This document shows, in pieces, positions 1 to 50,494 of a stretch of 50,494 nucleotides of DNA. Under the pieces are notes generated by a model, which was not told the DNA's origin, searched no databases, and saw only the letters and a program-made list of their open reading frames with translations. The stretch comes from a virus. Positions within the stretch are counted from its first letter, which is position 1; each line of letters opens with the position of its first letter. A program made the position numbers and the translations under genes. The stretch lies in the IMG/VR virus record IMGVR_UViG_2788500486_000002; one strand, 5' to 3'.

Positions 1-99
1 ACCTACTAGAAGAACGCGTAGAAGAGAACATAGAAGACGTTCTCGATTTTTGTAACCTTAGAAACGATAACAATAATAACAATGACTAAAGACAACGAC
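1..99. repeat. Terminal direct repeat, copy A (identical to 50396..50494); circular-closure overlap or short terminal redundancy
   Basis: Bases 1..99 (ACCTACTAGAAGAACGCG...GACAACGAC) recur verbatim as the last 99 bases of the window, giving a unit length of 50395 bp. Confidence 0.95.
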
Positions 100-276
100 A
101 ACAATAGTGCCCTTTACTTTTGGATCGGAGCTGATGCTGATGACGTTAATGAACTCACAAAAGAAGAGTTCGCGCAAAAGGCCCAGCAAGAAGCGGACGA
201 GGCTAAAGAAAGTGGGCAGCTCGAACTGCCCCTCGGCCCTTGCCCTGTCTGTGGGGACGAAGATGGCGAGTGCTAA
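82..276 (+). CDS. Hypothetical small acidic protein (64 aa) with C-terminal CPVCGDEDGEC
   Basis: The ATG overlaps the stop of the preceding small ORF (ATGACTAA, seen in the 50477..50484 copy). Same-strand gene chain. No family recognised. Confidence 0.5.
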   Translation: MTKDNDNNSALYFWIGADADDVNELTKEEFAQKAQQEADEAKESGQLELPLGPCPVCGDEDGEC

Positions 277-487
277 TCCCCTAGACGTACAAGAAGGCGG
301 TGGCCACTATAAGGATTACAAGATACAGCCAGTAGAATTTGCTATGGCTAACAATCTTGATCTTTGTCAGGCTAACATTGTCAAGTACACCGTTCGATTT
401 CGAGATAAAGGCGGTCTGGAAGACCTAAAGAAAGCCCGCCACTATCTTGAGCTACTTGCTAATTTTGAGTATAATGAAAGTGTATAA
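263..487 (+). CDS. DUF3310-like phage protein (74 aa)
   Basis: In-frame ATG at 263 within ORF 107..487. GGGHYKDYKIQPVEFAMANNL...IVKYTVRFRDKGGLEDLKKARHYLELL fits the DUF3310 pattern as I recall it. The upstream part of the ORF is low-complexity. Confidence 0.65.
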   Translation: MASANPLDVQEGGGHYKDYKIQPVEFAMANNLDLCQANIVKYTVRFRDKGGLEDLKKARHYLELLANFEYNESV

Positions 488-489
488 TC

Positions 490-732
490 GTGACCAAGGG
501 CATGAAAGCCTACGAAGCGAAGCAGAGGCGACGGCTAAGGCGGCGTAACCACATAGCGCGGGACTTACAGAAGCCTGAGTTTAGGCAAAGAAAAAGGGAT
601 GGCAAGCCTAAGAACTCGTGCCCTCCCGAGATTGATGAATGGGATGATGAAGATGAGAGAGAAGATGCGTACCAGTTTTGGGATGAATGGGATGACGAGT
701 TTGACTATTGGGATGAACACATAAATGACTAA
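490..732 (+). CDS. Hypothetical protein with Arg/Lys-rich N-terminus and Trp/Asp/Glu-rich C-terminus
   Basis: GTG start 2 nt after the previous stop. The end overlaps the RNR start by 8 nt. C-terminus is EIDEWDDEDEREDAYQFWDEWDDEFDYWDEH. Confidence 0.5.
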   Translation: MTKGMKAYEAKQRRRLRRRNHIARDLQKPEFRQRKRDGKPKNSCPPEIDEWDDEDEREDAYQFWDEWDDEFDYWDEHIND

Positions 733-2650
733 CCCGTATGCGCCGTTCCCGGACGCTTATTCCTCTTTTATTTACAAAAGCCGTTACGCTCGATGGCTTG
801 AGGATGAGGGTCGCCGAGAGAATTGGGACGAGACTGTTAATCGTCTTGTAGAGTATTATTATGAGCAAGCCGATAAGAAAAACGGGACCAGTCTCCCTAC
901 AGGCGAACTGTATAACGCTATCTACAACCTAGAAGTTATGCCGTCTATGAGGGCTCTTATGACTGCTGGGCCTGCTCTTGATCGTTGCCACGTCCCGGCT
1001 TACAACTGTGCCTACCTTCCAGTGGACAGCCCTCGCTCCTTTGACGAAGCCATGTATATCCTTATGTGTGGTACTGGAGTTGGCTATAGCGTAGAGAATA
1101 AATATGTCGAACAGCTCCCGAAAATCTCCGAAGAGTTCGAAGAGTCGGACACTATCGTTACAGTTAGAGATAGCAAAGAGGGATGGGCCAAAGCTTTCAG
1201 GGAAATCGTATCCCTACTCATTGCAGGTCAAGTACCCAAATGGGACGTCTCAGGTGTTCGCCCTTCAGGAGCAAGACTTAAAACCTTTGGAGGACGCGCT
1301 TCAGGGCCAGAGCCCTTGGAGGATTTGTTCCGCTTTTCAGTTGATCTCTTTAAGAGGGCGGCTGGAAGACGCTTAACCTCTATTGAGTGTCACGACCTTA
1401 TGTGTAAGGTAGCAGACATTGTTGTAGTAGGCGGTGTACGTCGCTCTGCTATGATTAGTCTGTTTGACGTGACTGACGACCGTATGAACAAAAGCAAGCA
1501 CGGCGCTTGGTGGGAAGCTAACGGTATTCGTCGATTGGCCAACAACTCAGCGGTGTACGAACATCGTCGCCCGGATATTGGCTTCTTTATGGACAGATGG
1601 AAAGAACTGTATGACTCCAAATCAGGAGAGCCCGGACTCTTCAGTCGGTACGCTTGCCAAGCAATTGCTGGACGAAATGGACGCCGCGATGATTCCTTTG
1701 CTTTCGGGACAAACCCTTGCAGTGAGATTATCTTGCGACCATTCCAGTTTTGCAACCTTACCGAAATTGTTGTCCGATCTAGCGATACAATGGATGGGCT
1801 CAAAAGAAAGGCTCGCGTTGCGGCAATACTCGGAACGATACAGTCGTCTTTCACGGACTTCAAGTACCTCCGAAAGAAATGGCGAGACACTTGCGAAGAA
1901 GAACGACTCCTCGGAGTAAGTCTTACTGGTGTCTGTGACAACCTAGATGTTCTTACAAAGGAAAATCTAAATGAGCTCCGTGACATTGTGGTGGAAACGA
2001 ACAAGGAATGGGCTGCTCGACTTGGCATCAACGCCTCGACGGCTACTACTTGCGTTAAGCCCTCAGGAACTGTTTCTCAGCTTGTTGGCGCTGCCTCTGG
2101 TCTTCACGCTCGCCATTCTGATCGTTATCTCAGAACGGTAAGGGGTGACAACAAAGACCCTCTGACACAATTCCTAATTGACCAAGGAGTTTACAATGAG
2201 CCTGATGCGATGGCTCCGAACAATACTACTGTCTTCTACTTTCCAGTGGAAGGGCCGAAGGGGTCCTATACTCGGGAAAAGGAAACAGCTCTCGACGCAC
2301 TCAATCGGTGGGAACTCCTCCAAGACGAGTGGTGCGAACATAAACCGTCATGTACTGTAAATGTTCGTGAAGACGAGTGGATGGAGGTAGGCGCTTGGGT
2401 CTACGAAAAGTTTGATAAGGTATCTGGTATCTCGTTCCTTCCGTATGACGGGGGTACGTACAAACAGGCACCATATCAAGAACTTAGCAAAGAAGAGTTC
2501 GACAAGTGGGTAGCGGAACATCCGACTCCGAAGATCGACTGGACCAAGCTAAGTAAATTTGAAAAAGAAGATAACACAACAGGAAGTCAAGAATTAGCTT
2601 GTTCATCCGGCGGATGTGATATTACTGATATTATTGGAGTTAAACCATAA
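725..2650 (+). CDS. nrdJ: Ribonucleotide reductase, probably class II (adenosylcobalamin-dependent)
   Basis: 641-aa ORF with the active-site finger TNPCSEIILRPFQFCNLTEI (thiyl-radical Cys context). C-terminal CSSGGC redox pair. No NrdB-like small subunit anywhere in the genome. Confidence 0.8.
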   Translation: MTNPYAPFPDAYSSFIYKSRYARWLEDEGRRENWDETVNRLVEYYYEQADKKNGTSLPTGELYNAIYNLEVMPSMRALMTAGPALDRCHVPAYNCAYLPVDSPRSFDEAMYILMCGTGVGYSVENKYVEQLPKISEEFEESDTIVTVRDSKEGWAKAFREIVSLLIAGQVPKWDVSGVRPSGARLKTFGGRASGPEPLEDLFRFSVDLFKRAAGRRLTSIECHDLMCKVADIVVVGGVRRSAMISLFDVTDDRMNKSKHGAWWEANGIRRLANNSAVYEHRRPDIGFFMDRWKELYDSKSGEPGLFSRYACQAIAGRNGRRDDSFAFGTNPCSEIILRPFQFCNLTEIVVRSSDTMDGLKRKARVAAILGTIQSSFTDFKYLRKKWRDTCEEERLLGVSLTGVCDNLDVLTKENLNELRDIVVETNKEWAARLGINASTATTCVKPSGTVSQLVGAASGLHARHSDRYLRTVRGDNKDPLTQFLIDQGVYNEPDAMAPNNTTVFYFPVEGPKGSYTREKETALDALNRWELLQDEWCEHKPSCTVNVREDEWMEVGAWVYEKFDKVSGISFLPYDGGTYKQAPYQELSKEEFDKWVAEHPTPKIDWTKLSKFEKEDNTTGSQELACSSGGCDITDIIGVKP

Positions 2651-2745
2651 TGATGGAATTTTTTAAGCGTACTCACACGTACACCAACCTTAACCTTGGG
2701 TTCATTATCCTTGGTGCTGTAGCTGTTGGCGCAATCCTCTTTTAA
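2650..2745 (+). CDS. Possible 31-aa membrane peptide (MMEFFKRTHTYTNLNLGFIILGAVAVGAILF)
   Basis: The ATG overlaps the RNR stop (TAATG). One hydrophobic helix. Below the ORF-track size cut-off. Confidence 0.3.
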   Translation: MMEFFKRTHTYTNLNLGFIILGAVAVGAILF

Positions 2746-2750
2746 TAGAG

Positions 2751-2984
2751 ATGATGGCAGACCAACAGAAAATTCTACAGAACGGTCTTTATTGTACTGA
2801 AGATAAAGACGCACGAGAGATGATTGAGCGAGTTAACAAGTTCAACATCAACCATATTGGATCGCCTGTAAAGCTCGATGTAATCCCTTACGAAAAGGGT
2901 GACGAGTTTGTGGACAATCCCCATTACAAGTTCAGGTTCCTGTTCCCTAGCCGAGAGGTTATGCGGGCTTTCTGGACCGAGTAG
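2751..2984 (+). CDS. Hypothetical protein (77 aa), last gene of the plus arm
   Basis: ORF ends 19 nt before the convergent terminator. Diverse amino-acid composition. Confidence 0.5.
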   Translation: MMADQQKILQNGLYCTEDKDAREMIERVNKFNINHIGSPVKLDVIPYEKGDEFVDNPHYKFRFLFPSREVMRAFWTE

Positions 2985-3002
2985 TGGTCACGTACTAAAA
3001 GA

Positions 3003-3045
3003 CCCCAGAGTACCTTAGTTGGCGCTCTGGGGTTTTCTTTTATTT
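3003..3045. terminator. Bidirectional rho-independent terminator where the two arms converge
   Basis: Stem CCCCAGAG (3003..3010) / CTCTGGGG (3025..3032), then TTTTCTTTTATTT on the plus strand. The AAAA just upstream supplies a U-run for minus-strand transcripts. Confidence 0.7.
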
Positions 3046-3345
3046 ACTTCTATCTCTAATAACAATTGAAGTATCTTTTACTTCTTCTCGTAATCGTTGC
3101 ATCTCATTGATTAGATCACGCATTGCACCAACTACCTTTTCCATTTGATCTTTGTTTGTCCTTAGTTGCTCGGACATCATAAGCATAGAGTAGTTGTCTT
3201 GGAGCACTCCTGACGTTATCAAGGTCTCGCTACTAGAGGCTTTCCCTTCCGATGCGTCCTTTTTCCCCTTCCAAACTCCCGCAAATATAGAGCCAACAAA
3301 CAAGCCTGCCCCTACCACAAAGGGGATGTATTCAGCAAAATCCAT
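3040..3345 (-). CDS. Membrane-anchored coiled-coil protein (lysis accessory / spanin-like candidate)
   Basis: N-terminal TM (IPFVVGAGLFVGSIFAGVW) then a helical charged region. Last gene of the late arm, next to holin and endolysin. Confidence 0.45.
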   Translation of the reverse strand: MDFAEYIPFVVGAGLFVGSIFAGVWKGKKDASEGKASSSETLITSGVLQDNYSMLMMSEQLRTNKDQMEKVVGAMRDLINEMQRLREEVKDTSIVIRDRSK

Positions 3346-3351
3346 GTCTAA

Positions 3352-3825
3352 TTACGTCCTTTGAGGTATAAGTTTTATAGGCTTTCTCCTGTTAGCTTCC
3401 AACCAATCTTCAGAGGCCGACTTAGCAGAATAGCAATCGGCAATGAACAACCAGAAGTAAGTAATGGTGCCAGTGTTAGGGGGGCCTTGTGAGAACCCTA
3501 CGATCAAGTGCATGATAAAGAATGCCGAGATCGCGCTGGTCACTATACGAATGGTAGGTGTCTTTCTCCACAGCCCGTTGATTGTAAGAGCAGTTCCTCG
3601 CAACAACGCCACTAGGACAAGACACATACCTATGGTGAATGGGGCGTATCCTCCTAGCCAATCGAAGGCGTCGAGAAGACCCGTAAAGAGGGGGGCTGTC
3701 GCTGGATGGACAAACATCTCTGGGTAAAAGAGGATCATTAAACCCCACGTAAAAGCCCACCCGGACATACCCCATTCGATAGCCCGAGCTTTAAAGTGCT
3801 GTTTAAGGGATTGAATGATAACCAT
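3352..3825 (-). CDS. Multi-pass membrane protein (157 aa), lysis-cassette member
   Basis: Four or so hydrophobic segments. Sits directly downstream of the holin-like gene. Confidence 0.55.
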   Translation of the reverse strand: MVIIQSLKQHFKARAIEWGMSGWAFTWGLMILFYPEMFVHPATAPLFTGLLDAFDWLGGYAPFTIGMCLVLVALLRGTALTINGLWRKTPTIRIVTSAISAFFIMHLIVGFSQGPPNTGTITYFWLFIADCYSAKSASEDWLEANRRKPIKLIPQRT

Positions 3826-3829
3826 GGTA

Positions 3830-4297
3830 TTAGTAGATGCCGTCTAAGTATTCAGGCTTCTTGCTCTTTCCGACAGGAGCGTCAGACGAGACGCCCTTGT
3901 ACTTCTCAAAAGTACGCAAACCACCAAGACCAAGAATACCGAGCAGAACAGTAGTCAGCAAAGAATTATCTAGTTCTGGAAACTGGCCACCGTAGCCATA
4001 GGTAACTCGGGCAATCCAAGAAGCGACAGGCTGAAAGATAGCAGCGTAAGCAAGCCCAGCAGCGCCCACCCAACCAACAGCAGGACGCCAACCTGCAACA
4101 AAAATACTTTTATGTTGAGCTTCCACTTTGTTAACTTCGATCTGACCCATGTTGGCTTCGTGAAACCGCTCATTGGCCTTGTCTTTAAGTTCTTCAAGCT
4201 TAAACTCCAACTCTCTCTTTTTATCCTTGTCAACGACTGCCTTGCCGATGATTTCACCAGCAGTGTCGATCAAGTCTCCTATAATGGGAATAGCCAT
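3830..4297 (-). CDS. Holin-like protein (GTA-type 3-TM holin pattern)
   Basis: A charged coiled N-terminal half, then QIEVNKVEAQHKSIFVAGWRPAVGWVGAAGLAYAAIF. This matches my recollection of the 'holin of 3TMs for gene-transfer release' family. Adjacent to the endolysin. Confidence 0.55.
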   Translation of the reverse strand: MAIPIIGDLIDTAGEIIGKAVVDKDKKRELEFKLEELKDKANERFHEANMGQIEVNKVEAQHKSIFVAGWRPAVGWVGAAGLAYAAIFQPVASWIARVTYGYGGQFPELDNSLLTTVLLGILGLGGLRTFEKYKGVSSDAPVGKSKKPEYLDGIY

Positions 4298-4302
4298 AGT
4301 TG

Positions 4303-5028
4303 TTATACAACCTTTCCTTTGTACCCGCCCTTTAACAGAGCACTTTGAAATTTCTCAGCGTAACCAGCAATAAGTGATGCTTTGTCCATGATGTTGACAG
4401 TCCGACGAGCTTGCTCAAACTGTTCCTTTGTTCCGATAGGATTAGGAAGATAGGCTGAAAGCGGCTTAGGCCCGAACCATCCCTTTTCCAACCCCCGATC
4501 AAGAACCTTGGCAGACAACTCAGTCTCAAGGGCCTTGTCAGGATTGAGAATAAGAGCACCACCAAGTCCAAACTCCTCATCTACTTTTCGATAGTTAGTC
4601 TCCCAAGTGAGCTGGACATCTCCTCGCCCGTACCAAGGATAATAGCGAAGGTTCTTTTTTCGCCAGTTGTCAGAAGCGTTTAGCCCCTCTCGAACTGGTT
4701 GCATCCTTTGTGCTGTCTCGTGAAAAGACGTAGCAAGCTTATAGGCAGCATGGCTAACAGCGTTGCCCGTAGAGACAAACACTTCTAGCTTCTTTTCAAT
4801 ACCTGCTACTTGCTTGTGAGTAAGCTTACCTCCCGCAAACAACGGCCTGATCTCATCAAAGAAGATAGCCGGATAGCGTAGTGACTTGTGCTCAGAGCTG
4901 GTGTCTACATTGGCCGGGGCCTCGGGCATTCCGCCCGAAGCTTTCTTGGCCTCCGTGAGCAACTCAAGAAGCTCAATAAGAACCTCCATCTGTGCATCAG
5001 TTAACTCCACGGTTCTTTTCCTCCGCAA
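4303..5028 (-). CDS. Endolysin, glycoside hydrolase family 19 (chitinase-like)
   Basis: YGRGDVQLTWETNY matches the GH19 signature ([FHY]GRGxxQ[IL][ST][FHYW][HN][FY]NY). The TTG start at 5028 is uncertain. Confidence 0.75.
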   Translation of the reverse strand: MRRKRTVELTDAQMEVLIELLELLTEAKKASGGMPEAPANVDTSSEHKSLRYPAIFFDEIRPLFAGGKLTHKQVAGIEKKLEVFVSTGNAVSHAAYKLATSFHETAQRMQPVREGLNASDNWRKKNLRYYPWYGRGDVQLTWETNYRKVDEEFGLGGALILNPDKALETELSAKVLDRGLEKGWFGPKPLSAYLPNPIGTKEQFEQARRTVNIMDKASLIAGYAEKFQSALLKGGYKGKVV

Positions 5029-5145
5029 TAATAGTTCTTAACGTATTGTAGTGCCCCATGTACGTGGGATAAATAGTCCCAAATATCTCGTTAGGGCACC
5101 ACATTCCTTTTCTTAATAGACGCCGTACTTTGGCTCTAGTATCCA
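5008..5145 (-). CDS. Possible 45-aa ORF (MDTRAKVRRLLRKGMWCPNEIFGTIYPTYMGHYNTLRTIIAEEKNRGVN)
   Basis: It fills the 126-nt gap between the 920-aa gene and the endolysin. Diverse composition but no good SD. It overlaps the annotated endolysin start. Confidence 0.25.
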
Positions 5146-5154
5146 TCGTTGTTG

Positions 5155-7917
5155 TTATACCTCAATGCCTGCGGCTGCTGCAAGAGCTTCAATGTAATCG
5201 GCTGTTGCAATATTGCCGTCGCTTCTATTCTGCCTACGGGCTTCTTCAAGAGTTACCCCGCTGTGGTACATGGCCATAGCATCAGTCCAGTTGCCTGCGG
5301 CCTTGTAGTTCTCAGCAAGGATGAACAACCCTAGGTCAACGTTCTGTTCAGGAGACAAGTCCTTTACCCGTTTACCATACCTAGCCTGTGCAGTCTTGTC
5401 GTGGAACGCATCTACAACTTGCATCGGCCCATAAGCAGTCCTTCCCTTGCCCGCATTAGCACGAGCCTTAGGATTAAACTTGCCCTCGTGGCCTGCAAGA
5501 GTTAGTGCCACTTCTACAGGAATGCCAGTCTTTTGGGCAATACGTTCGACAGCCTTGAATACCGGACTATCCCCGTACTTAGCACGAAGATTATCGGGAG
5601 ACTCGACTGTCACCTTTTGACCACTTGCTCCCCGAGTAACTACGTTCCCTTGAGGGTCTACAGCGTTACCTTCCGAGTCCAGAATAGCAGGAATATCAAA
5701 GTCAAAACCTTGCTGGCGAATGCTGTCCCTGAAGCTTTCGATAGACTTCAGAACATTAGCCGGAGTAGCCTTGCTTTCTTTTTCCTGCTTGCTCAACTCT
5801 TCTTGGACCTTGCGAGGCACACGACCTTGCGAGTACCACAGAGCCAGTTCCTTTTTGTTCAAGCCTTGCGGAGTGCCCTCGTCAATGCTGGCAGTCTCTA
5901 CAAGAAATCCTTGAGCGTTGTTAAGAGCCGACGCCGTGGCACGAGCCTCAGCAGGAGCTTCAGGAACAGCAGCACGCGACTGGCGAATACCAAGCTTAGT
6001 GTCCATGGGGTCGCCAACAGCGCCACGCGAGGCAGGGCTTTGTTCCCATGCTCTACGGTTAAACTGGACTTCCCATTTCAACGTCTTATCGTTATAGACA
6101 ACAGAGTGGAAACCAAAAGTCTTATCCTTTTGACGAAGCCCGTTAAGAACGTTAGCCATACCGGCACGAGCGCCAAGACCGATAGCCTGAGCATACTCTT
6201 GGTCAACACCGTCTGCGGCTCCGTTAGCAAGACGTACAAGCACTCGGCTCGACGCACCGCCAAGAGACGTAGAAGCGTTAACTAGCGCACGAAGATCAGC
6301 AGCCGGGCTCAACTCACCAGCAGCAACCGCAACCTCGGCCATACCATTAAGATAAGCATCGGCTTCAGCGTAGTCGCCCTTGTCAAGCTGAACTCGCAAC
6401 TCTTTCACCACACCGTTTACAGTCTTAAAGATTTTGGAAGCCTGCTGCGGGGTAATGTCGAGCTGCTGTAGGGTCTTGTTGCCCATAAGAATGCTAGCAA
6501 TCTCAGCAACTTGCAACATACCGGAGTTACGCTCCATAATGTCGTACATATTGAAGTTGTTCAACTGGCCGATCTCCGAAGCAAGACGCTCACGGGTTTC
6601 GGGGCTGGACGTTTCAATCAGTACGTCAGTAAGCTGCATAGAAATGCCAAGGTTCTTCATAGCCGAGATAAACGGATATGCTTGCATCATACCAAGACCA
6701 AGACGATCTTGCAACTTGCTAAGCAATTCAGACGTACGCTTATCCCTGTTCTCGATAGGAGTAAGGATAGTGTTGGTGTACGACTCTTCAAACTGGCCCA
6801 CGATCTTGTCTGCCAGCTCAGGGCTGCCTGCCGGATGGGCGAGAATTTCAGCTCGCATTTGCTCTTTGACAATTTGCATCTGGGTGTTCATCTCGTCCAT
6901 AGCAATGCCGAATTTCTCTTCCAGAGCAGGGTTAGCCCCCGCCTCAGGCATCATGCCAATGATCTTGTTCACCGACTCAATGTACGGAGACATACGGGTA
7001 TAGAACTGCTGAGTGAACACAGAACGCATAGAGTCAGCAGCTTGCCGGTTGTTGCGTTCAATCTCACGGTCAGTCAAGTCACCCCGAGCCTTCTGGATTT
7101 CAAGGTCAGTCTTGATGGCTTCCATTTGCTGCTCTTGCTGGATAGCTTCCCAGCCCTTAGCAATGATCGCCTGATCTTCAAGACCGGCAGCAGCAGGCCC
7201 AAGGATTTCCATACCCTTTTCCCGGGCCTTAGTGATAAACTCCCGACGACCCTTTTCATTGGCATTGTAGTCGTCGATATTCTTTCCGAGGTAGCGGAAC
7301 AGATGGCTCTTTACGCCTGCCTTATCCATAACAGCAAGAAGAACGTCAGGGTCTACGTCAGGGAACCTAGCACGAGCTTCCTGAAGAATACGGTCAACGT
7401 GTGCCCGTTGTGCGGTAGCTGGAAGGGCCCCCTGAGAGACAGCAGTCTGTGTGTTCTGATACGCTTCTGCATCGCCCGCAACAGCCTGAGCAATCTCATT
7501 TACTGTCTCTTGTGAAACAGCACCAGAGTTGACAGCACCTTCAACAATAGCTCCCGCAGGGTCAAGAGTGCCCGCAGGACCAGAGCCCCCGGCCCCTTCT
7601 GAGGCAAAGTTACCAGCAGGAGGAGTGGCGTTTACTAGTTCAAGGTAAGGATCGGTCGCCTGTACGTTACTTTCACTAGCATTAGCAGCAAGCAACTGAT
7701 CGACAACAAAACCCCTAGACTCTTGTTCACGAGCTTGCTTTGCCGCTTCAGCGTCCTCTTTTTTCTTTCGAGCACGTTCTTTCATGTCGTCCGAGAACTG
7801 AGAGACGCCTTGCGACAGTGTGTTAAGGATAGGTACTAGAGGGCTAGGACCGACTTCCAGAACGGGAGCAGGTACGATACCTTCGGCATCCGGCAATTGA
7901 ACACTAAAGTTTGCCAT
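5155..7917 (-). CDS. Internal virion / ejection protein with C-terminal lytic transglycosylase (SLT) domain
   Basis: 920 aa. The C-terminus LAGHEGKFNPKARANAGKGRTAYGPMQV...YH is an SLT-like catalytic Glu / GPMQ pattern. Position is analogous to T7 gp16. Confidence 0.7.
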   Translation of the reverse strand: MANFSVQLPDAEGIVPAPVLEVGPSPLVPILNTLSQGVSQFSDDMKERARKKKEDAEAAKQAREQESRGFVVDQLLAANASESNVQATDPYLELVNATPPAGNFASEGAGGSGPAGTLDPAGAIVEGAVNSGAVSQETVNEIAQAVAGDAEAYQNTQTAVSQGALPATAQRAHVDRILQEARARFPDVDPDVLLAVMDKAGVKSHLFRYLGKNIDDYNANEKGRREFITKAREKGMEILGPAAAGLEDQAIIAKGWEAIQQEQQMEAIKTDLEIQKARGDLTDREIERNNRQAADSMRSVFTQQFYTRMSPYIESVNKIIGMMPEAGANPALEEKFGIAMDEMNTQMQIVKEQMRAEILAHPAGSPELADKIVGQFEESYTNTILTPIENRDKRTSELLSKLQDRLGLGMMQAYPFISAMKNLGISMQLTDVLIETSSPETRERLASEIGQLNNFNMYDIMERNSGMLQVAEIASILMGNKTLQQLDITPQQASKIFKTVNGVVKELRVQLDKGDYAEADAYLNGMAEVAVAAGELSPAADLRALVNASTSLGGASSRVLVRLANGAADGVDQEYAQAIGLGARAGMANVLNGLRQKDKTFGFHSVVYNDKTLKWEVQFNRRAWEQSPASRGAVGDPMDTKLGIRQSRAAVPEAPAEARATASALNNAQGFLVETASIDEGTPQGLNKKELALWYSQGRVPRKVQEELSKQEKESKATPANVLKSIESFRDSIRQQGFDFDIPAILDSEGNAVDPQGNVVTRGASGQKVTVESPDNLRAKYGDSPVFKAVERIAQKTGIPVEVALTLAGHEGKFNPKARANAGKGRTAYGPMQVVDAFHDKTAQARYGKRVKDLSPEQNVDLGLFILAENYKAAGNWTDAMAMYHSGVTLEEARRQNRSDGNIATADYIEALAAAAGIEV

Positions 7918-7922
7918 AGTTG

Positions 7923-10900
7923 TTATTCACTTTCCTTTAAGGTTTCATCCTCGATCAGAGGAACCATTTCATCAATAAAGCCCGAGTTGCGAACGTCTTG
8001 TTCCCAATTCTTCTTAAGGGCGTTGTACATATCCACGTCTTCCACTTCACGGGCTCGCTGCCTGATCTTGACTTGGACATGCGGAGGATAAAGAGACATA
8101 AGAGCCGCAGCCTTTTGCATGTTCTCTTCCCGAGTGTCAGGACGAGTAAATGCTTGCTGCCTCCAATTCGACAGCTTAGTAGCTGCCTCCTTAATCATCT
8201 CTGTATCGTCTGCTCCATTGAAGTAGAACGACAGCTTATCTTCCGTACCCGGCGTAAACGTCATAGCAAGGAAGAATGCCGACGACTCCGGCAAATCAGA
8301 GTCCACCAGCGCTCCGCTACGTGAGTAATACTCGTTGTAACGGTGAGCAATGTAAGCCCTGTGAGCCCCACGGAACGAAGCGACTTCATCAGCCAGCTTC
8401 AACCACGAGTCCTTTGCAAGAGGCCCTGCCTCAGCTCCGAGTATTTCGTAAGCCGAATATTCAAGAGCATTGTACAAGGACGGGAACGTAGACCCGAGCT
8501 TACCACCAGTAGCGCCGAGGAACATCTCAGCTACAGACTTTTCCCCATACTCGCCCGTGCCGAACAAGTCACGGACCACATTAACGATAAGGTCGCCTGA
8601 AGCAATACGCTCACCGATCTTAACGTCTGCACCAGTAGTGAGGTAGGCGATACCGTCGTAAAAACCACGAGCGATCCACCCATCTACTTCGTCCATCTCA
8701 ACTGGACTGCCCTTTTGCTTCTCGTAAAGCTCCTTAATCATCAACCCGCCGGGGATGGCCGCTGAGCCACCCATGATAAGGTTCATGGCAAAGAGACGAG
8801 CTTTCTGTTGCGGGGTGAACCGCTTACCGAGAAGAGCGTCCATCATACGGAACGAATAGGCCCAGAACTGTGTAGGAACCGAAGCCAAGCCGTGCTGGAA
8901 ACCAGCCGAGGTTTGAGACATCATGTTAAACGAGTAATCGTCAGTCAACAGAGCGAACTCTTCCTTGAACTTAGACGACCCAACCTTAACACCACGTTCC
9001 TTTAGCTCTCCCCACGCAATGCGAGAAGACACAGACCTGTTAAGCTGTTCAGCAAGATAGAAGAACATGCGGCCCTTTTCCGACACCCCATCATACACAG
9101 ACGAGGCCCCGAAGATACGGTTAGCACCGAACTCCTTAATCATAGCAAGGTTGTGTCCCGAGACTTCATAAAGCCCCGTGTCACGGAGATACCTAGCGTA
9201 CTCTTTGAACTCAGCCGGACTATCGAAACCACCCGCCATATACTTCTTCTTTGCAAGAGTATCAAGCACAGTGTCGTCATATCCACTCATAGCGTAGACC
9301 TTCAACGCCTCTGCTGTCCTGAACCCCCGGAGGCCGTACTTCGGGCTCATTGCCGAAGCCGATGCCATAGTGGAAGTCTGAATGAACAACTGGCCAATGT
9401 TAAAGAAGCCAAGGTTAGCATCAAAGGCTAGCGTACGCATGAACTGGATAGGGTTGCGTTCTTGTAGGTTCAGCATCCCCCGACGAGCAGCAGCACGAAG
9501 ACTATCGTCAGCAGCATCACCAAGGACAGCCTCAGAAGCCATACCCCAACGGATACGAGCCCTCTTTTCAAACTCCGTTTCAAAGTTCATCAGACGAACG
9601 ATAGCAGACTGTTCCTGTCCGATCTTGGCAGCAATATCTTCGGGTACGTCCCGACGAACCTTTGCCTTGGCCAAACCATACAGCGTATCTGTCTCACCTA
9701 CGAAGTCAAGGTCAAGGTACGGAGCATAGGTGTTCTTGAACCTAGCAGCTACGTTTTCCTTGTATCCTCTGAACCCGTACACACGAGCGGCTTCGTTGAT
9801 CGTAGAGTTAAGCGTTTCCCACGGATCGATGGTTGCAGCAAACGATCCAGTCGTATCTTGAAGGTGGTCGCCTTTTGTACCGTAGTACATCTGGCCTGTA
9901 GTCTTGTAGTACGAGTCGATCTCCAACTCTTCAGGATCAATGAACCTCAAAGCCTCAGGGTCTTTGCCAAAGTAAGCCTTAGGCGACTTACCGTTCTCAA
10001 CTACCTCGAAGTCAAAGTCCTTACTGATCTTGCGAGTCTCAACCATTTCAAGAAACTCTTCACCAGACGGATAACCGTCACGGTTCTTAAAGACAGTCTC
10101 AAAAGCAAGCGGGTTACGCTCACCTTCTTTGTACAGCCTCAGAGCTTCGTTCATGTCCGTTGCCCAAGCCTTCATCTCATTGAGGTTCTTGCCTGCGACA
10201 AACGTACGAGGGCTAATCAGGTTTCCGTCTACATCTTGCATAGCCTGTTTGATGTAGTGCGAAGCGTCATACGCACGAGAACCACCTTGACTGTAGTTAA
10301 GCTGCATACGGCGAAGGGGGCGACTCTTAAGGTCACTCTTCTTTACCATAGTGTGCAACGCATACCGACCATCGGGCATCTCGAACGGACGATCAAGCTT
10401 CAGCATGACGTACCCTTCATCCACGAGGTCTTTAAGCTCTACGCCGTTTGGATCAAGCCACCGTTCGTTACTGGCATCCCAGACGTTGTTCTTGTGTCCG
10501 GTTGGCCAGTTCTTCGGGTTAGGGTTAATGACGCCATCAATGTCAACGTCACGACCGCCAAGACGAATGTTGTGAGACTCGAAGCCTTGGTTAGACTTGC
10601 GAATGTACACAGCATCGTTACGCACCGTCCACGTCACGTCAGACATAAGACGATAAGCCGAATAGGCGTCTTGCATAGCCGGAGTAGGAAGCTGGTTATC
10701 AGGATGGGCTCGCTGATACAGTTCAGCAAACTCTTCCGGGTTGTACCACTTAGCTTCGTTCTGGCCTTTCATAATTGTCTGAGTAAGAACTCGACGATCT
10801 TGGCGAGGAAGACCTTTTACGTGGTCCTTTAGGATTTGCTCCGATTGCTTGAGGAAACGGTTAGCCGAGTTACCAGCAACCACACCCTTTGCAACAGCCG

Positions 10901-12758
10901 TCCTGTCAGCAATACGGGCCGAGGACCTTATCCAAGGGAACCAAGCCGAGGGGGTCTTAAGCTCACTGGTGATAAAGCCGTCAACAGGTACGGTGACTTC
11001 CATACGGGCGAACCACTGACCAGACTCAGGGTCTTTGAATGTTTCACCCTGTCTCGCAAATTTATCAAGCAAACCATCAGCAAAATCTTTACGAGCATAA
11101 CCGCCGCCTTCTTTCTTTCCGAGAGTGACCTCGACAGTATAGACATTTGCCCCGTCTTCGTTGACGTAAGGGCTCTTTCCGAAGTCACGGCTCTTGCCCG
11201 AGTTCAGATTGGTTTCAACAAACTTGATGTCTTTGATGTGTTTGCCATACGTGTCTTCAAGCAATTGCTTCTCAGTAACTTGAAACGCTGCAAGAATATC
11301 GTCAGGGTTGTCGAACTGGTTGACCGAGATAAGGTCAGGCATAATGTCCCGCAACTCACGAGCAGCTTGCAAACGCGAAGCTACGTCCGTGCCGAGGCTT
11401 ACGCCTGTGCTAGTCGGATCAAAGAACTTGGTAGACAGTTCAGTAGTCAACTCTTCAGAGCCGATACCCGTAGCTGCCTTAGCTGCATCAGGACCGTTTT
11501 CAATAGCAGTGGTTACTGCCTTGGTTGTCTGGATTGTAGCTGCCCTACGAGCACCCATCGAAGATAAAGACTTGCCGACCCGGCCTACAGCAGTAGCGCC
11601 AAGAAGAGTAGCGTCAATGATACCAAAGACGTTGTTTACCGTGCGAAGGCTGTTGTCTTCTTGCGGAGCAATCAACATCTGGCCAAGTTCCATACGACGA
11701 GTAGGATCATCCATCAGCCAGTCCGCATTGTCACGGATAGCTTGCATGAACTCACCGTCCTTTGCCAGCGTACGAGCAAACTCTTCCGGGGACAAGTCCC
11801 ACAGAGACTCTCGCTGATCTTGGAGGTTATTACCGGCCATGATGAACTTCATAAGCGAAGGTGTTTCGTTGGTAATCCCAGCGTCATTGGTAATACCCGA
11901 TGCCGAGAAAAGATCGAACGTAGGGATCGCACGGATGATACCGTTAAAGAAACCACGAACCCAACCGGAGTCTTCATATTCAGCTTCAAGTTCTTCCAAT
12001 CGCTGAGATGCAACAAGCACCTTAGCCATGTGGTCTTGGATACGCTTCTCTGCACCCCCGCGAGGGCCTTCTTCCCCTTCACGAGCAAAGAACTGGTCAG
12101 CCACAAGCAAAGCCTCGTGGTTGTCGTCATTGGTCATGTAGGTTCTGATCTTGTCGATAGCTTCTAGTTCTACCGCAAGCTGAGCTGCATCTTCGTTGTT
12201 CTTTTCAACAACATCGTTGTACACTTGGTCAATGAAGTCCAGAGTGTTCTCGTTTACAGACGAAGTACGAGCCTCTACTTCAAGGTCTTTCCTAAGGGTA
12301 TCAACATACGTCAAAGCATCGAGCGACCTGTTAGCGGCCACACGAAGACGAGCGTTATATTCCTGTTCACCGTCTAGGAGTTCACGAGCCGCTACAAGAT
12401 TGGCTTCGTTCATCATAGTTATTTCATTGTCAAGCTTAGGGTCAGCAAGAGCAATGGCGAGTAGCGAGGCTGCAATAGGGCGACGCTCACCGGGAACCCG
12501 GCTTTTATATTTGTCTTCAAACAGCTCTGTTCCAAACTTTTGCTCGGCAATAGCCGTTTGCGTAACCATCTCTTCCTCTGAGTCATCAAAGGGATTGAAA
12601 GCCGCTTGTGCTGGAACATTGCTCGCAGGAGTGCCTACGGTCTCGATAGCACCAGCTTCGGGTACATCGGTTCCGGGGTTCTCTACGAGATCGCTGTTAA
12701 TCAGGTCTTCATCCATTTCCACTGTTTCCACTACCGCCGCCTCCACCGCCGAAGGCAT
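7923..12758 (-). CDS. Very large internal virion / DNA-ejection protein (1611 aa)
   Basis: Single uninterrupted ORF. Strong SD (CAGGAGG-5 nt-ATG) for the start at 12758. Lies between the gp14-like and SLT proteins. No polymerase motifs noticed. Confidence 0.65.
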   Translation of the reverse strand: MPSAVEAAVVETVEMDEDLINSDLVENPGTDVPEAGAIETVGTPASNVPAQAAFNPFDDSEEEMVTQTAIAEQKFGTELFEDKYKSRVPGERRPIAASLLAIALADPKLDNEITMMNEANLVAARELLDGEQEYNARLRVAANRSLDALTYVDTLRKDLEVEARTSSVNENTLDFIDQVYNDVVEKNNEDAAQLAVELEAIDKIRTYMTNDDNHEALLVADQFFAREGEEGPRGGAEKRIQDHMAKVLVASQRLEELEAEYEDSGWVRGFFNGIIRAIPTFDLFSASGITNDAGITNETPSLMKFIMAGNNLQDQRESLWDLSPEEFARTLAKDGEFMQAIRDNADWLMDDPTRRMELGQMLIAPQEDNSLRTVNNVFGIIDATLLGATAVGRVGKSLSSMGARRAATIQTTKAVTTAIENGPDAAKAATGIGSEELTTELSTKFFDPTSTGVSLGTDVASRLQAARELRDIMPDLISVNQFDNPDDILAAFQVTEKQLLEDTYGKHIKDIKFVETNLNSGKSRDFGKSPYVNEDGANVYTVEVTLGKKEGGGYARKDFADGLLDKFARQGETFKDPESGQWFARMEVTVPVDGFITSELKTPSAWFPWIRSSARIADRTAVAKGVVAGNSANRFLKQSEQILKDHVKGLPRQDRRVLTQTIMKGQNEAKWYNPEEFAELYQRAHPDNQLPTPAMQDAYSAYRLMSDVTWTVRNDAVYIRKSNQGFESHNIRLGGRDVDIDGVINPNPKNWPTGHKNNVWDASNERWLDPNGVELKDLVDEGYVMLKLDRPFEMPDGRYALHTMVKKSDLKSRPLRRMQLNYSQGGSRAYDASHYIKQAMQDVDGNLISPRTFVAGKNLNEMKAWATDMNEALRLYKEGERNPLAFETVFKNRDGYPSGEEFLEMVETRKISKDFDFEVVENGKSPKAYFGKDPEALRFIDPEELEIDSYYKTTGQMYYGTKGDHLQDTTGSFAATIDPWETLNSTINEAARVYGFRGYKENVAARFKNTYAPYLDLDFVGETDTLYGLAKAKVRRDVPEDIAAKIGQEQSAIVRLMNFETEFEKRARIRWGMASEAVLGDAADDSLRAAARRGMLNLQERNPIQFMRTLAFDANLGFFNIGQLFIQTSTMASASAMSPKYGLRGFRTAEALKVYAMSGYDDTVLDTLAKKKYMAGGFDSPAEFKEYARYLRDTGLYEVSGHNLAMIKEFGANRIFGASSVYDGVSEKGRMFFYLAEQLNRSVSSRIAWGELKERGVKVGSSKFKEEFALLTDDYSFNMMSQTSAGFQHGLASVPTQFWAYSFRMMDALLGKRFTPQQKARLFAMNLIMGGSAAIPGGLMIKELYEKQKGSPVEMDEVDGWIARGFYDGIAYLTTGADVKIGERIASGDLIVNVVRDLFGTGEYGEKSVAEMFLGATGGKLGSTFPSLYNALEYSAYEILGAEAGPLAKDSWLKLADEVASFRGAHRAYIAHRYNEYYSRSGALVDSDLPESSAFFLAMTFTPGTEDKLSFYFNGADDTEMIKEAATKLSNWRQQAFTRPDTREENMQKAAALMSLYPPHVQVKIRQRAREVEDVDMYNALKKNWEQDVRNSGFIDEMVPLIEDETLKESE

Positions 12759-13188
12759 TAAAACCTCCTGCGCCTTGGAACACTTGCATACCTAGTGAGC
12801 TAATAGCGCTCCAAGTTTGAGACGAGCTAGAACGTATGTTTGCTTGACTTGCGTAGTAACCCGCAAGATTTGACAATTTCTGGTTTGTATCGAGGAACGA
12901 TAAGTTTCGGTTCAACTGGCTTTGAATAGAGCCAAGAGCGCCTAGAGCCACCGAACTCCTTTCTGCTCCTGAGTTAGCCGCTGTTTGGAGCATGGCCCCT
13001 TGAGCTACTCGGGCTTGCCGAATGGCGTTTACTCGTTCGCGGGCTGATCGGTTGTTAGCGAGTTGCCGTTCGTACTTATACTGCTCCCGCATATCCTTGC
13101 GAGCCTTGCCTGCTTGAACGGCAGACATGACTGTAGCACCGGCAGTAACGGCAGCGCCTACGGCAGCAACTATAGGTACAGCGGGCAT
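12709..13188 (-). CDS. Small internal virion protein candidate (159 aa) with N-terminal hydrophobic segment and Gly-rich tail
   Basis: Starts MPAVPIVAAVGAAVTAGATVMSAV and ends GGGGGSGNSGNG. Overlaps the next gene by 50 nt. Confidence 0.55.
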   Translation of the reverse strand: MPAVPIVAAVGAAVTAGATVMSAVQAGKARKDMREQYKYERQLANNRSARERVNAIRQARVAQGAMLQTAANSGAERSSVALGALGSIQSQLNRNLSFLDTNQKLSNLAGYYASQANIRSSSSQTWSAISSLGMQVFQGAGGFNAFGGGGGGSGNSGNG

Positions 13189-13189
13189 C

Positions 13190-13525
13190 TTAGTTTAGTT
13201 CCTTTCTATATTCAAGGACTTCAATAGGATAGGCCGAGTCTACAAACGTGCTGTTCATAACACGACCTGTCTCTTTGAAACCAAGGAACTTGTTGTACCG
13301 AGCATGGGTGTCGTTTTCTCCCCAAGTGTACAGTTCCTTGATCCCCTTTTCCTTGAACGCCTCATCAATAGTGTGGCTGATTTTCTGAGCAGCTTTAAGA
13401 TCGTCAAGCGTCGGTTCTGGATTGTACAGTTCTGAGTGGATAACATAGCGCCCCTCCCAGACGTGGCAAACCACGATCCCTTCCGGGCCTTCGTAAAGAA
13501 GGTTAAGGTTGGGTATTCCCGACAT
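13190..13525 (-). CDS. GNAT-like N-acetyltransferase (small) inside the virion module
   Basis: The C-terminal ARYNKFLGFKETG resembles the GNAT acetyl-CoA region. ATG 13525 is preferred (23-nt overlap with the upstream gene); the GTG at 13603 gives 101 nt of overlap. Confidence 0.45.
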   Translation of the reverse strand: MSGIPNLNLLYEGPEGIVVCHVWEGRYVIHSELYNPEPTLDDLKAAQKISHTIDEAFKEKGIKELYTWGENDTHARYNKFLGFKETGRVMNSTFVDSAYPIEVLEYRKELN

Positions 13526-15788
13526 AAGCAACTGACCAACCAAGGAGTTCGAAATTCTTTCCTCTCTCGCTTGTGCCGTACCTGAATTGAATTGACTTGC
13601 CACTGCCTCTTACCTTATTTTTAGTAGTCACTACATCGAATGCAGTGTTATCTGCTGTTGAATTGTTAGGGCGCCTGCGTTCTCGGTAGACTTCTACTTC
13701 AGTAGACCACCTGTTAGACGCCAACGAATTGGCCCAGTCCCACTTGGCTCTCATCCTGCACGAGCTGTCTTCAGCTTGCTTAAAGTGACAAAAGACATAA
13801 ATAGGCTGTTTGTCTCTCATGGCATCGCCCATGATCTCGTAACCAGTTTCAACAAACGAGTCGTATTCGTAACCAGTTCCGTTCCACGAAGACCAATCTA
13901 CAAAGTTTGTATCCGAAGTCGTAGCAATTGCTTGGCTACCGTCGTGAAGATCGACAAGATATTGTACAGAAGACGGAACATACGAAGACAATACGTTAGC
14001 AATAACCACTGGCTCACTTGCATTGGTAGTTACCGGATTGCCCAAAGAGTCGATAACATTCTCTGTAGTTGTAGAGAACGACTCCCCGATGTTGTTGTAA
14101 ATGCCGCTAACCTTTGGACGATCATCCTGTGTAGCGAACTCCCAAAGAAAGAACGCTTGCAAGGTCACGTCAAAGAGTAAGACTTTATTGTACCGATAGT
14201 AATAGCTGGATGCTATACCATCTGAGAACAACCACATTACCGTGTTATTTCTAGGATCGAAACAAGACTTGACGTATTGTCGTTGAGTTTCTGGTATCTC
14301 GTTAATAATGGATTGAATAGTCTGTTCAGACACACTAGTATTCCCGAACTTGCCGGGGATAGGCCCGAACTGTCCGCTAGCTTGCTGCATAGCGTCAATA
14401 CCAATTTCACTCCACCAAAACAGCGTACCATCTACTTCTATCGCAGCCATTGGCGACTTAGTTCCAAGCGACGAGACTTTGCTTACTGCAATAGACACGC
14501 CTGAGAAACCTTCGTCACCGCCTGAGATGAACCACACCCCGTTCTGAGCGAACACAAGGACACCGTTAGCCATCGGAAGTATCCGACGGATGCGGTTAGC
14601 CTCGGGGATAGGAACAACACCACCGTCTGAAGCAATCAAATCTGAAATATCTTCAGAGGTAGGGTCAGCCTCTTGGTAACACATAGCAGCCTTTTTGATG
14701 CCTGTGCTATCTAGGATTTGACTGAAGTAAACAACACTGCCCGAACCGTACCAAGCTCTCCCGGAGAAGAACGATACTGCCTCTGGCCTGTGACGCTTAA
14801 TGTCTGTTGGAATACCCGATACGCCAGAAACGCCTGACCTGTCGATCTTGAAAGCGTTCAGGATAAAGTGACCGTTAGGAGCCCTGTTGTTACCGCTGTA
14901 CAGTTTATCAAGGACTTCAGGAAGGAAATCACCCGCCTTCACATTATCGTCTGGGTTGTCTGCTTCTGCTCGGGCTACCCACCATTGCTTGTTGTTGCCG
15001 GGGTAGCGGCCAGTCTGGTTCTTAAACAGAGCAATAGGGCTTGTAGAAGGGCTAGACCTAGAGTACGAAGTGCGCTGCCCAAACGGGCGGTCGATTACTT
15101 GACGCGAAGAAAGAACGTAATCTTCATACGCTGTCTGATTAAAAGCCGAAGTCCCTTGAGTACCATACAACCAGCCTTGGTTCAGGAGATTGTAGTGGTG
15201 TTCTTTGCTTAGGGTTACGGGCTCTTCGTCATTAGCAAGACCGTCATCAAGACCGTCAAAATCACGAATAAGAATGTTAAGGCTATTAACTTCAATATCA
15301 TCGGCGTCTATATCGTAAGTGACAACCAGAGGTTCGGTGTACTGGCTGACAATGAAAAGGTATCCTTTGCCTGAAGCAAACTGGAAAAGCTCTTTACTAG
15401 CAGAGGTATCACTGCGACCAGCAATTATATAATCGTTAAGATCAATTTCAAACGACTTAAGAGAGTCAGCCGATACGTTAGTCGACATGTCAAAGAACTT
15501 AATCGTAAGTCCTTTTTGAACGACAAGGAAGTTAGTGTCAGGCTGTTCTGCTACGGCTTTCCAGACGTACTCTGTACTCGACCGGTTAAATCCCGGAACA
15601 ACAAAGTTGGGTGTCTTAGTGTTTGCAAGGTAGTTAATACCAAGTCGACGAGTGCGACTACCCTTTCTTGAAAGAACTGTATTCAGCTCGTCGTAAGAAG
15701 TATCTTCAGGATACGTCAAAGGACTGGCCTCTGAGACCAGCCCCTTAACAAATGTTCTGTAGAGTTTATTAGTAGTGGCTCTCGCCAT
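13503..15788 (-). CDS. Tail tubular protein B-like / nozzle protein (761 aa)
   Basis: Size and gene order match T7 gp12. The N-terminal KGLVSEASPLTYPEDTSYDELN...RRLG is loosely gp12-like. Confidence 0.5.
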   Translation of the reverse strand: MARATTNKLYRTFVKGLVSEASPLTYPEDTSYDELNTVLSRKGSRTRRLGINYLANTKTPNFVVPGFNRSSTEYVWKAVAEQPDTNFLVVQKGLTIKFFDMSTNVSADSLKSFEIDLNDYIIAGRSDTSASKELFQFASGKGYLFIVSQYTEPLVVTYDIDADDIEVNSLNILIRDFDGLDDGLANDEEPVTLSKEHHYNLLNQGWLYGTQGTSAFNQTAYEDYVLSSRQVIDRPFGQRTSYSRSSPSTSPIALFKNQTGRYPGNNKQWWVARAEADNPDDNVKAGDFLPEVLDKLYSGNNRAPNGHFILNAFKIDRSGVSGVSGIPTDIKRHRPEAVSFFSGRAWYGSGSVVYFSQILDSTGIKKAAMCYQEADPTSEDISDLIASDGGVVPIPEANRIRRILPMANGVLVFAQNGVWFISGGDEGFSGVSIAVSKVSSLGTKSPMAAIEVDGTLFWWSEIGIDAMQQASGQFGPIPGKFGNTSVSEQTIQSIINEIPETQRQYVKSCFDPRNNTVMWLFSDGIASSYYYRYNKVLLFDVTLQAFFLWEFATQDDRPKVSGIYNNIGESFSTTTENVIDSLGNPVTTNASEPVVIANVLSSYVPSSVQYLVDLHDGSQAIATTSDTNFVDWSSWNGTGYEYDSFVETGYEIMGDAMRDKQPIYVFCHFKQAEDSSCRMRAKWDWANSLASNRWSTEVEVYRERRRPNNSTADNTAFDVVTTKNKVRGSGKSIQFRYGTSERGKNFELLGWSVAYVGNTQP

Positions 15789-15793
15789 ATTTT

Positions 15794-16045
15794 TTAGTCC
15801 GTTTTATCTACGATCTTACTCTTTTCCCGAGGTACGGGCTTCGGATTATTGGTAAAGTACCGATCTAGGGCTGCTTTTGCTTTCTTGAAGTTTGTATATT
15901 TACACGTACAAATATCAGGAGCAACACCGCCATTCAACATTTTAATCTCGAACAACCGTCCATCGACCACTCCAATCCTGAACTTGCTTCCCTTAGGGGA
16001 CTCGTAGACAACTTCAAGATGGGGGTTAAGGTCACGGTTTAGCAT
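15794..16045 (-). CDS. Hypothetical protein (83 aa)
   Basis: Internal ATG 16045 has AAGGA 8 nt upstream and only a 14-nt overlap with the upstream gene. The longer ORF start at 16114 overlaps by 83 nt. Confidence 0.45.
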   Translation of the reverse strand: MLNRDLNPHLEVVYESPKGSKFRIGVVDGRLFEIKMLNGGVAPDICTCKYTNFKKAKAALDRYFTNNPKPVPREKSKIVDKTD

Positions 16046-16784
16046 AGTTTGATCCTTTGAATATTTCTCCACGTTCCTTCTTATCTCGCCATTTGCGGTA
16101 TTGAAGGTGGACACGGCCTTTACGCGACTTCTGTTCTTCTTTCTGGTTGGCCATTTGCTTGATCGTTATGAAACAAGTGCTTTTGGACTCAGACAAAAGA
16201 AGGGGAAACAAGTCAGCGTCAATTGAGGGAATAAAGTCGTCTTCCATTACAAACGGTTCGAGCATCTCACCCCAGCCGAAAGTCTTAGAAGCCTGTAGAG
16301 TAGAGTCGTAAAGCTGGTTGTATCCGTCTGTAACTAGATACTTGTCATTTAGTATCGTGTAGTACCGAGGACGCTGATTTCGCTTTACATAATAAGTTAC
16401 GCCCGAAGAGGCGTCTGTAACAGCTTTAACATCACTGGACGATCCACTGTATTGTAAAACACGCTTTACAAACTCTTCTTGCGGCATGAAGTCCAGATCG
16501 TAATACTTACCGTCTTTACTGTCTAGATATTTAAGCCACGTAATAGAAACAAGGTTATCGGGAAGCTTAAGGTAGTTAGGCTGGTTTAGATCACCTAGTC
16601 CTTCCAGCTTAATGAACCCGATCTTGTCTGGGATTTCAATGGTAGAAAACAGGTAGTCATACGTTTCTTTTACAATCTCTGCTACTTGCTGAGACTCAAT
16701 AGTATCGTTGATGCTGTTAACTTCATCCGAGTCCATGGCTGAAAGAATGTTTTGAACCATAGACAACAATGTCATCTTAGCCAT
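16032..16784 (-). CDS. Tail tubular protein A / head-tail adaptor-like (250 aa)
   Basis: The N-terminal LSMVQNILSAMDSDEVNSINDT resembles the N-termini of podovirus gp11-like adaptors as I recall them. Gene order supports the call. Confidence 0.45.
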   Translation of the reverse strand: MAKMTLLSMVQNILSAMDSDEVNSINDTIESQQVAEIVKETYDYLFSTIEIPDKIGFIKLEGLGDLNQPNYLKLPDNLVSITWLKYLDSKDGKYYDLDFMPQEEFVKRVLQYSGSSSDVKAVTDASSGVTYYVKRNQRPRYYTILNDKYLVTDGYNQLYDSTLQASKTFGWGEMLEPFVMEDDFIPSIDADLFPLLLSESKSTCFITIKQMANQKEEQKSRKGRVHLQYRKWRDKKERGEIFKGSNYAKP

Positions 16785-16790
16785 AGTTTG

Positions 16791-17270
16791 TTATCCCGCA
16801 GTGAACTTGCACGTAAGAAACGCTTTAACTGCGTTAGTAGACGCTCCGTTTGTTTCGATTTTAAGAACTTGACCCTCAGTAAATGTGTACGTGGGTGAAA
16901 GGTTCTTTGTCAGTTTAACTCCATCACCGCTACCGGCAACAGGAAGTGAAATGGACTGACCCAAAAGAATGCCATCCCTGTAAAGAGACAGCTCAGAGTC
17001 AGAACCAGAAAGAGCCCCGCTAAGGACTAGAAAAACATTAGTCAGTACAGAGTTTCGAGCGACCCTGAAATAAACGCTTGATCCTGTGGTCGATACATCG
17101 TCAATCAACCCGTTCAAATCGTAGCTGTTAAGATTAGAGACAGTCCCAAGAGGGTTCTGCCAAGAGCCGCTACCAGCCCCGTCAGCGACATACACTTCGC
17201 CGGAGCTTGCAGTAGAAGCACCTTTCGGTTCGTGCAAGTCTGATCCTGTTAGCGAACTATGTTGTGCCAT
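16791..17270 (-). CDS. Virion-associated hypothetical protein (159 aa), beta-rich
   Basis: The N-terminal SLTGSDLHEPKG motif is seen in phage structural proteins. Located between the capsid module and the adaptor. Confidence 0.5.
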   Translation of the reverse strand: MAQHSSLTGSDLHEPKGASTASSGEVYVADGAGSGSWQNPLGTVSNLNSYDLNGLIDDVSTTGSSVYFRVARNSVLTNVFLVLSGALSGSDSELSLYRDGILLGQSISLPVAGSGDGVKLTKNLSPTYTFTEGQVLKIETNGASTNAVKAFLTCKFTAG

Positions 17271-17283
17271 AAGTGCTCCGAAT

Positions 17284-17323
17284 AGAAAAGAGGGCTAGGG
17301 CTTGTCTTTCGACAGAGGCCCTA
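17284..17323 (-). terminator. Hairpin / attenuator after the capsid genes
   Basis: Minus-strand transcript TTAGGGCCTCTGTCGAAAGACAAGCCCTA followed by GCCCTCTTTTCT. The U-run is not directly adjacent to the stem, so it is a partial terminator at best. Confidence 0.35.
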
Positions 17324-17336
17324 ACCGGATTACCGA

Positions 17337-17801
17337 TTAAACGGTGTAGTAGTTAACGATTAGCTTAACGCGACCGGCGGTGTAAGTACCAGTCGTGGTG
17401 ACAGCGACGTTAAGGTCCTGTGCAGCACGAGTACCAATCTGAGCGCCGTCAGTACCAGCAGCGACACGGATACCATCCGCATCCACTACAGTACCGTCCT
17501 GTCCAAACGTACCAACCGTGTAGTTAGTACCGCCCGCCGGGGTTTCGAGAATAATGACCCGCTGGCCAGTAATCTGTACGCCCTGAGGCAGATAAGCGTC
17601 TAGGCCAGTAAAGCCGTCAGCAGTGCCGTCGTTGTTAAGGTCAGTCGAGAAGATGGTGCGAGCCGCGCCAGTCAGTTCAACTTCGAGAATGAGCTCCTGC
17701 TCCTTCGAGTTGCTCTGGGTAGAACCGGGGCGAGCTCCGCGCTTGCCCTGATCCGTACCATAGCGGACGAGTAGACCATCATCGTTTACCCAAGTTGCCA
17801 T
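17337..17801 (-). CDS. Capsid-associated hypothetical protein (154 aa; decoration candidate)
   Basis: Immediately downstream of the major capsid gene. Gly/Thr-rich beta-type composition. Confidence 0.5.
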   Translation of the reverse strand: MATWVNDDGLLVRYGTDQGKRGARPGSTQSNSKEQELILEVELTGAARTIFSTDLNNDGTADGFTGLDAYLPQGVQITGQRVIILETPAGGTNYTVGTFGQDGTVVDADGIRVAAGTDGAQIGTRAAQDLNVAVTTTGTYTAGRVKLIVNYYTV

Positions 17802-17825
17802 GTTATATTATCCCTTTTCTTTCAA

Positions 17826-18809
17826 TTACCAAACGATGTCGGTCTGGCCGAGCACAGTGATAAGGTTCTCAGGACGATACAGAGCAGTGTCATAACGAGC
17901 AGTCGTTACATACTCTTCGCGCTGGCGATCCTTGTTGTACTCTGCGTCAACCTTCGGCATCTGACGCCATGCACCGATCCACGGAGCAATGTCCGCACCG
18001 GGCTGGACCGAGAAGAACAGGGCTGCGGTTGCGTCTGCACCCGAGGCCACGCTGTCGATGGTCTCAGAGAAACCGCTCGGCAGATAGTTCGACTCATAAA
18101 CGTCAAAGCCGTAGATGTTACGCGTAAAGCGCATACCCGTGCCGACGCCTTCAGCAACGATGCCTTCCCACTTGGGGTTGTACGTTACGTCAAGGAAGCC
18201 AGCCTGCGTGTTGAAGTAATATTCAAACGCCGGATCAACAATGGCAATGAGATTGGTCAGAGGCACGTTTGCCTTCTGAAGCGAGTGACGAGCCTTAGCA
18301 AAGTCCTCAATACCGATAACACGCTGACTGTCAACAGTATCCGAACCAACCCAGCGGTGAGCACCGCCGTTAATCATGTTCAGGCTGCCAGCCGTCTGAG
18401 TGTTACCATTCGAGAAGCCGGGCTGACCAGTTTCAAGAATGTGAGCTTCCACATCGACCATGATTGCGCGCATCTGAGCGGGCAGGAACGCAGCTTCGAG
18501 ACGAGCAGCATAGTGCAAGTCCTGACGAGCTTTGTTGGTGATGTAGGTAGCCGAGGCGAGGTATTCGTTAATCTGGAACTGGAACTCACCAGTGGCCATC
18601 GGCGTGTATTCAATCGCCGTGTCTTCGGTGTAGTCGTAAGCGTCCAGATCACCAATGCTCGGGATCGTTAGAGTATCGCCATCCGGGAAATCAATCCAGT
18701 TGACGTACTTGGTTGCATCAAGCGTATCTTTCAGCGACTCTTTAAGCTGGTTCGACCAGATTTCAGAACGGATGAGAAGATCACTATTAGCAGTAGTCAT
18801 ACCACTCAT
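17826..18809 (-). CDS. Major capsid protein
   Basis: 327 aa, downstream of the scaffold-like gene. The pattern IWSNQLKESL...FPDGDTLTIPSIGDL...SATYITNKARQD is familiar from phage major capsid proteins. Assignment is partly positional. Confidence 0.7.
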   Translation of the reverse strand: MSGMTTANSDLLIRSEIWSNQLKESLKDTLDATKYVNWIDFPDGDTLTIPSIGDLDAYDYTEDTAIEYTPMATGEFQFQINEYLASATYITNKARQDLHYAARLEAAFLPAQMRAIMVDVEAHILETGQPGFSNGNTQTAGSLNMINGGAHRWVGSDTVDSQRVIGIEDFAKARHSLQKANVPLTNLIAIVDPAFEYYFNTQAGFLDVTYNPKWEGIVAEGVGTGMRFTRNIYGFDVYESNYLPSGFSETIDSVASGADATAALFFSVQPGADIAPWIGAWRQMPKVDAEYNKDRQREEYVTTARYDTALYRPENLITVLGQTDIVW

Positions 18810-18841
18810 AGGTTAGGTCTCCATATTTTCAATTTGAGAGG

Positions 18842-19570
18842 TTATTCGTAGAACTTAGCGCCCTGTTCACGAGCGTCTTTCATAAGTTCACGTTGTACGT
18901 GCGGGGAGTAGTAAGCACGAGAGTCAGCTTTACGCAGTTCCTCGTAATACTTGAAGTTGCGACGATTAGCGTTGCGATTTAGTGCGGCAGTATTGACATC
19001 ACCCGAGCTCGCATTAGGCGAAGAAAAGGACTTACTGTCCAATCCCACCGTGCGATAAAGAGCCTCAGGGCTTCGACCTGCCATATCCATCAGCCAACTT
19101 ACGTCAACCTTCAGTTCAGCAGCCTTATCCTGTAGGGCCTTCTGGGCTTTTGCTCCACTTCCGTAGTGGTTCGCAAGCTTCTCAGACACAGAGTTTACAT
19201 TGTCCGTAAACTTCTTTTGCGTGTCTCGCTCATTCATCATCTCCGCAATTTTAGCGGACAAGTCCTCTTTATTGTCGTCTTCATTCGGTCGTTGGCCAGC
19301 AGGGTCGGGTTCTTGGCCCCGTGGCTGTTCCTCACTATTAGACTTCTTACGGGCTTCCGCAAGGTCTTTTAGGACTTTGTTTTCGGCTTCAAGTCGCGCC
19401 TTCTCTGCTTTAGAAGTCTGGATAAAGCCATCAGCGTTTGCATAAGCTTTTGCCAGTTCATCAGGGTTGGCGTACTTTTTGCCTTCACCAACGAGGTCCT
19501 CAAAGGACAGGGTAATCTCGTTGTTGTTTTCGTTTTCTTCGATTGGGTCTTTCGAAAAAATATCAGCCAT
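18842..19570 (-). CDS. Scaffolding protein
   Basis: 242 aa, highly charged and helical (KAEKARLEAENKVLKDLAEARKK). Lies between the portal region and the capsid gene. Confidence 0.6.
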   Translation of the reverse strand: MADIFSKDPIEENENNNEITLSFEDLVGEGKKYANPDELAKAYANADGFIQTSKAEKARLEAENKVLKDLAEARKKSNSEEQPRGQEPDPAGQRPNEDDNKEDLSAKIAEMMNERDTQKKFTDNVNSVSEKLANHYGSGAKAQKALQDKAAELKVDVSWLMDMAGRSPEALYRTVGLDSKSFSSPNASSGDVNTAALNRNANRRNFKYYEELRKADSRAYYSPHVQRELMKDAREQGAKFYE

Positions 19571-19596
19571 TTGGTATGGGCTCCAATGTGTTAGAG

Positions 19597-19842
19597 TTAT
19601 TGACTTTCGACTTCTTCATAAGGAGTACTTGGTGAGAACACCCTTTCTGCGCCGATGTTTACACCGCCGGGGGCGGTGCTTTTAGTGATTTTAGCGAGTT
19701 TTGGATCAATCTGGATTTGGTACTCCGGGTTGACCCCGTCGCTAATAGTCACTTCTATGGGCGAGTCGCTTACTTTGTCAATGAAGTTCCTCGGGTTTTT
19801 CCGAAAGGACCTCTTATTTGATGTCAGGTTACGCCTGCTCAT
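19597..19842 (-). CDS. Hypothetical protein (81 aa)
   Basis: ORF in the late operon; 14-nt overlap with the upstream gene. Confidence 0.45.
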   Translation of the reverse strand: MSRRNLTSNKRSFRKNPRNFIDKVSDSPIEVTISDGVNPEYQIQIDPKLAKITKSTAPGGVNIGAERVFSPSTPYEEVESQ

Positions 19843-20116
19843 AATCTCTGTTACTCTTGTCTAACCAGCACAACGCTATAATAGTTTCAAAGGCTTCTTT
19901 TCGACCGTTAAGGTGCGCTTGCTTGTGAGACCAAGATGGAATATCATAATCCGAAGATTTTATATCGCCATCATTTCTAACTATATTATACACTATTTTG
20001 CACAATTTGTCAAGTGTATTTTTATCAGAAATTAATTGAGCCTTAAAAGCATCCACTTCTTCGGCCGGAATATCCTTTAGCCAGCGAGTGTCAAACTTGT
20101 AATTATCGTTATCCAT
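19829..20116 (-). CDS. Hypothetical protein (95 aa)
   Basis: ORF directly downstream of the portal gene (2-nt gap). Confidence 0.5.
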   Translation of the reverse strand: MDNDNYKFDTRWLKDIPAEEVDAFKAQLISDKNTLDKLCKIVYNIVRNDGDIKSSDYDIPSWSHKQAHLNGRKEAFETIIALCWLDKSNRDYEQA

Positions 20117-20118
20117 AG

Positions 20119-21951
20119 TTACGGCTGCTGTCCTTGTGTTGAGCTGGGTTTAACGCCAGCCTTTGACTCTTGGTATCCCTGTACTGTAGCTGCTGCCTGA
20201 TTAGGGTCCATGCCTGCTGTTTGTTTTTCAAGCATCGCCTGTTCCAGCGAACCTTGGACATCTTGCAACTCAGCCATCTCGTAAAGACGTACATTGTCTT
20301 GTACCAGATTGTAGTCTTCCAAACCGAGAAGGGTCTGGATAACCGTGGCCATCTTTTTACCAGAGATGTGGCTGTTGATGGTCGGGTCTTGCGCTAGCGG
20401 GCTGTTAGCGAACTGGACGATATTCTGCATGATGGTTGCGTTCTGGGCAAAGTGCCTTGCTCCCATCGGGCGAAGCTTACCCGTAGCTGTAAGGTCTTCC
20501 TTGGTAATCTTGCGGAAGATTTGAGCTTGGGTTTCATCATCCATGACACGGATAAGGTCTGACTCGTTGAGGTTTCGACGAGCAGTCATAAGCATGTCGT
20601 TCAGCAGAGGCTCAAGGAACATCTCTTCAAAGTAAGATACCTTGTTGATGAACACCTTGTTAGCGCCATTCTCTAGGACTTGGACTTCGAATGCAGTCTT
20701 TTCACCCGGAGTACGGAAACCGACAGCTTCCTTTGGAGCCCCGGCCATCTCTTCCATCTTACGCTCGTACATTTCGATCTGAGTGTCTGCGTTAAGGAAA
20801 GAGGCGTCAGGACGAAGGAATGTCACATCACCGTCTACGTCTGCATAGACACGCTGATCCGGCCCAAACTGGAAGTCTGAGACCTCACCCTTGATAAGAG
20901 GCATCGGGTGAACGTACATATCCCACGCATCGCTCTTGCAATTCTCAAGGTGGTCAATACGGTATTGCAAGCCGAGAAGGTTATCCAACGGGCCCATAGC
21001 GTAAAGGTTGTCTTGGCGCTGTCTCCAACCACAATGGCGAATAGCCGAGTGTCCCATCCAGTTCTCAAGAGGTTTCTTGCGAAGAACGTACGCCCGATCA
21101 ACAACTGTAATCAGGTAGTTCTCATACAGCTTATCTTCTTCAACGTCATAGTAATCCCCGTAGAAATCAAGGACCTCAATGTAGTCGCTGTTGAAGTATT
21201 CCCAGAAACCCGTAAAGCCTGCGTACTGGAAGTGTGAGTTCTTCTTAAAGTCACCAGACGAGTAAGCAGAGAACCGCCTACGAACATCAAGAGACTTCTC
21301 AAACACTTCCTCCATGTACCCCAGCTCAGGACGAGTAGCGATCTCTTTCTTCAGAGTGCCAAGGGTCTTGAGTGATCGGATAATCTTAGGAGCGTTCTCG
21401 AACACCGCCGTAGTGGGATCGAACGTGATGTCCTCAGGGGCGATACGTTGCAACCTTGGGCCTACATAGCTGGGAACTTCTTCCCCTGTGTCTGGGTCAG
21501 GCTGATAAGATGCCTCAAACACTGGCATAGCAAAACAGTTACCGCAGTCAATGTAATCGAGTACAAGGCGACTTACCTCAGTACGGAACTTAGTTTGCCG
21601 AAGCTTGTTTTGCATGTACGCCTGAATGGTCTTACGCTTTTCCTTTGTAGCAGAGTCAGCGTCAGCACCTTCCCAAACGATACTCTTATCATTAGGAAAC
21701 AGAGTTGCCATATAGTTGGCGTGGAGGTTGTCTCGGATTTGGCAAAGCTTAGGAATGTGGACTTTGTTTTTCCAAGGCAACGACGAATTAGATGTAGTTG
21801 TAGTGTTTGTAGCAAACAGATACTCTTGTACCTCTTGCTTAGACTCTAGCCAGTTCTCACGAAGAGTGTCCCACTCGGTCCACTTCATCGCAACGTCGGC
21901 TGCCATAGTTTCGGGGTCTACAAACTCCCGTAGATCAATAGTGCGGGCCAA
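20119..21951 (-). CDS. Portal (head-tail connector) protein
   Basis: 610 aa. Gene order is terL - small ORF - this ORF - scaffold - capsid. The LPWKNKVHIPKLCQIRDNLHANYMATLFP segment resembles podovirus portals as I recall them. Confidence 0.7.
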   Translation of the reverse strand: MARTIDLREFVDPETMAADVAMKWTEWDTLRENWLESKQEVQEYLFATNTTTTSNSSLPWKNKVHIPKLCQIRDNLHANYMATLFPNDKSIVWEGADADSATKEKRKTIQAYMQNKLRQTKFRTEVSRLVLDYIDCGNCFAMPVFEASYQPDPDTGEEVPSYVGPRLQRIAPEDITFDPTTAVFENAPKIIRSLKTLGTLKKEIATRPELGYMEEVFEKSLDVRRRFSAYSSGDFKKNSHFQYAGFTGFWEYFNSDYIEVLDFYGDYYDVEEDKLYENYLITVVDRAYVLRKKPLENWMGHSAIRHCGWRQRQDNLYAMGPLDNLLGLQYRIDHLENCKSDAWDMYVHPMPLIKGEVSDFQFGPDQRVYADVDGDVTFLRPDASFLNADTQIEMYERKMEEMAGAPKEAVGFRTPGEKTAFEVQVLENGANKVFINKVSYFEEMFLEPLLNDMLMTARRNLNESDLIRVMDDETQAQIFRKITKEDLTATGKLRPMGARHFAQNATIMQNIVQFANSPLAQDPTINSHISGKKMATVIQTLLGLEDYNLVQDNVRLYEMAELQDVQGSLEQAMLEKQTAGMDPNQAAATVQGYQESKAGVKPSSTQGQQP

Positions 21952-21953
21952 TG

Positions 21954-22247
21954 TTATTCTTCCTTATAGTCTTCTAGCATATTTGAGAAATAGGCCAGCA
22001 TTAGCTGAATTGACTCAGGGTCGTTATCGGAAGCTGCACAATACATCTCTCCGCTTTCCCTGTCTACTCCTACGATTGCAACATTACTTAACCGATCAAT
22101 GCAACCGATTAGCACGTTGTTAGGCTTCGTAGGTTCGCCTTCTTTCCATTCATCGTATTTATGAACGACAAGCCCAGAGTCGCCTAGATTTTCCAGCGGG
22201 ATGCTGGCAATGGCTTCTTCGTTGTCATCTGGTTCATAAATTATCAT
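21954..22247 (-). CDS. Hypothetical protein (97 aa)
   Basis: 4-nt overlap with the terL stop; 2-nt gap to the portal gene. Confidence 0.5.
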   Translation of the reverse strand: MIIYEPDDNEEAIASIPLENLGDSGLVVHKYDEWKEGEPTKPNNVLIGCIDRLSNVAIVGVDRESGEMYCAASDNDPESIQLMLAYFSNMLEDYKEE

Positions 22248-23782
22248 CCAAGCCCTCCAAATTTAGGGTGAGGTATTACAGTAACGACATCTCTGTGATC
22301 TCGGTTAAAGTTGCCAACAGGCGGGACTGAGATTAAGACAGCCGCAGCAAGAGCATCGCTAACGTCATCGTGAGGAGGGTACTGAGCAACTAGCTCATCT
22401 TCCAACACCTGACAGTTGCCTGCTCGGTAGTGCCACATCGCCATGTTCTCGTAACGAGGCTCAAGAATAGCGGCGATACGTTCTTCCTTTGAACCCTGTC
22501 GAGCCGAGTGCTTCAACTCTTCAATAGACAGGCTAAGGCCGTAAGGTTTAATGTATCCGTCTTTGAGCTCTCGAACGATCATCTTCTGGCCTGCGGTAAC
22601 TTCGGCCCCGAGTTTCTTAAACTGCCACTTAGCGTGGAGCATTCGAATGTTCTCGAAGATTTCAGATACTTTCTCTGTCTTGAACCTCTCAATATCAAGA
22701 ACGTAGATGTTGTTGTCTTTATCCACGCCGATAACTACGATAGCTGTAAAGTCAGATCGTTTATTTGCGGTATAGGCAAAGTCGACAGACGCAAAGATGT
22801 TAAGCCGTTCTTTTTTGAAGTACCAATAGCCACCGGACTGTTTGAGATGTTCTTTTTCGTAGTACTGGAACTTGTCTCGGTTAATCCGCTGATCGCCGGG
22901 ATCGTTTGGGTCGTTGTAATACTGTGCCCGGAACTGACGCTTGTCGAGGTACTTGGCTCTCTTCTTGGCAAGGATTTCAATGTTGAACCCAAACCATTTA
23001 CCGTCTGATCGTTGCTGACGCGGCCAAAGGAACTCACCCACGCCCATGTTAGAGTCTTCAACTTGGCGTTCGAAAATCTTGTAAACAGGGGTCTTGTTGA
23101 TAAGCTCCCCGTCTTTGTTGAAGATTTCCTCTTCCATCTCTTGCATGTCATTGTAGAGGTCCTTTGGGTGGTAACGAGTACCAACAACCCATTCCTCAGC
23201 TTCACCGCCTTCAATAGACGAAAGAAGCGAATACTGCGTACGAACCTTGTCACGACCTTCTTGTGTGTAGGCGTTCTCTTGGACAACAACGTCGTCTAGT
23301 ACAGCGATGTCACAGTGAAGACCCGTAAGTGAAGTAGTCAAACCCCCGGTGAATACCGTAGGGTCTCGAATGCCTTCTTCTTTTCGCTTCGGGTGGTCAA
23401 CAGCGATTTCAGTGTTGGTCCACTTTTCTCGTTTACCTTCTTCCTTTTCAATAAGCTCGGGCCAGTACCTGCGAACAATAGGGCTGGTCAAGATTTGCTT
23501 AATAAAGTAAAGCTGCTTTTCAGCAAGGTTACTAGTTGAAGAGATGTACAGGATACGAATGTCGGGGCGCTTGACAACCATCCAAGCGCACTTAAAAGCT
23601 ACATATCTTGATTTACCGTGGTCTCGGGGTAACAGAGTGAGTTGATGCGAACCAGCCTCTTCCGAAGTAGTCCATCTGCACCACTCACTGTGTATGCCTC
23701 CGATGACTTGCCAAGGAGCGACAAGACGGATAAAGGTTTCTAAATCCGCCTCTGCCAACTCCCTGATTTCATCTTTTGTCAT
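22244..23782 (-). CDS. terL: Terminase large subunit
   Basis: 512 aa. Walker A-like LPRDHGKSRY and Walker B-like CDIAVLDDVV. C-terminal RNaseH-like nuclease half (ASVDFAY...). Confidence 0.85.
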   Translation of the reverse strand: MTKDEIRELAEADLETFIRLVAPWQVIGGIHSEWCRWTTSEEAGSHQLTLLPRDHGKSRYVAFKCAWMVVKRPDIRILYISSTSNLAEKQLYFIKQILTSPIVRRYWPELIEKEEGKREKWTNTEIAVDHPKRKEEGIRDPTVFTGGLTTSLTGLHCDIAVLDDVVVQENAYTQEGRDKVRTQYSLLSSIEGGEAEEWVVGTRYHPKDLYNDMQEMEEEIFNKDGELINKTPVYKIFERQVEDSNMGVGEFLWPRQQRSDGKWFGFNIEILAKKRAKYLDKRQFRAQYYNDPNDPGDQRINRDKFQYYEKEHLKQSGGYWYFKKERLNIFASVDFAYTANKRSDFTAIVVIGVDKDNNIYVLDIERFKTEKVSEIFENIRMLHAKWQFKKLGAEVTAGQKMIVRELKDGYIKPYGLSLSIEELKHSARQGSKEERIAAILEPRYENMAMWHYRAGNCQVLEDELVAQYPPHDDVSDALAAAVLISVPPVGNFNRDHRDVVTVIPHPKFGGLG

Positions 23783-23786
23783 AATA

Positions 23787-25841
23787 TTATGGCTTATACT
23801 TTATTCTGTTACCGTCTGTTGGGTCATACCAAATCTGCCCGCTTACAGCAGCCGCAGCAGTGGTTGGGATATTGATCGGCACAAGACGGTTGATTTCTGT
23901 TGTTCCACTTCCCTGTCCTTGTATTCGAATACCCTGATTAGTGACTGTAGGATTGGACGCCTGAATAACCGAAAGCGATCCGTTAGCGCCCCTTGTAATC
24001 CCGGCGTGTTGGTCCCACTTGACATCGACTTCAGCCGAATTTTGTGCTGACGGGCCTGTCGGAGTGGCTGGGTTAGGGACGTGCCTATCCTGTCTACAAC
24101 CTGAAAGGTGTACGTCAACAGCATCCCACCAGAAGCCGTGGCTTGGAGGAAACACTACCATGATTTCATCAGTCGAAAGAACAGGGGTGTTAAGAGTGAT
24201 ACTATCCGATCCCCACGTATAGTCAGTAGTTACAGTAAGCGCAACACCGTTCTTATAGACGTACCGGACAACCCCGGCTGCTGTCGTAGTATCGAACGGC
24301 AACGTAAAGGTCGTTTGCCCAGCCGTAAGGTTTGCTCGTTTAGCGTCAAAGTAAACCTTATCACTGATTACCCGACAACCAATAAGAGACGACCCAGCAT
24401 CACTGATTTCAAAGGCCTTGTGGCCGTGACACGGAATAACTGTAACACTTGTAATGGTAGAGCCATACTCTGATGCGTAAGGCGATGCAGTGTGTTCAGC
24501 GGTATTTACTTTGCACCACTTAGCCAAACCCGGTCCAACAACAACACCTTCTGCGGAGAAGCAAGTAAGGCCAATGTTGTCCGACTTGGGATTGCCTCCT
24601 TGAACAAACCAGTTACTAATAGTAGTTTTTTGAGGTCCCGGTCTAAAGTCTCCATTAGCAGTAACAGCAATACCCGGCTGAATGTTGATACCCGGCCATG
24701 TCGTTCCTGCGTCAAGGACAGTAATATTAGAAATGAGGTTGAAACCGCGGAAGCCCGCTCCTGACGCTTGGCCCGCTCCCGGACGCTTACCGTAGTTCGA
24801 AATGTGGATGCCGTCAAAATACGTAGGCCCTGACACAATGTCTGCGAGACCGTTAGGGCCTCTGATTTTCCAGTCGAGGCCGTCTGCACCGGTAGCGCGA
24901 GTTGTCAACCCACGGATTTTACCGTTGTAGGATTGCATGTGGTTGCCAAGGCCGTAAGACCCTACATGGTGAATGAAAGTGTCAAAAATCTCATAGTCTT
25001 GCATCACATGATCGAACGTAGTCGACGAACCAAGAAAGATACCATGATGAGAATTGTTAGACTCTCCGGCCCCTTGGATTTCAAGACCGCCTAGTCTTGC
25101 CCTGCCCCATTCAGAACAAAAGATTATTGAACTAATAGAGCCGCCAATGCGAGTGATCTTTGTTTTAGAACTGCCCTCTACCCCAACTAGTCCGATACGC
25201 TCGGTGAGCATAAGGCAAACTTCAATGTTGGACGACACTTGCCCAGAGCCCTCTGAAGTAGTCCAGTATTGAACTGTTTCAGACGAAGCAAACCTAAAGT
25301 TACCCGCAGGCACTCTGATTTCGCCGCCCCCAAGAAGAGCGAGGTAGTTGCGAGCTGCTCGGAAAGCAGGGGCGCTGTCAACAACACCTGTAGGGTCAGC
25401 TCCGAAGTCCGTCACCCAAACACCGAAGTCTTTAATCTTAGACAGCAAACCTCGGACAATAGCATTAGGATCGTCTATAGTCTTGATACCTACAAGCTCA
25501 GCACCGTCTTCCGAAGACAGGTCAGCCGAGTCTACCTTTAAGGCCAGTCCCGCGTTAACGTCTGCGATGTCCGCCTTTGCATTGAGCTGAATAAGAAAAG
25601 CCCCATCGACCACTGTTTCAAGGTCTTGGAGCCTAACGACGTCTGTGGGAATAGACGGCGCAGGCACATTAAGAAGCCTGTTACTGTCCATGTCAATGTT
25701 GCCAGTTACAGAGAGTGACCCGTCTCGGTAAAAGACTTTATCGAACTCATCTGCTACAATGTCGAAGTTGTCGTTGAGAGTAGGAACACCAGAGTTAATC
25801 TCGATGTTCGTTACGTTGTCGACAGTAACTTTAGTGCCCAT
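23787..25841 (-). CDS. Tail fiber / tailspike with right-handed beta-helix (pectate-lyase-like) domain
   Basis: 684 aa. FGADPTGVVDSAPAFRAARNYLALLGGGEIRVPAGNFRF is a typical beta-helix depolymerase N-cap. The N-terminal anchor motif is IDMDSNRLLNVPAPSIPTDVVRLQDL. Confidence 0.7.
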   Translation of the reverse strand: MGTKVTVDNVTNIEINSGVPTLNDNFDIVADEFDKVFYRDGSLSVTGNIDMDSNRLLNVPAPSIPTDVVRLQDLETVVDGAFLIQLNAKADIADVNAGLALKVDSADLSSEDGAELVGIKTIDDPNAIVRGLLSKIKDFGVWVTDFGADPTGVVDSAPAFRAARNYLALLGGGEIRVPAGNFRFASSETVQYWTTSEGSGQVSSNIEVCLMLTERIGLVGVEGSSKTKITRIGGSISSIIFCSEWGRARLGGLEIQGAGESNNSHHGIFLGSSTTFDHVMQDYEIFDTFIHHVGSYGLGNHMQSYNGKIRGLTTRATGADGLDWKIRGPNGLADIVSGPTYFDGIHISNYGKRPGAGQASGAGFRGFNLISNITVLDAGTTWPGINIQPGIAVTANGDFRPGPQKTTISNWFVQGGNPKSDNIGLTCFSAEGVVVGPGLAKWCKVNTAEHTASPYASEYGSTITSVTVIPCHGHKAFEISDAGSSLIGCRVISDKVYFDAKRANLTAGQTTFTLPFDTTTAAGVVRYVYKNGVALTVTTDYTWGSDSITLNTPVLSTDEIMVVFPPSHGFWWDAVDVHLSGCRQDRHVPNPATPTGPSAQNSAEVDVKWDQHAGITRGANGSLSVIQASNPTVTNQGIRIQGQGSGTTEINRLVPINIPTTAAAAVSGQIWYDPTDGNRIKYKP

Positions 25842-25847
25842 AGTCTG

Positions 25848-26123
25848 TTAACGCTTCCTTTGTGCTTTTTTGTTTCGTTTGAACGAGCGGTTCTTAGCTT
25901 TACTTTGCATAGTAAGATTAGACGATTTGTTATCCCGTGGGTTGTTGTTCTTGTGGGCTACGTCTTTACCATCGCCCTTTCGAGCCTTACCCGCTTTAAT
26001 CATCTTTCGCCGAGCCGCGTTACGAGCAGCCCGACGCTTCTTCTGTTTTGTGGTGCTGTTATACTTAGCTTGAGCACGTTGCCTAGCCTTCGTATTCTTT
26101 TGCGTTGTTTTCTTTTTAGCCAT
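25848..26123 (-). CDS. Extremely basic small protein (91 aa, dominated by Lys/Arg by eye)
   Basis: MAKKKTTQKNTKARQRAQAKY...KRRAARNAARRKMIKAGKARKGDGKDVAHKNNNPRDN...RNKKAQRKR. Late-arm position. Confidence 0.55.
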   Translation of the reverse strand: MAKKKTTQKNTKARQRAQAKYNSTTKQKKRRAARNAARRKMIKAGKARKGDGKDVAHKNNNPRDNKSSNLTMQSKAKNRSFKRNKKAQRKR

Positions 26124-26127
26124 GCTG

Positions 26128-26301
26128 TTAATTACCGGTCCCCGGTGTTTTCTTTTTACGATAGTGGCGCATCTCAGCAGCCTTTACCTTTTTCTGGGCA
26201 GCAGACATAGAAGACCCATCCTTTTGCATGGTGGCCTTTACCTTGTTGTGGTATGCCGCTAGGTCTGGATTGCCACGGGCCTTGTTTGCTTTAGCTCTCA
26301 T
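26128..26301 (-). CDS. Basic small protein (57 aa; MRAKANKARGNPDLAAYHNKVKATMQKDGSSMSAAQKKVKAAEMRHYRKKKTPGTGN)
   Basis: Not in the ORF track (<60 aa). Its ATG overlaps the upstream stop (ATGA at 26298..26301), which implies translational coupling. Confidence 0.45.
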   Translation of the reverse strand: MRAKANKARGNPDLAAYHNKVKATMQKDGSSMSAAQKKVKAAEMRHYRKKKTPGTGN

Positions 26302-26870
26302 GGTTTCTTTACAACTTTCATCATACTGATACGAGCAGCGTCATCTTCTTCTTCTTTGGTCAGACGTGCTTCTTCTTTGAGTTTGCCTCGAACTTCTTCC
26401 TTTGATGGCCTACCTCGCGTTTTAAGCCCCTCTGAGGCCTTATCTCGGTCGACCCTAGTGAAGATAGCCTTGGCGGCGGAAATCGCTTCAGAAGGCTTCA
26501 GATCGCCACCTAGGGCTAAAAGACCCCTCAGGGCGTCTGTTGCTTCTTGTTCCAGCTTGGCATTTACTTCTTTATCCCATTCTTCCTTTGCCTCACGGAA
26601 CCACTTGGCTTTCATAAACTCGTTCCAGTGGTCGTAGTTCTCAAGAAGACGACTAGCAGTTTTGTACCCTGTGGTGTCCATGTCCCGAACGTATTCCTTG
26701 CGGAAGTTAATCATTCCGTCAATGTCGTCGTGTAGACTGTACATCGGTTCAATGAGTCGTCGCTCAAGGGGCAGGCTTCGCTGGATGTCCCAGAACAGTT
26801 GGGCTGTGTAGCGAATGTTGTTAGCCGAGCGGAACTTAGGGTTAGGTGTGCGTTTAGCTATTTTAGACAT
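26298..26870 (-). CDS. First late-arm gene; DNA-binding / small-terminase candidate
   Basis: ATG 26870 is preferred because the promoter -10 (26904..26909) lies inside the GTG-26912 extension. The GRPSKEEV motif is common in small-terminase or HTH proteins. Function is uncertain. Confidence 0.5.
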   Translation of the reverse strand: MSKIAKRTPNPKFRSANNIRYTAQLFWDIQRSLPLERRLIEPMYSLHDDIDGMINFRKEYVRDMDTTGYKTASRLLENYDHWNEFMKAKWFREAKEEWDKEVNAKLEQEATDALRGLLALGGDLKPSEAISAAKAIFTRVDRDKASEGLKTRGRPSKEEVRGKLKEEARLTKEEEDDAARISMMKVVKKP

Positions 26871-26903
26871 TGTAACCTTGTATGAGTGTATCCTTTCACC
26901 ATT

Positions 26904-26932
26904 ATTATACACTATTTCTACGTTCTTGTCAA
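26904..26932 (-). promoter_or_regulatory. Consensus sigma70-type promoter of the minus (late/structural) arm
   Basis: Minus-strand reading: TTGACA (26932..26927) - 17 nt - TATAAT (26909..26904). Confidence 0.7.
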
Positions 26933-27001
26933 GTTATTTGTTAAATGACGCTAGACCTAAAATAAAAAGACAATGAAATCAATGCTTGTAAAAATTAACG
27001 C

Positions 27002-27030
27002 TTGACAAGTTGAGCACTTTATGGTATAAT
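27002..27030 (+). promoter_or_regulatory. Consensus sigma70-type promoter with extended -10 (early arm, P1)
   Basis: TTGACA (27002..27007) - 17 nt - TGGTATAAT (27022..27030). Divergent from the late promoter, about 70 bp away. Confidence 0.8.
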
Positions 27031-27036
27031 TACTTG

Positions 27037-27749
27037 TAAGGTACGAGGGTAGTAATACCCCTCCTATATCTCTTTTGTAATAGCATGGGGGACAAGGAGG
27101 CCGTAGGCCGACTAGGGGGTATCAGCTGTAAATAGATAATGTAATGTTTGTTGTAAGGGCAATTGTAGAGTAGTCACTCAAGGAGGGAGGGGCGACCTAC
27201 GGGAGCCCTGTTCTCTTGTGTAAAGAGTAAATGGAGGCCCTTTGGTAAATCCCCGAGTGGTAGTCGTCAAGAATGCCAACTTTTCTCCGAGAAAATCTTA
27301 AGGCATGTATCCCTTTGAATAGAACCACCCCCCTATCCCCCCGGTACCCCCGTCAACTATTATCTATTCTATGGTATATCATCACATGTATTCCCCTAGT
27401 GTATTGCCTCACTAACACACATGTAACCTATAGGTGACTTAACCTCAGCATCACCCCGCAATACTGCTAATCATTCTCACTCTCACTCCCAAACCCTAGG
27501 TTTCTTGCTATTGATAATCACTATCGTCTATTTCCCCTTTGTCTCTCACTTGGCACACATCTTGCTACGCGCACCCGCGTTCATCATGTCCCGCGTACAA
27601 CCATGTCAAGTATGCTTTACACTTGGTTACATTATATCATCTCGTTAAATTTATTTCACTCCATCGGGAACCATCCCCTTGCCTTTTGCGTTTACTCCGG
27701 TATGCCTGTGAGTAATTCCACTCACTAGCCTAACTTTGGAGTATTGAGA
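27037..27749 (+). other. ORF-free transcribed leader / candidate structured non-coding RNA
   Basis: No ORF of 60 aa or more on either strand for ~0.7 kb downstream of P1. Contains AAGGAGG twice without start codons, CCCCTCC and CCCCCCTATCCCCCCGGTACCCCC tracts, and a CT-rich TCTCACTCTCACTCCC. Confidence 0.4.
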
Positions 27750-27947
27750 ATGTCCAAGAATATCAATGGTTTCCGTCCCCTCGGGAATAATGCCTTCGCC
27801 GTAGTGGCCAATGGGCGGGAAATCGGGAGCGTTGCAAAGGGGACAGGCAAGCGGTGGCATCTGCTGTCTGCCGATTGCCTAGTGTCTGAATGCTTTGAAC
27901 ACACACCGAAACATGCCGAGTGCCTTGTGGTCCTAGGGGCCTGCTAA
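27750..27947 (+). CDS. Hypothetical early protein (65 aa)
   Basis: ATG with GGAG 9 nt upstream. The stop TAA is the first 3 nt of a TAATCTATCATC motif, as for other plus-strand genes. A competing minus-strand ORF was rejected. Confidence 0.45.
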   Translation: MSKNINGFRPLGNNAFAVVANGREIGSVAKGTGKRWHLLSADCLVSECFEHTPKHAECLVVLGAC

Positions 27948-27956
27948 TCTATCATC
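27945..27956 (+). repeat. TAATCTATCATC motif copy 1
   Basis: Exact 12-mer. The TAA is the stop of 27750..27947. The next ATG is 26 nt downstream. Confidence 0.9.
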
Positions 27957-27981
27957 ACAATCAATTGAAGGAACAAGACTA

Positions 27982-28197
27982 ATGACTATCCAACAAGTGT
28001 CCGCCCGCACCTTCAAGAACGCGGTTATCTATCGGCTGTCTTGCGAAGATACTATTCGCCTAGACACTACGCCGGACCAAGTATTCCTAAGCGAAGGGCA
28101 GGCAAAGCAATGGATGACGGCCAACAATGTAAGGGACGCTAAGTGGCAAGGGTACACTACACTTCACTTGCCCAACATGCAGTACGTTAGAGACTGA
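27982..28197 (+). CDS. Hypothetical early protein (71 aa)
   Basis: GAAGGA SD 7 nt upstream of the ATG. The stop TGA begins motif copy 2. Confidence 0.6.
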   Translation: MTIQQVSARTFKNAVIYRLSCEDTIRLDTTPDQVFLSEGQAKQWMTANNVRDAKWQGYTTLHLPNMQYVRD

Positions 28198-28206
28198 TCT
28201 ATCATC
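28195..28206 (+). repeat. TGATCTATCATC motif copy 2
   Basis: 11/12 match. The TGA is the stop of 27982..28197. A terminator lies 22 nt downstream. Confidence 0.85.
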
Positions 28207-28227
28207 GCCCCCTCCACCTTGGATTGA

Positions 28228-28260
28228 CCCGCTAGGCTTCGCGCTTGGCGGGTTTTTCTT
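28228..28260 (+). terminator. Rho-independent terminator
   Basis: CCCGCTAGG (28228..28236) pairs with CTTGGCGGG (28244..28252) in 9 bp including 2 G-U, with a 7-nt loop, followed by TTTTTCTTTG. Confidence 0.65.
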
Positions 28261-28490
28261 TGTCTCTGGTGTGCGATACAATGTATCATTTGCCCTTTCT
28301 GTGAAAGTTTCTTTCCTTTTATTTCAATGACTTATGAAATAATTCGCACACCTTGGGAACTTTCCTTTTCGCCGATCGTCTTCCCTACGTTGATTGATTG
28401 AATTTGCTTCGATTGGTTGACGTTACATATCAATCTTTAGGACATTCGCTGTCCGCCCGCTTTGGCGGGAGTTAAAGAGGAGTTAAGCTA

Positions 28491-28811
28491 ATGGCAAGCC
28501 GTTCTGTACGGCGCGCTAGAGCGAATGAACGCAAGGCGGCTAAGGCCTATCGGCTAGCCTCCCGTGCAATTGCTCACAAGCGCCAAGAAAACCTAGCTAT
28601 TGCCGCAAGTAACCGGCCGCCAACCCCGGCGGAGTTACAAGAATTGCGAGCTTGGCGCGGTGTTACGGATAGCACACAACATGTAGCTAATGCAGCTGCA
28701 TCCAGTATGCGGGAGGCTTCCAACGTCAATCGCGCTGGCCGTGATATGTCCGACTTTGACAAGGCTCGCTTCAAGGCAAAAATTTCTCACAAGTATGGGA
28801 ACCTTTCCTAA
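28491..28811 (+). CDS. Hypothetical basic early protein (106 aa)
   Basis: Strong SD (AAAGAGGAG) 8 nt upstream of the ATG, preceded by the CCCGC-TTTG-GCGGG hairpin. Confidence 0.65.
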   Translation: MASRSVRRARANERKAAKAYRLASRAIAHKRQENLAIAASNRPPTPAELQELRAWRGVTDSTQHVANAAASSMREASNVNRAGRDMSDFDKARFKAKISHKYGNLS

Positions 28812-29131
28812 GCTTGTTGGTTGATACTGTATGGTCTAAGCCACCATTAACGGCTAACACATAGGCGGGGATTAGTACCGCCATGCTGTCACCCATCCCG
28901 ATATGCTAGGGATGGGGCTAGAGTTAACGCGACACTCTGCGAAGCTGTCTCGCATTGACTAAGGCCGGACCCTAACGGGTTGCTGAGCGCGGGGAGTGCC
29001 TCTTACATGGGGCGTCGCTGGGAACCTATACGCGGAAGCTATAGGGACTGGCAATGGCGCTACTGTGGGACTATATTTGGCTGAAATAATCCCCTTAGTT
29101 TACCTTTCGTCTATCGACGTGGGGTTTACTA
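28812..29131 (+). other. ORF-free multi-hairpin region (candidate structured RNA)
   Basis: Successive hairpins: GGCGG-9 nt-CCGCC, CCCATCCC-9 nt-GGGATGGG, GCGACA..TGTCTCGC, CCTATA-9 nt-TATAGG. No ORF. Confidence 0.3.
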
Positions 29132-29156
29132 GTGAGCAATGAGGGCATGACCGTGA

Positions 29157-29168
29157 TAATCTATCATT
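29157..29168 (+). repeat. TAATCTATCATT motif copy 3
   Basis: 11/12 match, intergenic, 48 nt upstream of ATG 29216. Confidence 0.85.
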
Positions 29169-29215
29169 GTCCCTGTGCCGTGCCCTCTTTTCTCATTAGT
29201 AGTGGAGCATGTATC

Positions 29216-29389
29216 ATGCTTGAATATTGGTTCGATGAACACAACGGCCAATGGGTCGTGGCACACAAGCAAACAGGAGCCTTTGTCTCCGCTCACAACT
29301 ATGAATGGCAAGTCAAGGCACAATACGGCCAAGACATCTATCATAACGTCTTTTGTTGCGATCATTTTGAATTTGTGGAGGCCGCGTAG
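29216..29389 (+). CDS. Hypothetical protein (57 aa; MLEYWFDEHNGQWVVAHK...)
   Basis: In-frame ATG inside ORF 29132..29389, with GGAG 9 nt upstream. Confidence 0.45.
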   Translation: MLEYWFDEHNGQWVVAHKQTGAFVSAHNYEWQVKAQYGQDIYHNVFCCDHFEFVEAA

Positions 29390-29394
29390 CTACT

Positions 29395-29508
29395 ATGGCA
29401 ATATTTATATTCTTTGCAGGAATGTTTATCGGCGTCCCTGTTGTGGTGCTGTCTATTCTGGACAGCGCCTATCGTTTTGTTCAAGCATGGAAAGGAAACG
29501 ACCTATGA
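29395..29508 (+). CDS. Possible 37-aa membrane peptide (MAIFIFFAGMFIGVPVVVLSILDSAYRFVQAWKGNDL)
   Basis: Hydrophobic helix. The stop overlaps the next ATG (ATGA at 29505..29508). Confidence 0.35.
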   Translation: MAIFIFFAGMFIGVPVVVLSILDSAYRFVQAWKGNDL

Positions 29509-29660
29509 AATTCACGTTCAAAGGCCGCACGGTGGCCACTATTCCGCACCGGAGTATTCGCTCCAAAGGTGAGACGGAACGCATGAGCGAGGATGCAAAG
29601 GCACTATTGCTCCGCCCTCACACCTTTCGCAATCATTCGGGACTGTTCAGCCATGGGTAA
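29505..29660 (+). CDS. Possible small protein (51 aa; MKFTFKGRTVATIPHRS...)
   Basis: ATGA coupling to the preceding peptide. AAGGAAA lies 6 nt upstream. Confidence 0.35.
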   Translation: MKFTFKGRTVATIPHRSIRSKGETERMSEDAKALLLRPHTFRNHSGLFSHG

Positions 29661-29859
29661 AGCTTATCTAGGCGGGCGAAAGACCGGCGGCTATAGTCTT
29701 CGGGAAAGCCTTACAAGTCAAGGGGTTACAAGCGAAGGGGCTATTCGTGAGCACCTTTCCTTTGTCCACAATACTTTGACAGCCAATCCAACAATGGATA
29801 TAACGCGGTACAGGGTAAGCCCTAACTTTCCCAACGCCGCCCCAACAATGATGGGATAA
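29653..29859 (+). CDS. Possible small protein (68 aa; MGKAYLGGRKTGGYSL...)
   Basis: The ATG overlaps the previous stop (ATGGGTAA). In frame with ORF 29593..29859. Confidence 0.35.
   Translation: MGKAYLGGRKTGGYSLRESLTSQGVTSEGAIREHLSFVHNTLTANPTMDITRYRVSPNFPNAAPTMMG
29776..29804 (+). promoter_or_regulatory. Near-consensus sigma70-like promoter candidate
   Basis: TTGACA (29776..29781) - 17 nt - TATAAC (29799..29804), about 190 nt upstream of gene 29994. Confidence 0.35.
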
Positions 29860-29889
29860 CGACAGCATAGCGATTAGGGGCTGGTGGTA

Positions 29890-29901
29890 TAATCTATCAT
29901 C
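29890..29901 (+). repeat. TAATCTATCATC motif copy 4 (overlaps TGGTATAAT)
   Basis: Exact 12-mer. Here it is fused to TGGTATAAT (29885..29893), the same extended -10 used by the consensus promoters. Confidence 0.9.
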
Positions 29902-29993
29902 GGCCCTTTTCCCCTGCGCTGAGTATGTGTGGGAGCCCTTGAGTTTAGGATTAGCAAGGGTTTGTCTAATACCTAGAAAAAGGATTTAATATC

Positions 29994-30584
29994 ATGGAAT
30001 TGCGTGAAATCAATGCCCGTATCCGTGGCATCCGTACCCGTCGTGAAGGCACCCGCGTTGCTATTCAGGAATGTGCTGTTGGCATCGTCGAACATGCTAA
30101 CGAACACGGCGATTGTTCTGCTGCTCACCGTCTTTGCCGCGCTATGGAGCCGAAGCTTCGCTCGCAAGTGGTCAAGTGGTTCACTGAAATTAGCCCTATC
30201 AACGTCAAGATGGGCAAGACCGCTGCTGACGACAAGGCCAACCTCCGCAAGCCGGAACAAAACGGCTACAACGCCTTCAACATTGACCGTGCCCGTGTTC
30301 TGAAGTGGTACGAGCTGGAAACGCCGGAAAGTGCGCCTAAGGTGTACGATCTTACGTCTTTCCGTGAGGACGTACAAAAGGTGCTTGGCCGCTACGCCAA
30401 GATGCTCGAAGGCGACAACGCCAAGATCACTGGTGCGGCTGCTGATGCTATCCGTGCTGACCTTGCAGCTTTCCACGAGGCTATTGCATCCAACGGCCAG
30501 CGTGAACAAACACCGAACCGCGTTAACGATACTAACCCTGTCGTCGACGCTCCGCTCGCAGCACCTATCGCTGTAGCGGCTTAA
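29994..30584 (+). CDS. Hypothetical protein (196 aa)
   Basis: AAGGA SD 10 nt upstream. Helical, Ala-rich C-terminus. No family recognised. Confidence 0.65.
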   Translation: MELREINARIRGIRTRREGTRVAIQECAVGIVEHANEHGDCSAAHRLCRAMEPKLRSQVVKWFTEISPINVKMGKTAADDKANLRKPEQNGYNAFNIDRARVLKWYELETPESAPKVYDLTSFREDVQKVLGRYAKMLEGDNAKITGAAADAIRADLAAFHEAIASNGQREQTPNRVNDTNPVVDAPLAAPIAVAA

Positions 30585-30696
30585 CAGTCCCTAGTCTATA
30601 GGGCCGACCTTGGGCACCGTCGCAAAACTGCCCCCTCTTTTATAATGAGATACGGGACTAATAAGGTCTGTGACGCCTAAAAGTATCACAGTAATT

Positions 30697-30730
30697 GCAG
30701 GTATTTTAATCGGTTGCCTGCCCCTTTTTC
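30697..30730 (+). terminator. Terminator-like hairpin
   Basis: GCAGGTA (30697..30703) pairs with TTGCCTGC (30714..30721), followed by CCCTTTTTC. Confidence 0.45.
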
Positions 30731-30783
30731 AGGTGTTCGCGCGGGCTTTATCCGTGTCTCTTTCTAACAGTGATAATGAAAGG

Positions 30784-30795
30784 TAATCTATCATC
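30784..30795 (+). repeat. TAATCTATCATC motif copy 5
   Basis: Exact 12-mer in the 18-mer GAAAGGTAATCTATCATC. ATG 30796 follows immediately. Confidence 0.9.
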
Positions 30796-31173
30796 ATGTC
30801 TGATACCAAACCTCTCAACCTCGACGAACCCGTCATGCTTTCCGACGGACGTTCCGCTCGTATTATCTGTACGGATAGGGTGTCTGATATGGGGCGAACA
30901 GTGGTGGCCTTGGTGACTCAGGTAGACCACGAAGCAGCTCTGTATTTCAAGGCTGACGGAACGAGCCTAGGTAGGCTCACTCTCGTGAACGTGCCTCCGC
31001 CGAACCGGTTCTTTAACCTGTACAACAGCACTGCTAGTGACATCTGTGGACACAAATCTCTTGAAAGAGCCCAAGACATAGGTAAGGACACTCCGTACAG
31101 TTGGAAAGGCACTCTCGAAGAAACCCCCGACGGAGCGTTCGTAGCGTTCCACCCGAAGCCACAGCCGGAGTAA
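30796..31173 (+). CDS. Hypothetical protein (125 aa)
   Basis: ORF bounded by motif copies 5 and 6. Confidence 0.6.
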   Translation: MSDTKPLNLDEPVMLSDGRSARIICTDRVSDMGRTVVALVTQVDHEAALYFKADGTSLGRLTLVNVPPPNRFFNLYNSTASDICGHKSLERAQDIGKDTPYSWKGTLEETPDGAFVAFHPKPQPE

Positions 31174-31182
31174 TCTATCATG
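31171..31182 (+). repeat. TAATCTATCATG motif copy 6
   Basis: The TAA is the stop of 30796..31173. The terminal ATG (31180) is the start of the next gene. Confidence 0.9.
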
Positions 31183-31809
31183 TCTGTTCTTGCTGTATTT
31201 ATGTGGGTCATCGGACTGCTGGTGGCCTACGTCCTTGTAGCAAAGCTTACCTACGCTGCCCTTGACGGTTTAGGGTTTTGTCAAACCTGCGATGATGAAA
31301 CACAGTCTATTATGGCGAGTGTGTTTTGGCCTGTCGGCATTCCCGTCATCGTTTCTTTGCAATTGCTGAAAGGTATCGGACACCTCTTGACACCTACTAA
31401 GTGGTTGAAATTGTTCAGCAAATTGAGAGGCAAAAGGGACGACGAGATTATCCCCGGCGTGACTAAGCCTTCGATCATTGCTGCTGACATGCTCGTGGCC
31501 CAGATGATCCAAAACCCCCGTGAGGTCAAAAACCTCTCCTTTTCCACTTCTAAGGTTTCTCTTAGGTGGAGAGACGGGTTGTATCCCTCGTATCAGGTTC
31601 GGAATTTTATCCTCTCTGTTCCCGGTAAAACTGAAATACGCTTCGAGGGTGAAGCTGAGCAACGCCTTATCAAAGGTTTGAAGAAAGCCAAGACCCTCCG
31701 TGACGAGATGCTCAAGGCTGACGAGCTTGCCAAGCGTGAGCAAGAAGCCCTCGACGTAATCGAAGCCCTTACAATTGGCAATACCTCTAACGAACAGGAA
31801 AAGGACTAA
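31180..31809 (+). CDS. Membrane protein (209 aa), two N-terminal TM segments
   Basis: MSVLAVFMWVIGLLVAYVLVAKL and SIMASVFWPVGIPVIVSLQLL, followed by a soluble domain. Confidence 0.6.
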   Translation: MSVLAVFMWVIGLLVAYVLVAKLTYAALDGLGFCQTCDDETQSIMASVFWPVGIPVIVSLQLLKGIGHLLTPTKWLKLFSKLRGKRDDEIIPGVTKPSIIAADMLVAQMIQNPREVKNLSFSTSKVSLRWRDGLYPSYQVRNFILSVPGKTEIRFEGEAEQRLIKGLKKAKTLRDEMLKADELAKREQEALDVIEALTIGNTSNEQEKD

Positions 31810-31814
31810 CTGAC

Positions 31815-32693
31815 ATGCAATATAGACGACACGGCGCTGATTGTTGCGGCGCAGGACACATTTCTGGTTTCGACAACGCTACTCCTGACGACCTTGACCG
31901 GTGCATCGGGGAGCACGAACGATCGTGGGCCGGTACTAACCGAATGATCGAGGTTATCCTCTCCGAACGCCAGATCACTACGGGCCGTATGCCTGCTGGT
32001 CGTACTGGCCAAGACTTCGCTAATCGCATTACGCAAGCTACTCGTGATGCTGGCGGCTGGGCGCAAGTGCTTTCGGAGCGAGGCTTCAAGTTCGTTCGCC
32101 GGTTCCGCAACAGCAACAGCGGCCAGAATTGCTACGTGTTTCACCGCATCCCTGAGGAACTGTCCCTTACGGATAACCTTCCGTTCAACTGGCCGGGTGA
32201 AGCACCGAACGGCGGTCGTGCGGGTGTTGTTGAGGCTCCGGCTCGTAACCCCGTTAACAATGAGCGAGCAAACTTCCTGAGCCTTGGTCACGGAGGCACA
32301 GCAATTAACGCCCGTGTACAATACTTTAACCCTCGCGGCGCTCGTCACGGGCAAACGGGAGTTGTAGTAGATCGTCACGGACATGTCGGTGAACTGGAAG
32401 TTCGGTTCAATGCTGATGGAGCACGTGAACGGTACTCTGTTACGTCTTTCCGTCCTGCTCCGCCTCCGGTTGGTGGCGGTCGTGGTGAACCTCAGCCCGC
32501 CCCTGTTCCCCCAGCTCCGGTTATTATGGCTACTGAATGGTTCGCTGTGTTCGGTGACGGTCGTGAACGTGGGGTGTTCCGTACTCAAGCTGAGCTTCGG
32601 GAAGCGTATCCTCGTGTGCGTCGTTGTCGCCAACGCCAGATTTGGAACAACGGTACTTTCAACTTCCTCCCGATACAAAATATCGAAAGGTAA
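31815..32693 (+). CDS. Hypothetical protein (292 aa) with Pro/Gly-rich linker; first gene of the ligase cassette block
   Basis: ATG with AAGGA upstream. The stop TAA begins motif copy 7. An antisense 290-aa shadow ORF was rejected. Confidence 0.6.
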   Translation: MQYRRHGADCCGAGHISGFDNATPDDLDRCIGEHERSWAGTNRMIEVILSERQITTGRMPAGRTGQDFANRITQATRDAGGWAQVLSERGFKFVRRFRNSNSGQNCYVFHRIPEELSLTDNLPFNWPGEAPNGGRAGVVEAPARNPVNNERANFLSLGHGGTAINARVQYFNPRGARHGQTGVVVDRHGHVGELEVRFNADGARERYSVTSFRPAPPPVGGGRGEPQPAPVPPAPVIMATEWFAVFGDGRERGVFRTQAELREAYPRVRRCRQRQIWNNGTFNFLPIQNIER

Positions 32694-32702
32694 TCTATCA
32701 TC
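32691..32702 (+). repeat. TAATCTATCATC motif copy 7
   Basis: Exact 12-mer in the same 18-mer GAAAGGTAATCTATCATC as copy 5, but followed by ACT rather than ATG. Confidence 0.9.
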
Positions 32703-33083
32703 ACTAATGCTCGCATAGCAGTCTATGGTACGCTTCGCAGGGGAGGCCCGGCTAACGGGTTTCTCCTCGGAGCCAAATACCTAGGCCAAGACAAAATCAA
32801 AGGCACGATCTACAACCTTGGGGCTTTTCCGGGTCTTGTTCTCGACGACGGTGGTGAGGTTATTGTAGACCTCTATGAATTGCCCGCCGACGACAACGGC
32901 TCTATGCTGCAAGAGGTTGACATTTACGAGGGTTATTATCCCACGGATAAAAGTCGTTGTCTTTACCATCGCCGTAACGTCACAACTCTTGAAGGTTGCC
33001 TTGAGGTCATGGCTTACGAATATGCCCACGAGGTTGACAACAAGTGGGTCGTTAAATCGGGTGACTGGTTCAACCCAAGCTAA
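32694..33083 (+). CDS. AIG2 / gamma-glutamyl cyclotransferase-like protein; no canonical start codon upstream of the conserved N-terminus
   Basis: The open frame after TAA 32691 reads SIITNARIAVYGTLRRGGPANG...IYEGYYP...VMAYEY (YGTL motif of the GGCT fold). The first ATG/GTG/TTG in frame is TTG 32880, well inside the domain. Confidence 0.6.
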   Translation, partial: SIITNARIAVYGTLRRGGPANGFLLGAKYLGQDKIKGTIYNLGAFPGLVLDDGGEVIVDLYELPADDNGSMLQEVDIYEGYYPTDKSRCLYHRRNVTTLEGCLEVMAYEYAHEVDNKWVVKSGDWFNPS

Positions 33084-33100
33084 ACTCGGAGATACATACA

Positions 33101-34042
33101 ATGGTTCATCGTTTCGCGGATATGGTTTTTAAGCCTGACTGCTCGGAAAAGTCCCTTGAGGTAGCTCGGGGCATCTGGAAAAACTCTAGCCCAAGCAACT
33201 ACATCAGTTTCGCTTGTGGTTCAGGCGACCCCCATCCCGAAGGCGGAGAAAGCTTTAACAAGTACGCTCGTGCAGCTTGCCACGGGCACGTAGCTGGTTG
33301 GGGCTCTGCCCACAGAAAGCGTTACGATTGGGTAACGTCTCGGCTGTCGGTTTATACTGACGCTGACCGTAAACACCTGAACAAGATTTGGGAGTTTGTT
33401 GGAAGTAAAGATTGCCCGCTTAGTCGGTTCATTCTTAACGCTGACACGATGGTGACGGACCGTGCCCTTGTTGCGTCGACGGATGCTCCACGACACATTC
33501 TTCACCTTCTTAACCTTATCTCTCGCCGAGGTTCGGAACACGCCTACGGCCAGCACCACTACGCTGAGATTGAGCCGTTCCTTGATAACAAGATGGTCGC
33601 TCTTTGGTTCGCCCTTCACCTTGGTTCCAATTTCTCTGACAAGCAAGTCGTAGTGTTCTCTGGCGCGGTACACGGTGGAGTGTTCTACAACGTAGGTGTT
33701 GACTCGCTCAAGACTTTCGCCGTTGACCACGGTGTTGTAACCTACGACACCGCTACGTTCCGTGAGAACCGCAATTACACTGGCACTTCTAGCATGATGG
33801 GCCAGAACCGTGGTCAAGCCAGTGCGTACAACGTTATCGCTGATCTTCTCAAAGAACCCGATATTGCTGCTCAGCTTGCCGAGTATCGCTCTAAGCGCGA
33901 CGGCAAAGTCGAGGTTGCAGTGCCTAATCCGTTCAAGCCTCAGCCTGCTACTTCTGGCAAGCCTCTTGCGGGTCAACTCACTGGCGAGGAGTTCAAGAAT
34001 TTCCTTTGTCCAATCCTTAACGAAAGGTTCCCAACACCGTGA
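33101..34042 (+). CDS. Hypothetical protein (313 aa), cassette member
   Basis: GGAGA SD 8 nt upstream. 4-nt overlap (GTGA) with the next gene. No family recognised. Confidence 0.65.
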   Translation: MVHRFADMVFKPDCSEKSLEVARGIWKNSSPSNYISFACGSGDPHPEGGESFNKYARAACHGHVAGWGSAHRKRYDWVTSRLSVYTDADRKHLNKIWEFVGSKDCPLSRFILNADTMVTDRALVASTDAPRHILHLLNLISRRGSEHAYGQHHYAEIEPFLDNKMVALWFALHLGSNFSDKQVVVFSGAVHGGVFYNVGVDSLKTFAVDHGVVTYDTATFRENRNYTGTSSMMGQNRGQASAYNVIADLLKEPDIAAQLAEYRSKRDGKVEVAVPNPFKPQPATSGKPLAGQLTGEEFKNFLCPILNERFPTP

Positions 34043-34827
34043 CCGATGAGACGATTGAAAACTACACTGACAAGGTTTGCCCGGACTTCACCGGCAAGAA
34101 AGCCTTTATCGCCAACGGCGCTATGCGTGGCATGGTTGCTGCTATGTTCGCTGCTTGCGGGTTCACTCGTGCCGACACTGTGGAAGACGCTGATATTATT
34201 GTCTTTACTGGTGGCTCTGACGTGTCTCCTGCGTTGTACGGACAGACAGCTATCTCTGGCACGTATTTTAACCGTGACCGTGACAACCTTGAAGTTGAAA
34301 TCTTTACAAGGGCAAAGGAACTCGGTAAGCCGATGTTCGGTATTTGTCGGGGTATGCAATTCCTTCACGTCATGGCTGGCGGTGCTCTTTGGCAAGACGT
34401 TACCGGACACGCTGGGCCCGATCACTTCATGGTGGACATTGAAGAGGGCGTTCGCCTCAAGGTTACGTCTCTGCATCACCAGATGGTGCAAGTGTCTGAC
34501 AAGATCAACATGCAGCTTATCGGCGTGTGTGAGGATACAATCACCAAGAAGTTTGAGGATGAAAACATTCTCATGCACACTGGTGCTTTGAGCAACAATG
34601 CTCGGGAGTCGACTGCTACTCTTGAAACCGAGGCAGCTTTTTACCCTGACATTAACGCTCTTGCGGTGCAAGGACACCCTGAGTGTGGTTCCGACGAATA
34701 CAAGTCGTGGACTATGAACAAGATTAAGGATCGCTTCTTCGACGAGGCCGACCCTGAAGATTACGAACTTGAATACGAAGTTATTACTGTAAACGCTGAA
34801 GGAGATAGCAAGTGTGCGGAATCGTAG
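34039..34827 (+). CDS. Class I glutamine amidotransferase / peptidase C26 (gamma-glutamyl hydrolase-like)
   Basis: KPMFGICRGMQFLHV (nucleophile-elbow Cys) and AVQGHPE (catalytic His/Glu). Confidence 0.75.
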   Translation: MTDETIENYTDKVCPDFTGKKAFIANGAMRGMVAAMFAACGFTRADTVEDADIIVFTGGSDVSPALYGQTAISGTYFNRDRDNLEVEIFTRAKELGKPMFGICRGMQFLHVMAGGALWQDVTGHAGPDHFMVDIEEGVRLKVTSLHHQMVQVSDKINMQLIGVCEDTITKKFEDENILMHTGALSNNARESTATLETEAAFYPDINALAVQGHPECGSDEYKSWTMNKIKDRFFDEADPEDYELEYEVITVNAEGDSKCAES

Positions 34828-36245
34828 GAATAGCAGGCAAGATCGCCCAAAAAGAACGCAAGATATTCGACAATCTGTTGACTGTCTGCCAGCTACGGGG
34901 CCGCGACTCGACCGGCGTTGTTTCTGTTACGCGTGGCAAAGAGGCCAAGTACATCAAGCAAGTCGGAACGCCTGAGACACTGATCGACCGTAAGCAATAC
35001 GAATCTATCATCGGCTATACTCCGGCTATCCTCATTGGCCATTGCCGCCACACGACTAGCGGTTCAACCAACTACTCTAACGCTCATCCGTTCGACTTCG
35101 ATGAAACTATCGGTGTTCACAACGGTACGTTGGCTCACTCGTGGAACCGTGGCGAGAACGCCAAGGACTACACTGTCGACTCCGAGTGGTTGTACAGTCG
35201 TATTGATGAAGTCGGTATCGAGGATGCTCTCAATGACATTGACAAGACTGGTGCTTGGGCTCTTGCCTTTTACCGCAAGGACACAAACACTCTCAACTTT
35301 ATCCGCAACAGCAAGCGCCCGTTGTATTTCGCTTGGTCAAAGGATAAGGACACGATGTTCTGGGCTTCTGAGCCTTGGATGCTTTGTGTTGTTGATCGTG
35401 ACATTGACATGGCTGTTCTTAATGAAGAGACCGGTGCATGGTACATGCCTCTTCCTGAGAATACTCTCTGGGAAATTGAAGTCGACGCGACCACTAATAA
35501 CAAGTCCAAGATTTTCAACATGAAGCCCCCGAGGGAGATTGAAGGTGGTGCAAATTTTACCTTTCTGGCACCTCCGAAAAAGGTGACACCTCCGACCGGC
35601 CATGGCTCAACTGGTTCTGCTAACAAAGGAGGGAGCGGCGTCATCCACCCTTTTCAAAGAACCGGGGCCGTAGACAGTACGGAGGAAGAACTAGCCACGC
35701 TTCTCGGGTTGCCAGCCCCGACTACCTCAACAAAAGGTTCGGACGCCAAAGCGGACGAGAGTACGAGTTCGACGAAATCCGAAGGGAAATCACAGACGAG
35801 TTCGCAGCGGAGTTCGGGTTCCACGACGGGATCGAAAAGTACAAGCTCTTCTCGGAAAGGTACTCTCTCCCTTCCGGGTCTCAGTTCACCGTCTTCACCT
35901 ACAACCAGCAAAAGAAAGCCCTCAAGCGGCTCAAGCGAGCAAAGCGACTCCTCGACGCGGGAAAGCTCCCCGAATTTAACGCTGGTGCACAGTCAACCCT
36001 CGACATGGAGGGGAGTTAGACGAAGCTCCGACGAAAACGCGAAGAACGTCTCGCTCCGCAATGTTGCTGGGACTTGGTACATCTCTAGCTTGCAAACTTC
36101 TATGGAAATAAGCGAGAAAGTATTCGAAGAAAATACCAATGGCGTGTGTGCGTTTTGTAAGACGCCTATTGGTGGTCTTGAAGAAGTCCACACTCTACTT
36201 AGTCGTAACGCTTTTATTTGTACTGATTGCGGCTCTGGTAGCTAA
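34812..36245 (+). CDS. Class II (Ntn) glutamine amidotransferase fused to a Ser/Thr-rich segment and a C-terminal zinc ribbon
   Basis: GTG start giving MCGIVGIAG (N-terminal nucleophile Cys). The C-terminus CAFCKTPIGGLEEVHTLLSRNAFICTDCG is ClpX-type zinc-ribbon-like. The 35.6-36.0 kb segment is frame-ambiguous (see findings). Confidence 0.7.
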   Translation: MCGIVGIAGKIAQKERKIFDNLLTVCQLRGRDSTGVVSVTRGKEAKYIKQVGTPETLIDRKQYESIIGYTPAILIGHCRHTTSGSTNYSNAHPFDFDETIGVHNGTLAHSWNRGENAKDYTVDSEWLYSRIDEVGIEDALNDIDKTGAWALAFYRKDTNTLNFIRNSKRPLYFAWSKDKDTMFWASEPWMLCVVDRDIDMAVLNEETGAWYMPLPENTLWEIEVDATTNNKSKIFNMKPPREIEGGANFTFLAPPKKVTPPTGHGSTGSANKGGSGVIHPFQRTGAVDSTEEELATLLGLPAPTTSTKGSDAKADESTSSTKSEGKSQTSSQRSSGSTTGSKSTSSSRKGTLSLPGLSSPSSPTTSKRKPSSGSSEQSDSSTRESSPNLTLVHSQPSTWRGVRRSSDENAKNVSLRNVAGTWYISSLQTSMEISEKVFEENTNGVCAFCKTPIGGLEEVHTLLSRNAFICTDCGSGS

Positions 36246-36275
36246 CACTTACTTGAAACGAAAGGATTGAATGTA

Positions 36276-37163
36276 ATGAATACTTCATTTACCCTCGGGT
36301 GCGATCCCGAAATCTTCGTCAAGAACAAGCGTTCCCAGAAGATCGTCTCGGCTCACGGCCTTATCGAAGGCGACAAGAAAGCCCCTCACAAAATTCCTGA
36401 AGGGGCCTATCAAGTTGACGGCATGGCTGTCGAGTTCAACACCGACCCGTATGATCTATCACGTGGTTCGTCTGCTGTGTTCTCTCGTCGTGTCCTCAAC
36501 GTCATGGACCAGATGAAAGCTTCGGTTCAGGCAAAGGACAAGGACCTTACGTTTGCTATCCAAGCAACAGCGGACTTCGATCCTGAGTATCTTGAAGCAC
36601 AGCCTGAGGAAGCCAAGGAACTTGGGTGTGACCCGGACTTCAACGCTTACACTCTTGAGCAGAACCCCCGTCCTAACGGTGAGGTTCCGTTCCGTACTGC
36701 TGCTGGCCACATTCACCTTGGCTGGACTGAAGGCGCTCCTATCGACCACCCCGATCACCTTGCCATTTGCGCGAGTATCGTCAAGTGTCTCGATGCTACG
36801 GTTGGCTTTGCTTCGGTTATCTACGAGCGTGACACCCGTCGCCGTGAAATGTACGGTTGTGCTGGTGCGTTTCGTCCGAAGCCTTACGGAGTTGAATATC
36901 GTACCCCGTCTAACTTCTGGATCGCCAACCACAACCATCGTCAGTCGATGTTCCTTACCGTTAAGCAGACTGTCAGCACTCTTCGTAGTTGCGGCGGCGA
37001 CGAGGTTCGGGCCATTGGGAATTTGAGCGGTTTAACCCCTGAAGAAGTTCGCACAGCTATCGACAACAACAATGTTGAAGCAATTCGTGAGCGATGCTTT
37101 GGTCTTCGTGGCCCTTGGTACGATGACTTCCTTAACGAAAGGTTCGCTAATGTTCTGGACTGA
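36276..37163 (+). CDS. phiEco32-type COOH-NH2 ligase (GCS/glutamine-synthetase-like fold)
   Basis: ATG 36276 with AAAGGA 9 nt upstream. Motifs LGCDPEIF, YQVDGMAVEFNTDP, RTAAGHIHLG and GVEYRTPSNFW fit the family as I recall it. Confidence 0.65.
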   Translation: MNTSFTLGCDPEIFVKNKRSQKIVSAHGLIEGDKKAPHKIPEGAYQVDGMAVEFNTDPYDLSRGSSAVFSRRVLNVMDQMKASVQAKDKDLTFAIQATADFDPEYLEAQPEEAKELGCDPDFNAYTLEQNPRPNGEVPFRTAAGHIHLGWTEGAPIDHPDHLAICASIVKCLDATVGFASVIYERDTRRREMYGCAGAFRPKPYGVEYRTPSNFWIANHNHRQSMFLTVKQTVSTLRSCGGDEVRAIGNLSGLTPEEVRTAIDNNNVEAIRERCFGLRGPWYDDFLNERFANVLD

Positions 37164-37809
37164 TTTCGAACAAGCCCAACAGCGGCTACGTGGTACGATT
37201 GTCATGTACGACGGTTCTCCGTTTTACATCGAGAACGTGCGTGTTTCTGAGGACGATCCTGAGGAGTTCGTAGCTCACGGTGGTATGGTCAATGACCGAG
37301 GTGTTTACGAGCGCCATGACGTTAACCTTGAAGACGAAGGGTGGAACGACTTTCGCAATCTTCCGGCGCTTGGTTACGTCAACACTCCAACGCACCTGTA
37401 CCACATCGCTCGGCTTCCCGCTCGAACGGTCAAGCACGGCCACGGAGGGGAGAACACTCGTCTGTCCTATGTCCAACCCAACGGAGCTCTTGGACGAACG
37501 GATACTTCGGTAACAAACTTTGCCACGTCTGTTAAGAACGGTAAGTGGTACAAGCTGGCTTGCCAGAAGGTTTTCCCTTCGTTCAAGGATGCCCTCGACA
37601 ACCTCGACCTTCACCCGCAAATGACGATTGCGTTTAGTCCTCGTCACTACATTGTCCGTGACAAGTCTTCGGGTGTTACCTCGATGTTCCGTGACCAGCG
37701 TCAGATTGGTATTATCCTCGAAGATGCTGTTCTTTTGACACGAAAGAACGCTTGCTATCGCGAAGAACTCGCTGATAAGTATGAAATCCCCAACATTATG
37801 GAGGCCTGA
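37150..37809 (+). CDS. Hypothetical protein (219 aa), cassette member
   Basis: ATG 37150 overlaps the upstream gene end by 14 nt. In frame with ORF 37072..37809. Confidence 0.55.
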   Translation: MFWTDFEQAQQRLRGTIVMYDGSPFYIENVRVSEDDPEEFVAHGGMVNDRGVYERHDVNLEDEGWNDFRNLPALGYVNTPTHLYHIARLPARTVKHGHGGENTRLSYVQPNGALGRTDTSVTNFATSVKNGKWYKLACQKVFPSFKDALDNLDLHPQMTIAFSPRHYIVRDKSSGVTSMFRDQRQIGIILEDAVLLTRKNACYREELADKYEIPNIMEA

Positions 37810-37817
37810 CTGTTACT

Positions 37818-38993
37818 ATGACTGACAAGAATGATTTCCTCAAGGCTCTTGGCGGCAAGTCCAGCGCAAAGAAAGCCGTCAAGCGCGAGTTCCCTCTTCC
37901 CATGAGTCCTTCCAAGCCGTTGGCTGCTAAGTCGGCTGTCGGTGATGTTGGTATTGAGATTGAGGTCGAGGGCCGTAATCTACCCCGCGGTATGGCTGTA
38001 GTCGACAAGTCTATTTGTCCCACCACTTCCTCTGTGTGGGTTACTCACGACGACGGCTCGCTTCGCGGCGAGAGTGCTGAGTTTGTGCTTGACCCTCCGG
38101 CTGTGATCGACGAGGTTCCCAACGCTCTTGAGTTCCTTTGGGGCAAGTTCAATCGCGACGGTACTCGTATCGACGCATCCAACCGCACGTCTACACACGT
38201 ACACGTCAACGTCCAAGGCATGAAGATCAACGAGTTTTGCTCGTTTATTGTGCTTTGGCTGTGCTTTGAGAGTGCTCTTATCAACGTGTGTGGACCAGCC
38301 CGTAAGAGCAATCACTTCTGTCTCAGCAATCGTGACACTGGCGGCTGGCTTGTCGATCAAGTCGAGAAAGCTCTCGTGACCGGCTCCTTTGCGTGGCAGC
38401 AAGGTATGAAGTATGGGGCTCTTAACCTAGCAGCGTTCACCAAGTTCGGTTCGCTTGAGTTCCGCCCTATGCGTACCATGGAAAGTGTCCAGCAGCTTGT
38501 CGATTGGACTCGTATTCTTGTGGGTCTTCGTGAGGCTGCCAAGGGTCAGATGTTCAAGGACCCGTCGCTTATCCCTGCTCGGTTCTCCGAGAACGGCGCT
38601 GACTATCTGTTCCGTACTATTTGCGACGATGCTGGTGTGTCTCGTGAGTTTGTCGACGAAGTGTTCAGCCATTACGACGACGTGATCTCGTTCAACCAAG
38701 ATGTTATCGACGGTCTTCGCGATGCCCAAGGCATTTGCTACGCTCTCGACTGGACTGACTGGATGGACAAGTTCGAAGAGGTTTACATTGAGAACCCCTT
38801 TGGCTCGACCAAGCCTAAACCTGCTCCTCGGGCTCCTCGCCCACTGTTCTTTAACGAGAACCCTGCCCCCGATAACAACAGGGACCGTGCTGCTGAAAAC
38901 TTTGGGCGTATCGAACGGGAACGTCAACGCCAGCGTGAAGCAGGCCGTCAAGCAGCTCAAATTATTGCCGATGACTTCAACGACGACTTTTAA
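37818..38993 (+). CDS. Amidoligase_2-like putative amidoligase (GCS-type carboxylate-amine ligase)
   Basis: Motifs VGIEIEVEG, HDDGSLRGESAEFVL, TSTHVHVNV and GSLEFRPM, in the order typical of that family. Confidence 0.7.
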   Translation: MTDKNDFLKALGGKSSAKKAVKREFPLPMSPSKPLAAKSAVGDVGIEIEVEGRNLPRGMAVVDKSICPTTSSVWVTHDDGSLRGESAEFVLDPPAVIDEVPNALEFLWGKFNRDGTRIDASNRTSTHVHVNVQGMKINEFCSFIVLWLCFESALINVCGPARKSNHFCLSNRDTGGWLVDQVEKALVTGSFAWQQGMKYGALNLAAFTKFGSLEFRPMRTMESVQQLVDWTRILVGLREAAKGQMFKDPSLIPARFSENGADYLFRTICDDAGVSREFVDEVFSHYDDVISFNQDVIDGLRDAQGICYALDWTDWMDKFEEVYIENPFGSTKPKPAPRAPRPLFFNENPAPDNNRDRAAENFGRIERERQRQREAGRQAAQIIADDFNDDF

Positions 38994-39014
38994 TACAAAG
39001 CAAGGAAAATATTT

Positions 39015-39776
39015 ATGAGATACAGAGTTTTGCCCTATCGAGGTGGCTCAAGAGGGGCCACCGCCCTTGCTCGTAGCCTTAACGGCATGTGCCTTCGTCT
39101 TAACGGCAGTCGGTTCCGCCCTCGCCGTAACGATGTTGTAATCAATTGGGGCAACACCAACAACCCTGATCTGGTACGGCTTTGCACTCACAATGCAATC
39201 GACCTTCGTGACGCAACCAACAAGCTCAACTTCTTTGAGCGTATGAGAGGTTCTGGTCTTGAAAACATCATCCCGCGTTTCTGGACTCGCCCGGAAGATA
39301 TTCCTGACGACGCCTTTCCCATCGTCTGCCGTACCGTCTTGGCGGGACATTCTGGTGAGGGCATTGTTATCGCTGATACTCGTGCTGACCTTGTGCGGGC
39401 TCCTCTTTATGTTGCTTATGTAAAGAAAGAGCAAGAGTGGCGCATCCACGTAGGCCGTCGCGCTGATGATGAAGGAATTATTATCGCCAAGCAGCGTAAG
39501 GCTCGCTCTAGGGACGTTCCTGATGATGAAGTTAACTGGCAGGTACGCAACCACCAGAACGGCTTCATTTACGCACGGAACGACGGCGTAGAGGCTCCTG
39601 AGCGTGTAGTTGACGCTGCTCGTCAGGCTTTGCTTGCAACTGACCTCGACTTTGGCGCAATCGACGTGATCTATCATAGTCGCACCCGCCTTGCCCACGT
39701 CCTTGAAATCAACACCGCACCGGGTCTCGAAGGTGAGACTGTCAACGACTACGTGCGTTTCTTTACGGGAGCCTAA
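39015..39776 (+). CDS. ATP-grasp ligase (RimK / R2K-like)
   Basis: NKLNFF, AGHSGEGIVI, YVKKEQEWRIHV, NHQNGF and AHVLEINTAPGL follow the ATP-grasp motif order. Confidence 0.7.
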   Translation: MRYRVLPYRGGSRGATALARSLNGMCLRLNGSRFRPRRNDVVINWGNTNNPDLVRLCTHNAIDLRDATNKLNFFERMRGSGLENIIPRFWTRPEDIPDDAFPIVCRTVLAGHSGEGIVIADTRADLVRAPLYVAYVKKEQEWRIHVGRRADDEGIIIAKQRKARSRDVPDDEVNWQVRNHQNGFIYARNDGVEAPERVVDAARQALLATDLDFGAIDVIYHSRTRLAHVLEINTAPGLEGETVNDYVRFFTGA

Positions 39777-39837
39777 TTATGACACGTGATGAACAACACC
39801 TAGCCGACCTATACCACGAACACAAGCACGGAGGACG

Positions 39838-40020
39838 TTGACAGTGTACCGATACAAGTTCACCTTTGCAGGCCACGCTTCTGGCTGGTCTCAAGATCAG
39901 TACGCCACTCGTGACGATGCGTTCATAGCGGGCACTGCCAAGGTCTTGGAAGACCCTAACCTTATCCGAAACGTACACTCTATCGTTGTCTCGGTTCCAA
40001 CGGTTGACAACCGAGTCTAA
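39838..40020 (+). CDS. Hypothetical protein (60 aa)
   Basis: TTG start with GGAGGA just upstream (GTG 39844 is an alternative). Confidence 0.4.
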   Translation: MTVYRYKFTFAGHASGWSQDQYATRDDAFIAGTAKVLEDPNLIRNVHSIVVSVPTVDNRV

Positions 40021-40052
40021 GCTTGCTATAATACTATAAAGAGAATATTAAC

Positions 40053-40628
40053 ATGAGTAAGACATGGGTCTACAGTGACCCTCACTTTTACCACCGTAAC
40101 ATTTGCAAGTTCACTAAAGAAGATGGCTCCCCTCTGCGTCCTTGGGATTGTGCCGAAGAGATGACTGAGCAGATGATTGAGTGGTACAACGAGCTAGTAG
40201 ACGACAAAGATAAGGTCTACATCCTTGGTGACGTTGCTTTCAGTAATCGTAACATGCACGAGAGCGTCGGCCGATTGAAAGGCCGTAAGGTTCTGGTCCC
40301 CGGCAACCACGAACCAGTGAAGATGCGCAAGTACTTCGATCTGTTTGATGATGTACGAGGTTACGTTGTTAAAAAAGGTTTTATTATGAGCCACATTCCC
40401 ATTCACGAGGGCTCGTTGTCTCGGTGGGAGCTGAACATTCATGGCCACCTTCACGCTAATGTTGTAACGAAGCCTTATGTCAATGGGTCAGACACCCCTA
40501 AAGACGAGAGCTATGATCCGTTGAATGAGACGATTGCAGACACTCGTTACTACTGTGCTTGTGTTGAGCACACTGATTTCCGTCCGAAGCTTCTGGACGA
40601 TATCCTAAAAGAAAGAGGACTAAGATAA
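40053..40628 (+). CDS. Calcineurin-like metallophosphoesterase (191 aa)
   Basis: Motifs SDPHFYHRN, LGDVAF, PGNHE and IHGHLH, in canonical order. Confidence 0.75.
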   Translation: MSKTWVYSDPHFYHRNICKFTKEDGSPLRPWDCAEEMTEQMIEWYNELVDDKDKVYILGDVAFSNRNMHESVGRLKGRKVLVPGNHEPVKMRKYFDLFDDVRGYVVKKGFIMSHIPIHEGSLSRWELNIHGHLHANVVTKPYVNGSDTPKDESYDPLNETIADTRYYCACVEHTDFRPKLLDDILKERGLR

Positions 40629-40629
40629 C

Positions 40630-40851
40630 ATGCGCTGTGCTATTTGCGACGCGACTCTCAACCCTTCGGAGATCGCTTACAACCACGACCACGACGAGTT
40701 TGAACCTTGCGGCACTTGCCTAGAGGCTATCGCCAACGTGTTCGAGGACCATCTGGACGAGGATGAAGTTCGTGTAATCGTCGAGCGAGACGAGCGGGAA
40801 ATGTTCGGGGACACTGAGGAAGATAATTATGATGAAGAATACGATGAATAA
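40630..40851 (+). CDS. Small acidic zinc-ribbon protein (73 aa)
   Basis: CAICD...CGTC pairs followed by a Glu/Asp-rich tail. Confidence 0.55.
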   Translation: MRCAICDATLNPSEIAYNHDHDEFEPCGTCLEAIANVFEDHLDEDEVRVIVERDEREMFGDTEEDNYDEEYDE

Positions 40852-40986
40852 TTACAGGCCCCGAAGTTCGAATCTTCGCAGAGGTCCTTGTAAAAAATCA
40901 ACCTCGGAAGCCTTTGATAATCTTGTACAAAATCGTCCAGTTAAGAATCCTTGTGGATTTTTCGTGCCAGATGTTAAAAATAGTTC

Positions 40987-41015
40987 TTGACAAAACCCTT
41001 AAATCTTGGTATAAT
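40987..41015 (+). promoter_or_regulatory. Consensus sigma70-type promoter with extended -10 (P2, replication block)
   Basis: TTGACA (40987..40992) - 17 nt - TGGTATAAT (41007..41015). The 36 nt at 41007..41042 are identical to 27022..27057. Confidence 0.8.
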
Positions 41016-41053
41016 TACTTGTAAGGTACGAGGGTAGTAATAGGTAAAGGTAT

Positions 41054-41908
41054 ATGGCTTTAAGTAAACTTACACTAGATGAATTTATTAACACCTATAC
41101 AAGAGAACACAACCTTAGGGAAGTGCCTAAAGATAGAATGTTCAATCTTGTTCGTCAGGCAGGCAATCTTTTGTCTCAGCAACGAGAAAAGAACCCTAGT
41201 CTCCCTCAGGCTTGTGTAGCAGGAGGGTTTCTCAGGGATACAATCCTTGGTACAATTCCAAAGGACTTTGACATCTTTGTCCTTAACTCCGGTGGTGATG
41301 ACTCGGCAGACAATGTACTCCGCTATCTTCCAGACCATTGTGAGTTCTGGGATCGTGGTGACAAACCAGAAGGTGAAGGTTCATCAGCTTTCTCGTCTTG
41401 CCCCGAAACTGGTGAGGCTCGTGAACCGTTTTATGTGGCTAACACCACTAACTTTTACAACTTTGACGACTTTGGTGAGAACGCTTACCACATTGGTACA
41501 CAAGTTATCGGACGCCCTCAAGCCACTATCGAAGACCTTCTGGCTGACTTTGATTATGGGCTTGTCCAGATCGCTTACGATCCAGCAGATGGCTCGATCA
41601 CTATGAACCGTGAAGTGTGGGACGATTTCCTCAAGACGGGCCGGTACGTCTTTCCAACGGAGCAAAGCTACACTAGAGCTTTGAGCTTCCGTCAGTGGGT
41701 GACAACTCCTGCGTATCCTCGTTTCAAAATGGTCCCCTACGGAAAAGTGATTGAAGTAGACCAAAAGCAATCCTTCAAAGGAACCTTTACGTACCTTGGC
41801 AACCCCAACGACGAAAAGAAGCCGAAGGTTAATCATCCTACCTCGTCTACCTCGCCTAGCATTTGGAAAACTGCCTCTTGGATGCCAATTAAGAAGGTTA
41901 ACTATTGA
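41054..41908 (+). CDS. Pol-beta superfamily nucleotidyltransferase (CCA-adding / poly(A) polymerase head-domain-like)
   Basis: VAGGFLRDTILGTIPKDFDIFV matches the GGxxRDxxLGxxxxDxD catalytic motif. A downstream LADFDYGLVQIAY is RDFTIN-like. Confidence 0.6.
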   Translation: MALSKLTLDEFINTYTREHNLREVPKDRMFNLVRQAGNLLSQQREKNPSLPQACVAGGFLRDTILGTIPKDFDIFVLNSGGDDSADNVLRYLPDHCEFWDRGDKPEGEGSSAFSSCPETGEAREPFYVANTTNFYNFDDFGENAYHIGTQVIGRPQATIEDLLADFDYGLVQIAYDPADGSITMNREVWDDFLKTGRYVFPTEQSYTRALSFRQWVTTPAYPRFKMVPYGKVIEVDQKQSFKGTFTYLGNPNDEKKPKVNHPTSSTSPSIWKTASWMPIKKVNY

Positions 41909-43557
41909 CTAATCCTAACACACTTACTCATCAACCCTGTCCTTGCGGCAAGTCTTCTGATGCTTGCACCTATTTCCTAGACACTAAGAACGCTAAGTGT
42001 CATTCTTGTGGGGAGAAACACCGAAACGTGGAACCACCAACTACCAATACTACTACCCAGCCTATCCCTCGGAGTGCCAGCTCTACTAAGTTCTCAGCCC
42101 CGTCTGGCGAGTACCGGGACTGGCCGGAGCGAGCACTGTCCCGCGACACTCTCAAAGCTTACCGTGTTACGCTAGGCGGAGAGGATGCAAAGTACGTCGC
42201 CAAGTACGCTCGCTTCGACACTGAGGGCAACCACGTCGGCAACAAGGTTCGCCTTAAGCATCAGATTGGACAACCAGAGAACAAAGGCTTCATCTACGAG
42301 GGCGAGTTCTCCAAGATGGCTCCGTTCGGTATGAATGCCTTTGAGAAAGGGTCTGCCAAGTACCTGACGATTGTCGAGGGTCAAGACGACGCCATGGCAG
42401 CGTATGAAATGATGGGGTCTAAGTATCCTGTTATCTCTGTCGACTCTGCTGCTACGGCTTCGGAAGAAATCAAGAGACATTTCGAGTGGGTCAATTCCTT
42501 TCCTACTGTTGTCCTTTGTTTCGACAATGATGATCCCGGACGAGCAGCAGCACGAGCTGTAGCGGGCCTTGGGTTCGAGCTTGGCAAAGTCAAGATAATG
42601 ACCCCCCGCAAGCACAAGGACGCCAACGACTACAAGAAAGCGCGTGACACTGAACAGTTCATGCGTGAGTGGTGGTCTGCTCCTACGTACAAGCCAGATG
42701 GGCTCAAGCTCGGCTCGGACATGTGGGAAGAGATCATTGACCGCAAGGAACACTTTACGGCACCGTATCCGTTCGAAGGACTTAACCGTCTAACCTACGG
42801 CTTGCGTCTGTCTGAAATGATCGTTGTTACTGCCGATACTGGTGTAGGTAAAACATCAATCCTTAAAACCATTGAGCACTCTTTGCTCACCAATCCCGAC
42901 GTAGTGGAGAAAAACTATGGAGTTGGTTTCCTTCATCTCGAAGAACCCAATGGAGATACTGCTCTGGGCTTACTTAGTATTCACAACAGTGTTCCTTATC
43001 ATATCCCCGGAGTGGATAGGCCCAAGGATGACCTCCGACGAGCTTACGAAGAGCTTCTTGACAATAATCGTGTGGTCATTTGGGACCATTTCGGAAGCAA
43101 TTCTGTGGACGCAGTTGTTGCTAAGATACGACACATGGCAGCTTTGGGTTGTAAATATATCGTGCTTGACCACCTTAGTATTGTTGTATCTGATCAAGCC
43201 GGAGACGAAAGAAAGCAGTTAGATGAAATTGCAACCAAAATTAAAACGCTGGCAATGGAGCTGGACTTGTGCGTTATTGCCGTTATCCATACTAATCGAC
43301 AAGGACAGATACGAGGAACAGCAGGCGTGGAGCAGCTTGCCAACATCGTCATGCGCCTTGAACGTAACAAAACGGACCCTAACGAATGGCGTAGGAATGT
43401 CACTAAAGTTACGGTGGAGAAAAACAGGTTCACCGGTTACACAGGTCCTGCTTGTTACCTTTGGTATAATCGCGAAACAGGCAGATTGACTGAGCTAGAC
43501 CAAGAACAAATGGATTTATTCGATGGCGGAGGAGCCCTCAATGACGAACCCTTCTAA
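41905..43557 (+). CDS. Bifunctional primase-helicase (T7 gp4-like)
   Basis: N-terminal Cys4 zinc finger (CPCG...CHSCG), TOPRIM (IVEGQDDAMA, FDNDDPGRAAA), and Walker A TADTGVGKTS and Walker B IVLDHLS of a DnaB-like helicase. Confidence 0.85.
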   Translation: MTNPNTLTHQPCPCGKSSDACTYFLDTKNAKCHSCGEKHRNVEPPTTNTTTQPIPRSASSTKFSAPSGEYRDWPERALSRDTLKAYRVTLGGEDAKYVAKYARFDTEGNHVGNKVRLKHQIGQPENKGFIYEGEFSKMAPFGMNAFEKGSAKYLTIVEGQDDAMAAYEMMGSKYPVISVDSAATASEEIKRHFEWVNSFPTVVLCFDNDDPGRAAARAVAGLGFELGKVKIMTPRKHKDANDYKKARDTEQFMREWWSAPTYKPDGLKLGSDMWEEIIDRKEHFTAPYPFEGLNRLTYGLRLSEMIVVTADTGVGKTSILKTIEHSLLTNPDVVEKNYGVGFLHLEEPNGDTALGLLSIHNSVPYHIPGVDRPKDDLRRAYEELLDNNRVVIWDHFGSNSVDAVVAKIRHMAALGCKYIVLDHLSIVVSDQAGDERKQLDEIATKIKTLAMELDLCVIAVIHTNRQGQIRGTAGVEQLANIVMRLERNKTDPNEWRRNVTKVTVEKNRFTGYTGPACYLWYNRETGRLTELDQEQMDLFDGGGALNDEPF

Positions 43558-43723
43558 GATTGACGTTCTACCTGAGTATCTCTCTGAAGAAAACATTTGG
43601 AGAGTTGCCCAAATTTATTGGGATGAAATGCGAGAACGTCTTAACCTTCCTCGTGCCGATCTTCCTCGAAGCCGAAGAGACTTTTATGAATTTGCAAAAA
43701 GGCGATTGGAGCGAGATTCGTAA
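43541..43723 (+). CDS. Hypothetical protein (60 aa)
   Basis: ATG 43541 with GGAGGAG 6 nt upstream. Overlaps the helicase end. Confidence 0.5.
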   Translation: MTNPSKIDVLPEYLSEENIWRVAQIYWDEMRERLNLPRADLPRSRRDFYEFAKRRLERDS

Positions 43724-43726
43724 AGA

Positions 43727-45571
43727 GTGAGCTACTTAAAATACGACGATAACTACTGGGCCATTGACATTGAAGGGGACGATCTTTACCCCGGTGTCAC
43801 CACAGTCTGGTGTGCGTGTCTAGTAAACATTCACACCGGAGAGGAACGTGTCTTTACAGACATGGCCGAACTCAAAACTTTTATTGAACATGAAAAACAT
43901 AAAAATAATGCAAAGTTCGTCGCACACAACGGTATCGGCTACGACTTCCCCGTCTTACGGGATTTGGTCGGTATTAACTTTTCTCGGCAAGATGTGCTGG
44001 ACACCCTTGTTTATAGCCAGCTATATAATCCGTCCCTTAAAGGCGGACACGGCTTGGGAGCATGGGGTGAGCGACTCCGGTCCCCGAAGGGAGAGTTCAA
44101 CGACTTTTCCAAGTTAACCGATGAGATGATCGAGTATTGTCTACAGGACACTCGTCTGTGTCGTAAGATTTTCCTCGAACTTGTACGCCGAATGAACCGC
44201 CTTGGCTTCACTGAAGTCGGGCTAGAGATTGAGCACTACTCGTGGGCACTGGTCCAAAAGCAAAAGCTTGCGGGCTTCGCCTTCGATTACAAGAAAGCTC
44301 ACATTCTCTATTGCACCTTGCGAGCTAAAGAAAATGAAATAAAGGACAAGCTCCATGAATACTGGCCACCACAACTCCAACCAGTCGGAGAGTTTAAGCG
44401 ACCATACAAAAAAGATGGAACGCCAAGCGCAAACTTTGTTAACCACAGCGCAAAATATCCGAAGATCGAAGTTAGCAAAGACAAAGAAACCTACACGGCT
44501 TTTGACTTTGTTGAGTTCCATATTGGAAGCCCAAATCAACGAATTGAGAAACTCCTTGAAGTAGGTTGGGTTCCCCGTGAGTTTACCCCTACCGGCAATC
44601 CTAAGCCGACCAACAAGGGCAAGCTCACCCCGTCTCTTCAAGAGTTCGTCGAGTCTTCTGGACTTGAGGAACCTAAACTCATCGCACAGTGGATTGAAAC
44701 CAATTCTCGTGCAAACATGATTAACACATGGATGGAGGCTTACAATGATGACACTGGTTGTATCCACGGCAGTCTATGGATTGCTAACACTTTGCGCTAT
44801 CGTCACTCTAATCCCAACACTGCTAATATCCCTGCTGTGCGCCTCAACGATAGAGATGAGCCCTTACTTAAGGAACAGGGGGCCTACACATACGAGGCTC
44901 GTGACCTGTGGGGTGTCCGCTCTGCTGATCGGCGCTTGGTTGGTGTTGACGCTAAGGGCATTCAGCTCCGCGTCCTAGCACACTATCTCAATAACCCTAA
45001 ATTTACGGAGGCTGTCCTTGAAGGCGACCCACACTCTTACAACCAAGAAGTTGGAGGATTTAGAACTCGACCTATTGCAAAAACTTTCATATATGCTTTC
45101 CTCTTGGGAGCAGGAGACGCAAAAGTCGGGGAGATCATTGGCGGCTCGACAAGAGACGGCAGAGAGATTAAGAAACGATTTGTCGCTAACTTTCCGGGAC
45201 TGTCTGATCTACTCGATGACCTTGAACGACAGGTGGAACGAACTGGCCGCATTAGACTTTGCGACGGGACTCCCCTCGCAGTTGAGCACCCACATACAAG
45301 ACTTGGGTATCTCCTTCAAGGGGATGAAAGCCGCATAATGAAGAAAGCCGCTATACTCACAGCGGAACAAATCCATCGACGCAAACTTGATGTCATTAAA
45401 GTAGGAGACATACACGATGAATGGCAATCAGACGTATTCAAAGACCACGTTGAAGAACTCACTGACGATGTTTACCCGGAGAGCTTCGGCGCTAGCGGCA
45501 AGTTCTTTGACTACCGCCTTCCTATTCAATGCGATAGTAAAGTAGGTTTGACATGGGCTCAAACACATTGA
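43727..45571 (+). CDS. DNA polymerase, family A (T7 gp5-like, compact)
   Basis: Exonuclease motifs AIDIEGDD, HNGIGYDFPVL and YCLQDT. Polymerase motifs VGVDAKGIQLRVLAHY (A), RPIAKTFIYAFLLGAG (B) and IHDEW (C). Confidence 0.9.
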   Translation: MSYLKYDDNYWAIDIEGDDLYPGVTTVWCACLVNIHTGEERVFTDMAELKTFIEHEKHKNNAKFVAHNGIGYDFPVLRDLVGINFSRQDVLDTLVYSQLYNPSLKGGHGLGAWGERLRSPKGEFNDFSKLTDEMIEYCLQDTRLCRKIFLELVRRMNRLGFTEVGLEIEHYSWALVQKQKLAGFAFDYKKAHILYCTLRAKENEIKDKLHEYWPPQLQPVGEFKRPYKKDGTPSANFVNHSAKYPKIEVSKDKETYTAFDFVEFHIGSPNQRIEKLLEVGWVPREFTPTGNPKPTNKGKLTPSLQEFVESSGLEEPKLIAQWIETNSRANMINTWMEAYNDDTGCIHGSLWIANTLRYRHSNPNTANIPAVRLNDRDEPLLKEQGAYTYEARDLWGVRSADRRLVGVDAKGIQLRVLAHYLNNPKFTEAVLEGDPHSYNQEVGGFRTRPIAKTFIYAFLLGAGDAKVGEIIGGSTRDGREIKKRFVANFPGLSDLLDDLERQVERTGRIRLCDGTPLAVEHPHTRLGYLLQGDESRIMKKAAILTAEQIHRRKLDVIKVGDIHDEWQSDVFKDHVEELTDDVYPESFGASGKFFDYRLPIQCDSKVGLTWAQTH

Positions 45572-45699
45572 TCTACAGGTTTGTCTACTCAGATGGCTCT
45601 AAAATGGATAAAGGGTTCAGCTCTAAGAAACAAGTTGCAGACTTTGCACACGGAGAAGGAGATCACCTTGTAAGATTTTTTAGGGTTGACCGAAAATGA
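45553..45699 (+). CDS. Possible 48-aa protein (MGSNTLIYRFVYSDGSKMDKGFSSKKQVADFAHGEGDHLVRFFRVDRK)
   Basis: Fills the polymerase-phosphoesterase gap. Its stop overlaps the next ATG (ATGA at 45696..45699). Confidence 0.4.
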   Translation: MGSNTLIYRFVYSDGSKMDKGFSSKKQVADFAHGEGDHLVRFFRVDRK

Positions 45700-46409
45700 A
45701 ATTTAGTCTAGTAAGTGATATGCACCTTGACCACCCCCAACTTAAAACTCCCTACGAGCTTTTAGAAAAGAATGTAGTGGTTGCAGGGGACTGTGGTAAT
45801 GGTCTTATAGGTCTTAAATGGCTTAATAAGCTAAGGAGAAAAGGTCACGATGTATTCGCTGTAGACGGAAACCACGAGCACTATAGCAATCTCAGATCAG
45901 GGAGAGAATGGATTGAAACCGAAAATTCCTTTGCGAAAGAAAACCCTCACGACAATGAAATAGAAGGAGTTCCAATTGTCTTAAAGAACGGTTGGTACAC
46001 TGTTCCTGTCGAAAGTCACTGGCTCAGGTACATGAACGATGGTCGTTATGGGGCTTTGTCAGCAGTGACAGTTAACAGTCTGGCTAAAGGTCACGCTAGG
46101 TTTATTGGCGAAAGACTTGCTTTGTGGCGTAACCGAGGTAAAAGAGGCATCGTTGTAACACACACGGCCCCTTGCCAAGAAACTCTTGACCCTCGTTTCG
46201 AAGGGGAATATAGTAATTATTACTACTATAATCCTTATATGCGAGAGCTAATGCAAGAATTTTCTGAGCAAATTCACGTTTGGTGTCACGGCCACACTCA
46301 CGCTCCTCAAGATAAAGTTGTGGAAAATGTGAGGGTTGTGTGTAACCCTAGGGGGTATCCTAGAGAAAATCCTAATTGGAAACCGATAACAATCGAAATT
46401 AACACTTGA
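45696..46409 (+). CDS. Calcineurin-like metallophosphoesterase (237 aa), second copy of the fold
   Basis: Motifs VSDMHLDHP, VAGDCGNG, VDGNHEHY, VTHTAP and CHGHTHAP. Confidence 0.75.
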   Translation: MKFSLVSDMHLDHPQLKTPYELLEKNVVVAGDCGNGLIGLKWLNKLRRKGHDVFAVDGNHEHYSNLRSGREWIETENSFAKENPHDNEIEGVPIVLKNGWYTVPVESHWLRYMNDGRYGALSAVTVNSLAKGHARFIGERLALWRNRGKRGIVVTHTAPCQETLDPRFEGEYSNYYYYNPYMRELMQEFSEQIHVWCHGHTHAPQDKVVENVRVVCNPRGYPRENPNWKPITIEINT

Positions 46410-46434
46410 CAAACACCAATAAAATTGGTATAAT
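46406..46434 (+). promoter_or_regulatory. Consensus sigma70-type promoter with extended -10 (P3)
   Basis: TTGACA (46406..46411) - 17 nt - TGGTATAAT (46426..46434). The -35 overlaps the upstream stop codon. Confidence 0.8.
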
Positions 46435-46439
46435 GCTGG

Positions 46440-46460
46440 TATAGGGTATAGGGCCCTATA
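46440..46460 (+). promoter_or_regulatory. Operator-like element TATAGGG-TATAGGG-CCCTATA just downstream of P3
   Basis: Perfect 14-bp palindrome TATAGGGCCCTATA (46447..46460), preceded by a tandem TATAGGG (46440..46446). Confidence 0.5.
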
Positions 46461-46498
46461 AATTGTAATAAATATATAAGAGTATAAATAGTAATAAT

Positions 46499-47083
46499 AT
46501 GAGTGATAATCGTACTACTGAAGTAATTCGCGGCAAGAGTTCGTTTGCTAAAATCCTTGGTGATCCTGTACTTAACTACACTGGTGACGGTAAGGAGTGG
46601 AAGATGGACCTTGAGATTACTGACGACACCAAGAAGGAGCTTAAGGCTCTCGGTATCGACAACAAGATCAAGACTAAAGATAACTACCTTGACGGTCGTC
46701 CGTTCCTTACGTTCCGCCAGCGAGAGCTTCGGCCCAACGGTGAGCCTAATCGTCCGATCACTGTCGTAGATGCTGCTGGTAATAAGTGGCCTGAAGACGA
46801 ACTGATTGGTAATGGCTCTACGGTAGACGTAAAGTTTACTGTCGTTGACTACGGCAAGGGCAAGCCTAAGGGCATGTACATTTCTGATGTTCGTGTTCTT
46901 GACCTTGTACCTTACAACAAGACAGCCTTTGAGCCTCTTGATAAGAACGACGAGTTCTACGAGGAAGCTACCAAGGCTGAAGAACGAAAGCAACGAGATG
47001 TTACTGCTCTGCGTGGCACCCAAGCGCAAGACCCGGACCTCTCGAATACTCCTAGCGAAGACGACGAAATCCCTTTTGAATGA
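46499..47083 (+). CDS. Single-stranded DNA-binding protein (T7 gp2.5-like / DUF2815-type)
   Basis: 194 aa with OB-fold-like composition. The acidic C-terminal tail ends in SEDDEIPFE, like the SSB/gp2.5 tails that recruit polymerase and helicase. Confidence 0.65.
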   Translation: MSDNRTTEVIRGKSSFAKILGDPVLNYTGDGKEWKMDLEITDDTKKELKALGIDNKIKTKDNYLDGRPFLTFRQRELRPNGEPNRPITVVDAAGNKWPEDELIGNGSTVDVKFTVVDYGKGKPKGMYISDVRVLDLVPYNKTAFEPLDKNDEFYEEATKAEERKQRDVTALRGTQAQDPDLSNTPSEDDEIPFE

Positions 47084-47501
47084 GGAATGGATACCAAGTC
47101 TAAGCTATCCTGACATTTTAGTCAGTAGCTCAGGCCGGGTAAAACTACCAGATCGTGAAGCAAGTATGCCGAACGGTGGAACAAGAAAGTACGTAACTAA
47201 GCCTACTTATGGTTATAAAACTAAATCTTGTAAAACTGCTAAGCATATGTATATGAATATTAGTAATAGATTTTATGGTAATCTTAAAGTCCATCAACTA
47301 GTATGCGAAGCTTTCCATGGTCCTCGTCCATTCCTGACAGCGGTAGTAATTCACAAAGATGAAAACGGGACCAATAACAATAAAGACAACCTAAAATGGG
47401 GTACTCAAAAAGAAAATTTGAACGCTCCGGGCTTTATTGAATATTGTAAATCTCGTACAGGGGACAATAGTCCCGTTGCAAAAGGAAGACTTAATGATTA
47501 A
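47076..47501 (+). mobile_element. Free-standing HNH homing endonuclease gene
   Basis: The TTG start gives MNEEWIPSLSYPDILVSSSGRVKL (NUMOD4-like), then VHQLVCEAFHGPRP...VIHKDENGTNNNKDNLKWGTQKEN (HNH_3 pattern). It overlaps the SSB stop by 8 nt. Confidence 0.75.
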
Positions 47502-47708
47502 TCTTCGAAACGACAGCGGCACTGCTTTCTAATAGGTAACATCTAGTCGTCTCTCGTCCGTGGCTTACGGCAGCGCGGTCGAAGTATCAGCCCTTCTTTG
47601 GGTTACTGTCGTCCATTTTAATTGTGAGTAGTAAGCATAGTAGCGATGCCCGACTTAGTAGTTCGGAGAGCCGGGTGCAATTCCCGGACTACCGCCACAA
47701 GGACACTA

Positions 47709-47903
47709 ATGAAAAAGATACGCATATCTTTCACAAGACTTTCTACGGTAACTGAAACCGGCAAAGCGGATATTGAGGTAAACGACCCGACCGACGCTGA
47801 AGAGATCGAGAAAGCAATTTCCTCCAACGCCTTTAAGGCTTTTATCATTGACAAACGAGAATATATTGATCCCGAGTGGGATTGGGAAGTAACAGATGGC
47901 TGA
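47709..47903 (+). CDS. Hypothetical protein (64 aa)
   Basis: ATG 47709 with AAGGA 5 nt upstream. The end overlaps the next start by 8 nt. The longer 47646 start is discounted. Confidence 0.55.
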   Translation: MKKIRISFTRLSTVTETGKADIEVNDPTDAEEIEKAISSNAFKAFIIDKREYIDPEWDWEVTDG

Positions 47904-48765
47904 GCTTAAAACACTTCCAGAAGACATACTTGGGCTATTCGACCCTAACGTAACGCACGAACCGGACGAAGAGAACCTTGACTGGATTGCTGATAATCTA
48001 AAGGACATTCTTCGCACTCGGCTAAAGGAACGGGAAAAGGTAGACAACCCTCTTCGCTTCTCGTCTCTAGGTCGCCCCGACCGTCAGATTTGGTACACTG
48101 CCAACTCAAAAGGTGGAAAGGAAGACCTCAACGCAAAGACGTACTTTAAGTTTCTGTACGGCGATGTAATTGAATTACTTGTCCTTTTCCTTGCCAAAGA
48201 GTCGGGCCACAAGGTCGAACGGTTGCAAGAGGAGATCGAAGTTGATGGAGTTCTTGGACACATTGACGCCGTTATTGACGATGTTGTGGTTGATGTTAAG
48301 TCAGCTTCGCCATACGGATACAAGAAGTTCAAAGAGAACGCTGTCCTAGACGACGATCCGTTTGGGTACGTCCAGCAACTAGCAGGGTACTCCACGGTTC
48401 TTAACCCCGGCGGTCACGCAGCTTGGGTGGCTTTTGATAAGGTACACGGCGATATTTGCGTCAGTAATCTATCATCATCCATCATCGCCGACCACGACCC
48501 GGCCAAGCGTATTGCTGAACTGAAAGAGGTAATCGACCAAGCTGAACCTCCTAAGAGGTGCTACCCTGACAAACCTGAAGGTAAGTCCGGTAATCGTGTA
48601 CTGGCTATCGGTTGCTCGTACTGCCCGTTCAAGAACGAGTGTTGGAACGGCCTTCGCACTTTTCTTTACTCAAATGGTCCGAAGCACTTTACTCACGTAG
48701 AGGTTGAGCCCAAGGTTTACGAGGTTAAAAACGATAGGGAGCCAGACGCTGAAGTTCAGGAGTAA
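47896..48765 (+). CDS. PD-(D/E)XK nuclease, Cas4/RecB-like with Cys cluster
   Basis: GHIDAVIDDVVVDVKS (D...D-x-K core) and C-terminal CSYCPFKNEC (C-x2-C-x5-C Fe-S type cluster). Confidence 0.7.
   Translation: MAELKTLPEDILGLFDPNVTHEPDEENLDWIADNLKDILRTRLKEREKVDNPLRFSSLGRPDRQIWYTANSKGGKEDLNAKTYFKFLYGDVIELLVLFLAKESGHKVERLQEEIEVDGVLGHIDAVIDDVVVDVKSASPYGYKKFKENAVLDDDPFGYVQQLAGYSTVLNPGGHAAWVAFDKVHGDICVSNLSSSIIADHDPAKRIAELKEVIDQAEPPKRCYPDKPEGKSGNRVLAIGCSYCPFKNECWNGLRTFLYSNGPKHFTHVEVEPKVYEVKNDREPDAEVQE
48465..48476 (+). repeat. TAATCTATCATC motif copy (intragenic)
   Basis: Exact 12-mer inside the nuclease gene, same orientation as all the others. Confidence 0.85.
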
Positions 48766-49114
48766 GTTTGAAAAGAAGATTTGGAACAATGCTAAGAAGT
48801 CTAAGAGAAAAATTGAATATGAACCTCAAGACTCTCATCTTTCCTATACTCTTTCTCGTAAGTATATCCCGGACTTCCGACTACCGAACGGCATTCTTGT
48901 CGAGGCAAAGGGACGATTTACTTCCCAAGACCGAACAAAGATGCTCCGTGTCCAATTGGAAAACCCCGGACTAGACATTCGCCTTTTGTTTCAAAGGGCT
49001 AACAACCGACTAACTAAATCTCCTAACAGTCTCATGTACTGGCAATGGGCAGAGCGTCATGGCTTTGAATGGGCTGAAGGGGAGACAATACCAGCACAAT
49101 GGTGGAAAGAATGA
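48704..49114 (+). CDS. Endonuclease I (T7 gp3-like Holliday junction resolvase)
   Basis: FRSKFEKK...YIPDFRLPNGILVEAKGRFTSQDRTKMLRV...PGLDIRLLF...ERHGFEWAEGETIPAQWW parallels T7 endonuclease I (FRSGLEDK...YTPDFLLPNGIFVETKG...LDIRIVF...IPAEW). The TTG start gives a 62-nt overlap. Confidence 0.8.
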   Translation: MSPRFTRLKTIGSQTLKFRSKFEKKIWNNAKKSKRKIEYEPQDSHLSYTLSRKYIPDFRLPNGILVEAKGRFTSQDRTKMLRVQLENPGLDIRLLFQRANNRLTKSPNSLMYWQWAERHGFEWAEGETIPAQWWKE

Positions 49115-49584
49115 GGCAGTGTACTTCGTGTTTTCAAACACTCCCTTTGCACTGCTTTTATACAAACTCTAATGCGCCGGACGGGCGAAGATCAAAATGT
49201 AAAGAATGCCAGAGAGTCGTCTCGTCAGCGTATAAAAAGAAAAGAAGGGCCTTAGCCAATAAAGGACTTCTACCTCCGTTTAAAAATGAAGACAAAGTAT
49301 CTCGAACCGAGTACTCTCTTCGAAAGTTATACGGAATCTCACTAGAGCAGTACGACAAAATGAGAGAAGATCAAAACTATTGTTGCGCTGTATGTTTAAA
49401 GCACGAAACCTCTCAAAAGAAAAGGCTTTCAGTAGATCACTCCCATACAACAGGAGAGATTAGAGGTCTTTTGTGCGAAAATTGTAATCTAAGTTTAATA
49501 GCTCAAAGAGAAGACCCTGACATCTTTTTAAGAGCTGCCGACTATTTGAAGAAAGGTTCTGGAATTTATGTACCGGAAAAATAA
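49111..49584 (+). CDS. Endonuclease VII family (T4 gp49-like) protein
   Basis: CAVCLKHETSQKKRLSVDHSHTTGEIRGLLCENCN matches the Endonuclease_7 pattern. ATGA overlap with the endonuclease I stop (ATG 49099 is an alternative). Confidence 0.75.
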   Translation: MRQCTSCFQTLPLHCFYTNSNAPDGRRSKCKECQRVVSSAYKKKRRALANKGLLPPFKNEDKVSRTEYSLRKLYGISLEQYDKMREDQNYCCAVCLKHETSQKKRLSVDHSHTTGEIRGLLCENCNLSLIAQREDPDIFLRAADYLKKGSGIYVPEK

Positions 49585-49586
49585 AC

Positions 49587-50303
49587 GTGGCTAACCCTAA
49601 GATACTTACTCTAGATATAGAATGGAGGCCCACAGTCGCGTTGGTATGGAGCCCTTGGAAAGTAAACGTCGGCCCAGATCAAGTGCTTGAGCATGGCGGG
49701 CTCCTTTGTGTCGGCGCTAAGTGGCTAGGTAAAAAGAAAGTCCATCTGTTCTCTGAGTGGAAGCACGGACGAAAAGGAATGGTTGAGGCCATTCATGCCA
49801 TGCTTTCGGAGTGCGATGCGGTAATCACCTACAACGGTGACAAGTTCGACCTTCCTAAGCTGCACGGTGAGTTCCTTCTTCAAGGGCTGGCCCCGCCTCC
49901 TCCTCTTACGTCTATCGACCTTTACAAGTCAGTACGTAAGCTTGGGTTCTTTATGAACCGCCTTGGATTTATTGGACCGTTCCTTGGGCTGTCTAACAAG
50001 CTTGAGCACGAAGGTATCAACCTGTGGAAGAAAGTAGAGGCTGGTGATCGTGATGCACAGCGTCGTATGGCTGACTATTGTAAGCAAGACGTAAAGCTGA
50101 CCGAAGACCTTTACAGCAAAATTCTTCCTTACATTAAGAACCACCCTTACCTCGGCGACACAGACCCGCATCACTGTGGCTCATGCGGAAGCGAGAAATT
50201 GCAAAAGAGAGGGTTCCGACGGACACGTTGTTTCACTATTCAGCGTATCCAGTGTACTGATTGCGGTTCGTGGCAGAGCGGGGCTCGAAAGAAAGTTAAT
50301 TAA
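49587..50303 (+). CDS. DnaQ-like 3'-5' exonuclease (RNase H fold) with C-terminal zinc ribbon
   Basis: Exo motifs LDIEW, TYNGDKFDLP and YCKQDV. C-terminal CGSCGS...CTDCGS. GTG start. Confidence 0.65.
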   Translation: MANPKILTLDIEWRPTVALVWSPWKVNVGPDQVLEHGGLLCVGAKWLGKKKVHLFSEWKHGRKGMVEAIHAMLSECDAVITYNGDKFDLPKLHGEFLLQGLAPPPPLTSIDLYKSVRKLGFFMNRLGFIGPFLGLSNKLEHEGINLWKKVEAGDRDAQRRMADYCKQDVKLTEDLYSKILPYIKNHPYLGDTDPHHCGSCGSEKLQKRGFRRTRCFTIQRIQCTDCGSWQSGARKKVN

Positions 50304-50304
50304 A

Positions 50305-50484
50305 GTGGATGACGAACTGAAGAAAGCTATTTGTGATAGGCTGGAAGGTTGGGAGCTTGTAGACTTTCTTCAAGTCCCAATCGAAGAAATCCTAGACCTA
50401 CTAGAAGAACGCGTAGAAGAGAACATAGAAGACGTTCTCGATTTTTGTAACCTTAGAAACGATAACAATAATAACAATGACTAA
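50305..50484 (+). CDS. Hypothetical acidic protein (59 aa); spans the window junction
   Basis: GTG start 1 nt after the previous stop. Its 3' part is also present at 1..89. The stop overlaps ATG 50477 (equivalent to 82). Confidence 0.45.
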   Translation: MDDELKKAICDRLEGWELVDFLQVPIEEILDLLEERVEENIEDVLDFCNLRNDNNNNND

Positions 50485-50494
50485 AGACAACGAC
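50396..50494. repeat. Terminal direct repeat, copy B (identical to 1..99)
   Basis: Verbatim repeat of the first 99 bases of the window. Confidence 0.95.

Follow-up and report, generated by a model that had tools for sequence, protein, structure and literature searches.

The repeat and its strand bias

What role might be played by a 12-mer, TAATCTATCATC, that recurs on only one strand of a phage genome and often lies exactly where one gene stops and the next begins? The DNA analysed here (the window, 50,494 nucleotides) is a complete podovirus genome of ~50.5 kb from a marine, uncultured phage, the same phage as GenBank MK892749, and judged by comparison with related sequences the motif marks early and middle gene boundaries in a family of marine podoviruses as what is probably a shared signal for the control of gene expression. 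The phage looks virulent, since an integrase is absent and a lysis cassette is present. It carries an amidoligase cluster of the phiEco32 type (amidoligase, GATase and COOH-NH2 ligase) and two HNH endonuclease genes (25848-26123, minus strand; 46845-47501, plus strand), and neither a phage RNA polymerase nor a phage sigma factor was found in the window. Perfect sigma-70 promoters number three, and as the terminator and promoter scan of the window places an intrinsic terminator at 28226-28262 and the next strong sigma-70 promoter only at 40004, the region from 28.5 to 39.8 kb is in need of promoters.

The repeat is confirmed, and it is stronger than in the original prediction, which had described a motif specific to the plus strand with a 10-mer core present eight times. 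A scan of both strands of the window gave nine plus-strand and no minus-strand copies of TAATCTATCATC with at most one mismatch, where dinucleotide shuffles predict 0.12, and ratios of 8:0 for the 10-mer AATCTATCAT (expected 0.06), 11:0 for the 9-mer core ATCTATCAT and likewise 11:0 for CTATCAT. Among all 9- to 12-mers of the window the motif is the most over-represented. All copies reside in the plus-strand, non-structural arm, and the structural arm (3040-26912) has none on either strand. The bias extends to 1.27 Mb of related phage DNA, where the 9-mer core is found 75 times on the gene strand and twice on the other, and the 8-mer core 108 and 12 times, respectively, compared with means of 4.8 (sd 4.3) and 19.7 (sd 10) for composition-matched permuted words.

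Judged from the aligned copies, the invariant unit of the motif is the 9-mer ATCTATCAT, with positions 1-2 differing by lineage, and the preferred full-length form is T-R-ATCTATCAT-C/G. The motif is free of G and is accompanied by neither a -35 element nor any other upstream signal that could be found. A pyrimidine-purine step always falls at motif positions 11/12 or 12/13, and in most copies the position after the 12-mer is a purine with a pyrimidine before it.

Copies in the window

The copies and the adjoining sRNA-like unit are as follows.

27945..27956, plus strand: copy 1, TAATCTATCATC, exact; its TAA terminates ORF 27750-27947; 26 nt 5' of ATG 27982, which has its own Shine-Dalgarno (SD) sequence (GAAGGAA)
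28195..28206, plus strand: copy 2, TGATCTATCATC, 11/12; its TGA terminates ORF 27982-28197; sRNA-like unit directly 3'
28207..28262, plus strand: sRNA-like unit, beginning at the end of copy 2; C-rich 5' end, intrinsic-terminator hairpin, U-tract
29157..29168, plus strand: copy 3, TAATCTATCATT, 11/12 (ending in ATT); intergenic, preceded by TGA, 48 nt 5' of ATG 29216; GATAAT hexamer in register of motif positions -1 to 4
29334..29345, plus strand: core-only copy ACATCTATCATA within ORF 29216-29389; codons ATC TAT CAT
29885..29901, plus strand: copy 4, TGGTATAAT fused to TAATCTATCATC (29890-29901, exact); 92 nt 5' of a conserved 196-aa gene (29994-30584)
30778..30798, plus strand: copy 5, gene-start context; GAAAGG (SD), TAATCTATCATC (30784-30795, exact) and ATG 30796; the full 21-nt block is identical in relative L007
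31167..31182, plus strand: copy 6, canonical gene-start; GGAG (SD), TAATCTATC and ATG (31180); motif from 31171, 11/12, its TAA (31171) being the stop codon of ORF 30796-31173
32685..32702, plus strand: copy 7, GAAAGG and TAATCTATCATC (32691-32702, exact); its TAA terminates the 292-aa ORF (31815-32693)
35001..35012, plus strand: intragenic copy GAATCTATCATC, 11/12, in the glutamine-amidotransferase gene 34812-36245; codons GAA TCT ATC ATC
36452..36463, plus strand: weak relative TGATCTATCACG, 8-mer core only, within the COOH-NH2 ligase gene
39667..39678, plus strand: intragenic copy TGATCTATCATA, 10/12, in the ATP-grasp gene 39015-39776; codons GTG ATC TAT CAT
48465..48476, plus strand: intragenic exact copy within ORF 47896-48765

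These positions agree with those originally predicted, except that the 10/12 copy at 39667 had been placed at 39666; the two weaker relatives predicted at 29334 and 36452 both proved to be core-only copies. As had also been noted, the initial TAA or TGA serves as the upstream stop codon in four copies (1, 2, 6 and 7), the next ATG abuts the motif in one case (30796) and lies inside it in another (31180), and copy 4 is fused to TGGTATAAT (29885-29893), which provides a perfect extended -10 hexamer that reaches into motif positions 1-4. Copy 7 has an in-frame ATC at motif positions 10-12, where ATG stands elsewhere, and opens the GGACT ORF (to 33083), which is without a canonical start and was missed by gene callers. 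The intragenic copy at 35001 has G in place of T1, where TAA would be an in-frame stop.

Conservation in related phages

The motif is kept in relatives with only 40-65% protein identity, and phages retrieved by an exact-pattern scan for the motif alone turned out to be true relatives. At orthologous junctions it persists between diverged flanks (L006, L007, L091, L142, L171, L211 and L216). The counterpart of copy 4 lies 85-100 nt 5' of the homologous 196-aa gene in L007, L142, L171 and L216/L217, and the hexamer TATAAT is found at this copy in three of six lineages (window, L142 and L171), extended by TGn in the window. In L091, L128 and L130 the motif is located at the stop codon of the ortholog of the 292-aa gene and 10 nt before tRNA-Arg/Gln, in L216 13 nt before tRNA-Arg, and in L129 5 nt before a tRNA-like gene. 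One copy in L007 has a strong terminator 15 nt 5' of it; terminators upstream of motif copies are not enriched overall.

Within coding sequence, too, the core is conserved while the flanks have diverged, namely at the SII codons of the ATP-grasp gene, where the relatives have a core copy at a different place (TCT ATC ATC), and at the GNLSS codons of the primase gene. The invariance of nine nucleotides across lineages, including such coding sequence, implies direct selection on the sequence.

Two sequence contexts

Across the family the motif occurs in two contexts, comprising 29 gene-start copies and 20 other intergenic copies. In the former, the core occupies the spacer from a normally placed SD to the ATG (AAAGG-tAATCTATC-ATG), and the ATG begins at motif position 10 (21 copies), 13 (five), 12 (two) or 14 (one). 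In this commoner context the core fills the 9-nt spacer, and its final two bases double as the A and T of the start codon. Upstream of the motif the consensus reads AAAGG (purine fraction 0.77, versus 0.57 in the other classes), and the SD-ATG spacing of ~9 nt equals that of motif-free genes in the window. The most plausible reason why the motif overlaps stop and start codons is that a G-free 9-mer is squeezed into the 9-nt spacer from SD to ATG, which is the sole non-coding room.

The other intergenic copies often follow or supply the upstream stop codon and have a non-translated unit directly 3'; they precede tRNA genes (by 5-13 nt), the sRNA-like unit or, with a long leader in between, the 196-aa gene (by 85-100 nt), and the downstream flank of this non-start class is rich in pyrimidines (0.66). 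Positions 1-2 read TG instead of TA in 5/20 of these copies, and 13/29 gene-start copies have other dinucleotides there.

Possible functions of the motif

We tentatively suggest that the motif may be a sense-strand control element recognised in the transcript by a single sequence-specific factor, in analogy to the start-associated sequences discussed below. Gene-start copies lie downstream of a functional SD and must therefore be present in translated mRNA, from which a transcript-read element is proposed, and the lack of G together with the pyrimidine-rich downstream flank favours a single-stranded RNA target. The trans-acting reader could be a binding protein or an endoribonuclease, from either phage or host. 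Binding or cutting between SD and AUG would jointly switch off or remodel the translation of many early and middle genes, and at other copies the same event would generate the 5' ends that tRNA precursors, the sRNA-like RNA and the leader of the 196-aa gene possess. It speaks for this model that the copies before tRNA genes and the sRNA-like unit cannot be translation signals, and that the late (structural) arm is free of the motif. However, neither a trans-acting factor nor any RNA-binding or nuclease family was found among the early proteins (Pfam, PHROGs, NCBIfam, PADLOC), no window protein follows the motif through the relatives, and a specificity of nine invariant bases is not known from bacterial endoribonucleases such as RNase E. 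In three lineages a perfect TATAAT overlaps the copy that precedes the 196-aa gene, and since a transcript starting there would be motif-free, a DNA-level role fits that copy better. Also, the purine after the 12-mer with its preceding pyrimidine looks like a transcription start, and the L007 terminator is placed as expected of a new transcription unit.

A promoter is the commonest explanation for such phage repeats. Here it would be a phage-specific, middle-class promoter with a single -10-like element, used by host RNA polymerase and an unrecognised phage sigma factor or activator; we regard this as a serious rival, somewhat less probable than the transcript-read element. TAATCT, which matches TAnnnT, would then correspond to -12 to -7 and ATCATC to the discriminator, with transcription beginning at the position-13 purine or, alternatively, at A10, in line with the unvarying pyrimidine-purine step; the outcome would be new transcription units for the tRNAs, the sRNA-like RNA and the 196-aa gene as well as internal promoters along the operon. 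Such an assumption would account for the copy within a perfect TATAAT in three lineages, for the copies that closely precede tRNA genes or mark the very beginning of the terminator-ended sRNA-like unit, for the copy behind the L007 terminator and for the need for promoters before 40004. However, every second non-intragenic copy is flanked by a well-spaced SD on one side and the ATG on the other, so that a start at positions 12-13 would remove the start codon and one at A10 would render the conserved SD pointless; the latter would also shift the -10 register to NNTAAT, in which most copies carry G instead of A at the key -11 position. The variable positions 1-2, the missing -35 element and the lack of enrichment of upstream terminators likewise argue against it, and a strictly conserved discriminator is not known as a sigma-70 feature. 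Parallels are the gp36-dependent middle and late promoters of phiEco32 (PMC12276001), which are also of a single-element type, with AATGTA matching AATCTA at 5/6 positions, and which belong to a podovirus likewise without its own RNA polymerase and with the same amidoligase cluster. Yet no gp36-like sigma factor was found in the window, and the phiEco32 geometry, with the element centred at -11.5, would put the start at motif position 16, past the abutting ATG.

It is less probable still, yet worth serious consideration, that the motif is a DNA site comparable to the stoperators of L5 and Cluster A phages, asymmetric sites of ~13 bp that number more than 20, lie in promoters and in short gaps between genes, and have an orientation tied to the direction of transcription (PMC9283540). 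A phage-encoded monomeric protein bound to the asymmetric duplex would repress the promoter that copy 4 overlaps and, at the co-oriented intergenic copies, block elongating RNA polymerase, so that early and middle genes are shut off. In its anatomy the motif matches that system point for point, with 10-12 co-oriented window copies, one overlapping TATAAT and the expected start site and the rest in gene junctions across stop or start codons. Stoperators, however, occur in both arms instead of one and serve a gp71-type HTH repressor in temperate phages, whereas the present phage looks virulent; searches of the window and of the 196-aa family gave no gp71 homolog, none of the window proteins matched an HTH or repressor family, no sequence similarity to the stoperators was seen, and no window protein co-varies with the motif across relatives. 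Moreover, an orientation-dependent roadblock is unusual outside the L5/Cluster A system, and TATAAT is kept at the orthologous copy in only half of the lineages.

The motif might also have no dedicated reader and be a stereotyped junction cassette, i.e., a favoured spacer or stop context at cassette borders that is spread by microhomology-mediated module shuffling, although we consider this doubtful. In its favour, related lineages lacking the motif have stereotyped initiation regions of their own (GGAGAATAAAT..ATG nine times in L193, AAAGGAACCGACGATG eight times in L194 and TTCAAAGGAAA..ATG six times in L191), and different genes follow orthologous copies, with GGACT or tRNAs after the 292-aa gene and differing ORFs after the 196-aa gene; tRNA-Arg(tct) and GGACT both travel with the motif at their 5' border, in different registers. 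The invariance of the core even inside coding sequence is not accounted for in this way, however, nor are the copies far 5' of the 196-aa gene, and 9-12 bp are short for homologous recombination.

Concerning the roles listed in the original prediction, which already stated that none of them suited all the spacings, the strand specificity and junction location on which they were founded hold, but three of them are disfavoured. A leaderless promoter is weakened by the optimally spaced SD that gene-start copies retain (AAGG-N9-ATG), and a termination-reinitiation signal is incompatible with copies before tRNA genes. Strand-specific nicking of virion DNA, of the kind seen in T5 or Pseudomonas phage tf and perhaps due to one of the two HNH endonucleases, would suit a motif of this length and strand bias but seems very improbable, given that it offers no rationale for the register with start codons, the preceding SD, the tRNAs that follow or the restriction to one arm. 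Least credible of all is a translational enhancer pairing with 16S rRNA: despite the position of the motif in the initiation region of many genes, its best complementarity to E. coli 16S rRNA, which may differ from that of the host, is 10/12 and equals the median of shuffled motifs, and the copies before tRNA genes would be left unexplained.

Comparison with other phage repeats

In functional terms the transcript-read element would resemble the RegB and RegA control of T4. RegB sites and RegA operators are short sense-strand RNA signals in the initiation regions of many early genes and bring about a coordinated post-transcriptional shut-off that spares the late genes. RegB cleaves GGAG inside the SD and RegA sites are loosely conserved, in contrast to the strictly conserved 9-mer in the spacer, at which cleavage or binding is putative; a PHROGs search of the window gave no homolog of RegA or RegB. 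The PeSL (promoter-early stem-loop) cassettes of T4-type phages, ~40-50 bp with a sigma-70 promoter and a hairpin, are likewise repeated regulatory sequences on either side of variable early genes and probably double as linkers in the recombination that shuffles modules, but the present motif is a linear sequence of 9-12 nt without a -35 element or hairpin.

In its position the motif resembles the start-associated sequences (SAS) of Cluster K mycobacteriophages (PMC3203893; PMC12699233). Both are short, asymmetric repeats (12-13 bp) that occur ~10-19 times per genome in a single orientation, are restricted to the non-structural arm and are located a few bases from start codons, with the upstream stop sometimes within the repeat; for both, the associated genes vary from relative to relative, most other phages lack the repeat, and the function is putative. 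SAS, GGGATAGGAGCCC, includes the SD core and precedes the start by 3-7 bp (PMC3203893; PMC12699233), whereas the present motif is free of G, follows the SD instead of including it and overlaps the start codon, occurs also before tRNA genes, before the sRNA-like unit and 85-100 nt 5' of a gene, and belongs to another type of phage, a marine podovirus, with a different host. ESAS-like inverted repeats were not seen.

The sRNA-like unit

The 5' end of the unit that follows copy 2, GCCCCCUCCACC, is single-stranded, C-rich and resembles an anti-SD sequence. The unit aligns to positions 1-64 of the Rfam model RF02278 with a sub-threshold score of 20.4 bits (gathering score 50), and its predicted fold has a free energy of -23.6 kcal/mol (z = -4.0).

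The motif in the window

When both strands of the window were scanned for the 12-mer repeated at gene boundaries (the motif, TAATCTATCATC), nine plus-strand and no minus-strand copies were found at up to one mismatch, with 0.12 expected; together with plus to minus counts of 8:0 for AATCTATCAT and of 11:0 for the 9-mer ATCTATCAT, this bears out the strand specificity claimed in the original prediction. The motif is the top over-represented 9- to 12-mer of the window, the 7-mer CTATCAT is confined to its copies, and these all reside within 27945-48476, the structural arm having none. It is devoid of G and sits 3' of a separate Shine-Dalgarno sequence (SD). The positions originally listed are correct with the sole exception of 39666, which should read 39667. 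The copies at 27945, 28195, 31171 and 32691 do provide the stop codon of the upstream gene, as had been proposed, the ATGs at 30796 and 31180 do lie at the motif, and copy 4 (29890) is indeed fused to TGGTATAAT (29885-29893), a candidate promoter element judging from its sequence. An E. coli Chi octamer, GCTGGTGG, is located at 29880-29887 directly 5' of copy 4; since it is not kept in the related viral contig L007, which has GGGTGGTGG there, this is probably a coincidence.

The phage genome

With about 50.5 kb, the window represents a complete, podovirus-like genome that is organised in two divergent arms and is probably circularly permuted. Its main features are the following.

3040-26912, minus strand: minus arm with terminase, portal, capsid, tail tube proteins, internal virion proteins and lysis cassette
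3830-4297, minus strand: holin of the GTA-type three-TM family (PF11351)
25848-26123, minus strand, and 46845-47501, plus strand: HNH endonuclease genes, one with a NUMOD4 motif
26932-26904, minus strand, and 27002-27030 and 40004-40032, plus strand: perfect 12/12 sigma-70 consensus promoters (TTGACA-17-TATAAT)
27000 through the window end and on to 2650, plus strand: plus arm, beginning with small early ORFs and, after these and the phiEco32-like cluster, encoding primase-helicase, DNA polymerase A, nucleases and a B12-type ribonucleotide reductase
28207-28262, plus strand: sRNA-like unit of 55 nt, directly after copy 2 (28195)
32697-33083, plus strand: GGACT (gamma-glutamyl cyclotransferase-like) ORF (Pfam E = 8e-16)
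32697-39776, plus strand: phiEco32-type cluster of GGACT, Peptidase_C26 GATase, GATase_6, COOH-NH2 ligase, amidoligase_2 and an ATP-grasp-like protein

Because of the three perfect consensus promoters, the host sigma-70 polymerase can be taken to drive the main units, and since two of them are divergent, one heading each arm, the structural genes, too, are apparently under a consensus host promoter. An identical promoter sequence heads the early arm of the related contig L216. No strong sigma-70 promoter was found between 28.3 and 40.0 kb of the window. T7-like replication genes and a lysis cassette are encoded, and no phage RNA polymerase, sigma factor, integrase or repressor was found among the window ORFs; in particular, an RNA polymerase domain is absent from every ORF longer than 100 aa, all of which were scanned, the largest plus-arm proteins being the primase-helicase, DNA polymerase A and the ribonucleotide reductase.

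The phiEco32-type cluster is conserved in about 80 related viral contigs, candidate products being a modified metabolite, peptide or DNA base. Nucleotide searches in near and distant modes against deposited phages gave no match, the window proteins are about 30-35% identical to those of SIO1, Lentibacter and other podoviruses, and the identical phage was found again in numerous metagenomes of marine origin, two examples being GenBank MK892749.1 and a Tara Oceans scaffold. The GTA-type holin, the B12-type ribonucleotide reductase and the kinship with cobavirus-like roseophages hint at an alphaproteobacterial host. Host assignment from genome bins was uninformative, as the relatives fall into unrelated MAGs; a 98.5-kb contig encoding the same 196-aa protein (see below), which, being twice as long as the genome, is probably a concatemer, was binned as a Thalassospira MAG. 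The two HNH genes probably encode homing endonucleases, one having inserted into the structural arm and the other into the replication arm. At the gathering thresholds no Rfam family matched anywhere in the window. Two stretches are without convincing ORFs, 27031-27749 (about 720 nt, behind the early promoter) and 28812-29156 (about 345 nt, behind the 106-aa gene); Rfam matched neither of them, blastn detected nothing similar in the relatives that had been fetched, and they may represent long leaders or non-coding RNAs.

Conservation in relatives

Homologs of the 196-aa protein, whose gene lies behind copy 4 in the window, are encoded with 52-69% identity on short motif-bearing contigs. In L007 the motif is located about 100 nt upstream of this homolog, and a second copy, GAAAGGTAATCTATCATCATG, directly behind a strong terminator, is part of a 21-nt block exactly identical to window 30778-30798 despite a different downstream ORF; in the contig L006 the motif lies at a stop codon. 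Scanning viral contigs for the bare 15-mer pattern GGTAATCTATCATCA gave 120 loci, most of which are chance matches in AT-rich contigs, and also yielded five true relatives that have the amidoligase cluster, the primase-helicase (54-64%) and the DNA polymerase (57-66%) in common. A further 80 relatives were gathered by alignment of the ATP-grasp protein, and more from genome bins and cluster members. Between 3 and 11 copies, always on the gene strand, were found in each of L129, L135, L139, L142, L160/161, L166, L171, L203, L211 and L216. In 1.27 Mb of family DNA the ratio of gene strand to other strand is 108:12 for the 8-mer core and 75:2 for the 9-mer, as compared to means of 19.7 (sd 10) and 4.8 (sd 4.3), respectively, for composition-matched permuted words in the same DNA. 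Motif positions 1-2 differ among lineages (TA being commonest, then TG, AA, CA and AC), and the invariant unit is therefore ATCTATCAT.

Conservation at orthologous sites, when checked, was found upstream of the 196-aa gene, where the motif is kept at a distance of 85-100 nt in the window, L007, L142, L171 and L216/L217; the copy there is accompanied by TATAAT in the window, L142 and L171, by AATAAT in L007 and by ACTAAT in L216/L217.

Copies at gene starts

The 105 unique gene-strand copies of the family were sorted into 29 gene-start, 20 other intergenic and 56 intragenic ones, the first class being defined by an ATG that opens an ORF of at least 40 codons at the 3' part or edge of the motif. 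Accordingly, 29/49 non-intragenic copies in the family, and 3/7 in the window, are near a translation start. The ATG begins at motif position 10 in 21 of the 29 copies (ATCTATC/ATG), at position 13 in five, at 12 in two and at 14 in one. On its 5' side the motif is abutted in this class by a consensus AAAGG, with a purine fraction of 0.77 vs 0.57 elsewhere, resulting in AAGG-N9-ATG. As motif-free window genes are spaced alike, these are ordinary SD-led initiation regions in which the motif forms the spacer. The fixed register with the ATG is most simply a matter of packing, a G-free 9-mer ending in AT fitting the 9-nt spacer between SD and ATG in one way only, and by beginning with TAA or TGA the motif is able to double as upstream stop codon. 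Neither a -35-like nor any other upstream signal is present in any motif class.

Gene callers left the GGACT ORF unpredicted in each of the three near-identical contigs. From the in-frame upstream TAA (32691) to the conserved AVYGTLRRG N-terminus it is free of ATG, GTG and TTG; its in-frame codon at motif positions 10-12 is ATC, 9 nt past GAAAGG. Going by the sequence, GGACT may thus either be initiated at AUC or have a mutated start codon. In its orthologs the ATG is found at motif position 16 (L216) or 8 nt upstream of the motif (L166). A conserved uORF starting at the ATC/ATA codon at positions 10-12 was dismissed, as the peptides downstream are not conserved.

Copies before tRNA genes, an sRNA-like unit and the 196-aa gene

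The 20 other intergenic copies follow the consensus T(A/G)ATCTATCAT-N-GCCC..CT and have no SD, and their leading TAA/TGA is often the stop codon of the upstream gene. The motif lies 10 nt before tRNA-Arg/tRNA-Gln in L091/L128/L130, 13 nt before tRNA-Arg in L216 and 5 nt before a tRNA-like gene in L129. Structures resembling tRNAs but uncalled by ARAGORN were seen just 3' of the motif, at L091 720-830, where an 11-bp long-range helix flanks a T-arm (GGGTTCGATTCCCGG), and at L129 16260-16340, cloverleaf-like and with GCCA at the end.

In the window, the sRNA-like unit behind copy 2 has a single-stranded, C-rich, anti-SD-like 5' end (GCCCCCUCCACC) and an intrinsic terminator hairpin (-23.6 kcal/mol, z = -4.0), and gives a full-length, sub-threshold match to the Betaproteobacteria toxic sRNA RF02278 of Rfam (20.4 bits vs a gathering score of 50). 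Tracts of the CCCUU/CCUCC type also occur 3' of other non-start copies. In the leader that separates the 196-aa gene from the motif (window 29902-29993, L007 1022-1121, L208 8-104), a putative hairpin is formed by CCCTTG...CAAGGG in the window, by CCCCTG...CAGGGG in L007 and by CCCGAG..GCGGGC in L208, and the 5' CCUUU tract of the leader could conceivably pair with the SD of the 196-aa gene itself; RNAalifold applied to five leader sequences favoured a different 7-pair helix with 2 compensatory pairs. L208 is a 731-bp contig that begins inside the motif; its start was discounted as an RNA 5' end because the source is a DNA metagenome. Upstream terminators, considered as a sign of transcription-unit starts, are not significantly enriched, being found at 6/21 gene-start and 0/16 other copies vs 12.7% of 1794 control gene starts.

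Copies within genes

Some of the 56 intragenic copies are due to chance. Others display conservation at the nucleotide level amid diverged flanks: the ATP-grasp SII codons TCT ATC ATC carry the core in six lineages, and the primase GNLSS codons (GGT AAT CTA TCA TC) in four.

Comparison with known systems and search for a reader

The nearest counterpart described so far is provided by the Start-Associated Sequences (SAS) of Cluster K mycobacteriophages, 13-bp asymmetric repeats of unverified function that occur in a single orientation and in the right arm only, beside start codons, and sometimes include the upstream stop codon (PMC3203893; PMC12699233). Likewise, the motif is a short asymmetric multi-copy repeat in essentially one orientation in the non-structural arm. 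However, the SAS consensus GGGATAGGAGCCC contains the SD core AGGAG, whereas the G-free motif has its own sequence, sits in the spacer 3' of a separate SD and also before tRNA and sRNA-like genes, and belongs to another phage and host group.

The repressor gp71 of L5 reads asymmetric, transcription-oriented operators and stoperators (PMC9283540), which the motif sites resemble in being asymmetric, intergenic and oriented with transcription. L5, however, is a temperate phage with a monomeric HTH repressor, while the window is without integrase or repressor and encodes a lysis cassette; in a phmmer search of all window ORFs with gp71, no E value was lower than 0.6, the hhalign probability of gp71 with the 196-aa family is 0.2%, and no HTH Pfam family matched the window proteins. 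The middle/late promoters of phiEco32 carry AATGTA centred at -11.5 and are read by the phage sigma gp36 (PMC12276001). AATCTA in the motif is a 5/6 match to this, but the same geometry would put the transcription start at motif position 16, which in the 29 gene-start copies is already beyond the ATG, and no gp36-type sigma was found in the window ORFs, be it by blastp or phmmer with gp36, by Sigma70 Pfam matches or by hhalign of gp36 with the 196-aa family (probability 0.3%). From canonical sigma-70 promoters the motif differs by the lack of a -35/-10 pair at 16-18 bp and of upstream information content in any class, and for promoters of T7-like single-subunit polymerases the window encodes no phage RNA polymerase. 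As with the targets of T4 RegB/RegA, the motif is found in initiation regions of early genes and is absent from the late (structural) arm; however, PHROGs and Pfam scans of the early proteins revealed no RegA/RegB family member. As the sequence that defines the SAS is not shared and no protein characteristic of the stoperator, gp36 or RegB systems is present, the motif belongs to none of these systems. No paper mentioning the motif sequence itself was found.

A trans-acting factor that recognises the motif (a reader) was also sought by comparing the small early proteins to PHROGs, Pfam, NCBIfam and PADLOC, and by phylogenetic profiling (tblastn, then phmmer --max); the former gave no match and the latter no window protein specific to motif-positive relatives. 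The all-helical 196-aa protein (phrog_1448), encoded behind the TATAAT-embedded copy, has a poor predicted structure (mean pLDDT 48.6) and is also encoded in motif-negative relatives, in which neither variant motifs co-evolving with it nor an alternative repeat were detected. As these searches provided no recognisable candidate, the reader should be a host factor or an unrecognised phage protein.

Possible mechanisms

The motif is most safely described as a sense-strand gene-boundary control element that is kept by selection on the nucleotide sequence itself. Its presence in initiation regions as well as before tRNA and sRNA-like genes, and its separability from the SD, narrow the possible mechanisms. 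A pure translation-initiation signal fails wherever the motif precedes a tRNA gene or the sRNA-like unit, or lies a long way 5' of a start codon. Tentatively ranked first is the possibility that one sequence-specific binding or cleaving factor would act on the transcript at the motif: the gene-start copies must be in translated mRNA, the motif and its flanks are G-poor and hence presumably single-stranded, and cleavage or blockage at the remaining copies would set the 5' termini of the tRNA precursors, the sRNA-like RNA and the 196-aa leader. A phage-specific promoter, which we consider doubtful, would explain the non-start class very well, with its TAnnnT, a pyrimidine-purine step at the expected start, the TATAAT overlap and the tRNA and sRNA units, and would fit the long stretch without strong sigma-70 promoters. 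It accounts poorly, however, for the gene-start class, where transcription from positions 12-13 would remove the start codon, and where a start at A10 would produce a leaderless mRNA, in which a well-spaced SD would not be maintained, and would leave G at the essential -11 of the -10 hexamer in most copies.

A stoperator-like DNA site agrees with the anatomy of the motif but is unlikely, as both a repressor and a temperate lifestyle are lacking. The motif-negative relatives with stereotyped initiation regions of their own could be taken to favour recombination or stereotyped junctions that need no reader; this explanation leaves the invariance of the motif inside coding sequences unaccounted for and appears improbable. 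Strand-specific nick sites in virion DNA, as in T5 and tf, are hardly compatible with the register with start codons and thus highly improbable, and least credible of all is pairing with 16S rRNA, the motif being no more complementary to that of E. coli than are shuffled motifs, i.e., than expected by chance.

With respect to the transcript-level mechanism ranked first, a fully specified version, which is itself unlikely, would make the motif the target of a hitherto undescribed, highly sequence-specific RNA-binding or RNA-cleaving activity of the phage or of an alphaproteobacterial host, acting simultaneously between SD and AUG of about 10 early/middle genes and also liberating tRNA precursors and the anti-SD sRNA (28207-28262). 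If true, abundant marine podoviruses would possess a global post-transcriptional switch of the RegB kind, to which a phage sRNA that interferes with ribosome binding might be coupled.

To our knowledge, strand-specific gene-start repeats have been described in few phage groups only, namely as mycobacteriophage SAS and stoperators, and we know of no reader identified for the SAS in 15 years. The motif is an unrelated further example from a widespread uncultured family of marine podoviruses, and its anatomy is clearer in that the invariant 9-mer can be separated from the ribosome-binding site. In practical terms, the motif pattern alone retrieves family members from metagenomes, and it flags gene starts missed by gene callers, e.g., that of GGACT with its apparent AUC start.

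Other repeats in the family

The motif-negative relatives L193, L194, L191 and L144 have their own stereotyped initiation regions with 5-9 repeats on the gene strand only, GGAGAATAAAT(aa)ATG, AAAGGAACCGACGATG, TTCAAAGGAAA..ATG and GTAACATGA, respectively; the family as a whole may tend towards stereotyped gene starts. In addition, long tandem arrays of 9-12-nt units (e.g., GGTCGCGGTCGG, GTCATGGTC and GGTCTGGGT) occupy the early region of L002/L156, L140, L154, L169, L177, L178, L176 and L181; their length varies between relatives, and they appear to fall inside homologs of the Cys-rich 292-aa protein of the window or its neighbours.

Follow-up and report, generated by a model that had tools for sequence, protein, structure and literature searches.

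An uncultured marine podophage carries a conserved cassette with a putative role in amide-bond assembly and trimming

Our main reading, to which we give a probability of roughly 55%, is that in the region studied here an uncultured marine podophage carries its copy of a conserved cassette for the multi-step, ATP-dependent assembly and trimming of amide bonds on a cytoplasmic acceptor. The window, that is the whole stretch of 50,494 nucleotides analysed (IMG/VR record IMGVR_UViG_2788500486_000002), is a complete genome whose ends overlap by 99 nt, for a unit length of 50,395 bp; in it the cassette is best read as an early/middle operon, followed directly by the genes for primase-helicase and DNA polymerase. 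The cassette, taken up from a preliminary description, is not a novel observation, because it is a named and repeatedly described entity (PMC5498523, PMC11945000, PMC10580990); it is known from hundreds of podophages and has been described since 2009, this genome being one more copy. What is added here is the near-invariant gene order in 80 loci, the core membership of two proteins, U and O7, the phage confinement of one ligase, CNL, and a cyclotransferase gene, GGCT, which has no canonical start. The features are as follows.

30796-31173, + strand: ORF of 125 aa in the same tight array
31180-31809, + strand: ORF of 209 aa with a hydrophobic N-terminus, in the same tight array
31815-32693, + strand: ORF1, lineage-specific protein (homologs in 7 of 80 IMG/VR loci and 2 MAG contigs)
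32697-33083, start uncertain, + strand: GGCT, GGCT/AIG2-like gamma-glutamyl(amine) cyclotransferase (Pfam GGACT 8.6e-16, PHROG 2520 7.6e-16)
33101-34042, + strand: U, divergent member of a phage-specific family (U profile 38 bits, 1.1e-13; hhalign 98.4% probability, E 8e-15)
34039-34827, + strand: GAT1, class I glutamine amidotransferase of the Peptidase_C26 / gamma-glutamyl hydrolase type (Pfam Peptidase_C26 3.3e-24, PHROG 9.5e-37)
34812-36245, + strand: GAT2, Ntn class II glutamine amidotransferase with a C-terminal zinc ribbon (GATase_6 5.5e-12, PHROG 3e-60)
36276-37163, + strand: CNL, phiEco32-type COOH-NH2 ligase of the GCS/GS-like superfamily (Pfam PF14395 1e-10, PHROG 3815 3e-71)
37150-37809, + strand: O7, phage-specific protein of a family of ~190-220 aa (PHROG 11055 3.6e-12)
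37818-38993, + strand: AMI, Amidoligase_2-type (GS-like) ligase (PHROG 7469 'amidoligase enzyme' 2e-56)
39015-39776, + strand: GRASP, short RimK-like ATP-grasp ligase, last gene of the unit (PHROG 2599 9e-67)
40004-40032, + strand: perfect sigma-70 consensus promoter (TTGACA, 17 nt, TG-TATAAT; 12/12 match)

The cassette genes are tightly packed on one strand. The preliminary description had reported nine contiguous genes with overlaps of 4-14 nt, starting at 31815 and taking up ~16% of the genome. Indeed, eight of the nine are ORFs at those coordinates and the share is 15.8% of the 50,395-bp unit, the exception being 32694-33083 with its missing start codon. The overlaps of 4 nt (34039/34042) and 14 nt (37150/37163) are as reported, but the one at 34812/34827 measures 16 nt; the remaining junctions are gaps of 0-30 nt. 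The start had to be moved, as the tight array begins at 30796 and not at 31815, and it stops short of the promoter at 40004. The two upstream ORFs, each 5-6 nt from the next gene, returned no function from Pfam or PHROG, and a homolog of the second is found in just 2 of the 80 loci; they may be co-transcribed with the cassette and are outside the set of its conserved members. Between 27000 and 42500 there are three perfect sigma-70 sites, at 27002, 40004 and 40987, the first two of which flank the cassette unit. The promoter at 40004 opens the next transcription unit (a metallophosphatase and the genes following it) and delimits the cassette at its 3' end. Within that downstream stretch, an acidic zinc-ribbon protein (40630-40851) is LysW-like in appearance.

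At the 5' end of the cassette, ORF1 has a ~115-aa N-terminal domain, in which the motifs HGGxCCGxxHI and FxNxNSGN occur, and a Pro-rich linker that joins it to a ~55-aa C-terminal domain; it had zero matches in Pfam, PHROG, NCBIfam and the PDB, and some of its homologs are stand-alone paralogs of ~120 aa. Directly after its TAA and in frame follows an intact 129-codon GGACT domain (32694-33083), whose Pfam match spans 118 of the 120 model positions. The earliest ATG, GTG or TTG lies at 32880, well within that domain, and the candidate starts are ATC codons at 32697 or 32700, 6 and 9 nt past an SD-like GAAAGG (32685-32690). This junction is not a local assembly error, because it is identical in three other public assemblies (four in all). 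GGCT occurs in 19 of the 80 loci, at the same end of the cassette.

The enzyme families named in the preliminary description were backed by Pfam and PHROG searches for GGCT, C26, Ntn class II with its zinc ribbon, COOH-NH2 ligase, Amidoligase_2-type and ATP-grasp proteins. Most were recovered by Pfam itself, but AMI fell below the 22-bit cut-off of Amidoligase_2 (PF12224; 3.6e-4, 20.9 bits), a domain present in its relatives, and this copy of GRASP has no Pfam match, its relatives matching PF08443 RimK; both were assigned by PHROG. In CNL, which has an alternative TTG start at 36267, residues E12, E53, N55, R140, H145, H147, E207 and R209 are kept in at least 95 of 101 sequences. The corresponding sets are E47, E49, E51, S81, E88, H127, H129, E214 and R216 for AMI (at least 90 of 91) and R106, R143, D217, E231 and N233 for GRASP (at least 91 of 93). 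The closest PDB sequences to GRASP are an alpha-L-glutamate ligase and RimK (E 0.02-0.12), and the CNL and AMI profiles found no homolog among solved structures. The GAT1 triad Cys103-His213-Glu215 is intact and kept in 85 of 86 sequences. GAT2 comprises an Ntn domain (1-195) with conserved Cys2, R79, N104-G105 and D123, an S/T-rich low-complexity linker (~240-405) and a four-Cys zinc ribbon (C446, C449, C470, C473) whose cysteines are invariant in seven phages. Overall, catalytic or ligand-binding residues are kept in at least 90% of ~90 homologs per enzyme family and, judged from these intact catalytic residues, the six cassette enzymes are predicted to be functional. Among NCBIfam models, PuuD (gamma-Glu-GABA hydrolase) and gamma-glutamyl-CDP-amidate hydrolase come nearest to GAT1, and EgtC matches GAT2 weakly; all score far below the curated cut-offs, and orthology to PuuD and EgtC is ruled out.

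Three genes had been called unknown (ORF1, U and O7), of which U, like ORF1, has no Pfam or PDB match. U and O7 proved to be conserved core members and not accessories. U was searched with a profile built from 56 members. Of the 80 loci, 61 encode U or its variant O3, directly 5' of GAT1 in most cassettes, and all homologs found lie on phage records or on contigs of phage size or smaller. Because Cys, Arg, Glu and His residues (C60, R142, E146, H191) are invariant in a 50-sequence alignment, U is probably a further enzyme. In the case of O7, an exhaustive HMMER search yielded 3,647 cluster representatives, and 79 of the 80 loci carry its gene, in each case between CNL and AMI. The protein has a conserved loop, R88-x-P-x-R92...G97, as well as conserved R12, G75, G187 and E205, and a C-terminus that is not conserved across the family. 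Its AlphaFold2 model (pLDDT 96, pTM 0.89) was run through Foldseek, as had been proposed, and gave no PDB match at E<=1e-3 with all TM-scores <0.3; matches in BFVD are uncharacterised phage proteins only. The weak, partial fold matches (E>0.01, TM<0.3) are to eIF5A, EF-P, HEX-1 and Tudor-type barrels. The probable role of O7 is that of a scaffold for the flanking GS-like ligases or of a subunit that recognises their substrate. Both proteins are as conserved as the cassette enzymes.

Gene-neighbourhood conservation, which the preliminary description had put forward as a check, was clear. The order U–GAT1–GAT2–CNL–O7–AMI–GRASP–primase–polymerase is nearly invariant across the 80 IMG/VR loci (CNL, O7 and GAT2 in 79 each, AMI in 77, GRASP in 74, GAT1 in 70) and recurs in annotated phages of several genera (GP100, PA11, CW02, CVT22, KZY1, Pecta, LUZ24, PJNS034), an arrangement far beyond chance. 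By tblastn, AMI matched 236 phage records, and in all lineages examined the cassette directly precedes the primase-helicase and the DNA polymerase. Furthermore, a survey of one genome each of 185,579 species returned only 23 CNL loci, nearly all on phage-sized contigs with primase and polymerase; CNL, O7 and U are essentially phage-confined. The single chromosomal CNL homolog found adjoins a sugar-nucleotide epimerase and a TPR-heptosyltransferase-type gene.

The same families, order and place characterise the seven-gene 'peptidoglycan modification cassette' (PMC5498523) of RIO-1-like, LUZ24-like, PA11-like, CW02 and phiEco32-like phages (Iyer et al. 2009; Hardies et al. 2013), reported in RIO-1, PSA-HP1, LUZ24, PaP3, tf, PA11, CW02 and phiEco32 (PMC5498523; also PMC11945000, PMC3890496). 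Shared with it are C26, Ntn with zinc ribbon, COOH-NH2 ligase, a ~190-aa protein, Amidoligase_2, RimK-like ATP-grasp and an optional AIG2/GGCT. This copy differs in its low protein identity to cultured phages (~28-48%, with no nucleotide-level match), the extra ORF1, the highly divergent U, an S/T-rich linker in place of the GAT2 middle domain and the GGCT without canonical start. The Aravind-group precedent named in the preliminary description is real; for the cassette, PMC11945000 and PMC10580990 refer back to Iyer 2009 and Hardies 2013. The peptidoglycan idea originated in 2009 as a conjecture from comparative genomics and has been repeated in later papers; consistent with the earlier statement that neither product nor target is established, full-text literature searches yielded no experimental work on either.

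As to mechanism, CNL (GCS-like), AMI (GS-like) and GRASP (RimK-like) would each use ATP in the infected cytoplasm to turn a carboxylate into an acyl-phosphate, and would then join it to an amine, which could be ammonia or an amino acid, for example glutamate. GAT1 and GAT2 would keep a glutamine / gamma-glutamyl binding site and would either pass glutamine ammonia to a ligase, giving a carboxamide, or hydrolyse gamma-glutamyl amide bonds, two roles that the sequence cannot separate. Where present, GGCT would take off gamma-glutamyl as 5-oxoproline, with U acting as a further enzyme and O7 serving CNL and AMI as scaffold or recognition subunit. The net outcome would be a short amide-linked adduct built and trimmed stepwise on a carboxylate- or amine-bearing acceptor. 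Ligases and partners that remove a gamma-glutamyl handle are paired in PuuA/PuuD (GS-like and C26), EgtA/EgtC (GCS and Ntn amidotransferase-like) and BtrJ/BtrG (ATP-grasp and GGCT), each combining one ligase type with one removing type found here. These are cellular systems with known small-molecule substrates and without O7 or U, so the comparison concerns chemical logic only; the gamma-glutamyl or peptide adduct proposed in the preliminary description is a reasonable reading of the chemistry, strengthened through this analogy only.

A small cytoplasmic molecule is our leading guess for the acceptor, with DNA less likely, and the peptidoglycan stem-peptide precursor pool is the best single candidate, if a tentative one. 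Peptidoglycan is modified by enzymes of like type, namely MurT/GatD (ligase and class I amidotransferase), AsnB/LtsA (class II) and Aslfm (ATP-grasp), whose action on stem-peptide carboxylates or amines is the basis of the published hypothesis. However, MurT has a Mur-ligase fold, AsnB/LtsA has an asparagine-synthetase domain that is absent from GAT2 (Ntn and zinc ribbon only), and no sequence relationship to these systems was found past superfamily level. The neighbours of the chromosomal CNL homolog are a single weak hint towards the cell wall; the constant placement within the replication module counts against this best reading, as does the lack of evident membrane or envelope-targeting features in the cassette enzymes. 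Phage confinement of CNL, O7 and U argues against a universal host-metabolite pathway, which might be expected to have cellular relatives.

That the ligases instead add glutamate, a peptide or an amide to a host protein or to O7, the amidotransferase-like enzymes and GGCT being deamidases or tag removers, is unlikely, even with several points in its favour. GRASP is closest to RimK, which glutamylates ribosomal protein S6, and to alpha-L-glutamate ligases; epsilon-(gamma-glutamyl)-lysine is the substrate of GGACT-type enzymes. By family definition, CNL and AMI share a superfamily with PafA and Dop, and in pupylation a ligase and a deamidase, paralogs of the GS/GCS-like type, act on the Glu/Gln gamma-carboxyl of a small protein whose gene lies between theirs. 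O7 looks non-enzymatic and beta-rich with an invariant basic loop, its gene's place between those of CNL and AMI recalls pup beside dop, and eIF5A and EF-P, among its fold matches, undergo post-translational modification. Yet those matches are insignificant, and O7 is three times larger than Pup, folded, and, unlike Pup or LysW, without a conserved C-terminus (Gly-Gly-Gln/Glu in Pup); this genome has no proteasome genes. No fusion or neighbour points to a target protein, and the LysW-like protein has a variable C-terminal residue and is found in 21 of 80 loci only.

An amino-acid or amide adduct on a nucleobase, made either at the dNTP stage or on DNA after its replication, independently of 5-hmdU and protecting from nucleases, would suit the replication-module placement and the phage-exclusive core families; the GAT2 zinc ribbon is conserved and, in the model, the small beta-barrels and Arg-rich loop of O7 could bind nucleic acid. 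Thymidine-hypermodification clusters are also multi-enzyme and lie in the replication module, and in viral metagenomes amidoligase and amidotransferase Pfam domains co-occur with their genes (PMC8989533). We consider this improbable nonetheless. The scanned non-structural proteins, in agreement with the preliminary description, include no thymidylate-synthase-like hydroxymethylase or nucleobase kinase, and the pathway's entry enzymes (dUMP hydroxymethylase or TET/JBP, 5-hmdU DNA kinase of the 5-HMUDK type, aGPT-Pplase) were not found, nor was DpdA. The LUZ24-like phage tf has amidoligase and glutamine amidotransferase genes; its native DNA could be digested with HaeIII, joined with T4 ligase and Sanger-sequenced directly (PMC3517423), and the literature surveyed holds no report of restriction resistance for LUZ24, PaP3, PA11 or phiEco32. 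Least probable of all is a rewiring of host metabolism, in which gamma-glutamyl compounds (glutamine, glutathione, gamma-glutamyl-polyamines, folylpolyglutamates) would be degraded and re-formed, sending nitrogen or glutamate to phage replication or changing polyamine or cofactor pools. Three ATP-consuming ligases and two phage-specific proteins in fixed order are more machinery than salvage needs, and the ligase families have no housekeeping-type cellular counterparts; in favour of the rewiring, GAT1 comes nearest to PuuD, an enzyme of putrescine catabolism, the folate gamma-glutamyl hydrolases also belong to C26, GGCT enzymes break down gamma-glutamyl compounds, and nucleotide-metabolism genes occur in the same genomes (ribonucleotide reductase here, a MazG-like gene in the relative KZY1). 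The genes have moreover been called auxiliary metabolic or 'host material recycling' (PMC5498523, PMC10580990).

Regarding expression, the phiEco32-like phage SU10 encodes its ATP-grasp, amidotransferase and AIG2/YtfP proteins in the sigma-70 early region, and they were detected by MS (PMC4281155). Finally, in a P. aeruginosa phage, missense changes in the amidoligase and the adjoining amidotransferase arose in each of two lines that had evolved independently (PMC11450229), which we count as pointing to a fitness relevance of the cassette.

The cassette at 31815-39776 on the + strand, which takes up about 16% of the 50-kb genome, holds all the genes that the preliminary description had listed, and profile searches against Pfam and PHROG returned the family proposed for each of its enzymes, although AMI falls below the Pfam cut-off and the ATP-grasp protein is recognised by PHROG only, its relatives matching PF08443 (RimK). 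The tight packing was borne out as well, with gaps of 0-30 nt, but the overlaps are of 4, 16 and 14 nt instead of the 4-14 nt first given. The genes for CNL, AMI, the RimK-like ATP-grasp protein and the Ntn class II amidotransferase are co-linear at 34812-39776 and have strong PHROG scores.

Genes of the cassette, with E-values of the Pfam and PHROG matches and the number of IMG/VR loci (out of 80) that carry each family
31815-32693, + strand, ORF1
32694-33083, + strand, GGCT, AIG2-like cyclotransferase; Pfam GGACT 8.6e-16, PHROG 7.6e-16; 19 loci
33101-34042, + strand, ORF3, member of family U; 59 loci, plus 2 with the window-type variant
34039-34827, + strand, GAT1, class I amidotransferase; Pfam Peptidase_C26 3.3e-24, PHROG 9.5e-37; 70 loci
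34812-36245, + strand, GAT2, Ntn class II amidotransferase; Pfam GATase_6 5.5e-12, PHROG 3e-60; 79 loci
36276-37163, + strand, CNL, COOH-NH2 ligase; Pfam COOH-NH2_lig 1e-10, PHROG 3e-71; 79 loci
37150-37809, + strand, O7; PHROG 11055; 79 loci
37818-38993, + strand, AMI, Amidoligase_2-type ligase; Pfam Amidoligase_2 3.6e-4 (20.9 bits against a 22-bit cut-off), PHROG 7469 'amidoligase enzyme' 2e-56; 77 loci
39015-39776, + strand, GRASP, RimK-like ATP-grasp; no Pfam match for the window copy, PHROG 2599 9e-67; 74 loci

In each of the six enzyme families, catalytic and ligand-binding residues are kept in at least 90% of about 90 homologs. Indeed, GAT1 (PF07722, 86 bits against a 20.5-bit cut-off) has a Cys-His-Glu triad, C103, H213 and E215, that is kept in 85 of 86 sequences, and its best curated matches are PuuD and gamma-glutamyl-CDP-amidate hydrolase. 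GAT2 begins with MCGIVG, the catalytic Cys coming right after Met1, and scores 46 bits with GATase_6 (cut-off 27 bits), while its glutamine-binding residues R79, N104-G105 and D123 are found in at least 91 of 95 sequences. CNL (PF14395, 41.7 bits against a 25-bit cut-off) displays a conserved acidic/His/Arg pattern made of E12, E53, N55, R140, H145, H147, E207 and R209. For the ATP-grasp protein, R106, R143, D217, E231 and N233, which correspond to the Mg/ATP-binding pattern (Lys/Arg, Asp...Glu-x-Asn), are kept in at least 91 of 93 sequences, and matches of the window copy to RimK in the PDB reach only E 0.02-0.12. Homologs of AMI in two related loci (L010 and L011) and LUZ24 gp18 pass the PF12224 threshold, which the window copy does not. 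Neither CNL nor AMI gave a significant match in fold and sequence searches of the PDB.

GAT2 is built of an Ntn domain, a middle part and a C-terminal four-Cys zinc ribbon, the last of these being conserved across phages. The middle domain, of about 100 aa in the other phages, is replaced in the window protein by a low-complexity segment rich in S, T, G, P and K (residues ~ 240-405, 35530-36025; of its 166 residues, 39 are Ser and 22 Thr), with the Ntn domain and the zinc ribbon kept. No fused synthase (acceptor) domain is present in GAT2, only the linker and the zinc ribbon; the partner receiving its ammonia could be a separate ligase, or GAT2 may act as a hydrolase only, as in EgtC. No informative domain fusion turned up among long forms of U, GAT2 and the ATP-grasp protein.

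In phage records, megablast returned no nucleotide-level match for either the cassette or 25 kb of the window. At the protein level AMI matches 236 phage records, and the same succession of genes, ahead of primase-helicase and DNA polymerase, recurs in Pseudomonas phages GP100 and PA11, Salinivibrio phage CW02, Citrobacter phage CVT22, Erwinia phage Pecta, an oyster-associated phage, LUZ24 and Escherichia phage PJNS034; LUZ24, PA11, CW02 and CVT22 also have the set of CNL, AMI, ATP-grasp and Ntn amidotransferase. A scan of IMG/VR with an alignment of the COOH-NH2 ligase returned 351 relatives, from which 80 loci were kept and annotated with HMMs built from the families. The order U-GAT1-GAT2-CNL-O7-AMI-GRASP-...-primase-polymerase is almost always kept in these loci, so that the gene neighbourhood is conserved across both IMG/VR and annotated phages, and the early/middle placement upstream of primase-helicase and polymerase recurs with the same order in at least 67 of the 80.

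Furthermore, when one genome each of 185,579 bacterial and archaeal species was searched, CNL was found at only 23 loci. Nearly all of these lie on MAG contigs of 46-51 kb that also carry the cassette, primase and polymerase, and are thus mis-binned phages. The sole clearly chromosomal homolog, in a Bacteriovoracaceae MAG, stands alone among genes for an alpha/beta hydrolase, a sugar-nucleotide epimerase and a TPR-glycosyltransferase. A subtilase gene near this homolog (L115, 5836-8061) is split by an intein with a LAGLIDADG homing endonuclease.

Two of the proteins that had been described as unknowns are, according to synteny and profiles, core components of the cassette, namely O7 and U. In every relative, the gene lying between CNL and AMI encodes a protein with weak similarity to O7, which aligns with its positional equivalents in 6 phages; LUZ24 gp17 is a weakly supported relative (E 0.002). 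A single-protein O7 search and an AMI-based IMG/VR scan gave nearly no matches because word and pattern filters miss such divergent relatives, and alignment queries were used instead. An exhaustive HMMER search gathered 3,647 cluster representatives of the O7 family, nearly all of them stand-alone proteins of 180-220 aa, with conserved positions that include R12, G75, R88-x-P-x-R92, G97, G187 and E205. With 8 sequences the AlphaFold model of O7 reached a pLDDT of 51, and 140 sequences were needed for a confident AlphaFold2 model (pLDDT 96, pTM 0.89), in which small beta-barrel units are predicted together with helices. Foldseek comparison of this model with the PDB, the structure search that had been proposed for the unknowns, found no match at E <= 1e-3; the best TM-scores, all below 0.3, correspond to partial fold matches with HEX-1, eIF5A, EF-P and Tudor barrels, and against BFVD only uncharacterised phage homologs were returned.

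In the case of the ORF at 33101-34042, no direct matches were obtained, but it is recognised by a 56-member profile of family U, the proteins upstream of GAT1 in other cassettes (38 bits; hhalign probability 98.4%), and the closest relatives of the window (L015 and L018) have an intermediate U form at the same position. Cys60, Arg142, Glu146 and His191 (window numbering) are invariant in family U, which has no relative in Pfam or the PDB and whose members occur only in phage records or in contigs of phage size or smaller. Membership of LUZ24 gp14 and gp15 in this family was not supported. ORF1, in turn, is lineage-specific. Its N-terminal domain (31815-32160, ~ 115 aa), with the motifs HGGxCCGxxHI and F(R/V)NxNSGN, matched no known family, and in a few related marine phages (L019 11556-11930, L024 13406-13762 and L094 14068-14436) paralogs of this domain stand alone, downstream of the ATP-grasp gene. 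O7, U and ORF1 had no significant match in the PDB, which was searched by fold and by sequence. Altogether, the alignments and gene orders show six predicted enzymes with intact catalytic residues and two conserved phage-only proteins, in a fixed order and with an early/middle placement, and the cassette is under purifying selection.

From the chemistry of these families, the three ligases would each perform an ATP-dependent carboxylate-amine ligation via an acyl-phosphate, the two amidotransferase-type enzymes would bind glutamine or a gamma-glutamyl moiety, serving as ammonia donors or as hydrolases of gamma-glutamyl amides, and GGCT would release an amine and 5-oxoproline. Glutamate serves as a temporary handle in the PuuA/PuuD, EgtA/EgtC and BtrJ/BtrG pathways, each of which pairs a ligase of a type found in the cassette with a 'removal' enzyme of a type found there too. 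Hence the stepwise assembly and trimming proposed in the preliminary description is chemically reasonable, and we consider a small molecule or a cell-wall precursor, with a probability of about 0.55, to be the acceptor. The enzymes of peptidoglycan amidation and branching, MurT/GatD, AsnB/LtsA and Aslfm, belong to classes that the cassette shares, which keeps the published cell-wall hypothesis alive; peptidoglycan itself as the acceptor is a tentative proposal. The cassette is not new, as it has been described in the literature: Duhaime et al. list RIO-1, phiEco32, 7-11, PA11, tf, MR299-2, LUZ24, PaP3 and CW02 as carriers, and their passage on it cites Hardies et al. 2013 and Iyer et al. (PMC5498523). 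A product that modifies peptidoglycan is a conjecture there (PMC5498523, PMC11945000), and an alteration of the cell wall to prevent superinfection or prepare lysis is a repeated hypothesis (PMC11945000, PMC10580990, PMC11706807); our literature search found no paper giving the product of the cassette and no experimental work on a peptidoglycan role. The occurrence in an archaeal virus (PMC11706807) was set aside as an argument against the cell-wall idea, the host assignment there being uncertain.

Two observations, however, speak against the cell wall and leave room for a phage-specific macromolecular target: CNL, O7 and U are all but confined to phages, and the cassette is always found with the replication module. 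The cassette would then be a modification machine in which the two glutamine synthetase-like ligases, held by O7 and helped by U, attach an amino-acid or amide adduct either to phage DNA, without passing through 5-hmdU, or, as in pupylation, to a protein of the phage or the host, with the amidotransferase-like enzymes and GGCT acting in maturation or removal; we regard this as doubtful but worth keeping in view. Taken singly, protein modification is an unlikely role, and DNA or nucleotide modification is more so. Amidoligase and amidotransferase domains have been found near thymidine-hypermodification genes in metagenomes by Lee et al. (PMC8989533), but native DNA of the LUZ24-like phage tf was cut by HaeIII, ligated and Sanger-sequenced directly (PMC3517423), which argues against a bulky DNA modification in tf. 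Moreover, Pfam and PHROG scans of the + strand non-structural proteins found no dUMP hydroxymethylase, TET/JBP, 5-hmdU DNA kinase or aGPT-Pplase, and no nucleobase or DNA kinase or DpdA was seen among the non-structural proteins scanned, in agreement with the earlier remark that a thymidylate-synthase-like hydroxymethylase and a nucleobase kinase are missing. Metabolic salvage we hold to be the least probable role. On the experimental side, the ATP-grasp, amidotransferase and AIG2/YtfP proteins of the phiEco32-like phage SU10 are early-region products seen by mass spectrometry (PMC4281155), and in a P. aeruginosa phage both of two evolved lines had acquired missense changes, in the amidoligase as well as in the amidotransferase next to it (PMC11450229).

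The window cassette is a divergent new copy of an already known cassette and, coming from an uncultured phage, adds little by itself. What is new here is the quantitative synteny, the recognition of O7 and U as core components, a confidently predicted and novel-looking fold for O7, a ligase family near-exclusive to phages and the start-codon anomaly of GGCT. First noticed seventeen years ago, the cassette is conserved, expressed early (SU10) and mutating under directed evolution, and its order is nearly fixed in hundreds of podophages of marine, clinical and soil hosts, among them Pseudomonas phages that are candidates for therapy. Identification of the product would settle the long-standing annotation 'peptidoglycan modification', passed between papers as a conjecture, and would explain the role of two large families restricted to phages (O7 and U), as well as of two ligase families without a solved structure. 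If macromolecule modification were to be the true role, this would be a new class of viral covalent modification in hundreds of podophages.

The GGCT gene encodes a complete GGACT domain (model positions 2-118 of 120, 59 bits; motifs AVYGTLRRGG and DIYEGYY), but it begins at the codon after the TAA of ORF1, in frame and without a canonical start, and its first ATG, GTG or TTG comes 62 codons in. The ORF1-GGCT junction is identical in four assemblies, which rules out an assembly error. An SD-like GAAAGG at 32685-32690 lies 6-9 nt ahead of ATC codons at 32697 and 32700; translation from an ATC start or by termination-reinitiation is likeliest, and a readthrough fusion with ORF1, of about 47 kDa, is a possible predicted product. 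A second GGCT homolog without a canonical start is found in IMG/VR locus L058 (6690-6730), where a CTG follows GGGAGG by 8 nt. Gene callers either miss the window gene or cut it short.

The window represents a complete phage genome, circularly permuted and with a unit length of 50,395 bp, the same as that of NCBI MK892802.1; the exact 99-nt terminal overlap (1-99 and 50396-50494) is an artefact of circular assembly. The phage is uncultured, marine and widespread, since 3 further public assemblies (an ENA contig, NCBI MK892802.1 and a TARA Oceans scaffold) match the cassette region at 100% identity and the exact ORF1 protein is present in 46 blocks of the assembly collection. The layout is that of Zobellviridae-type podophages, with the structural and terminase module on the minus strand and an early/replication module on the plus strand. 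This latter module also encodes a class II ribonucleotide reductase, a metallophosphatase, a Cas4-like exonuclease and endonucleases I and VII, together with the following genes.

Genes of the early/replication module downstream of the cassette
41054-41908, + strand, nucleotidyltransferase (PHROG 'nucleotidyltransferase', 4e-13)
41905-43557, + strand, primase-helicase
43727-45571, + strand, family A DNA polymerase

Sigma-70 consensus promoters that match at 12 of 12 positions and have a TG extended -10 are located at 27002-27030, 40004-40032 and 40987-41015, and these three delimit the early transcription units. The one at 40004 lies just past the ATP-grasp gene, so the 3' end of the cassette is where it had been placed, while at the 5' side the tight array starts at 30796, its first two members being small ORFs without conservation elsewhere. 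A strong terminator-like hairpin is found at 28226-28254. The protein of 73 aa encoded at 40630-40851, which has a zinc ribbon (MRCxICD...PCGxCL) at its N-terminus and a strongly acidic tail, looks LysW-like, and its family lies between ATP-grasp and primase in 21 of the 80 related loci. As a LysW-like carrier belonging to the cassette it was rejected, being absent in cultured relatives, variable in its C-terminal residue and in a separate transcription unit. For the nucleotidyltransferase, our own Pfam scan gave no match, and a public index lists PF26128 (Gad2, anti-Gabija protein); it may be an anti-defence gene.
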